DNA from: Balanoglossus misakiensis | Taxonomy: Eukaryota; Animalia; Hemichordata | Reading direction: 5' to 3' | NCBI GenBank assembly: GCA_040954595.2 | Contig: CM082585.2 | Span: 8,139,404 to 8,203,403 of the forward strand | DNA: 64,000 bases | Shown here: in pieces, positions 1 to 64,000 of the stretch | Position numbering within the stretch: the first letter of the stretch is position 1 | How the letters are laid out: each line of letters opens with the position of its first letter | The notes under the pieces: generated by a model | What the model was told of the DNA's origin: nothing | Seen by the model: the letters and a program-made list of their open reading frames with translations, nothing else | The model's database searches: none | Made by a program: the position numbers and the translations under genes

Positions 1-3000
1 CCAGAAATGTCAATTTTTCGACTTTCGCGAAATTTTCAAAATTTGGTGGTTTTTGGATAAAAACCATGGCTCATGAAAATCATCCAGAAATGTCAATTTT
101 CGACTTCGCGAAATTTCAAAATTTGGTGGTTTTTGGATAAAAACCATGGGTTATAGCTCATGAAAATCATCCAGAAATGTCAATTTTTCGACTTCGCGAA
201 ATTTCAAAATTTGGTGGTTTTTGGATAAAAACCATGGGTTATAGCTCATGAAAATCATCCAGAAATGTCAATTTTTCGACTTCGCGAAATTTCAAAATTT
301 GGTGGTTTTTGGATAAAAACCATGGGTTATAGCTCATGAAAAATCATCCAGAAATGTCAATTTTTCGACTTCGCGAAATTTCAAAATTTGGTGGTTTTTG
401 GATAAAAACCATGGGTTATAGCTCATGAAAATCATCCAGAAATGTCAATTTTTCGACTTCGCGAAATTTCAAAATTTGGTGGTTTTTGGATAAAAACCAT
501 GGGTTATAGCTCATGAAAATCATCCAGAAATGTCAATTTTTCGACTTCGCGAAATTTCAAAATTTGGTGGTTTTTGGATAAAAACCATGGGTTATAGCTC
601 ATGAAAATCATCCAGAAATGTCAATTTTTCGACTTCGCGAAATTTCAAAATTTGGTGGTTTTTGGATAAAAACCATGGGTTATAGCTCATGAAAATCATC
701 CAGAAATGTCAATTTTTCGACTTCGCGAAATTTCAAAATTTGGTGGTTTTTGGATAAAAACCATGGGTTATAGCTCATGAAAATCATCCAGAAATGTCAA
801 TTTTTCGACTTCGCGAAATTTCAAAATTTGGTGGTTTTTGGATAAAAACCATGGGTTATAGCTCATGAAAATCATCCAGAAATGTCAATTTTTCGACTTC
901 GCGAAATTTCAAAATTTGGTGGTTTTGGATAAAAACCATGGGTTATAGCTCATGAAAATCATCCAGAAATGTCAATTTTTCGACTTCGCGAAATTTCAAA
1001 ATTTGGTGGTTTTTGGATAAAAACCATGGGTTATAGCTCATGAAAATCATCCAGAAATGTCAATTTTTCGACTTCGCGAAATTTCAAAATTTGGTGGTTT
1101 TTGGATAAAAACCATGGGTTATAGCTCATGAAAATCATCCAGAAATGTCAATTTTTCGACTTCGCGAAATTTCAAAATTTGGTGGTTTTTGGATAAAAAC
1201 CATGGGTTATAGCTCATGAAAATCATCCAGAAATGTCAATTTTCGACTTCGCGAAATTTCAAAATTTGGTGGTTTTTGGATAAAAACCATGGGTTATAGC
1301 TCATGAAAATCATCCAGAAATGTCAATTTTTCGACTTCGCGAAATTTCAAAATTTGGTGGTTTTTGGATAAAAACCATGGGTTATAGCTCATGAAAATCA
1401 TCCAGAAATGTCAATTTTCGACTTCGCGAAATTTCAATATTTGGTGGTTTTGGATAAAAACCATGGGTTATAGCTCATGAAAATCATCCAGAAATGTCAA
1501 TTTTTCGACTTCGCGAAATTTCAAAATTTGGTGGTTTTTGGATAAAAACCATGGGTTATAGCTCATGAAAATCATCCAGAAATGTCAATTTTTCGACTTC
1601 GCGAAATTTCAAAATTTGGTGGTTTTAGGATAAAAACCATGGGTTATAGCTCATGAAAATCATCCAGAAATGTCAATTTTTCGACTTCGCGAAATTTCAA
1701 AATTTGGTGGTTTTTGGATAAAAACCATGGGTTATAGCTCATGAAAATCATCCAGAAATGTCAATTTTTCGACTTCGCGAAATTTCAAAATTTGGTGGTT
1801 TTTGGATAAAAACCATGGGTTATAGCTCATGAAAATCATCCAGAAATGTCAATTTTTCGACTTCGCGAAATTTCAAAATTTGGTGGTTTTTGGATAAAAA
1901 CCATGGGTTATAGCTCATGAAAATCATCCAGAAATGTCAATTTTTCGACTTCGCGAAATTTCAAAATTTGGTGGTTTTGGATAAAAACCATGGGTTATAG
2001 CTCATGAAAATCATCCAGAAATGTCAATTTTTCGACTTCGCGAAATTTCAAAATTTGGTGGTTTTTGGATAAAAACCATGGGTTATAGCTCATGAAAATC
2101 ATCCAGAAATGTCAATTTTTCGACTTCGCGAAATTTCAAAATTTGGTGGTTTTTGGATAAAAACCATGGGTTATAGCTCATGAAAATCATCCAGAAATGT
2201 CAATTTTTCGACTTCGCGAAATTTCAAAATTTGGTGGTTTTTGGATAAAAACCATGGGTTATAGCTCATGAAAATCATCCAGAAATGTCAATTTTTCGAC
2301 TTCGCGAAATTTCAAAATTTGGTGGTTTTTGGATAAAAACCATGGGTTATAGCTCATGAAAATCATCCAGAAATGTCAATTTTTCGACTTCGCGAAATTT
2401 CAAAATTTGGTGGTTTTTGGATAAAAACCATGGGTTATAGCTCATGAAAATCATCCAGAAATGTCAATTTTTCGACTTCGCGAAATTTCAAAATTTGGTG
2501 GTTTTTGGATAAAAACCATGGGTATAGCTCATGAAAATCATCCAGAAATGTCAATTTTTCGACTTCGCGAAATTTCAAAATTTGGCGGTTTTTGGATAAA
2601 AACCATGGGTTATAGCTCATGAAAATCATCCAGAAATGTCAATTTTTCGACTTCGCGAAATTTCAAAATTTGGCGGTTTTTGGATAAAAACCATGGGTTA
2701 TAGCTCATGAAAATCATCCAGAAATGTCAATTTTTCGACTTCGCGAAATTTCAAAATTTGGTGGTTTTTGGATAAAAACCATGGGTTATAGCTCATGAAA
2801 ATCATCCAGAAATGTCAATTTTTCGACTTCGCGAAATTTCAAAATTTGGTGGTTTTTGGATAAAAACCATGGGTTATAGCTCATGAAAATCATCCAGAAA
2901 TGTCAATTTTCGACTTCGCGAAATTTCAAAATTTGGTGGTTTTTGGATAAAAACCATGGGTTATAGCTCATGAAAATCATCCAGAAATGTCAATTTTTCG

Positions 3001-6000
3001 ACTTCGCGAAATTTCAAAATTTGGTGGTTTTGGATAAAAACCATGGGTTATAGCTCATGAAAATCATCCAGAAATGTCAATTTTTCGACTTCGCGAAATT
3101 TCAAAATTTGGTGGTTTTTGGATAAAACCATGGGTTATAGCTCATGAAAATCATCCAGAAATGTCAATTTTTTCGACTTCGCGAAATTTCAAAATTTGGT
3201 GGTTTTTGGATAAAAACCGTGGGTTATAGCTCATGAAAATCATCCAGAAATGTCAATTTTTCGACTTCGCGAAATTTCTAAATTTGGTGGTTTTTGGATA
3301 AAAACCATGGGTTATAGCTCATGAAAATCATCCAGAAATGTCAATTTTTCGACTTCGCGAAATTTCAAAATTTGGTGGTTTTTGGATAAAAACCATGGGT
3401 TATAGCTCATGAAAATCATCCAGAAATGTCAATTTTTCGACTTCGCGAAATTTCAAAATTTGGTGGTTTTGGATAAAAACCATGGGTTATAGCTCATGAA
3501 AATCATCCAGAAATGTCAATTTTTCGACTTCGCGAAATTTCAAAATTTGGTGGTTTTGGATAAAAACCATGGGTTATAGCTCATGAAAATCATCCAGAAA
3601 TGTCAATTTTTCGACTTCGCGAAATTTCAAAATTTGGTGGTTTTAGGATAAAAACCATGGGTTATAGCTCATGAAAATCATCCAGAAATGTCAATTTTTC
3701 GACTTCGCGAAATTTCAAAATTTGGTGGTTTTGGATAAAAACCATGGGTTATAGCTCATGAAAATCATCCAGAAATGTCAATTTTTCGACTTCGCGAAAT
3801 TTCAAAATTTGGTGGTTTTTGGATAAAAACCATGGGTTATAGCTCATGAAAATCATCCAGAAATGTCAATTTTTCGACTTCGCGAAATTTCAAAATTTGG
3901 TGGTTTTTGGATAAAAACCATGGGTTATAGCTCATGAAAATCATCCAGAAATGTCAATTTTTCGACTTCGCGAAATTTCAAAATTTGGTGGTTTTTGGAT
4001 AAAAACCATGGGTTATAGCTCATGAAAATCATCCAGAAATGTCAATTTTTCGACTTCGCGAAATTTCAAAATTTGGTGGTTTTTGGATAAAAACCATGGG
4101 TTATAGCTCATGAAAATCATCCAGAAATGTCAATTTTTCGACTTCGCGAAATTTCAAAATTTGGTGGTTTTTGGATAAAAACCATGGGTTATAGCTCATG
4201 AAAATCATCCAGAAATGTCAATTTTTCGACTTCGCGAAATTTCAAAATTTGGTGGTTTTTGGATAAAAACCATGGGTTATAGCTCATGAAAATCATCCAG
4301 AAATGTCAATTTTTCGACTTCGCGAAATTTCAAAATTTGGTGGTTTTTGGATAAAAACCATGGGTTATAGCTCATGAAAATCATCCAGAAATGTCAATTT
4401 TTCGACTTCGCGAAATTTCAAAATTTGGTGGTTTTTGGATAAAAACCATGGGTTATAGCTCATGAAAATCATCCAGAAATGTCAATTTTTCGACTTCGCG
4501 AAATTTCAAAATTTGGTGGTTTTTGGATAAAAACCATGGGTTATAGCTCATGAAAATCATCCAGAAATGTCAATTTTTCGACTTCGCGAAATTTCAAAAT
4601 TTGGTGGTTTTTGGATAAAAACCATGGGTTATAGCTCATGAAAATCATCCAGAAATGTCAATTTTTCGACTTTGCGAAATTTCAAAATTTGGCGGTTTTT
4701 GGATAAAAACCATGGGTTATAGCTCATGAAAATCATCCAGAAATGTCAATTTTTCGACTTCGCGAAATTTCAAAATTTGGCGGTTTTTGGATAAAAACCA
4801 TGGGTTATAGCTCATGAAAATCATCCAGAAATGTCAATTTTTCGACTTCGCGAAATTTCAAAATTTGGCGGTTTTTGGATAAAAACCATGGGTTATAGCT
4901 CATGAAAATCATCCAGAAATGTCAATTTTTCGACTTCGCGAAATTTCAAAATTTGGTGGTTTTTGGATAAAAACCATGGGTTATAGCTCATGAAAATCAT
5001 CCAGAAATGTCAATTTTTCGACTTCGCGAAATTTCAAAATTTGGTGGTTTTTGGATAAAAACCATGGGTTATAGCTCATGAAAATCATCCAGAAATGTCA
5101 ATTTTTCGACTTCGCGAAATTTCAAAATTTGGCGGTTTTTGGATAAAAACCATGGGTTATAGCTCATGAAAATCATCCAGAAATGTCAATTTTTCGACTT
5201 CGCGAAATTTCAAAATTTGGCGGTTTTTGGATAAAAACCATGGGTTATAGCTCATGAAAATCATCCAGAAATGTCAATTTTTCGACTTCGCGAAATTTCA
5301 AAATTTGGCGGTTTTTGGATAAAAACCATGGGTTATAGCTCATGAAAATCATCCAGAAATGTCAATTTTTCGACTTCGCGAAATTTCAAAATTTGGTGGT
5401 TTTTGGATAAAAACCATGGGTTATAGCTCATGAAAATCATCCAGAAATGTCAATTTTTCGACTTCGCGAAATTTCAAAATTTGGTGGTTTTTGGATAAAA
5501 ACCATGGGTTATAGCTCATGAAAATCATCCAGAAATGTCAATTTTTCGACTTCGCGAAATTTCAAAATTTGGTGGTTTTTGGATAAAAACCATGGGTTAT
5601 AGCTCATGAAAATCATCCAGAAATGTCAATTTTTCGACTTCGCGAAATTTCAAAATTTGGTGGTTTTTGGATAAAAACCATGGGTTATAGCTCATGAAAA
5701 TCATCCAGAAATGTCAATTTTTCGACTTCGCGAAATTTCAAAATTTGGTGGTTTTTGGATAAAAACCATGGGTTATAGCTCATGAAAATCATCCAGAAAT
5801 GTCAATTTTTCGACTTCGCGAAATTTCAAAATTTGGCGGTTTTTGGATAAAAACCATGGGTTATAGCTCATGAAAATCATCCAGAAATGTCAATTTTTCG
5901 ACTTCGCGAAATTTCAAAATTTGGTGGTTTTTGGATAAAAACCATGGGTTATAGCTCATGAAAATCATCCAGAAATGTCAATTTTTCGACTTCGCGAAAT

Positions 6001-9000
6001 TTCAAAATTTGGTGGTTTTTGGATAAAAACCATGGGTTATAGCTCATGAAAATCATCCAGAAATGTCAATTTTTCGACTTCGCGAAATTTCAAAATTTGG
6101 TGGTTTTTGGATAAAAACCATGGGTTATAGCTCATGAAAATCATCCAGAAATGTCAATTTTTCGACTTCGCGAAATTTCAAAATTTGGCGGTTTTTGGAT
6201 AAAAACCATGGGTTATAGCTCATGAAAATCATCCAGAAATGTCAATTTTTCGACTTCGCGAAATTTCAAAATTTGGTGGTTTTTGGATAAAAACCATGGG
6301 TTATAGCTCATGAAAATCATCCAGAAATGTCAATTTTTCGACTTCGCGAAATTTCAAAATTTGGTGGTTTTTGGATAAAAACCATGGGTTATAGCTCATG
6401 AAAATCATCCAGAAATGTCAATTTTTCGACTTTGCGAAATTTCAAAATTTGGCGGTTTTTGGATAAAAACCATGGGTTATAGCTCATGAAAATCATCCAG
6501 AAATGTCAATTTTTCGACTTCGCGAAATTTCAAAATTTGGCGGTTTTTGGATAAAAACCATGGGTTATAGCTCATGAAAATCATCCAGAAATGTCAATTT
6601 TTCGACTTCGCGAAATTTCAAAATTTGGCGGTTTTTGGATAAAAACCATGGGTTATAGCTCATGAAAATCATCCAGAAATGTCAATTTTTCGACTTCGCG
6701 AAATTTCAAAATTTGGTGGTTTTTGGATAAAAACCATGGGTTATAGCTCATGAAAATCATCCAGAAATGTCAATTTTTCGACTTCGCGAAATTTCAAAAT
6801 TTGGTGGTTTTTGGATAAAAACCATGGGTTATAGCTCATGAAAATCATCCAGAAATGTCAATTTTTCGACTTCGCGAAATTTCAAAATTTGGCGGTTTTT
6901 GGATAAAAACCATGGGTTATAGCTCATGAAAATCATCCAGAAATGTCAATTTTTCGACTTCGCGAAATTTCAAAATTTGGCGGTTTTTGGATAAAAACCA
7001 TGGGTTATAGCTCATGAAAATCATCCAGAAATGTCAATTTTTCGACTTCGCGAAATTTCAAAATTTGGCGGTTTTTGGATAAAAACCATGGGTTATAGCT
7101 CATGAAAATCATCCAGAAATGTCAATTTTTCGACTTCGCGAAATTTCAAAATTTGGCGGTTTTTGGATAAAAACCATGGGTTATAGCTCATGAAAATCAT
7201 CCAGAAATGTCAATTTTTCGACTTCGCGAAATTTCAAAATTTGGTGGTTTTTGGATAAAAACCATGGGTTATAGCTCATGAAAATCATCCAGAAATGTCA
7301 ATTTTTCGACTTCGCGAAATTTCAAAATTTGGTGGTTTTTGGATAAAAACCATGGGTTATAGCTCATGAAAATCATCCAGAAATGTCAATTTTTCGACTT
7401 CGCGAAATTTCAAAATTTGGTGGTTTTTGGATAAAAACCATGGGTTATAGCTCATGAAAATCATCCAGAAATGTCAATTTTTCGACTTCGCGAAATTTCA
7501 AAATTTGGTGGTTTTTGGATAAAAACCATGGGTTATAGCTCATGAAAATCATCCAGAAATGTCAATTTTTCGACTTCGCGAAATTTCAAAATTTGGCGGT
7601 TTTTGGATAAAAACCATGGGTTATAGCTCATGAAAATCATCCAGAAATGTCAATTTTTCGACTTCGCGAAATTTCAAAATTTGGTGGTTTTTGGATAAAA
7701 ACCATGGGTTATAGCTCATGAAAATCATCCAGAAATGTCAATTTTTCGACTTTGCGAAATTTCAAAATTTGGCGGTTTTTGGATAAAAACCATGGGTTAT
7801 AGCTCATGAAAATCATCCAGAAATGTCAATTTTTCGACTTCGCGAAATTTCAAAATTTGGCGGTTTTTGGATAAAAACCATGGGTTATAGCTCATGAAAA
7901 TCATCCAGAAATGTCAATTTTTCGACTTCGCGAAATTTCAAAATTTGGCGGTTTTTGGATAAAAACCATGGGTTATAGCTCATGAAAATCATCCAGAAAT
8001 GTCAATTTTTCGACTTCGCGAAATTTCAAAATTTGGTGGTTTTTGGATAAAAACCATGGGTTATAGCTCATGAAAATCATCCAGAAATGTCAATTTTTCG
8101 ACTTCGCGAAATTTCAAAATTTGGTGGTTTTTGGATAAAAACCATGGGTTATAGCTCATGAAAATCATCCAGAAATGTCAATTTTTCGACTTCGCGAAAT
8201 TTCAAAATTTGGTGGGTTTTGGATAAAAACCATGGGTTATAGCTCATGAAAATCATCCAGAAATGTCAATTTTTCGACTTCGCGAAATTTCAAAATTTGG
8301 TGGTTTTTGGATAAAAACCATGGGTTATAGCTCATGAAAATCATCCAGAAATGTCAATTTTTCGACTTCGCGAAATTTCAAAATTTGGTGGTTTTTGGAT
8401 AAAAACCATGGGTTATAGCTCATGAAAATCATCCAGAAATGTCAATTTTTCGACTTCGCGAAATTTCTAAATTTGGTGGTTTTTGGATAAAAACCATGGG
8501 TTATAGCTCATGAAAATCATCCAGAAATGTCAATTTTTCGACTTCTCGAAATTTCAAAATTTGGTGGTTTTTGGATAAAAACCATGGGTTATAGCTCATG
8601 AAAATCATCCAGAAATGTCAATTTTTCGACTTCGCGAAATTTCAAAATTTGGTGGTTTTTGGATAAAAACCATGGGTTATAGCTCATGAAAATCATCCAG
8701 AAATGTCAATTTTTCGACTTCGCGAAATTTCAAAATTTGGTGGTTTTTGGATAAAAACCATGGGTTATAGCTCATGAAAATCATCCAGAAATGTCAATTT
8801 TTCGACTTCGCGAAATTTCAAAATTTGGTGGTTTTTGGATAAAAACCATGGGTTATAGCTCATGAAAATCATCCAGAAATGTCAATTTTTCGACTTCGCG
8901 AAATTTCAAAATTTGGTGGTTTTTGGATAAAAACCATGGGTTATAGCTCATGAAAATCATCCAGAAATGTCAATTTTTCGACTTCGCGAAATTTCAAAAT

Positions 9001-10830
9001 TTGGTGGTTTTTGGATAAAAACCATGGGTTATAGCTCATGAAAATCATCCAGAAATGTCAATTTTTCGACTTCGCGAAATTTCAAAATTTGGTGGTTTTT
9101 GGATAAAAACCATGGGTTATAGCTCATGAAAATCATCCAGAAATGTCAATTTTTCGACTTCGCGAAATTTCAAAATTTGGTGGTTTTTGGATAAAAACCA
9201 TGGGTTATAGCTCATGAAAATCATCCAGAAATGTCAATTTTTCGACTTCGCGAAATTTCAAAATTTGGTGGTTTTTGGATAAAAACCATGGGTTATAGCT
9301 CATGAAAATCATCCAGAAATGTCAATTTTTCGACTTCGCGAAATTTCAAAATTTGGTGGTTTTTGGATAAAAACCATGGGTTATAGCTCATGAAAATCAT
9401 CCAGAAATGTCAATTTTTCGACTTCGCGAAATTTCAAAATTTGGTGGTTTTTGGATAAAAACCATGGGTTATAGCTCATGAAAATCATCCAGAAATGTCA
9501 ATTTTTCGACTTCGCGAAATTTCAAAATTTGGTGGTTTTTGGATAAAAACCATGGGTTATAGCTCATGAAAATCATCCAGAAATGTCAATTTTTCGACTT
9601 CGCGAAATTTCAAAATTTGGTGGTTTTTGGATAAAAACCATGGGTTATAGCTCATGAAAATCATCCAGAAATGTCAATTTTTCGACTTCGCGAAATTTCA
9701 AAATTTGGTGGTTTTTGGATAAAAACCATGGGTTATAGCTCATGAAAATCATCCAGAAATGTCAATTTTTCGACTTCGCGAAATTTCAAAATTTGGTGGT
9801 TTTTGGATAAAAACCATGGGTTATAGCTCATGAAAATCATCCAGAAATGTCAATTTTTCGACTTCGCGAAATTTCTAAATTTGGTGGTTTTTGGATAAAA
9901 ACCATGGGTTATAGCTCATGAAAATCATCCAGAAATGTCAATTTTTCGACTTCGCGAAATTTCAAAATTTGGCGGTTTTTGGATAAAAACCATGGGTTAT
10001 AGCTCATGAAAATCATCCAGAAATGTCAATTTTTCGACTTCGCGAAATTTCAAAATTTGGTGGTTTTTGGATAAAAACCATGGGTTATAGCTCATGAAAA
10101 TCATCCAGAAATGTCAATTTTTCGACTTCGCGAAATTTCTAAATTTGGTGGTTTTTGGATAAAAACCATGGGTTATAGCTCATGAAAATCATCCAGAAAT
10201 GTCAATTTTTCGACTTCGCGAAATTTCAAAATTTGGCGGTTTTTGGATAAAAACCATGGGTTATAGCTCATGAAAATCATCCAGAAATGTCAATTTTTCG
10301 ACTTCGCGAAATTTCAAAATTTGGCGGTTTTTGGATAAAAACCATGGGTTATAGCTCATGAAAATCATCCAGAAATGTCAATTTTTCGACTTCGCGAAAT
10401 TTCAAAATTTGGTGGTTTTTGGATAAAAACCATGGGTTATAGCTCATGAAAATCATCCAGAAATGTCAATTTTTCGACTTCGCGAAATTTCAAAATTTGG
10501 TGGTTTTTGGATAAAAACCATGGGTTATAGCTCATGAAAATCATCCAGAAATGTCAATTTTTCGACTTCGCGAAATTTCAAAATTTGGCGGTTTTTGGAT
10601 AAAAACCATGGGTTATAGCTCATGAAAATCATCCAGAAATGTCAATTTTTCGACTTCGCGAAATTTCAAAATTTGGTGGTTTTTAGATAAAAACCATGGG
10701 TTATAGCTCATGAAAATCATCCTGAAATGTCAATTTTTCGACTTCGCGAAATTTCAAAATTTGGTGGTTTTTGGATAAAAACCATGGGTTATAGCTCAGG
10801 AAAATCATCAATAAATGACAATTTTTCGAT
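1..10830. repeat. Tandem satellite DNA, 88-bp monomer, ~123 copies, running off the left edge
   Basis: Monomer CCAGAAATGTCAATTTTTCGACTTCGCGAAATTTCAAAATTTGGTGGTTTTTGGATAAAAACCATGGGTTATAGCTCATGAAAATCAT repeats head-to-tail. Identical phase recurs at 4561, 5881, 7201, 8521 and 9841 (1320 = 15 x 88). There are no unique spacers. Degenerate monomers follow at ~10800-10915. Confidence 0.99.
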
Positions 10831-10984
10831 TTCGAGAAATTTGAAAATTTCATTTAAAAAAAAAATCATGAAAATTTTCAAAAATTTACCTTTTTCCGAT
10901 TTTGCGAATTTGTCATTCTTTGCTGTTCTGTTCTCGGATGTCTGGCTCTCTACATCTAAACAGGCCAAATACTGGACGTTTAAA

Positions 10985-11152
10985 CAGTCAAACGTGTCTA
11001 TAGTGGCCAGTCAAGGGGCTTTACCAAACTGGCCTTTATAGACAGGTGGTCTTTATAGACAGGTTATTTTATACACTAGTAAATTGAACAGGGACTGTAA
11101 CTAAGTGGCCACTACATGTATATAGAGGTGGTCGCTAACACAGGTTTGACTG
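10985..11152. mobile_element. MITE with CAGTCAAAC...GTTTGACTG terminal inverted repeats (Tc1/mariner-pogo-like, TA target)
   Basis: Left end CAGTCAAACGTGTCTATAG; right end CTAACACAGGTTTGACTG followed by TA. Internal repeated TTTATAGACAGGT. About 168 bp, non-coding. Confidence 0.75.
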
Positions 11153-11814
11153 TATAGCAGATAAATAAGAAATAGAAACCAAAAGACCAATAAAAATAAC
11201 AGATTTAATACCTCAAATTACTAAGAATTTGTACAAGTAAAGAATTTTGAAAAAAATGGCACTATTGAATGAATATTAATATTATTTAAAATGAAAATTA
11301 ACATAATGCAGGTTAGAAATTCTCATCCTTAGTTGACTGATCATTTATGTGAAAAGAAATCACAATTTGTTATGACATGGTATGATAAACATCTGATATG
11401 ATACAGAATTCGAAAAGTACAAAAATATATATTTCTGAAATTTGCCCTGAACTATCATGTAATTCCAAAGAGTAACATGTGAAATGAATAAGATTTCTTG
11501 ATATAGGATTATATATGCACATTTCATTCAAAGTTAATGTCTTAGGGTAATCTGTTTTGCAAATTCAATATGAACTTTGATAAGCTAGTTTTAAGTTCTG
11601 TTTTCTATTTGGACTAAATTTTTTCTGATTGCCCTTTACTAGAGGTCAAATGTCTGCAAGCGATAAAGAATGACATAATTAAGACAAACTTTGTAGAATC
11701 CCATAGAATTTCGACAGGTTTCAACTATGCAATAGAGTTCAGGAGCCATTATCCTTTCAAGTCTAAAGACACATGAGAAATATATAGATGGCAACAGTCA
11801 TGAAGTTTAAAACT

Positions 11815-14800
11815 CTACTCCTCTTTATGGTCATTGAATTTTATGGGAAAAGCATTCGATTTTCGGAGACAGCATATCCAGATGATGATGCCAATAGACA
11901 GCACGGCGGCGATGGATACAGCAACAGCCGCAGCGACTATGAGAGCAAACTGTCGCTGATCTCTATTGGTTCGCGTTTGGATGTTAGGATCAGGAGTCTG
12001 GGGTTGCTGCCCGGTCACCGACGTGGGTGTTCCACTTGCGGTTGTACTGGGCAGGACTGGTGTTGATTGGTGGGTCACTGTTGCTGGCTTTGGGGTTGCA
12101 ATGCTGGCGGTTGTCTGTCCAGCAGCCTCTGTGGATGGTGTGGACTTCTGATCAGGGCTGGCGGTCGTCTGTGGTGCATCAACTGTGCGTGCAGTGGTCA
12201 GTTCCGGCCCGGTGCTAATTGTCTCAGTCTGCGTTACACCATCTGGAGTGGCGGCAGTCCGTTGCACGGTGGAAGCAGGTGAGTGATCAGGGAGGCGTGT
12301 GGTTGTAGGAGGGCTTCTTGAAAACACAGCGGTGGTTTGCGTCAGAGCTGTTTTGACAGAAACAGTCGACATATCTGTCGGTTCTGCGCTGGAGGGTGGG
12401 CTGGTTGTAGTGGCCGGCTCATCAATAAGGTGTATGACGACTCGGGTAGTGCCGTTCCTTCGGGGAACGCCAGCATCCACGGCCCAGATTTCCAGGAAAA
12501 TCGGCGAAAGCCCCAAATCGTCCACTGTGAGGTCCCTGCTGGCTAAAATGTCCCCGGTTGTACTGTTGATGACAAAAGGTGGCTCTGTCAAGTTGACGGC
12601 GTAAAGATAGTAGGTCAGTTCACCAGCGGCGCCAACATCGTCGTCTCGAGCCCGGAGTTCTAACACCACTGTGTCTTTGAGAGTGCCAACACCAACTGTG
12701 GGGTCATAGACAGGTTTTTCGAAGGTGGGTTCTTCTATGTTGGGAGGACCGTCGCTCACGTGTATAGTAAGCAGGGTGCTGCTGTACTTTGTGGGGACCC
12801 CAGCATCTGTAGCCATAACTTTAAGAGAGAAAGGTGATGAGTATATATCGTTGTAGTCAAGGTCTCTAGTTGTGGATATGTTTCCTGATGCCGCATCAAT
12901 TTCAAACGGCAGGTCGCTCGGTGGGTCAACAAACTGGTAGGATACTTCGCCAGCCTCATCCTGGTCTCCGTCTTCTGCTTGCAGGACAAATATCACAGCG
13001 TCTTTGGGAGTGTCGAAAGCCACGGGAGGCACAGAAATCGGTTCACTGAAGGTTGGCGGATTTTTATTGGCCGGGCCATCGGTGACGTATATCTTCAGTC
13101 GAGTTGTGCCGTTCTTCTGTGGAATGCCGTTGTCAGACGCAATCACCTCAACGACAAATGGTGAGGATAGGATATCTTCGTTCGTTAGATTTCTCGTGGT
13201 GGAAATGTTCCCGGAAGTCACGTCGATGGCAAACGGCAGCTCCGGACCAATCGGGCGGTGAAGATAGTAAGAAAGTTCTCCGGCACTGCCTTCGTCGTCG
13301 TCCTCAGCCTGTGCGACAAAAACGACTGTCCCAACAGGGGTTGTGTAATCCACTTCAGGTTCATAAACAGGATCTGCAAACCGTGGCTCATCCCAGTTCA
13401 CAGTGACGGAGATCTCCAACACCACCGAGGCGTTTCTCTGCGGAAAGCCGTCGTCGACAGCCCATATTTCCACGAAGAACGGCGACTGCCGCGTGTCATC
13501 GTAGGTGAGATTTCTGCCAACTGAGATATTGCCGGACGCTTGATCGATGACAAATGGTGTCTCTGTTCCATTGACACTCAAAAGGAAGTAGGACACTTCG
13601 CCAGCCACTCCCTCGTCTTCATCTACGGCACGAGCAACAAATATGACAGTGTCAACCGGGGTGTCGATGTCAACTGGAGGTACAATCAGTGGCTCTTCAA
13701 ACCTCGGGGTCTCTTTGTTCGGGGGACCGCTGCTGACGTAGATTTCGACCACTGTACTTCCGTTTCTCTGCGGAACGCCGCCGTCTACAGCCCACACTTC
13801 CAGAAGGAACGGCGACGCGATCACATCCGCAAGAGTGAACTGCCTGGACGGGGAGATGATTCCTGTTGCCGCGTCGATCACAAACGGGAAGTCCTCGCCA
13901 CTTGGGCCGCGTATGGAGTAGGTGAGATTACCAGCCACGCCAGAATCACCGTCGTTGGCTTGAGCAACAAAGACAACTGCGTCTGTTCCTTCGGTGACTT
14001 GAACGTCAACTTCATACAGACTTTCATCAAAGGTTGGGTTTTCCTTGTTCACTGGGCCATCGGTGACGTAGATGGTCAGTGCTGTCGTACTACTCTTCGG
14101 AGGTACCCCTGCATCAACTGCCACCAATTGGAACGTGAAAGGTGATGATACAATGTCGTCATATGTGAGGCTCCTATTAATGGATATGTTTCCAGATGCT
14201 GCATCAATCACAAAAGGTAGACTTTCTCCATTCACACTTTGGAGGATGTAAGATACCTGGCCCGCATCACCATCATCATCGTCTCGTGCATTTGCAACAA
14301 AAAAGATAGAATTTACAGGAGTGTCTACATCAACTAATGGCTCATACAGGGGTTTTTCAAACTTTGGTTCTTCCTTGTTGGCCGGGCCATCCGTAACGAA
14401 CACCTTCAGTGTTAGGGTACTGTTCTTCTGGGGAATGCCTCCATCTACAGCCACTATCTCCAGAAAAAATGGTGATGAGGTGATGTCATCATACGTGAGA
14501 TTCCTTGTCGTTGTGACGTTTCCTGACGTCTGGTCGACGGCAAAGGGCAAATCGTCGGTTGTGTCTGCAAGATAGTAGGTCACTGCGCCCGCAACACCCT
14601 CGTCCCGGTCATCTGCTCGAGCGACGTGAATGACAGTATTCACTGCAGTGTCCACATCAACTTCTGGCTCCGTCGCCGTGTCGGCAAAGGTCGGCCCTTC
14701 AGTGTTGGCGGGTCCCAGCCACAGCGTGTAGTTAACGAGGGCCGCCGTGGTTTCATTTGTGAAGTAGTCCACAATGTGGATTGACGATTTGTTGTCCGAG

Positions 14801-17800
14801 TGGCTGATCCACACATTATATCCATTGATGATTTCCTTGCCGTCTTCCCTGGCGACTAGTGCCACAGTAGTGTCGGCTAACGGTTCGGTGTCAAATGTCG
14901 TGTAGGTCCAACCAGTCTGCTGCTGCAGGTGTGCGGAAATTTCCACGGGCTGATAATCAGTCACCTCTCCATCTACGACATCAGATGCCGTTACGTCAAC
15001 AACAGTGACAGGATCTTTACTGCCAGTGTCAGAGTGGTAAAGGTAATCTGGATGTGATTCGTCGTCAGGAATGTCATTCACCAAGAGACCCAGGGTGTCG
15101 CTGTCACCGTCGCCCGTGTCAATCTTCACCACGTGTACCAGGTCATGCCTCTCAATTTGTTCGATCTGGGACACTTCCGGATCACCCATCAAGTCGTCAT
15201 TTTCGAACGTTGCCGTAAAGTTGAACAAGATCCCGGTTTCATTTGTGGACAGCCACCACAAAGCTGTCACAGCGCCCATGCTTTGTACATCGCCGAAGTT
15301 GACGGTCAGTGAGGGCACGGTGAGATTCTCTCCCAACATAGTAGACACTATCTCAAAGTCTAGCAACTGGTTGCTCTCCTCCTCGACGATTACAGGTAGC
15401 GATGACGATATCCTCAGGTTATAAGCGTCACCGTATCCGTCATTTTTCACCAAAACAGCCAAATTAAATGGCGTGTGTGGGGTGGCAGAGTCATCAGGGA
15501 AGACACTGTGTGCCAAGAAGAAATGTACATACAGCTTCGGAACATCTGTCACAGTCGTCACAGGCTTCTCTGTTGTTCGGTCAACTGGTGTACCTGGAGT
15601 TGACTCTGTTGATGAAACTTCTGGTATAACATCTGAAACAGTACGTGGTTTTGGCTTCGAAACATCTGTCACAGTCGTCACAGGGGTCACTGTATTTCTG
15701 TCAACTGGTGTACCTGGAGTTGACTCTGTTGATGAAACTTCTGGTATAACATCAGAAACAGTACGTGGTTTTGGCTTCGAAACATCTGTCACAGTCGTCA
15801 CAGGGGTCACTGTATTTCTGTCAACTGGTGTACCTGGAGTTGACTCTGTTGATGAAACTTCTGGTACAGTCGTCACAGGGGTCACTGTGGTTCTGTCAAC
15901 TGGTGTACCTGGAGTTGATTCTGTTGATGAAACTTCTGGTATAATATCAGACACAGTACGTGGTTTTGGTTGCGAAACATCTGGCACAGTCGTCACAGGG
16001 GTCACTGTAGTTCTGTCAACTGGTGTACCTGGAGTTGACTCTGTTGATGAAACTTCTGGTATAAAATCAGACACAGTACGTGGTTTTGGTTGCGAAACAT
16101 CTGGCACAGTCGTCACAGGGGTCACTGTAGTTCTGTCAACTGGTGTACCTGGAGTTGATTCTGTTGATGAAACTTCTGGTATAAAATCAGACACAGTACG
16201 TGGTTTTGGCTGCGAAACATCTGGCACAGTCGTCACAGGGGTCACTGTAGTTCTGTCAACTGGTGTACCTGGAGTTGACTCTGTTGATGAAACTTCTGGT
16301 ATAAAATCAGACACAGTACGTGGTTTTGGCTGCGAAACATCTGGCACAGTCGTCACAGGGGTCACTGTAGTTCTGTCAACTGGTGTACCTGGAGTTGACT
16401 CTGTTGATGAAACTTCTGGTATAACATCAGAAACAGTACGTGGTTTTGGCTTTGAAACATCTGTCACAGGCTTCTCTGTTGTTCGGTCAACTGGTGTACC
16501 TGGAGTTGACTCTGTTGATGAAACTTCTGGTATAACATCTGACACAGTACGTGGTTTTGGTTGCGAAACATCTGTCACAGTCGTCACAGGCTTCTCTGTT
16601 GTTCGGTCAACTGGTGTACCTGGAGTTGACTCTGTTGATGAAACTTCTGGTACAACATCTGACACAGTACGTGGTTTTGGCTTCGAAACATCTGTCACAG
16701 TCGTCACAGGGGTCACTGTTGTTCTGTCAACTGGTGTACCTGGAGTTGACTCTGTTGATGAAACTTCTGGTATAACATCTGACACAGTACGTGGTTTTGG
16801 TTGCGAAACATCTGTCACAGTCGTCACAGGCTTCTCTGTTGTTCGGTCAACTGGTGTACCTGGAGTTGACTCTGTTGATGAATCTTCTGGTATAACATCA
16901 GAAACAGTACGTGGTTTTGGTTGCGAAACATCTGTCACAGTCGTCACAGGGGTCACTGTTGTTCTGTCAACTGGTGTACCTGGAGTTGACTCTGTTGATG
17001 AAACTTCTGGTACAACTTCAGAAACAGTACGTGGTTTTGGCTTCGAAACATCTGTCACAGTCGTCACAGGCTTCTCTGTTGTTCGGTCAACTGGTGTACC
17101 TGGAGTTGACTCTGTTGATGAAACTTCTGGTATAAAATCAGAGACAGTTCGTGGTTTTGGCTTCGAAACATCTGTCACAGTCTTCACAGGGGTCACCGTT
17201 GTTCCGTCAACTGGTGTACCTGGAGTTGACTCTGTTGATGAAACTTCTGGTACAACATCAGAAACAGTACGTGGTTTTGGTTGCGAAACATCTGTCACAG
17301 TCGTCACAGGGGTCACTGTTGTTCTGTCAACTGGTGTACCTGGAGTTGACTCTGTTGATGAAACTTCTGGTACAACATCAGAAACAGTACGTGGTTTTGG
17401 TTGCGAAACATCTGTCAAAGTCGTCACAGGGGTCACTGTTGTTCTGTCAACTGGTGTACCTGGAGTTGACTCTGTTGATGAAACTTCTGGTATAACATCT
17501 GACACAGTACGTGGTTTTGGCTTCGAAACATCTGTCACAGTTGTCACAGGCATCACTGTTGTTCCGTCAACTGGTGTACCTGGAGTTAAACTTGCAGTCA
17601 AAACTTCTGTCGTTCTCGTTCCAGCTGTTGCACTTGTCACAGTCTCCATTGATGTTCCTACATCAGGAGTTTGTCTGCCAGATGACACAACAGATGTCAC
17701 GGATGTGCCTGCCAGAGTTGTTGCCAAAGTAGATGTATCTATTAATTTTGAAGTATCAGTAGTTGTAACAACAGGTGTCGATGTCGCTTCGGTATCCGTC

Positions 17801-19133
17801 AGCAAATACACAGTCAGCTGTGTGTATCCAACTTTCATTGGCATTCCCTCGTCAATCACCAAAATTACTGTGTTGTACGGAAAAATACTGATGTCATCAG
17901 CTGTGAGATTTCTCACAAGACTGACTTGGCCCGAGATGGCGTCCACATCAAAAACGGTGTCATTCAGTATTGTATAGTAGAATCTGCCAGGGTCACCTTC
18001 GTCTGCATCCGTTGCGTTTACTTCAACGATGACGGTGTCCTCTGGTGTTGACAAAGGAATCCCGACCTTATACATAGCAGCATAAAAGACAGGTTGATGC
18101 TTATTTTCAGGGCCAAACACCAACGTGTAATTCACATTCGATCCGAGAGTAGAAGGATCAAGGTAATCAAAGATGTGACAGGTGATAGTGCCATTCACTC
18201 CAGCAGTTGTCCATACATTGTAGTCTATCAACAGCCCGACATCTTCGTCCCGTGATGCGTATACCAGTGGGAAAGCACCATCATAGCCAGTATAGTTGAC
18301 CCTCGTGTACACCCACTCTGTTGACGTTACACTCGTCGACAATGTCACAACAGTGTAGCTGTTCATAGTGTAGGTACTTTCCTCGTCAATTTCTGAGTCG
18401 ATGGCCACCACTTCATGCGATTCGCCACTTCCTCTGTCGTAAACGCGATCAGGATGATCTTCTGCATCGCTGACGTCGTCGACGAGGAAGTCTGTTAGAC
18501 CGTCGTCTTCGGGATGCATTATCCGGACATGATGCACTAGGCTGTGGATTTGGGTCAGTCCAATGTCAGGTAGCTGCAAGTCTCCCAAGGGGTTTGTGTA
18601 CCTAAACACCGATGACACATTCGTAAATGTTCCGGTCACTGCCCCGACGAGTGACAGCACTTCCACTTTCGTTTCCAGCGGCACAAAATCCCCAAATGAC
18701 AACTGCAGCGACTGTGATTGAGAGCTGTCGTCCGTCTGCGCCTCCACAATTCGATATACTCCCACCATTCCATTGGAGTCAGTAATTTCAACTTGGGAAG
18801 ATATGACCGACAGGCCGTTAATGGTACTGTGGGCTCTGCTGGAGACCATGATAGCCAAGTAGATGGGTTCTTCAGGTGTGATCTCCTCGTAACGGAAGTA
18901 ATGAACGTGCAGGCCAGCCAGCTCTACCACCTTGATTGTGTCGGTAAGTATAGGCAGGGTTATCCGGGTGCCACCGGAATCAAAGGACAGAGTACCACCA
19001 ACAGCGTATACTGTGACATCAGACACAGCTGCTGAAGGGTCGGGGACTACCAGCCACTCAACAGTCCCAGTCAACCCCACATCCAGTTGTCCACTTCCAT
19101 CAATAGCCGTCAAGCCAGTCACATCGGCATCAT
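11815..19133 (-). CDS. 7.3-kb terminal exon: unnamed module copy 1, cadherin repeat, mucin array, module copy 2, 7 cadherin repeats, Thr/Ser stalk, TM helix, short tail
   Basis: Lies in the 2448-aa ORF. Acceptor tttgcag|ATGAT at 19134 gives the phase 1 needed. Cadherin-like motifs PxF..Y, A.DxD.G..G...Y, F.ID..SG.I and A.DGG.P. TM segment FALIVAAAVAVSIAAVLSIGIIIWICC. Confidence 0.93.
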
Positions 19134-22100
19134 CTGCAAAGATTGATTCATTATACATCAATGTGTGAGTCTATAATATTGAATTTCATTCATACACACT
19201 ACAAACACAGTTCACACAGTCTTGCGAAGAGCCAACAAATTGCCACACGCACACCACAGCTAACATTCAATAGGCTCTTACTGTTGGGAAAATATTGTAG
19301 AAATGAAAGCTCACCGATTGTGAAGTGCTGATTCATTGGTGTCTGATCGCCACCACCATTCAGATATAAGGACAGCGATACTTCAACGTTGGACAATTCT
19401 TGCAGCTGACCGTTTTCAAGGGTCACTCGGACAGTGAAGGCTTCCCTTGTGAACACCAGATCTTCCAGTACATTCAACTGAACTATGGCGCACGCAGTCT
19501 GAAATTGAAAGATGAAGAATATTTTCTTTACACTCAGGACTCAGTTGCTGGTAACAGGGTCGAAAGACTGGCCTTAGAATAATACTGTTCAACAACAATT
19601 CCACAAATCAATTGAAGATGTCCAGACCACTATGTATAAATTAACTATAAGTCCAGAAAAACAACATCAAACCACTTACCCTTTGTGTTTTCTCTTCCAT
19701 ATAATCTTGTACAGCAGTATTAAACTGATCAAATTGATTTAGACTTTGCCCCTGCCAAAAATGAATAATCATCATTAAAATATTTTGTTTAATAACAACA
19801 TTCAGTTCTTTTACACACAATGTTTGTTCAACGTTTAATTGATTCCTGAAGATTGACAATTTAAAATGCAAGGTCTAATTGCAACGGTGATAATTGAGTG
19901 CACTTTCAATATATCCAAGGAAATGAAAATTTGCTGAAACTTACCCCCACAGCAAATTCAAAATCCTTCTGGAACTGACCGCCTAGATTCATTACATTCG
20001 CGTAAGAAATGACATCCTGGCTTTCATCGTCCCTCTCAAACATTCCCAGATCCCACCAAAGGATGGTGTTGTTCCAGCGATGCAGAAAACCAGCCACGAT
20101 TTCTTCGCTGTCACTGGTGTCAGTCACAACAGCGCTGATGTTTTCAAATTCTTCATGTGATATATACTTCCCATCCATGCTGTTATCGCTGATGTAGTTC
20201 TTGAAGTAGCCATACCATGTCGTGTCGCCTGTACTTAATCTAGTGATAAAAATACTTAAATTACTTTTCCATAAGGTTTAATTTCAATATTATTTTGAGA
20301 CCTGGGAACACTGCACAAGATTTTAAAAGTAATTTCAAAAGTCTATCTGTAGATTAACAAAGTATACTGTGGTTGCCAAAACATAGAATAAGGAACTCAC
20401 ATTTGCTCTGATCCAAATATTTCCACCACCAGTGCTCGGTAGTTGAGAATGCTGATACTTCCATTGACCAGATTTTCAAAAAGAACAGTTTCCATGTCTC
20501 CTGTGGTTGACGGTAGATCAGTGTCTTGCAGACACCTGAAATTGTGACAGAAAAGATTTTGAGATGTCAAAAAAAATCAGACAAAATATGGAATCATGTT
20601 CAAGTTAATTGACTTAAAGACACAACCACTGGGAATACAAACTTTATGAATTGATTATTCTGTTACAAGCTGTTATTGTGAATTCTCTCTTGGCTGCAGA
20701 AAAACGCCAAACAGAACACTGCAGAGTATGGCCCAGTATACAGGTAATACTAGAACTGAGATTTTTTCCACACAGATGCCCAGCATTACACTGACCTGAA
20801 GACCTCCCAGTTCCAATCCTCTTGCTGGCCAACACAGGCCATGGTGACATCAATGGCATCAATCAACTCAATTCCACTGGCAGGAAAGTCAAAGACGCCC
20901 AGCGAACATACAGCGATACCATCCGGATAATCCGCCAGGCAATTGTCGACGTAGATCTCCGCGCTGTCGCATGTGACTGGGGTGACGGGGTTGAAGGTCA
21001 CAGGGACAAGGTAGCTGGGTTGTGGTGTTTCTTGTCCTGTTGTGTCCAGAGTGGGACTGGACAGGCAACTCAGATCGGCGTCAATGAAATGCACAGTTGT
21101 GGATACAGTCCTGGGTTGATCGCATTCGTAGCTGTACTCCAGCGTTGCCTGGTAACACGTCGTTGTTGCTTCAATTGGCACTGCCCTCCTACGAACCTCA
21201 ACAGATATCACTGTGATGCTTTCAGCGTCCAAGTCGCCAATGTTATTGCCAAGCTGTCAAGAGAAAAAATAAACATGATTCTGATTAGAAGTGTTTCCAA
21301 ATAAATGAAACAACATATCAGTAAGAATTAACCCTGTGTACACCTACTTAGCTAGGCCAACGGGATTACAAACAACCAAAAGAAAATATTCACCTTGACA
21401 AACTCAAGTGTTGGATGTTGCGTTGGTAGACGAAACACCAGATTCTCAGCGGCTACTAGACCGTGGTTTTGGACTGTAAAATCTATCCTGCTGTCTTCAA
21501 GAGATGATAAAACTACAATTGCTGGATCAATGGTCACCACTGGCATATAAACCTATAAAAAATAGAAAAAATGTGGTGGTAAGAATTTTTTTATTTTGTG
21601 AAAGAGCCATCTGGCATGGTAATAAAATTAATCAAACTAAAACAACATATTATCTATAAGTGATTGGTGTACACAAATATATAAACAACCTCTGCATGTA
21701 AATATAAACAAGTTAAATGATAAATGGGTGCCACACCCCTTTATTCAGCATTTAATTCAAACTGTCAAAACTTACCCCAGTTTCATACGACGTTGTCAGA
21801 GAAAATGTGTAGCCACCGCTGGAGGAAAGGGTCACGGTCAAGGTGTACTCCACCACGATTCTGTGTAGGAATACAGTCATAGCTCCGGAACCATGACTTA
21901 CGGAGATGACACTGGAGTATGTTGTGTGGTCACGTGCCGATACGTGGATGCTGTAGTACCCCTCAAGTAAGTCAGGAAAAGTAACGGTTCCTGAAAGAAA
22001 GCCCCACAATGGGAAATGTTATATTTTGCTTGATTCTTCAGCATTTATACAAAGGGGGAAAATGCTGTTGTCAAGATCTCCTTTTCAATGAGAATAAAGG

Positions 22101-25100
22101 GTGTGCAGACTTGCAAACTTCATGATACATGTACTTCAAAAATAAATTCAAACCTTGGAAACAAGATAATTCTCATGGCAAGAATGTCAGCAAATCCCCC
22201 AAAAGTGGTTCAATAACATTGCCACTGCTCGACTGAGCTTCAGATAGCCTTCAATTTGGAAAAAGCATCAGTTTTTTTTTTCTGAAATTTAGACTACTTT
22301 GCAGACCAACATATTCTCTATTCCTACATTCTCTATTCCTGATATGACAATGTTATTTAATTCTGTCTGACTTACCATATATACTAGTCTTATCATTAAA
22401 AATCTGCCCAGTCTGAGAGTTGACGAGTTTGACGTCAGCACTGTTCACACCGTAAGCGTCATCTTTGAAACACCAGAATTCATTTACGACTGACACAACA
22501 AAATCAAGTCTGTCCGAATCTGTGGTCGAGATGTTGTAGGGGATGGTCACATTGACAGACTCTGCAGAAGTGATTAAAATGGTGCCCTCAATAATCTCTT
22601 CTTGGGTTGCCACGGAGATGATCAGGTAAGCCAAATCTCCCGGTTCCAGAAGTGTGATGCCTGAACTGTCCGTTGCCAGCTCAAATGACGACACAGATAT
22701 GTCGGGGTCAGATACGACAGCGGTGATATCGGTTGCCATTGTCAGACCAATGTTCTTCACTGTGATCTGTTGGTTGAAAAGGTTGGAGTATTTTTCAAAT
22801 ATTTAATTCTCACAGTTCACTTCTTTATGAAGGTGAAAAAGTCAACATAAAAAGAGAAAAAGAAACAATAAATTGGGTAAGTGGCAAAGACAACCTCTGA
22901 CCTCAAAATCAGGATAGTTTGACAATTTGAAAAAGATATGCCCAGAAGAAAATTCAAAAGAATATGTCATGATAACGTGAATGACTTGAGTCAATATTCC
23001 TGGATAAATGATCAACTTACCTGAAATTTCTTCAGAACTCTTCTTCTGATTGTAGTCGTCAGATCAGACGGCGTGGCAACCAACACCGGCGGAACCGAAT
23101 TCAGCGTCACGGTGAAATACAGGGATGCTGATGTTCCTTCAGGTGTTGAAAAGACGACGATAAGTGTAGCGGTCACTGGACTGCTCGCTTGGACACCGAT
23201 GCAAATTGGCACCTGCTGACCGATCTCCAGAGTGTCGGCATAGAAACCGGAGCTTGAAGAATTGCACACGCTGACCGCAACCTCTTGTATTGCAGAGGGT
23301 ACTGTATTCTGAACCTAAAAACGAAAATGATAAACTTGAGAAATTATACACAAGTTACAGATCATATGTCTTGTTTACCGAAGCAAAATGGCAAAGCTGT
23401 GTACACACACTCATGGAAGCTGACAATGTACAACCTCTACGTTATGTTTCACCAGAAAATGGCTTTTGGCACAAGCTGCCAAGTAAATTTCCTGGGGTAC
23501 CCATCTTCATACTAATACGCACCCTATATGTTATGTTATCCAGTGCTACCGGTCCGTCGTTGATGAGAACAGCGACATTGTCGAAGACAGCATCATCTAG
23601 GGTCCTCTCGTGTGAAACGGACATTGGGCTGACCTGCATCCCTTGCACTGTCCATACCATCTGAGTGATGTACACATCGTCTGCAGGGTGTACTGCAGTC
23701 TGTCAACAGTGAAAAGATATGTTGCAGTTATGTCCCCAGCTTGACTTGAGAACTGGATACTCATTAATATTCATTCAGATCAATATTCACATCTGTTGCA
23801 AGTCACACCCATTCATCAATGTATCAACATTAGACCAGGGCCGATCGACCAGTCTGGGGAGAACCCCTACTCATCTGGATATGCAACGTACATGACCACT
23901 TTTGGAATAAGACCACCATACAGAGGTATACCCATACTCACCAAGTTAAATACCCCATACTCATCACTGGAAATGGGATAATACACAGCCTGGAAGAAAG
24001 TCACGTTGGCAGAATCTGTTTCGACTGTCCAGTAATAATCCGTGCCATCAATCGTCACTCTACAGTATAAGAATGAAACATGAGTTACATTTTTGATAAT
24101 AAATAAATTAATATGCAAACAGGCCAGGGTGCTCATTCTTTACATTCACTGATAAAATATTGGTCTTCAAATTGCAGATCTCACCGTTTTTGGACATATT
24201 CATTACCTTATTTGGACATCATCAGTTTCACTCATTACCATATTTGGAAATAAAAGTTGTATTCATTACCTCATTTGGGCATCATTAATTCCAGTCATAA
24301 CTTTATTTGGACAATAAAAAGTTTCGTCCATTACCTTATTTGGACATCCACAGTCTCGTTCATGACCGCATTGTCATCTATGAATGTCACATATCCAGAT
24401 ATTACAACAGGCTGCGCGTACGCCAACAGAGACGATGCTGAGATGTAGTCAATGGTGACGGTGTAGGACAACGGAACTGAGAGCGTCCACTGCTCAGTGT
24501 CAGAACCAATGGCATTGGTGCACTTGACAGTGACATCATACGGCTGTTTGCTTGCTACAGCTTTCCTCCACCTCAGTACGCCGGATCTCGGATCCAACTC
24601 CATGCCACTGGGACCAGACACTAAGGCACACTTGACCGGCAGACTTCCCTTAAATTTAAAGGGAGAAAATACTCTTTGACTTAAAAAAATATGTGACCAC
24701 GAAACTGGCGATCAAAAATTTGTCATCACGAACCTTTAATAGTGATGTGTCCTGATCAAAGCAATCATCTCATATCCTAGCACATGTTAATGGTTAACAA
24801 ATTTGTCATCAAAAGGGAAGAGCAATAAAAACCATCTTATACCAACCTCAATCAACTCAAGTTGAACTTCATACTGTCTTCCTTCGCTGATAACGCTGTC
24901 ATTTATTTTGGCGATGAGAGGCGCTTCCAGTTTACTGGAACAATCATCTCCATACCATGGTAAGAAACAGGAGCATTGTCCTTGAATGCACTCGCCTTGC
25001 TTGGGGTCGTTATTTCGACCACAGGCGTCATCTGCACATGGACTGTAAAATTCGAAGGTAACCTGAGAAGCCGCAAAGACAAAAAAACAGATTAGGGAAT

Positions 25101-28100
25101 TTTTAGGTGATTCAAGTAAATACACATTACAAAAGGCAAATTGATTCAAAACAGTGCAGAAATTAGAATAAGACATCTTACGACAAATTAAAGAAAACAA
25201 AAATACCGGAAAAAACTTTGATTAAAGTCATAGTCACTATTTGAGTAACACACTCTGAAATGCATTGCTAAACTTGACTAGAGTCAATGATAGGACTTAC
25301 CTCGCTTGATGTAAATTCACTTCCAGTTGAACTGACCTCAACGCTGATGATGCCTACAGTGTGTGGCGGTGATGTGCAGACCACCAATTCACTGGACACC
25401 CAGATACCGGTGGCAGACAGGTTGCCAAACTGGCAGGAGTAGCTGTCGTCGGACGAGTTCTCAAAGTTGTGCCCCCACACTTGTACCAGCTGTCCCCCCT
25501 CTTCCGGACCACGTGTTGGTACGATCCTCAGCACAGTCGGAATCGGAAGACATTCGGGACCGTAGAATGTATAAGCGCATGTATCGCACAGATCGCCATC
25601 CCAGTTGGTACCGTTGCATATACACTGACCTAAATGGGGAAAATTGATCAAGTAAATTTGACCACTGTTACCGTGAAAAATGACATGTAGCCAATCACAG
25701 ATTTTCAGTGGGTGGCAGGCGAAAAAAAATATGCCACCTCATGGTTATTAAAAGCTGTAGGCAGTGTGACTATATACATATTATGTAAATTTAGAGGTGA
25801 CCGTATACTAATAGTGTAAACTGTGGTTTGACATAAGGTTCCTATGTAATGGTGGTGCGAATGATAATACACAAAAGAAATTACCTGTTGTTAAATCACA
25901 GTCGCCATGGACACACAGAGGGCAAGGGTCACAGTTCACACCCCATCTTCCAGGTGAGCATTCTGAGCAGTTGTCTGACGTGAACCCAGTAAAGCAGTCA
26001 CAGACATCGGGTTGAATGCACGTGCCATGTCCACTACACTCGTTGACGCCGTAACACGTCGGCACGCTGCACATTGAGCCGCTCCAATCATCGTCGCACT
26101 GGCACTGGTCAGGTCCGACGCAGTCGCCGCTGCCCGAACAATTAGCGACGCCGAGGCAAGTGGGGATGGAGCAGTCCAACCCGCTCCACCCATCGTCGCA
26201 CTGGCACACATTCGGGCGGACGCAAGCGCCGTTACCGCTGCAGTTGGACAACAGAAAGCAGTTGAACGTATCATCCTCCAAGAAGGGTATATAATCAACA
26301 ACAGCCATCGACCCAAGATCTTCACGATCAAAGATACGCGCAGAAACATACGATTCAGAGTTACTTCCCCACCAGTTGTTCCTTGCGTACAGCGCCTTGT
26401 TGCTTTGGTAACCGACACTGAGCTCGTACAGTGCTGCAGGGTTCTCCAACAAATTGTACGTGACGTTGAACGCACCAGTTTTGGCGTAAACCACCGATCT
26501 CGTTGATCTGCTTTCTGAGAACGTGTTGTCCATGACGAAGCCGTCAATTGCCAGGTCGGGCTGGTCCGCCACAAGAACCAAACTTGACTCCCCGGTGTTG
26601 GCAGTGAACGTGTTTCCAACAACTGTGACCGCCATCTTCGCGTCCGTCACAGGACTGTTCACGATGTTGATTTCTACGTCACTGTCCGCATTGCCGGTGA
26701 ACGTACTCGCTGCAACCTCCACATCAACATAGTTGCCATCTATGCCAACATAGCACGAGATGCCTGCGTTCCCAGAAAACGAATTCTCGGTGATGCTGAC
26801 CGACGCGAACGGTGCCCTATCGTTTTTGACACTCACATCCAGTGCCCTGTCGGTCATGCCGACAAAGTCGTTTCCAGTAACCTCAATGTGGGAGCCATCC
26901 CCAGGATCTGACGTAGCTATGAAGACGCCCGAATCGCTTTGAAAATCACAATTCTTTAAAACCAGATTCCGTTGCATCCCTCTCTGCCCACGCTCCAGGT
27001 TGACGCTGAGAGACTGAGTCCCTCTGTTTCTTTCGAAGACGACCCCCTCGATGCTCAGTCTCCCGCTGTGGCTCCTGGATACGACCGACGCCCCGCCCTC
27101 TCCGTTATCCCTGATCACGGCATTCTTGATGTCCAACCACAGCGTCGCGTCCACATCAACCACCAAGCCGTACTGAGTATTCCCCTCGATGACCGTACCA
27201 CCAAGATCGAGAACGTAGTCGTCGAAGTTCGATCCGACCTCGATTCCAACTTGAGACATCCTGGAGACGACACAGTCCTGGATGGCCACGTGTGAATCAT
27301 CCACAGTGACACCTGTTCTCGCTCCAGTGATATTTGTGTGCATCAGAAGGCCGTGACGAAGATCAGTGGATACTGAAAGGATAGATATAAGCATTATAGA
27401 ACTTATGCACAGAGCTGATCGAGAAACGAAAGGTCAACTGGATACCATTATTACTTACTGATAAAGAATTTCTTGAGGAGTCAAGAACTCCACATGCTTT
27501 ATTTCTAGTCCTGGGACAAATTAGTCCATGATGGCAATGGTGATCCATAGCAACTGATGCCATGGCTAAATTTGGTATACCTTTAAACCTGAAAACTAAA
27601 GACATGTTAAATACCGGTAAATAAAAATAGACTATGTTACCTGCAGCTGCAGTAGTCACTGCCTCGAGTCTGACTTTGAATATACCACTGGATGAGTTTT
27701 CCGCTTTTTGAAACTGGAACCACATGGATGGCCCATCACTCAAGTGAGTGAGTGACACTTGGCTGCCAGATGCAACTTCTGCAATGGTATCTCCTTCTCC
27801 GTACTTGAAATAGTCACTCCGGTCCGTTGAAAACTCCTCAAAGGTCAACTTGATTCTGGCCCTAGGGTCAGTGTTGACCGTCCACATACAGTCCATCTCG
27901 TCTTCGGAGGGATATGCCGATGGGTAACCAGGAGATGTAATGTAGGCTGGGACATCTATTGGAAGGGTGAAATTCTCCCCACAGCTGGAATAGGTCATGG
28001 GATCTTCACGTACTGAAATGGACAAAAAAACTGTCCTGACAAAAATATTCTGTATACATGTACCAGTAAAACACTTCAGAGTCCTGGGTAGCTAGGGATT

Positions 28101-31100
28101 ACTTGCAGAAGTATTAGCAATGGAAACTACATGTATATATATATACTGTGCACTTTGCGTGTTTGTTTAATCTTTCGAAACATTCAAATTAAAATTCTAT
28201 TTGCGTAAACTTGCCAATCTTTCACAAGTTTGATGAATTGGTAGTGTGAAGATGACGTCTCCAAAGATAATTAATCAACAGCGCCCTCTTGTGATAGAAA
28301 GTAGCTCCAAATAGTAAGTTACACTGCCTTAGTACCATCTCCCACTAACCTGTAAACAGCTCTGATTGTTTGAACACAACACCTGCCCATGGATCACCAC
28401 TGTTGGCTACAAAGTGAACCATTTCTGTATCAATGCCTTGTGCTTCCAAAGTACCTGAGAGATAAAGAAAGAATAGTCATCAAGCAAACTTTGCAAACAC
28501 ACAAGAAAATAAAGTCAAATTATGTCAGTTTATCAAAGGATTGCAAATGTTTGTCTTATAAATTTACCACAAGAGTACAGGTACATTGCCCAAGTGAGAG
28601 GGACTTGTACTCTGAAATGTTGAAATACAGATATTTACCTTCAGAGAAAATTCCCCGGCCTTCTTCGAAAATCAAAGTCACTCCCTTTTCAATGACCAAA
28701 GATGCACTGGATCTGTTGGGAAACGTAAAACACCATTACAACAAACAGATAAAGTATTACAAAAATGTGTAAGTTTTTAGCATGGTATGTTACATGCATG
28801 GAACCGTGTTCAGTATAGCATGGCTGACCTGATGTGACAAGGAGGTGACAAATCTGCTAAGTCAGGCTGGCCTTGGGTTAGCTAGCTAGCCCAGAGCTGA
28901 ACATGTAGTTGGAAACATAGTTCTTGCATGGTGAAGCACAGATATAGATGAGATACTCACGTGATGAAGATTGATCTGGAGACATAGTAAGGACTGTCAT
29001 CCAATGTCAGTGTGACGTCACTTTGGAGGAGACCCCCTGCGTGACCGTCATGGAGGAATGGATCGAGGACTGGCTCTGCGACTTCCGCTGGCCGAGTCGA
29101 TGTCAAATACGGCAGGTAGTGCACGTAGCACTGGGCCATGTCTTTGTGGAAGGAACAGATTCTCTGGGTGATGTCGTTGTAGTTTGAAGTCCCCCAGTGA
29201 TTGTGAGTTGCGTTGACCGAGGAGTGGAGACTGAAAACGGGCACACGGAGTTCGCAGATGCTCTCCGGGTTGTACAAATAGTTGTAGTGGACCTCGGCTT
29301 CGTAGACGTCCAAGTCAACGGTGTACATCACGGTGTTGTTGGTGAAATCGTTGTCCGTGATGTGCAGGCCTTCACCTCTGACGGCTCGCGCATTCCCATC
29401 GACGTACACCACTCTAGTGGCGGTATTCCCGGTGAAATCGTTCCCGCTGACGAGAATATCGACGCTCTCCGTCTTCGTGTCGATTCTCAGAACCGCATCG
29501 TAGTCCCGCACGGCGTTGTCCAGATAGTTCTCGGAGAACGTGTTGCCGGTTATGGTCACGGGGCTGTCGTAGACGCTGTGGACGTACACCACGTTGGACG
29601 AGATCCCGGCGAAAGTGTTCTGCGAGATTTCCAGGACTACAGACTCCGCAGCGTGGACGTAAACGCCGTAACTTGCGCCATCACTGATGGAGTTCCCACT
29701 TAAAGTGTAGCGACTCCTTTTTCGAGCCGTGTCGAAAATGTAAACAGTGTCGCCCTCAGGAAACTCGTGACCTTTGAAAACACAATTTATGATATCAACA
29801 TCAATGGCATCATAGTCTTCAACTGGTCGGAACGACGAAAACCCATTTTGGATATTCGATTCCACATCAACAGTGTCCATCCTGAATCTGCCACTGCTCA
29901 GCTGAGTGTACAGTCCATAGTTTGAGAAAGTCACGGAAGAGTTCAGGATTTCAAACGATCCGTCGCCAAGAACATCCACAGCGCGATTATCAACATAGGA
30001 AATATGGCAGTCTACCACTTGGAATGATGTCAAACTTGGGCCGTCAAAGTTGACGTAGATTCCATCTCCACCAATGTTGGTCACCAGGCAACCATTTATA
30101 ACATTTTCATTGTCGTTGTGACCTAGGACCTCACTTCCTTGGATGGTAATTCCGTTGTTAACAGAGTAAGAAGATGATATCCCCTCTAATATAACATTGG
30201 AGCCCTCGACGACCAGACCATAAGTTGTGTGTGAGATTTCCACATATGAAACTACTGACTGTGTTTCTAATATGAACAAACATGAAAAAAATATATTAAT
30301 CGAGACATTTGAGCATAACCTTTAACATCTTCAAACATTTCCAGTTCTCATCATTCCTTCAAATATTTTGATTGCATGTACCTTTTTGTGATGGGAATGT
30401 ATTTTGCACTGAAAATGAAGTCACGAAGTGTTAGACACAATTATAAACACCTAAATGTACCTTGTGTGCTGGCGATGTGCAGCCCGCTCCACACCTGGCC
30501 ACCTGTGTATGCTGTCATGTTGATGGGATTATCAACACTACCGTTAGCAAAAAATAAACCTGTGGAAAAGACAGACAAAATAAATCAAAAATATAAACAA
30601 CACAGAATCACAGAAAAAAACCTACAAAACAAGTTTGTTTATGTAGCAACCAACACTAGCAATTCACTGGCTTAAATAAAATTCTGCTAAGATTTTGAAG
30701 GGAATTCCTCCAAAACAAGACTCACAGAGGGTTAGACTTTGATGCATTGATCAGGAGAGACTTACCGTCAACGTATAGTCTTAAATCTTCATTGAACATC
30801 AACTGAACTCCTGCTTCAACTGTCAACTGTCCACTCTCTTTGACGATAAGGCTTGCTATAACCTGATACGGACTCCCTCCAAGCGTCAGGGTTTCGCTCG
30901 TAGTAATCTCCCCGCCAATTTGATTTCCCACGCGGAAGAACGACGCATCTCCAAAAGCGATGTCGGTGAAGTTGCGGGATTTCAAATAAGGCGACACCAG
31001 CACAACAGGCAGGGATGAATCAAGGCTCTGGTCGTAGATCTTCGGTCGGATTTCGGTCAGCTTCGCCGTCCCCCACCAGTTGTACGTTGCGTTGACGACC

Positions 31101-34100
31101 TCCGAGGGGCTCCCCGCCGACACCCGGATGTTGTACTGGCTGTCGGGGTTCTCGAAGAAGTTGTAGTGGAACGCCAGACCGTCGCAGATCTCCTCAAGGT
31201 GCACCACCGTGTTTTCGTTTCCGGAGAGTACGTTGTTTTGGAATATGAAGGGCGCGGTGCTGGAGGGATTGGGTCTGAGAATGATATTGTCGGTACCGCT
31301 GTTCGACAGGAAATCGTTGTTGGTGATAGCAGTGCTTGTTTCGGCCGATGAGTCCATTCTGATGTTGAGTTGAGTGGAACCACACTGCTGGAAGGTGTTA
31401 CCATCAATGAGCAGTTCGTCAACATCATTGCGGATGTCAAAGTAACATGAGGGGCCCCTGGGAATGTTAAATTCATTGTTCGTGATCTGAACAGACTCGT
31501 AGTGCCGCACGTAACGCAGGTACACACCTTCGTACCAACCCGAATGACTGAATGTGTTATCAGCAATGATAAGCGAGGACTGAGCTGCAGCATGGTCCCA
31601 ACTGTTGCCTGTGACAAAGATGTTCCAATTGTAGTCATTGTCTGTGTACTCGCAGCCTATCACAGCAACGTGCCTGTACTCAGAGCTGTACGAAAAACCG
31701 TCGTAGTCCTCAAACGACACGTACGTTCCGATCTTCTTGTTTCTCATGAAGGAAGAATCTCTGACGTCTACCACTCCAGATTTGACATCGACACTGATGC
31801 CATGATCATTAGCGTCGAACAAAGACGAAACAACTGAAATCTGGGAGTTCATTTCTTCGAGGACCACACTGACACCAGTCCCGCCGTTATCCGCGATCAC
31901 TGCGTCCGCCATCTTGACAACGGCAGATCTTCGCGGACTGCCCTTGCGTTTCTCGGCTTCGATACTGATACCATATCCGGCGTTCCTTGACACCTCTGTC
32001 TCGCTCACGTGCATCTCTATGTCGGTGGTGTCTTTGTGAAACGTCACGGACACACCATCAGATTCGCAGCGAGTCACGACACAGCCGGAAATGTTGATGA
32101 CCGCATCACGGACTACCGTGACGACCAAACCGACAACAGAATCGGAAACCGCGACATTCTGGATGTCCAGTTTGTCTTGAACATTCTTCACATCTATGGC
32201 TGTCCTCGCAGTTGTGATGTCATAGCCAGCTAATGCAATTGCTGTCAAGCAAAGAAAAAAAATCACATCATGCTGAAGATATTAACTTCTAATTACTGCA
32301 TTGTAGATTTGGGGAAATGTCATAAAAAAATTACTCAATTTTTCTTGTAAACTCTTTTCCCCAGTATTTAAAATACTCCATATCTCTAACATCCCCATGT
32401 ATTGTACACTTACCATTGGGTGAGTTGACCACCATACCATACCACACCCCTTCTTCCTTGTTACTGAGAGTAATCTGTTCATTCATTGATCCAAGATTCA
32501 CCAGGTCACCTACAAACAACGATATGATACTTACATAAAATACAAAATACTCAATGTACTTTTATATGCCTACTGTATGGTAATAACCTACGGCATGTTA
32601 GAGTTAAAGTAAGCAATGTCAATATGAATAATTTTTTTGAGAAATTTAAAATGTAACACACAATAAGTAGCCTAAAATTATACCAGTTGAACATTCAATG
32701 CTGAAAGTTGTACAAGGTTATGCATAGTATCTCACTACACAGGAAAAAACATGATTACAAATATTTTAATTTGTCTTCAAAATTACTTGAATAGTGAATT
32801 GTACCTACCTTTCACATATATTCCCCTGTTTCTTAAAAATTTCATGACGACTCCAGGCTCAACCAAGAGCTTCTTACTAACAGGTATCATGATGGACCGA
32901 TCGACCAAGTAGACCTTGCCAGTGTTCTCCAACAGTAGACTCTCGCTCTGGACGTGACCTCCGATGATGCTGCCATCATGTTGGAAGAAGTCGGCCACGG
33001 TACTCTCGGTTTCGTTCGTCGCGACCGTGCGGGCTGCGTCGGCGAAAAACGGCAGGATGCGGGCCATGCCGGAATCCATGTTGCAGTAGAAGTCGCACAC
33101 CCGCGTATACAGATGCTGGTAGGTCTGACTTAATCCGTCCAGCTCCCCGTCCAGGTACGGCTTCCCCCAGAAGTTCAGACTCGCGTCGATGAATCTGTCC
33201 TCGGAGAACGGGGCGCTGACGTACAAGTCGTACGTGGACAGAGAATTGTTGAAGTTGTTCTGGGTGACCACGATGGAGTACGAATTGACATGGATGACCT
33301 GGGCGGCTTCGTTGCTTCTCAGAATGTTGTCGGAAAATTCTATGACCCCTTCATTGTCCGTCTCCAGGTTGATGATCCGGCCGCCTGGGTAGCTGTTATC
33401 CTCGAACCGATTTCCCGAGATGACAGCTTTGCTCGTCACACCCTGGGCTGGGAAATCTACCGACTGATACCGTTGGAGTCCTAACGCCCCGGTGCCTGAG
33501 CTGAACACGTTGCCTGTCAAGCGAACCTGCCCCGTGAGACGTTCCAAGAGGCAGGAATAGGACGTTATTTCCGTGTTGCTATGGAACGTGTTGGTTTCTA
33601 TGGTGATGTTGGTGTAGGCGTTTTCTGGATTGTCGGTGAAGACCTTCAGATCCTCTCGACTGTTGGCAGCGAATGTGTTTTCCTCGATGATTAAAGTGAA
33701 AACCATGGCCTTGTCTGGTTCGAGCAAATTGACGAAACATCCACGCATAGTGTTACTGGATATGTTGGAGTTGGTTATGTGTATTTCGTGGGTAGCAATG
33801 GCACCAGTAGTCTGATAAAGTATTCCGTCTTTTCCATTACCCACAACATCCAGACTGTCCACGGTGATATCGCCCAAATTTTTCGGCATCATGACAATCC
33901 CAGAATCCAGGTTGTGGGAGCAACTTCCTCCGGATATATTAACATTCAGATCGTCGCGCATTTCAACGCCATACAACCCATTGTATGAACTGGAGACACT
34001 TTCCAGCTTGAAACGAGACTGCCCTTCCGAACCGGACAGATAGATACCGCTGAGTCCGTTATGGATGGAAGCACTGTGCGAGATCACCGGGAGTTCAACT

Positions 34101-37100
34101 GAACTACCAGTCACATAATACAATCCGTACCCACCACAGTCATAGATGTTTGCATAGGAGACATCGACGATCTCAGCGGATGCTGCTCTGATGCCGTATT
34201 TGGCACGACGGACATCAACATACGACAGCTTTGAAACTGAAAAGAGTGAAAAGATTTTCATATTAACAAGAAATTTAAATCCTCAACCTCAGGACCTAAG
34301 CAAGAAGTACTGGTATACACATGTAAAACTTAAATAGCTTTTCCTGAGATATTCCGTTAAGTCAACCATGTTAAGAATAGTTTCCATATATGCTTAAGGA
34401 ATGGCCCTGCAATATGAAACAACCAAATGTGACTCATCTAACACATCCTTTAAGACAAAATCAAAGGTCACCACTGGTTGATTATATGGCATTTTACTTA
34501 CCTCCATTCTGGAAGTATAGTCCAGACCAGTCAGAGGCAAACTGACTTGATGGGATTTTATCAGATTTGAAATGAATTCGTTGATCTGGTTTCCCCACAG
34601 CATGCAGGTTTCCTGTTTGACAAATAATTGGAAAAGGACACAACTCAGTCCACCAGACTAAAATATAACATATGATACCAAGACAAATGGTAATTATTTG
34701 CATATTATCAAATTTAAGAGTGTTTTATTTTCGGACCTTAGCTGGGTTTACAAGTGGTTCCATTAGCACAGGTACTTAACATTGTAAATATAAGATAAAC
34801 AAACTCTAGGGATGAACGGTCACTCTACTTACCATGCACTTCAAAGGCTGACTCTGCAGTCATGAAAATCACTTTGACGCCAGGTTCAATGGTAAGCGTA
34901 GCAGACGCCTGGATCGAAATCCGAGACTCTACAAGATAAGGACTTCCTTCCAAAGGCCAGATTGTATCCTCCTGGTGAATACAAACACACATAACCAATC
35001 ATTTCAATACCATTTCAAGCATTTATAATATATATTTTCTTAGTGTTTTTATTACACATTCTACCCAAATATTAACCATTTTGTTCCTAAATTTGATTAA
35101 AATGTACGGAATAAAATACCTGAATATTTTCAGTAATTCTGGTGTAATTTTCGGGTTGCACAGTGCCATTGTAGAGACACCCATATAATTCCAGTCTCAG
35201 AGCTGCTGCTTCTCCCTGCCATGATATGGGATTGACTGCTACGTAACGTGCCTATGAGATGAAAATATTGAATATTCCATTAGTATTTATACTAATTGCA
35301 GCATAGAACTTACAAAAGTTTAACCCTTTCACCCCACTTCCAACTATAGATGGCCAACTCTACAATAAAAATCAATAAATATGAGATGAGAATAAGGCCA
35401 GTAGCTGGTAATTTCTTTTCTTTTTTGTCATGAGGCAAAATGATTAAAATCAGATAGAGAGATAAGTGCTGGTGATAGTTTCGGCTATTCTAGCTTTTCT
35501 CTGTCTCGGCTGTTCTGGAGGGGGGGGGGGGGGGGGGGGGTATGCGCCCTTTCCGAACAGAACAGCCAAGAATCAGCAAAAGTAAAGATTAACTCTACAT
35601 CTGATTTTAATCAGATTGATCATGAGGATGCCTTCTCCAGACTACGATCTGCTTCCTTACCGTGAACTGCGTCAGCACGGTTTCCACGACGGTGTCCGCG
35701 TCAGAATTCGCTGGCATCAGCTGGCCCGCGTAAATGATGCCCTCTGTGTTCGGTTGGCCGTACGACGACCACGAGATGTAGTCCGAGCTGAAGTGCAGCT
35801 GGTAGAGTTCGACCCAACAGTCCTCACAATACTGCCCTCCTCCCTGCACTGCTATTTTGTTGATCGTTAACTCGCGCTGGAGGTCAATCACCATGAAAGG
35901 TGAAGGGTCAGAGGTCAGAGGCACCCACGCACCTGTAGCACAAGATTAAATCTTATTAACATGTACAAAATGTATGGTAGTATACTATCGATACTTTAGT
36001 ACCTGGTTGCGACTTTAGAAATACAATTTATTGATGATACTGTTGCAGGTTTTTAAAACTGTTTTTAAAGACAGTAATTTTGATACATAACTCACCATAT
36101 AAATCGTTCAGTCTTCCCCCAGATTTTACAGAACTAGAGTATGTGATCTGACTATCTTCAATAACTCCATTTGCTACACCGAGGGGCAGCATACAACCTG
36201 TTTTGATCAAAAAGATTTTCAGATAGAACATTAGTCTTGTTTGTCCATCACTTCTGGTACTCAGTGCACATAGCATATCTGTGAGATTCACAATACTTGT
36301 CTATCCTTAGACGATTAATTTTCGTGTTCTCGTAGTTTTCTGTATCGATATTTCCGAAACATATTTTTACGTACTTTTTTTTTTTTGGCTCTCGCAAAGT
36401 TCGCGAAACTTTATTGTTTGCGAAAATTTCACATGAGCAAGATGAACTGCGTTACCTGATTGGAAGACAACTTCACTTATAAACACAGACATCGATTCAG
36501 GATCGCTGATTGACAAGTCCACTTTGACAAACTGTCCAATATTGCCACTGCCATCGACTCGGATGCGCGATGCTTGAGTTGTTTCGTCCAGGATCAAGTT
36601 GTCGTTGAGGTTGTCGGTCAAAATCGGTGTGGTGTAATTATCGCCATCGTCACTGAACGACAACCAAAGGCCACCAGTCTTAATGATATCACTGGAAACA
36701 AGAAAAGATGCCATGTTTTTTAAAATTCACCTATAATTTGATCTTGAAAGCTATCGTTATTTTCTATTTTAATCAATATGGTTTTGAAATTTTCGCGATA
36801 TCGAGAGAAGCCACTGTTTCGCGACTATTAATTTTCGTGTTCTCTTATTTCATTCACAGCATCGCTATCTTTAAAAAAATTACTTTTTATTTTCACGCTA
36901 TTTTGGCTCTCACGTATTTTGCGAAAATTTATTGCTTGTGAAAATAAAGTGTTTTACAGTAGTTACCTGAAGCAAAGATAGAAGTCAACAGTCCCGAACG
37001 ATCTCACGTCTCCAAAGTCGTAAACGGTGACTAATTTTCCCTCAAGCGTACTCATATTCCAGCCAACCCATAGACCATAGCCGAAGTCGGTACAATTACT

Positions 37101-37578
37101 GCTGGAGGTGTCGTTAGCAATAATTCCATCAGTAAGTTGTCCGGTTCCCCCATTCAAGATGCCATTCGTGTTATTCCCAGTGTAGGCATGGTCCCTAAGG
37201 TCAAAGGTCAGAGACTGGTGACCTTGAGGGACCTCGTACGTGATTGGTCCATTTCCGCGGACACCTACATGATGACGTAAGACACAGAAATGAATTTGTT
37301 ACCCTGGGAACAGTCCCTCTTTGAGATTGAATGACTGTGGATAGTCATTTGGAAAGTCCCTAAACAAAATTAAACCAATTTGAGACTATCAAATGGGACT
37401 AAATTCTCGTAAACATGCATATACTTCTACATTTTAGCGACATGGGCTAGCTTTATTATAGTTCCATAGGCTCTTTAAATCAACAACTCGAAACCAGACC
37501 CACAGAACACTTACCCTGAAAGAACAAGATCACAAGGAGGAATGGAAGAGCCACAGCAGACAATTTTCGTCCTTTCAT
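11815..37578 (-). CDS. Giant type I membrane protein (~6157 aa, 32 coding exons): DS-like + F5/8C + 4 Bark-like beta-helix modules + CUB + EGF + IPT + Ig-like + unnamed duplicated module + mucin repeats + 8 cadherin repeats + TM
   Basis: Exons traced by GT-AG and phase (5' to 3'): 37515-37578, 36967-37264, 36456-36691, 36096-36197, 35661-35932, 35120-35251, 34833-34971, 34502-34612, 32809-34236, 32414-32509, 30766-32241, 30461-30559, 28961-30266, 28639-28712, 28350-28454, 27641-28012, 25885-27372, 25301-25629, 24847-25062, 24335-24648, 23942-24059, 23523-23699, 23021-23314, 22376-22766, 21776-21990, 21394-21552, 20796-21253, 20401-20535, 19945-20239, 19680-19751, 19315-19498, 11815-19133. The sum is 18474 nt, divisible by 3. 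It starts with signal peptide MKGRKLSAVALPFLLVILFFQG and ends at TAG 11815. Confidence 0.85.
15536..17587 (-). repeat. Coding 120-bp tandem repeat (~17 units) encoding a 40-aa PTS-rich mucin-like unit
   Basis: Unit STPGTPVDRTTVTPVTTVTDVSKPKPRTVSDVIPEVSSTE. TGGAGTTGACTCTGTTGATGAA recurs every 120 bp. Two units are shortened in frame (-45 bp near 15850-15910, -9 bp near 16460). Confidence 0.97.
19315..25062 (-). CDS. Thirteen short exons: EGF, putative Ig/dystroglycan-type repeat, further Ig-like beta-sandwiches and the start of the unnamed module
   Basis: Peptides CIQGQCSCFLPWYGDDC, VSGPSGMELDPRSGVLRW, TVTFPDLLEGYYSIHVSARDH, PVVTIDP, RWNNTILWWDLG and ACAIVQLNVLEDLVFTREAF. Splice phases chain without a break. 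Confidence 0.8.
24190..24348. repeat. ~31-32-bp minisatellite built from copies of an exon-intron junction
   Basis: CATTACCTTATTTGGACATC at 24201 and 24329, with three degenerate copies between them. Confidence 0.8.
25301..25629 (-). CDS. Exon encoding the end of a laminin/EGF-like repeat and an IPT/TIG domain
   Basis: PTVLRIVPTRGPEEGGQLVQVWGHNF...CQFG...ELVVCTSPPH is a typical IPT/TIG pattern. Confidence 0.88.
25885..27372 (-). CDS. Exon encoding beta-helix module 4 and tandem EGF-like repeats
   Basis: PbH1-like I.GN.F..N repeats ending ARNNWWG, then CSGNGACVRPNVCQCDDGWSGLDC-type EGFs. Confidence 0.92.
27641..28012 (-). CDS. CUB domain exon (phase 1-1)
   Basis: CGENFT...YITSPGYPSAYP...DCMWTV...IKLTFEEF...GIFKV; 372-nt symmetric exon. 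Confidence 0.92.
28961..30266 (-). CDS. Exon encoding beta-helix module 3
   Basis: 440-aa ORF with PbH1-like repeats, NATHNHWG motif and LTLDDSPYYV start of the next module. Confidence 0.9.
30766..32241 (-). CDS. Exon encoding beta-helix module 2
   Basis: 514-aa ORF with PbH1-like repeats, NATYNWWG motif and LTLGGSPYQV..LTVEAGVQLMF. Confidence 0.9.
32809..34236 (-). CDS. Exon encoding beta-helix module 1
   Basis: 492-aa ORF with PbH1-like repeats, DASLNFWG motif and LLVEPGVVMKF. Confidence 0.9.
35120..36197 (-). CDS. Three exons encoding an F5/8 type C (discoidin) domain
   Basis: CMLPLGVANGVIEDSQITYSS, GAWVP, IDL..IAVQG...WVELYQLHFS.D...W, ARYVAVNPISW...ALRLELYGC. Confidence 0.92.
35441..35613. 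mobile_element. Intronic MITE-like element with ~21-bp imperfect TIRs and a central poly-G
   Basis: TGATTAAAATCAGATAGAG (35441) versus CTCTACATCTGATTTTAATCA (ends 35613). Inner inverted GGCTGTTCTG/CAGAACAGCC. G21 run. Confidence 0.65.
36456..37264 (-). CDS. Two exons encoding a DDR-type discoidin-like (DS-like) domain
   Basis: ITYEVPQG..LRDHAYTG..LNGGTGQLTDG..WVGW..YDF..VRSF..FISEVVF resembles, from memory, DDR1/2 SY.AP.G..LNDS.YDG..GLGQL.DG..YVGW..FEF..R.F..FSEI.F. Confidence 0.75.
36715..36961. mobile_element. Degenerate MITE ending ...GAAAATAAAGTGTTTTACAGTA; related remnant at ~36310-36430
   Basis: TTTACAGTA terminus, repeated TTTCGCGA/GCGAAAATTT motifs, and ATTAATTTTCGTGTTCTC shared by two adjacent introns. 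Confidence 0.45.
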
Positions 37579-37689
37579 CGCTCACAACTTCTGCCTCATG
37601 TGTGCGCAAACTAGAGAACGAAGAAAGGCGGAAAGATGACATATCATTGCTTACATACCTTTGAAACGTCCACGAGGAAGCAGGTCTTA

Positions 37690-37960
37690 GCAAGTCGCCA
37701 TTTTGTCATCGTACACAGTCGTCTGCTCAACGATCTTGATTCATCTTATTTTGGTGTTAAAACACAACGATTTTTCGACTTCTCTATTCGACCGATTAGT
37801 ACAGCTACTCGTAACAGTTACCAGGCATGGTTTGAGAGAAAATGCCTCGTAATCCCAGCTCAAATTACACATTTGTTGGACTGTCCGTTGCACGCACGTG
37901 GCCGGTGTCGTCTGCAATCTGCACGAATACGCGCGTGGCCGGATATGACGTCATTGATCC
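37690..37960 (-). promoter_or_regulatory. Probable promoter/5' region of the giant gene
   Basis: CpG-richer segment just upstream of the signal-peptide ATG. Contains a YY1-like AAAATGGCG (minus strand, ~37697-37705), E-box CACGTG (~37896) and CRE TGACGTCA (~37946). TSS not determinable. Confidence 0.4.
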
Positions 37961-39047
37961 TCACGCAAACCACTTGTACGCTACTGTTCATTTGTAAGTT
38001 TTCCTTGTTTTAAAAGCTCACAAGATATTTTGTGATTTGATTTTGCAGTAGTAAAGTTTACTATCGATTTCTTTTTATTTGCGAATACTGTGGAGTCGGA
38101 CCATGGTCACTAGTACAGGCCCTCATCGATTTCCCTCAAGAAAACGACAAGTCTTTTAGATTCGTTAAATTTATTTTTTTAATCACAAAAACTGCAAAAA
38201 ACGTAGGCCTACATCAAGGGGGAAAACACTAGCAAAGTGAACACTGGTTCGCTTTATCGCAGACCAATAAAAAGAGTTTTCTTTGCGATGCGTTAAGCGT
38301 AAACAATGATCAAATCTCAGTCCCTCACCCCGCCGCGCCCGCCCGACCCCCGTAAAATTAGAGGGCACTTATGAACTGTAGTGTCCATTTTATTTTCTTA
38401 CGCTGACTGTATGCCATCTGTCACCGACGAGTGGTTGGCCTTGCTGAACTAATGGGCTGAATCGTCCCCATCAAATTGCACAACGATCATTTTATGAAAG
38501 CCACACCTGTGAGGACGCTTTTCAATCTTGAATGGTTTCCGTCCGCAGCCAACAATACGTTCGAGGTTCGGGATGAACCTATTCACCTACACCTATTCAC
38601 CAGATACTGAGTATTTACTACAATCACTTGGGGCCAACTTTGAGTTAATATGTTGACCAAAAAAATATGAGACATGTCGGAATTTTCTTTGTATGTTCAC
38701 ACAGATAGGCCTTACAGCGATTTTTTTTATGTTACACGGCCTCTCCATACTGGGTGTCAGTACATTAATAATCAGACCACGGCGGCCTTTAGGCTCTATG
38801 GATCCTCCACCCTGTTTTGTTGTGTTCAGTATACATCCAAGAGTATTCACAAGCACAATGGCATCTTTCAACTAGAATAACTAGAATAAGACATGCTGTA
38901 CATTATGACTGGAAGATTCGCATTAAAGAGAGGGCTGCACCCAGAGGTTTAACATCTCTTTCATATCCAAACAATATTGTAAGGGAACTATTAAAACGCT
39001 GGTTTTTAACGACCTTCACATAGGAGTATAGCAAAGGACACGTTTCA

Positions 39048-39177
<130 letters not shown>

Positions 39178-40845
39178 AGCTCAACTCTAGGTTGGCAACA
39201 TGGTATGCAGTCATTGCCTATTAGGCCCTGCAGTGCCTTAGACAACGAAGGCGTGAGCGACCTCCAACAGTCTAAATTCTGTTATTTTATTATAAAAGTG
39301 TGGACAAAAGCTGCTTCAATTCCTTTGCCCTGAACGAAACAACGCCCTTTTTATTAACCCATTAAGTCAGGTCTTGGCAGAGAAAAACCTGACGTTCACT
39401 TTTTTCCCCCCGAAGGTTAAAGAAACCGACCGACACCAAATCAACAATACGGGATATGTGTTGAATATATCAAACAACCTACCAACAACAATTCAAAAGT
39501 TACGCGCTGCTATACAATGAGAGCGTAGCTATAGAGGGGTGGGGAAGGTATAAAGCCTTGTACACTATGAAGGACGCAAACATAAATGAACAAAGAATTT
39601 TTGCCCCGACATACTTTGACTTATATCGAAAAAATGAGTTCTCAGGCCGTCTTGACAACGTTCAATGTATGTAGGTCCCCTTCATGGAGCGGTAAAATGG
39701 ATTTACCCTTTTGTGAAAAAAATAAACTCACTTTCTTCTGAATATGAGTTAGTATATGAACATTGAAAAATGTAATTTGAAAGTTAAGTACATGTACAAA
39801 TACTTTTGAAGAAAATTAACGTAACTGACAGGATTTTTTCCAAACAATTAAAGTTTAAACGCCCGATTTACCTCGAGAGATGCATTTTGGCATCAATGCC
39901 ATGTATCAGGTATGCACCTTAGGAACTTGCAACTCTGTGTATGTGTTCGATACTCTCGTCTATTTAAATGTAGGCCTGTACTGCGCATGACAACAAACTT
40001 TTGAAACTCTATGAAGTCGAAGTAAGGAGGTCTGGAGTTACTCACCTTCGGTCCACCGGATTTGAAGACCAATGGAAATGATTTATCCAAGTTAGTCGAT
40101 GAATCTTGTTCTGCACTCCGAGCAAGGCGAAAAAGACGCGTAAAGTGGCGATATTAAAACAGTTATGAAGTTAGATATACGGGCACGCCTAATCGGAGTA
40201 TGCATTTGATATGCAAATCTTGAAGATGAATCGAGGAGGGCAGGGTTGTAGTATATTCTTCTTGTATAGCCATGGGTTCACAATTCCCGCAACTGGACAT
40301 TCAGTCTTTGTTGTTGGGCGCATTCTGACTTTTAATTGCTGGCCTTTGTTAATACAGTACCTTCAAAAGCTCGAAGTTTTAGGTCGTTTACAGACACCGT
40401 TCTTGACATCAAGAGGAGAATAAAAACGTATGTCTTAAGGATAGATCATAAGACCCGACCTTTCCTTACGCCCTTTTACTTCAATGTACAGAACTTGAGA
40501 AGTCGTTAATTTTTTTATGCGAATAAATTTCTTCAGTGACTTGGGACGAGGGAGTGGCATATTAGTTTAACTTTTCTTTAACTTCTGCCCAAAGTCATTA
40601 TGTTTATAGGTATGGATGGGTGTTCAATGCTGAGAGATCCTAAGTGTGAAGTGAAGCTGTAATACAGTGAAGTCACACGCATCTGTTAGGAATGTTGACA
40701 CTTAACGCTGTTAATAATTTGACAACTCCAACAATGACAGAGGTTATTACACAATGTATGTATCTTATAAACATGGTTCAAAGATTTAAAGACATGTAAT
40801 GAATGAAAACTTAAAAAAATACAGCATTATTTTTGTATTAAAATG

Positions 40846-40851
40846 TTTATT
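40846..40851 (-). terminator. Candidate poly(A) signal AATAAA for the distal ATP11 isoform
   Basis: TTTATT on the + strand, at the end of an AT-rich ORF-poor tract ~2.6 kb downstream of the candidate last exon. Position only, no transcript data. Confidence 0.3.
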
Positions 40852-43418
40852 CACTGCTTTGGTAGAATCATTCTATCCTTTCAAACTAAAATTACACCAT
40901 CTGTTCATTACTGAAATGGCAGAAAAAATACTCTATTAGACAAAAATACTCCCACATTATTGACAAACTCACGGAGCATATTTTCAGTAGTAATATAATG
41001 TAACACCTGATTGGCTGCTGTCATGGTAATTATACAAAACTATATGTAAATCTCAGGCAGCTGCTGATTGGTCAAGTTCACCACATCATGATAACGACTA
41101 GCAACTGCTGACAACACAAAGTGACTTACTGGTACTATTTCACTAAATTACTGATTGTTCGAAACTGTATATACAGCCAGCGTTAATTTCTGAGAACAGT
41201 CCCAGACAATCTGTGAACAAAGAAATCACACAATAGTCGAGGCAATTACCAGAAGTCCCAATGATTTACAAAGCGGTGGAAATGCAGGTTGATTCTGTGT
41301 CTATTAAGCCACAAAACGGGTACACGTACTTGGTTGTTGATATGTCAAATTGTATCAAGCATCACCTGCACAATATTACTATGCACATCACAGAATTATA
41401 TCAACCATCAGATATTTCTTCGCTATGAACCGACCAGCATGCGAGTTTGCATTTGGTGTAATTAGACTGCACTGATTGTCTACAATGCTAACAAATCAAT
41501 GAACACATTCTAATCCACAACACAAATCTGTACCAATTTTCAGAATGATTGAGGTCATTTTGATTCACATCAAAACAAATGTAATTGCCACTGTACACAT
41601 ACAATTACGGAAGACATCAAAATGTGATCTACATGTATCTGATGCTGTAGTTTTCATACAGGTTTTTCTACTGATTGGCATAAGTATTTGCATAAAAGAT
41701 ACTAATTTGCATAATTAGGTTGACGAAACCATCCACCTACACGCACTTAGAAAAAAGCATACATGTCATCAAAGAACTCACTACCATCTTGACATCTATC
41801 AATACGAATTTTAAAATATTTAGTGACAATCTGAAAGCGTGTGTTCAAAGTATAACTTATAGTTAATATTTGCATATATTTTACATAATGTACATTCTGA
41901 AAAAGGTTAAATTTTAGTGAAACAAATAATGGAAAAATCACCCAAAATGTCTGGTATTATTAAGGCATTGCTGCACTCTACTGTTTATGTACAAACTGTG
42001 TTTTTTTCTAGATTTCTTCTTACACATCTTGTTACGGAAATAAATCACCCAAACAAGACTGAAATTGAAGAGTTCACTAAGTGAATTTTTGTTATTGTTT
42101 GAACAAAGTCTGTTCACAGTTCTTTGAATAAAATGACTTAATGTGATACAATGAATTATGAAGTCAAGCAGTGTGGTACAGGGATTGCACATTCACGCAA
42201 AAATGGCAGCTAATCAGTCATGTTTTAAGCTCATGGTGCAAAATTATATTCAAATTCAATAGTGTTAATAATATACTGCTCATAAGGAAGTTTGGGACAT
42301 AGTCACTCTGAAATTCCGATATAAATGATTACAGGTAGATGAGTAATGGCTACATAATTTAGTATGGTCTTTGGTTATTGCACTAAGCTCTTGAGTTACG
42401 TTTTACCACACTGACATCAAAGAATCTGACCTGATGGTCCTAGTGGTATAACACTACACTCTTAATTAATACCACAGGCTATACCTATCAAGTACTGTGA
42501 TGTGACTACATTTGAAACTTGTCAACTTCACGCGACAAGACTTTCACACATCATTTAAATTTAACTTACTGGATATTTTATCACAGGATGATTTTGATGA
42601 GGAAAATGTGTAAATATCCAAAAGGGACAAACCAGAACAAAAAGAGCTTAAATATAACTGTATCCAGAGGTCTTAGAGAAAGCAAATCCATTCAAAGAAG
42701 TTATAGAATGATTTGGTATAGTGAAAATCCAGATTCATGAAGTTAAACACAAACTGATTTCTTCCATGCTTACAGACTTGTTACTGCAGTGAATAAACTT
42801 GAAAACTTGTTGTTTTTGTACTTTGAATAATTACATTCCTGTGTGCATGAAATTAAATTACCAACTCCAGTGCCGATTGGGGTTTTAAGATAAATACTTT
42901 GCATGTGGTCGATTAAAACAACATTGAACAATAGTTTAATAGCAGCAAAGAACATGGAAGATTGTAGTAATGTAGGAAAATTTTGATCTGCAGAATGGAC
43001 GTTTTTTGTAGATTGGAAGAAACACTTTGATTCAATTAAAGACTTCCACATAGTCATCAATTAAGGCATATTGGATGAAATGACCCAGCATTCTATCCTG
43101 TGATACTTTTGCTCTGAATATTTAAGATGACTATCATGATTAAAAGTTATCCACACTTCAATTTGTAGGGCACGATTGTTCATTGGCAGAATCTCTTGGA
43201 AAAACTATGGTCGATTCAATCACATGGTTACATTACTACAAAGATCAAGGCACCATTTTTTGTAAGTACAATTTATACATTTGCTTCAAAATATAAAAGT
43301 CACAATTTCTAGCATCATCAACTTTACAAAAAATTCTATGATTTTTTTTAAGTACAGAAAGTGCCATCTCTGGGGAATAGATTAGAAAGTTATATTTTAC
43401 ATCATTAAAATATATATT

Positions 43419-43614
43419 CTATCTCGTTGCGGAATCACGTGTTGGTCCTCCATCTGGTTGATATGTCGGATTGAAAAAGGACGTAAAATGTTGGTAGTGG
43501 CTTGCGGACATCTCGATGGCTTCTCGTCCATGTTTTGTGTTCTGTCTTCTCCTGTACATCTTGGAGAGTGGAGTCTTCTCGCTGATGGAGTTGTATTGTT
43601 TCAGAGATGCGTAT
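43419..43614 (-). CDS. Candidate alternative terminal exon of ATP11
   Basis: Acceptor ttacttag|A. GC-richer island in AT-rich surroundings. One frame gives YASL, YNSI and FFNPTY; another gives DTHL-stop. Confidence 0.5.
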
Positions 43615-43915
43615 CTAAGTAATTGTCTCTGTGGATTGAAAGAAACAATGCCCAATCACAAGATAGTTCAAATATGGGTAAAAATATAGGACAAGAGATA
43701 AGTTCAGGAAAACGGCTAATAAACAGCACCAACTTTTTAAAGACTAAAAACAATTCATCTAATTTAAGTTTTCATAAACAAGCCAAATAATCTGAATATT
43801 CTGACAAACTGGCTTTACCAGTATTTTTGTTTTAGATTCAATTACACAGGTGCACATTGTTTTGTAAATAACCATATTGCCAGTGTGTGCACAGATACAT
43901 AAAAGAGTAGTCCTG

Positions 43916-44111
43916 CCCAGACCCCCTTCCTGTACCATCTGATTCTATTATCCTATTTTCAGCTTTGAATTTTGTTCTTTATGATAACAAAATTTATAAA
44001 ATTCATTAATAAAATGTACAATAGCTTGGTGGAATTAACCGATACATAGATGTCTTTTTGAAATTAGTAATGTACAACTTTAGAATCAGATGGTACATAG
44101 AGAAGACTGGG
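43916..44111. mobile_element. Short element with a 17-bp perfect subterminal inverted repeat
   Basis: TGTACCATCTGATTCTA (43931-43947) and TAGAATCAGATGGTACA (44081-44097); outer CCCAG/CTGGG. Confidence 0.6.
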
Positions 44112-45068
44112 TGACCTAAATGACATGACCAACTACAAATGAGTTACAAAATTGTTGTGGTAATTAACAGAAGTAAGTCATAGCACTGAATTGTTAGTTC
44201 TGCTGCAGAAATTGCAATTGCAAGAAGCAACGTCTGTTAGTAATCAAAAGCAAAATAAAGAGGTTTTATGCAAAAGTACATATCAAAATATGCAGATGAA
44301 TATACAGCCAACAGAAAGAAAGATACAGTACAACTAAATGGAAAAAGTGCTGTGAAAGGCATTCACATGGACAAAGTTTGGTTTGGTTGTTAGTAATATT
44401 ATTTGGTGAAGGGTGTCTTAATGCAGTGTAAGTCTGCCATTATCTGTACCATTTTATACATGCATGGCTAAGACAAGCAAGTTTCATGCTCAATAAACCA
44501 CAAGGAATGACATAACCAAAGTCACATTACTTCTATCATAGAACCTGGAGTGAGTATTTGCAAATTAGCGTTGTGTTTTTCTGAAAATTGAACTTTGACC
44601 CTGACAGTGCAGTGAAATCACAACAAACTAAACAATATTGACCAATTACTGCAATTATGACAATTAATTGAATGTCAAGGATTGATATTTTGTTTAAGCT
44701 TTTAAAGTTTGAAATATTGCAAGTAGTGACAACTGGGCATTACTTTTCTATATAAAATAAAAAAACACAGTTTGGTGATTATTACATTAGGCTTTCTGGA
44801 TAGACTTTTGTGCTATTTCAGTTAGTGTTTTAGAAGTTAACAGTCGAAAAGAAATAGAAGTGGATAGTTTGCACCAGGCCAATCGTGTTCAATTTCTCAG
44901 AGAAACCAATAATAACATGAAATTGCATCTTACATGCCACAGTGCCAGGTAATTGCTGTACATCTAGTTGTAAACAAGCAAATATGCAAAAAAATCTACA
45001 TTAGTTATGATCCATAACATTTAATCATTATAATATTCATGTGTGGATGGGTAAGATGAATATCCTTC

Positions 45069-45380
45069 ATTATATTATACCAGTATATTGATGGTGTAAA
45101 TCACGCTATTTGATTAGTCGATACACGACACGTGACCGTGATATATTAGCCATATACCACAGTCATATATCATAGTCAAAGAAAATGCCTTTTTAAAATG
45201 TTTTATGCAAAGTTTCAATATACTGGCATAATATAATAGCAATAAAACACCCCCAGCCATGGTATACCACTCGATTTTGACCAGTTCAACTCCATATACG
45301 CACTCGCTATCGCTCGTGCGTATATGTCGTGAACTGGTCAAAATCTCGTGGTATACCATGGCTGGGGGTGTTTTATTGCT
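45069..45380. mobile_element. Composite foldback non-autonomous element: inverted-repeat-bounded segment plus a 143-bp hairpin
   Basis: TATATTATACCAGTATATT (45071) pairs with AATATACTGGCATAATATA (45217). Segment 45238-45380 is a near-perfect palindrome. Confidence 0.75.
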
Positions 45381-46370
45381 TAATGGATGGATGGATGAAA
45401 ATGATTGCACAGACACATCAAAGTGTACAGCATTGAAGCTGCTTTCGTCAGTTTTTTCAAGTAGCTATAGGATCTTGCATTGAACTACGCATCTATACAG
45501 CAGCAACAAAAGAAGGCCAATTCATAAAACAAAATAATGCATGTGAAAGTTCCACCATCTGAGTCTTTTGTTTCTACACACTGCTTTGCTTCAGCACAGA
45601 TCATAAAAAGTTTTAAACAGAGAAAAAAGGAAAAGAAAGATGAAACAGAATATTTTGAAAGCATTGTTAGTCACCAAGAATCATTTTTAAGATTTTAGTA
45701 CTGGAAAATTTATTTTTATTCTCTGGGCTAATTTTTGTTTCCTGCCAGGAAGTTATGTTGTCCTCTTTCATGAAACAAGCTGATTTATCAGGAGAACTTG
45801 GTCAATGTACAATTGAGCATGTTTCAGTGAAAAGAACAACATAAATAACCGGTCAATGAAACAAAAATAACCTTAGTATAATTATCACTTTTAATATATC
45901 TTTCTACAATCATTTTCTATCTTATTATATACTATACTATACTATTCTATACATATATACATGTATTCAACATGGTTCAAATACTACACTATACCATAAC
46001 TGTTAGCGCAAATTAAAATGTGAGCTACAATCAACACACACAATGAGCATGAACAAGCATGCTGATGCAAGATGTTAGGGCAAAAAGCAGGAAGATTTAG
46101 GATAGGATATATGGTTTCAGTTGAGTTAACACGTAAGTACACATACACAATAACACCTTAACACACAATAGCAGTAACACCCATTTAGCACAAAATTTGA
46201 AAGTAATGTGGATTTCATAACATTTAGTTTTTAGTGTATTTTTTTCTGGAATTCAGAAACGATTCTACCGAAACGCTTAGATGCTATTAGTCTTCTATGT
46301 ACGAAACATCTGAGTTTGAAATCCACAGTACTCTCATAAACAACTATATGGAAGTATGTCACCGGTTTAC

Positions 46371-46476
46371 CTATGAGTTGTGCATGGGAGTGGGATATAA
46401 GTAGCCGACCCGATCTCTTTGTAAATGAAAGCACTAAGGGCTTAGAATATCGGCTGCCATGAGCCAGCTTCTGGTA
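46371..46476 (-). CDS. Candidate alternative ATP11 tail exon (YQKLAH..., phase 0 to 1)
   Basis: tttttacccatag|TACCAGAAGCTGGCTCAT...CTCATAG|gtaaac; open for 106 nt. Confidence 0.4.
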
Positions 46477-47243
46477 CTATGGGTAAAAAATGACACACAG
46501 AGAAACGGTAAACAATGAGAGAAGCATGAAGGCATTGAAAAATCGCATGCTCCCCACACAAGTGGTCACATGCTGATCACATGATTTCCATTCAAGGTCA
46601 CATGGCAGCTGCTGATCTAAAAAAAAGAAGAAGTAAAGATAGACGGATACAGGGGGAAAGAGAGACAATGTTGATATATGTACCTGAATCAATGAATGTT
46701 GACGTGACGTGAAACCACAATATACCGGGTGTGTCATGACTTATTTTTGGCGGAAAAGTTGAAAACTTGCAAAGCAACTCAATTCGGCAAGCAACAAACC
46801 ATGGTGGCGTGTTTCCAACAGGCAATTTTTTTTCAAACAGAGCCACACACTTGCATGACATTTCTTCCATGGCGTTCATTAGTATTTTTGCAAAACATTA
46901 TATGTGCCCATGTTAGACCATGCAATTTGCTGGCATTGCTGTTTTGTGGCAACCACCTAGCCATGTCCGCAAAAGATGTTCTGAAACAGCGAAGCCTGTT
47001 TATGAACAAGAAATAGACGGTTCACCTTTTTGGCAAGTACTCAGAACTTCAAAAGGATCCAAATAGGTCACACGTCCAAGTCGACATATCCAAGATTAGC
47101 AAATTTCATTCTCTACAAAAAAAATTCCACCAAACAAGCATCATGTGAGAGCCAGAAAATTAACACACAGAGAGTTCCCTCAAGTTTTCAACTTTTCCTA
47201 ACAGGCTTGGATTGTCTTTACCCTCTGACCCCTGACCTCTCAC

Positions 47244-47313
47244 CTGTCACTACAGGCCCCAATGCAGATAGTTCAGCCTCAACTGGTACATGGAGATGGA
47301 CTAGTTTCTGGTA
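47244..47313 (-). CDS. Candidate alternative ATP11 tail exon (YQKLVH..., phase 0 to 1)
   Basis: ctgtccatag|TACCAGAAACTAGTCCAT...GTGACAG|gtgaga; open for 70 nt. Confidence 0.4.
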
Positions 47314-47893
47314 CTATGGACAGTTTGCATAAGAGAAGGTCAATAACAAAATCACAAACTAAAAAATATCAACTAGTGACTGGCTTTGGAGAGAAGATAG
47401 AGAAGAGACAAGAGGTTTTTAAGAGCAGAAAAGAGATCACTTTGTATAAAATACCAAGAGATGAAAAATATCACAACACTATAAGTTATACTTCAAGCTA
47501 CAGTATGGGGATGCAAATTAATGGTTTGTTGAATACATTAACTGTCAAAAACTACAACCAGGTACACCTTTTTTCAGGAGAAAAAAGTTCTACTTAATCA
47601 GCATGCCATATAAAAATGAATGAATTACTAAAAAAGCTTTTCCCCTGTTATCACTGAAAAAACTAACAATACAGATCTAAGCTAATACACATATCCACCA
47701 AATTTTAAACAGTGCTGGTTGCTATGGTTATGAAAATCACCTGGGAAAGAACATGTTTCTATGTAGGCAATATTTGTAAGGTAATGAAAGACCAGAAATA
47801 ATCTGGCATGACATTGGATGGGCGATGTGTCTCACTACAGTGAGATAAAGATTTCAACAGCATGTGTACCACCAGTTCGCACAATGCATTTAA

Positions 47894-47982
47894 TAACCCT
47901 TTAAACACAATAGTTTAGTCCAACTCCATTGTTTCAGTGGTAGAAAAAGAATCTGCACACAGGGGGCAGGGGTGTAAGGGTT
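47894..47982. mobile_element. ~90-bp AACCCTT...AAGGGTT MITE (piggyBac-like ends), reverse copy
   Basis: Reverse complement shares AAACAATGGAGTTGGAC.AAAC with the copies at 56568 and 59264. Confidence 0.6.
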
Positions 47983-49626
47983 GGGAAATTCACAAAATGG
48001 TGAATATCAAAGAACTTAAACTACACGGTAGGGTGTTTTAACATGGTAGTTCTGTTACAAATGGAATCTCACGAATAACTTCTAACTCTTTTCTGACCTA
48101 ACAGTGCACAGAAAGTAATACCACATATTTCAAAACTTATATCACCTAACGTCAGTTTGACCAAGCTTAACACATTAAGGCACTTGCCAGAAAAGACTAC
48201 TACAACATGCATTTCATTTCCACACATCTTGAAAGTTTATTTGATGATCCTAATTCACATTTCCATTGTTTAGTTTTTATAACTAATAATATAAAACTAG
48301 TGGTTTCAATTCTTAGAATAGAGATGGAGATATGTTTTGAGACAGTGTGTGAGACAAGAAAGTAGCCGGGCACAGGCCATGGTGTTTTCATACAAATGTG
48401 TGCGTACATGTATCTACAACAAGTACAAACTGTCACAGCTGGTCGCATGCCGAGTTCAGCCAGGAATTTTGACTAGTGACCGGCTATTATCTCCCTCACT
48501 AATAAGAATCCTTAATCATTACTTCAATACGTCTGCAACAACATACAAAGGCATGTGTCTTATCTCAAGATGTTTTATCTGTGTGAATCGACAGCCATAC
48601 TATTCTGAAATGAGATACAATACAAACAGGAATATTGTTACAAAAAAAAATATCCAAAAAGAAATCATACTTCAAATCTTTATAATTCCCTAATGTAAAG
48701 ATTCTCATCGAGTTCACACTCTTAATATTGAGGTCATCTCAAGATATTTATCAATGTATAACTTGTGTCATTAAAATTAATAAAAATGTATTTATATTTT
48801 TCTTCTATTTTGACATAAAACATTTGTCACAGTACTGTAGTCTAGTTTGACTATTCATCAATGCCCCCACTACTGTATTTTTCACTATTTTTTCTTAATA
48901 ACATGACAATCACAAATTTTAGAAAAGCAAACATACGAAATGAAACCCGAACAAATTCTTTGTTAACAAACGTCAAATTGAAGAAACATATCAAAATCAA
49001 AATGACATCAAGATCTATTTTGGTTTAAACGTCAAAATATAAATTCAAATTCCCATATAAAAATACAAGAAAGTTGTCAATTCTTTTCTATCTCCTACCA
49101 AACCATTGTATCAAAATTTCTAATTAAATTAATCCATTTAACAACTTCCACATACTTGGTAGTCCTATTTCTTGGACAGCAATGTTTCTATCACTTTCTA
49201 CAAATCATTTCGTTGCTGAAGGAAATTGTTAAATTCAACACGTAAATTTCATGATTTGGTTTATCTTTTTCCTCTGTCTAGAAAATATGGCTTTCCATGA
49301 TATTTGTCTTACATATTCATGTCACAGTCGAGTTCATTTACCAGCATATTCCAAATCAAAACCTAACATACTTTTTATTACCCTAAAAGTTTAAAGTGTA
49401 AGGAACTTGATAAACTCAGCTAATGCAGTAATTATAATACTGAATGACACTAACTGTAACTTTTGCTAATATATCCAAAACAGGGAGATGGCTACAACGG
49501 CCAAACCATGTATTATACCGGTATGTACGGTTGAATGAGGTTAGTCCTGTCTCTCTGATATGTCAATATTTTTTTCAAACTTACTTTCCCTAAGTGGAAT
49601 GTTTGTTATTTCAGTTGCTTACTTGT

Positions 49627-63547
<13,921 letters not shown>

Positions 63548-64000
63548 CTGGTGAAAGAGACACAAGAAGAAAAGGGGGAAAATTGAGCGAAATTACTCTA
63601 CAAGGACAATTTCTGTGTATTAATTTCATTTTACTAATAGTAGGACTATAGCATTGACTGTTTTCATTAACAACATAGAAATTACACACATCCAATATCT
63701 AAAATATATTTAATATTATTGACAGCATTCTTTTCAAGACCTTTGAGACTTAATTCAAATTCTATTTGAAGCAAAAGGAAAGGCTACACTGCCAAGTTCA
63801 GTTTTTTAAGTTATCCAGACTTAGTATTAAGAACGTGACGACTCAACTCTAGCGAGACTTATAATGTTTAACAAGTTGATCTGACAGCCAGCTAATACCA
63901 TTAGTCCCAGAAAGACACACACACACACACCCTACATGCATTAGCAGTGTACTCCAGGTAATTGGATGTAATTCATTAAAGCCGGGTCCACTTTTGCAAA

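What the first reader, a model, noticed from the sequence alone, without database searches (positions are those of the whole stretch)
18100..25062. Unnamed block resembling giant bacterial surface proteins, yet fully intron-split
Seen: motif series VEYTLTV..FSLTTSYETGVYMPVVTIDP, RWNNTILWWDLG, CAIVQLNVLEDLVFTREAFTVRVTLEN, IDGSG.L..G.VEWLVVP..AA...YAVGGTLSF, IHSLVH.V...DDGLTDFLVDD..D..PD. From memory, this order matches a long unannotated region in CARDB/Ig-rich proteins of cyanobacteria and PVC bacteria and in some uncharacterised marine invertebrate proteins. Inference: an undescribed domain family with patchy cross-kingdom spread, possibly an old horizontal transfer. The introns argue against contamination.
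Basis: inference. Interest (0 to 1): 0.75.

Follow-up and report, generated by a model that had tools for sequence, protein, structure and literature searches.

The report
Bacteria–animal clamp-and-cargo surface module
This stretch is part of a real, spliced gene for a giant membrane protein, likely of an acorn worm, and it encodes an unnamed 1,250-residue module that animals from sponges to molluscs share with rare bacterial surface proteins; its two halves are predicted to clamp around a tip that bacteria swap between strains, which would make it a second teneurin-like borrowing from bacteria.

Summary
Largely confirmed and extended. All five motif groups are real, in a ~6,150-aa type I membrane protein. 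The block has 13 introns, but its conserved last third lies in a 7.3-kb intron-free exon, so 'fully intron-split' is overstated. A second, partial copy sits at 14704-15540.

The block has no Pfam or NCBIfam family for its core, and 1,660 protein clusters match it. It is a fixed-order cassette, co-linear over ~1,250 aa in hemichordates, molluscs, crustaceans, sponges and 1-3% of sampled Verrucomicrobiota, Planctomycetota and cyanobacteria (C-half alone seen in brachiopod, annelid, lamprey).

Folding, co-evolution and a split-gene complex prediction agree that a hairpin before a central slot locks into the domain after it. In bacteria the slot is swappable: Microcystis proteins with 85-98% identical flanks carry helical or beta-strand inserts 23% alike, others a short one. 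Animals keep the helical type, mostly between convertase-type sites. This window's copy has lost the invariant DDP loop and the second site.

Eukaryotic copies form one clade older than the sponge-bilaterian split. Nesting inside a bacterial phylum is not shown, so bacteria-to-eukaryote transfer is likely but unproven. Function is inferred, not tested.

The parts
11815..37578 (-). Whole gene: at least 32 exons, ~6,150-aa type I membrane protein
   Evidence: 31 exons 37264-11815 give 6,135 aa without a stop; upstream signal exon read from sequence; co-linear with Saccoglossus XP_006822956
37515..37578 (-). Start codon and signal-peptide-like exon (phase 1 donor)
   Evidence: read directly from sequence, judged by eye
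35120..37264 (-). Discoidin-like (DDR DS-like) and F5/8 type C domains
   Evidence: PF21114 E 2.5e-14, PF00754 E 1.5e-7
25885..34971 (-). Repeated right-handed beta-helix blocks, one CUB domain (28012-27641), EGF repeats at the 3' end
   Evidence: PF13229 in two exons, PF00431, EGF families; repeats cross-match in Saccoglossus and Haliotis homologues
24847..25629 (-). EGF, IPT/TIG and EGF domains
   Evidence: PF01833 E 7e-15; EGF-type families
24448..24648 (-). He_PIG Ig-like domain, directly before the cassette in all eukaryotic copies scored
   Evidence: PF05345 E 3.6e-5; 100 of 100 eukaryotic copies against 5 of 59 GTDB loci
21857..24441 (-). Cassette N1-N4: four Ig/prealbumin-like stalk domains (six exons)
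   Evidence: segment profiles hit animals and bacteria in fixed order; N4 is transthyretin-like, VIA Z 10.9-12.6, rmsd 1.4-2.7, 79-83 residues
21544..21856 (-).
   Evidence: mapped from sponge model; co-evolution ladder; complex prediction; coordinates
21044..21543 (-). ASH/MSP/PapD-like beta-sandwich with a basic loop (first convertase-type site; only RRR here); boundaries approximate
   Evidence: VIA Z ~10 to MSP, VAP, ASH and PapD chaperones for sponge residues 160-277
20472..21043 (-). Slot cargo: linker plus Cys-rich, moderately hydrophobic helical segment; second convertase-type site absent in this copy
   Evidence: (pLDDT 50-70 in the sponge model)
19695..20471 (-).
   Evidence: helices in model, pLDDT 79-93; profile hits
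18919..19495 (-). C1: second half of the split beta-sandwich
   Evidence: single Ig domains align across model residues 131..686 with ~100-120 residues
18421..18918 (-). C2 beta-sandwich and acidic loop; most conserved part of the family, but the DDP loop is deleted here
18103..18390 (-). C3 beta-sandwich
17800..18096 (-). Cadherin domain
   Evidence: PF00028 E 3e-9
15534..17587 (-). Thr/Pro/Val-rich mucin-like array of 120-bp (40-aa) repeats
14704..15540 (-).
   Evidence: E 9e-23 to copy 1; 57% identical to Ptychodera XP_070539074
12430..14700 (-). Seven cadherin domains
   Evidence: PF00028, 7 stretches
11815..11946 (-). Transmembrane helix, CC pair and short cytoplasmic tail, stop
   Evidence: hydropathy 2.7 over 19 residues; coordinates

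Best explanation
The block is a fixed ~1,250-residue extracellular cassette shared by animals and scattered bacteria, predicted to fold back so that a hairpin before its central slot completes the beta-sandwich after it, and likely acquired once from bacteria by a eukaryote older than the sponge-bilaterian split. The clamp would hold the N-terminal and C-terminal parts together even when the chain is broken in the slot, and would present the slot's cargo at the tip. Bacteria exchange that cargo (shown by sequence) and sometimes encode the halves as two genes (shown); most animal copies put convertase-type sites on both sides of a helical, cysteine-rich cargo (motifs shown, cleavage inferred). 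In this gene the cassette links a discoidin/beta-helix/CUB head to a cadherin-mucin stalk and membrane anchor. Because this copy has lost the DDP loop and the second site, it most likely now serves as an uncut structural joint in a cell-surface adhesion or recognition receptor.
For: Co-linearity of ten segments in animals and bacteria. Core identity animal-side vs GTDB rows: mean 39.5%, max 50%. Split domain: AlphaFold long strands 134-162 and 558-586; single Ig domains align across 131..686; 8 of 46 top N-to-C co-evolving pairs lie on one antiparallel diagonal against 0.38 expected. Split-gene halves of L010: score 0.88, best of 3 controls 0.01, runs agree in at least 95% of contacts, partner pLDDT at least 68; the mark was reached by 51 of 78 solved and 2 of 108 mismatched pairs; the DDP and KGL motifs lie in that interface. 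Slot exchange: flanks 85-98%, slot 23% in two Microcystis aeruginosa proteins; 26 alpha/beta changes on a 202-row tree. Dibasic sites on both sides in 99 of 121 eukaryotic copies, 3 of 39 GTDB, 8 of 120 other bacterial-type rows. One eukaryotic clade.
Against: No binding, cleavage or expression was measured. The tree has no root; no named phylum is sister to the eukaryotes, and grouping them with the He_PIG-type bacteria has support 24. The nearest bacterial-type row, P0033, is unnamed and CARDB-type. Two probable non-animal eukaryotes (L134, P0072) make an older, possibly vertical eukaryotic history possible. The cargo helices are low-confidence in the model (pLDDT 50-70), and in animals the cargo is no more variable than the stalk domains (29% vs 26-30%). 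Halves of split genes tend to pass the complex test. Counts are not independent: many rows are sponge-clade or mussel paralogues, and loss of DDP and of site 2 in acorn worms is one event on the tree.
Confidence: 0.55

Rival explanations
1. The cassette delivers a membrane-active effector. The helical or beta-strand cargo would insert into membranes; animals would release or arm it by two convertase cuts for defence or signalling, and the window's copy is a disarmed form.
For: Swappable cargo within one species; rarity and breadth like bacterial teneurin-like toxins (PMC13018210 section 6); alpha cargo more hydrophobic than the Ig domains (median best 19-residue hydropathy 1.5-1.6 vs 1.1); sites on both sides.
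Against: Only 16-17% of alpha cargos reach a transmembrane-level score; the beta cargo's alternation score is about that of the Ig domains (2.29 vs 2.10); no toxin or enzyme family hit in 6 slots scanned; the cargo is internal, and of the 11 loci inspected only L036 has a candidate immunity-type ORF between the halves.
Confidence: 0.2
2. Same protein module, other history: it is old in eukaryotes (inherited, then widely lost), or it moved from eukaryotes into bacteria.
For: Eukaryotic rows are one clade attached outside named phyla; L134 has AT-rich introns and GC3 0.10 and branches outside animals; bacterial presence is only 1-3% of sampled genomes.
Against: Bacterial copies span 10 named phyla, with phylum-level clades such as cyanobacteria, and hold all the slot diversity (alpha 161, no-HEL 62, short 17) while 119 of 119 eukaryotic copies are alpha. 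Flanking parts (He_PIG, CARDB, prealbumin-like) are of bacterial surface-protein type.
Confidence: 0.2
3. A remote relative or analogue of the alpha-2-macroglobulin/C3 core: five Ig-like domains, a split sixth carrying a cleavable bait, then a seventh; it would act as a protease-triggered switch.
For: Same layout of a split domain with a processed insert (C3/A2M layout recalled, not from a call); C2 matches the same region of E. coli and Salmonella A2M, C3, CD109 and cobra venom factor at Z 6.8-8.0.
Against: No thioester motif in the window or in any row but one; those Z values are at background level for beta-sandwiches, and unrelated sandwiches score as high or higher.
Confidence: 0.07
4. 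Bacterial contamination or a mis-assembled, non-functional region.
For: Core motifs sit in an intron-free exon and this copy has lost invariant residues.
Against: 31 in-phase exons, animal domains on both sides, a spliced P4-ATPase next door, a 56% identical Ptychodera orthologue with the same losses, and an intron position shared with mollusc-clade rows.
Confidence: 0.01

Closest known systems
Teneurins and bacterial teneurin-like proteins (PMC13018210)
   Same: Invariant core with variable flanking adhesion domains, present in under 3% of species per phylum, polymorphic cargo in bacteria, kept in animals as a cell-surface receptor behind EGF repeats.
   Different: [quoted passage not shown]
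Alpha-2-macroglobulin / complement C3 core (layout recalled)
   Same: A split beta-sandwich whose insert carries a flexible linker, cysteine-linked helices and a basic processing site; weak structural matches of C2.
   Different: No thioester; no sequence link found; an ASH/PapD-like domain and a helical bundle lie inside the insert.
Notch heterodimerisation, SEA and GAIN domains (recalled)
   Same: A surface protein cut during maturation whose parts stay joined by strand complementation.
   Different: About ten times larger, carries a cargo, exists in bacteria; no sequence similarity seen in Pfam scans.
Bark beetle/Anakonda (SRCR plus parallel beta-helix, PMC8006247 table)
   Same: The N-terminal head has repeated beta-helix blocks; mollusc homologues also have SRCR.
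   Different: Concerns the head only; no SRCR hit in the window exons scanned; no direct sequence comparison was made.
CARDB / He_PIG / Calx-beta giant bacterial surface proteins
   Same: These are the bacterial hosts of the cassette.
   Different: Their named domains flank the cassette; the cassette core itself is unannotated.

Membership tests
Teneurin / bacterial TLP | FN-plug, NHL propeller and YD-repeat shell | tested here: not met
   No such Pfam family in 18 window exon pieces or 23 homologues; models show beta-sandwiches and a helical bundle
Teneurin / bacterial TLP | Invariant core, variable flanks, rare but wide bacterial spread | tested here: met
Polymorphic toxin systems | Cargo exchanged between close relatives | tested here: met
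   flanks 85-98%, slot 23%; five further alpha/beta pairs with slot 24-28%
Polymorphic toxin systems | C-terminal toxin domain of recognised activity | tested here: not met
   slot is internal in fused forms; no toxin family in 6 slots
Polymorphic toxin systems | Adjacent immunity gene | tested here: inconclusive
   11 loci inspected; one small ORF between the halves in L036, no Pfam hit
Alpha-2-macroglobulin / C3 | Thioester motif | tested here: not met
   absent from the window model and all rows but P0023
Alpha-2-macroglobulin / C3 | Split Ig-like domain with a processed insert | tested here: met
   predicted only:
Alpha-2-macroglobulin / C3 | Sequence or fold homology of macroglobulin domains | tested here: inconclusive
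   C2 Z 6.8-8.0 at background level; profile searches gave no A2M row
Bark beetle / Anakonda | Orthology of the SRCR plus beta-helix head | not tested
   beta-helix present; no Bark sequence compared
Horizontally acquired gene | Eukaryotic copies nested within a bacterial clade in a rooted tree | tested here: inconclusive
   one eukaryotic clade, no root, no supported bacterial sister phylum
Convertase-processed two-chain receptor | Cleavage at basic sites with chains retained | not testable with these tools
   motifs enriched in the family; second site absent in the window copy

The most novel reading that the evidence does not exclude
An undescribed class of bacterial polymorphic effector display, in which a strand-swapped clamp presents an exchangeable membrane-active or recognition cargo, was captured once by a pre-animal eukaryote. 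It gained convertase sites that release the cysteine-rich cargo and became a widespread invertebrate receptor family, from sponge surface proteins and an adhesion GPCR to cadherin-anchored giants: a second teneurin story with a different machine.
Probability: 0.3. Interest if true: 0.9.

Novelty: categorically new. Interest (0 to 1): 0.74.

Why it matters
Few large animal surface modules have a clear bacterial counterpart at 40-50% identity; teneurin is the textbook case. This cassette adds a second one with its own architecture, and it gives direct experiments: natural two-gene versions test the clamp, Microcystis strains that differ only in the cargo test what the cargo does, and animal copies with and without the basic sites test processing. 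It would also annotate a large set of 'uncharacterized' sponge, mollusc, crustacean and hemichordate proteins and of giant bacterial proteins. 'Categorically new' refers to the module: no family, structure or paper for it turned up in the searches named; its evolutionary pattern has a precedent.

Tried and rejected
No whole genome is held for the window. No RNA holder was listed for 18100-25700, so splicing rests on sequence and homology. PDB sequence search of the core gave nothing under E 0.3; the 62-sequence profile hit only prealbumin-like domains. Foldseek against PDB and viral models gave only generic beta-sandwich matches; the helical slot was barely tested by the fold searches, so no claim is made about its fold. 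ESM Atlas: top scores 0.79-0.85, unnamed or DUF11 clusters, and no usable hit for the slot. Viral contigs: no relative among 135 pattern matches. No metagenome relative of P0072 among 96 matches. The AU test of eukaryotes plus cyanobacteria did not finish; one co-evolution script timed out and was rerun smaller; its swap control also removes phylogenetic noise, so I rely on the diagonal only. No named plant, fungal, insect, nematode, cnidarian, echinoderm or jawed-vertebrate row appeared, but only the best 120-150 rows were listed and most are unnamed, so absence is not shown. Ten literature searches found no description of the module; supplements were not read, and Supplementary Note 10 of PMC4729200 could bear on novelty. 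Two look-ups of earlier scan findings were empty. A guessed exon at 27588-27459 was dropped because it broke the frame. An Asp-Pro autocleavage idea for the DDP loop was set aside: the loop sits in the predicted clamp interface.
Full report
OBSERVATION. The interval lies on the minus strand inside one large gene. Thirty-one GT-AG exons from 37264 to 11815 give 6,135 residues without a stop, and a signal-peptide-like exon lies at 37578-37515. Domain order: discoidin-like and F5/8C, beta-helix blocks, CUB, EGFs, TIG, EGF, He_PIG, the unnamed block, one cadherin, a 40-residue mucin-like array, a second partial block, seven cadherins, a transmembrane helix. The interval holds 13 introns (exon GC 48%, intron GC 34%), but the last ~345 codons are in the 7.3-kb terminal exon. 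The upstream gene is a spliced P4-ATPase. The nearest relatives are acorn-worm proteins (Ptychodera 56%, Saccoglossus 38%), so the window is likely from an enteropneust; this is inference.

RELATIVES. The intron-free core (342 aa) matches 1,660 of 1.84 billion cluster representatives at E up to 1e-3 and 1,078 at 1e-10 (150 listed). Named animal rows: Saccoglossus (three copies), Ptychodera, gastropods, bivalves, Lingula, Lamellibrachia, two shrimps, a lamprey fragment, and the sponges Halichondria and Dysidea. The best 80 were Verrucomicrobiota 40, Planctomycetota 9, Cyanobacteriota 9, Armatimonadota 5, Thermodesulfobacteriota 3, Methylomirabilota 2, Pseudomonadota 2, Acidobacteriota, Bacteroidota and Actinomycetota 1 each, and 7 unassigned; single MAG labels may be misbinned. 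They include cultured Calothrix, Nostoc, Roseibacillus and Aquisphaera. In even samples, leaving out the centre genome, 4, 2 and 4 of 150 Verrucomicrobiota, cyanobacterial and Planctomycetota genomes matched. Core identity between 30 eukaryote-clade rows and 80 GTDB rows averages 39.5% (max 50%); the window's copy is the divergent end at 30%. The core has no Pfam or NCBIfam family.

ANATOMY. Segment profiles show one order wherever the segments occur: N1-N5, a slot, HEL, C1-C3, set between very different flanks. AlphaFold gave pLDDT 88 for the window's core and 79 for a sponge-clade N4-C3 protein. N4 is transthyretin-like and residues 160-277 are ASH/MSP/PapD-like (Z 10-12.6). Single Ig domains align across residues 131..686 with only ~100-120 residues, so one domain is built from both sides of the slot. 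Co-evolution on 360 rows (245 effective) put 8 of 46 top N-to-C pairs on one antiparallel diagonal, against 0.38 expected (p 4e-9, 276 bands tried). Five loci (L005, L010, L036, L052, L077) encode the halves as separate ORFs broken in the slot, four with a signal-like start on the C-half, judged by eye; L055 is a sixth with a sequence gap. The L010 halves scored 0.88 against a best control of 0.01, with the same strand register and with the DDP and KGL motifs in the interface; runs agreed in at least 95% of contacts and partner pLDDT was at least 68. Split halves tend to pass such tests; no like solved complex was found.

THE SLOT. Bacterial-type rows carry a cysteine-rich helical insert plus HEL (161), an insert without HEL (62, of which 51 are one beta-strand-rich type) or a short one (17); 119 of 119 eukaryotic rows are helical. 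Two Microcystis aeruginosa proteins (P0332, P0098) are 85-98% identical in seven flanking segments and 23% in the slot, and two other Microcystis rows have a 79-residue slot. Alpha and beta types change 26 times on a 202-row tree (37-46 if shuffled). In eukaryotes dibasic sites bracket the cysteine-rich segment in 99 of 121 copies, against 3 of 39 GTDB and 8 of 120 other rows; a strict RxK/RR occurs at either site in 83 of 121 against 2 of 39 and 2 of 120 (background 0 of 635 windows). The eukaryotic set was assigned by names and tree placement, and rows are not independent. The window's copy and its Ptychodera orthologue lack the second site and the DDP loop, which is kept in 165 of 172 eukaryotic and 80 of 80 GTDB copies. 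Against an effector reading: only 16-17% of helical cargos reach transmembrane hydropathy, the beta type alternates no more than Ig strands, and no toxin family matched.

HISTORY. With a site-heterogeneous model, 22 eukaryote-side rows form one clade among 71 (SH-aLRT 95). On concatenated halves (62 rows; rows lacking the N-half, such as Lingula, lamprey and P0072, left out) 17 animal-clade rows have support 99; adding two unnamed intron-bearing eukaryotes (L154, L134) gives 88, and the unnamed bacterial-type P0033 comes next. Sponges group with shrimps (and lamprey) apart from the mollusc-hemichordate type, so the module likely predates the sponge-bilaterian split. He_PIG precedes N1 in 100 of 100 eukaryotic copies and in 5 of 59 GTDB loci (Phycisphaerae-type planctomycetes and an armatimonad), a hint at the donor, but the tree gives that grouping support 24. 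The tree is unrooted, so nesting is not shown. I favour bacteria-to-eukaryote because bacteria hold the phylum breadth and all the slot diversity. Introns look secondary: L083, in the animal clade, has N1-C2 in one 2,262-codon frame, and an unnamed call equals residues 42-2377 of the Halichondria protein at 99.96% without gaps (single-exon reading inferred). The intron at 19133 appears shared with molluscs: 9 of 9 unnamed mollusc-clade calls with upstream sequence (of 18 shown) lose homology at that codon.

MECHANISM. Shown: order, distribution, slot exchange, split genes, basic motifs. Predicted: the strand-swapped clamp. Inferred: cleavage, retention of the chains, display of the cargo, transfer from bacteria, and an adhesion or recognition role for this copy. 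Copy 2 looks like the remnant of a second full module, since a Ptychodera protein 57% identical to it has the whole cassette and Saccoglossus has three.

KNOWN SYSTEMS AND PRINT. The pattern parallels bacterial teneurin-like proteins (PMC13018210: abstract and section 6 read), but the shell and C-terminal toxin are absent. PMC4729200 (passages) lists hemichordate transfer candidates under criteria that exclude genes with good protostome hits; supplements not read. PMC11817969 (two passages) notes a Mytilus chilensis gene annotated by the Saccoglossus protein as 39-fold up-regulated, labelled only by its coagulation-factor domain. PMC3482391 (passages; first 300,000 characters) has no 'CARDB', 'Calx' or 'Microcystis'. 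PMC8006247 (passages) gave the Bark domain list. Other papers were seen as listings only. A2M/C3, Notch, SEA and GAIN layouts are recalled. Ten searches found no description of the module.

VERDICT. A real, unnamed, cross-domain module with a testable two-chain clamp and a swappable cargo; this copy is a diverged member. Interest 0.74.

Noticed in passing
window 69-10850: 88-bp tandem satellite, about 123 copies at 99% match, just downstream of the gene.
   Followed up: no
window about 43400-60600, minus strand: Spliced P4-type phospholipid flippase gene upstream on the same strand (PF16212, PF13246); extent approximate.
   Followed up: partly
window 37359-37303: Possible extra 57-bp phase-1 exon followed by a 38-bp intron after the signal exon; frame is kept with or without it.
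   Followed up: no
P0311 (Dysidea avara): The whole cassette sits at the N-terminus of an adhesion GPCR with Calx-beta, Ig, GAIN and 7tm_2 domains; could be a fused gene model.
   Followed up: partly
L036:4800-7454: Split locus whose N-half ends in a ~590-aa slot with Ig-like and unassigned parts, followed by a ~240-aa ORF before the C-half: a possible effector-immunity pair.
   Followed up: partly
L134:2-5824: Cassette in an unnamed eukaryote with AT-rich introns, GC3 0.10 and a poly-Asn run, branching outside animals; probably a protist.
   Followed up: partly
L154:1-9046 (and L150-L156): Unnamed eukaryote with short introns carrying EGF-TIG-EGF-He_PIG units plus the cassette with both basic sites; long branch.
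   Followed up: partly
P0072: Unnamed membrane protein with slot, basic site, C1-C2, a Ser/Pro/Thr stalk and a transmembrane helix; deep, unresolved branch among eukaryotic rows; origin unknown.
   Followed up: partly
P0002, P0136: Versions with only HEL and C1-C3 detected, behind a C10 peptidase (with T9SS tail) or a lipase-type domain: the enzyme may take the place of the N-half.
   Followed up: no
P0297, P0084 and about 80 unnamed ~2,200-aa proteins: A second animal subfamily (sponges, shrimps) with a different N-terminus and bacterial Ig-like hits, strongly expanded in the sponge clade.
   Followed up: partly
P0037 (Lampetra fluviatilis): C-half fragment fused to a B-box; the only vertebrate row, possibly a faulty gene model.
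   Followed up: no
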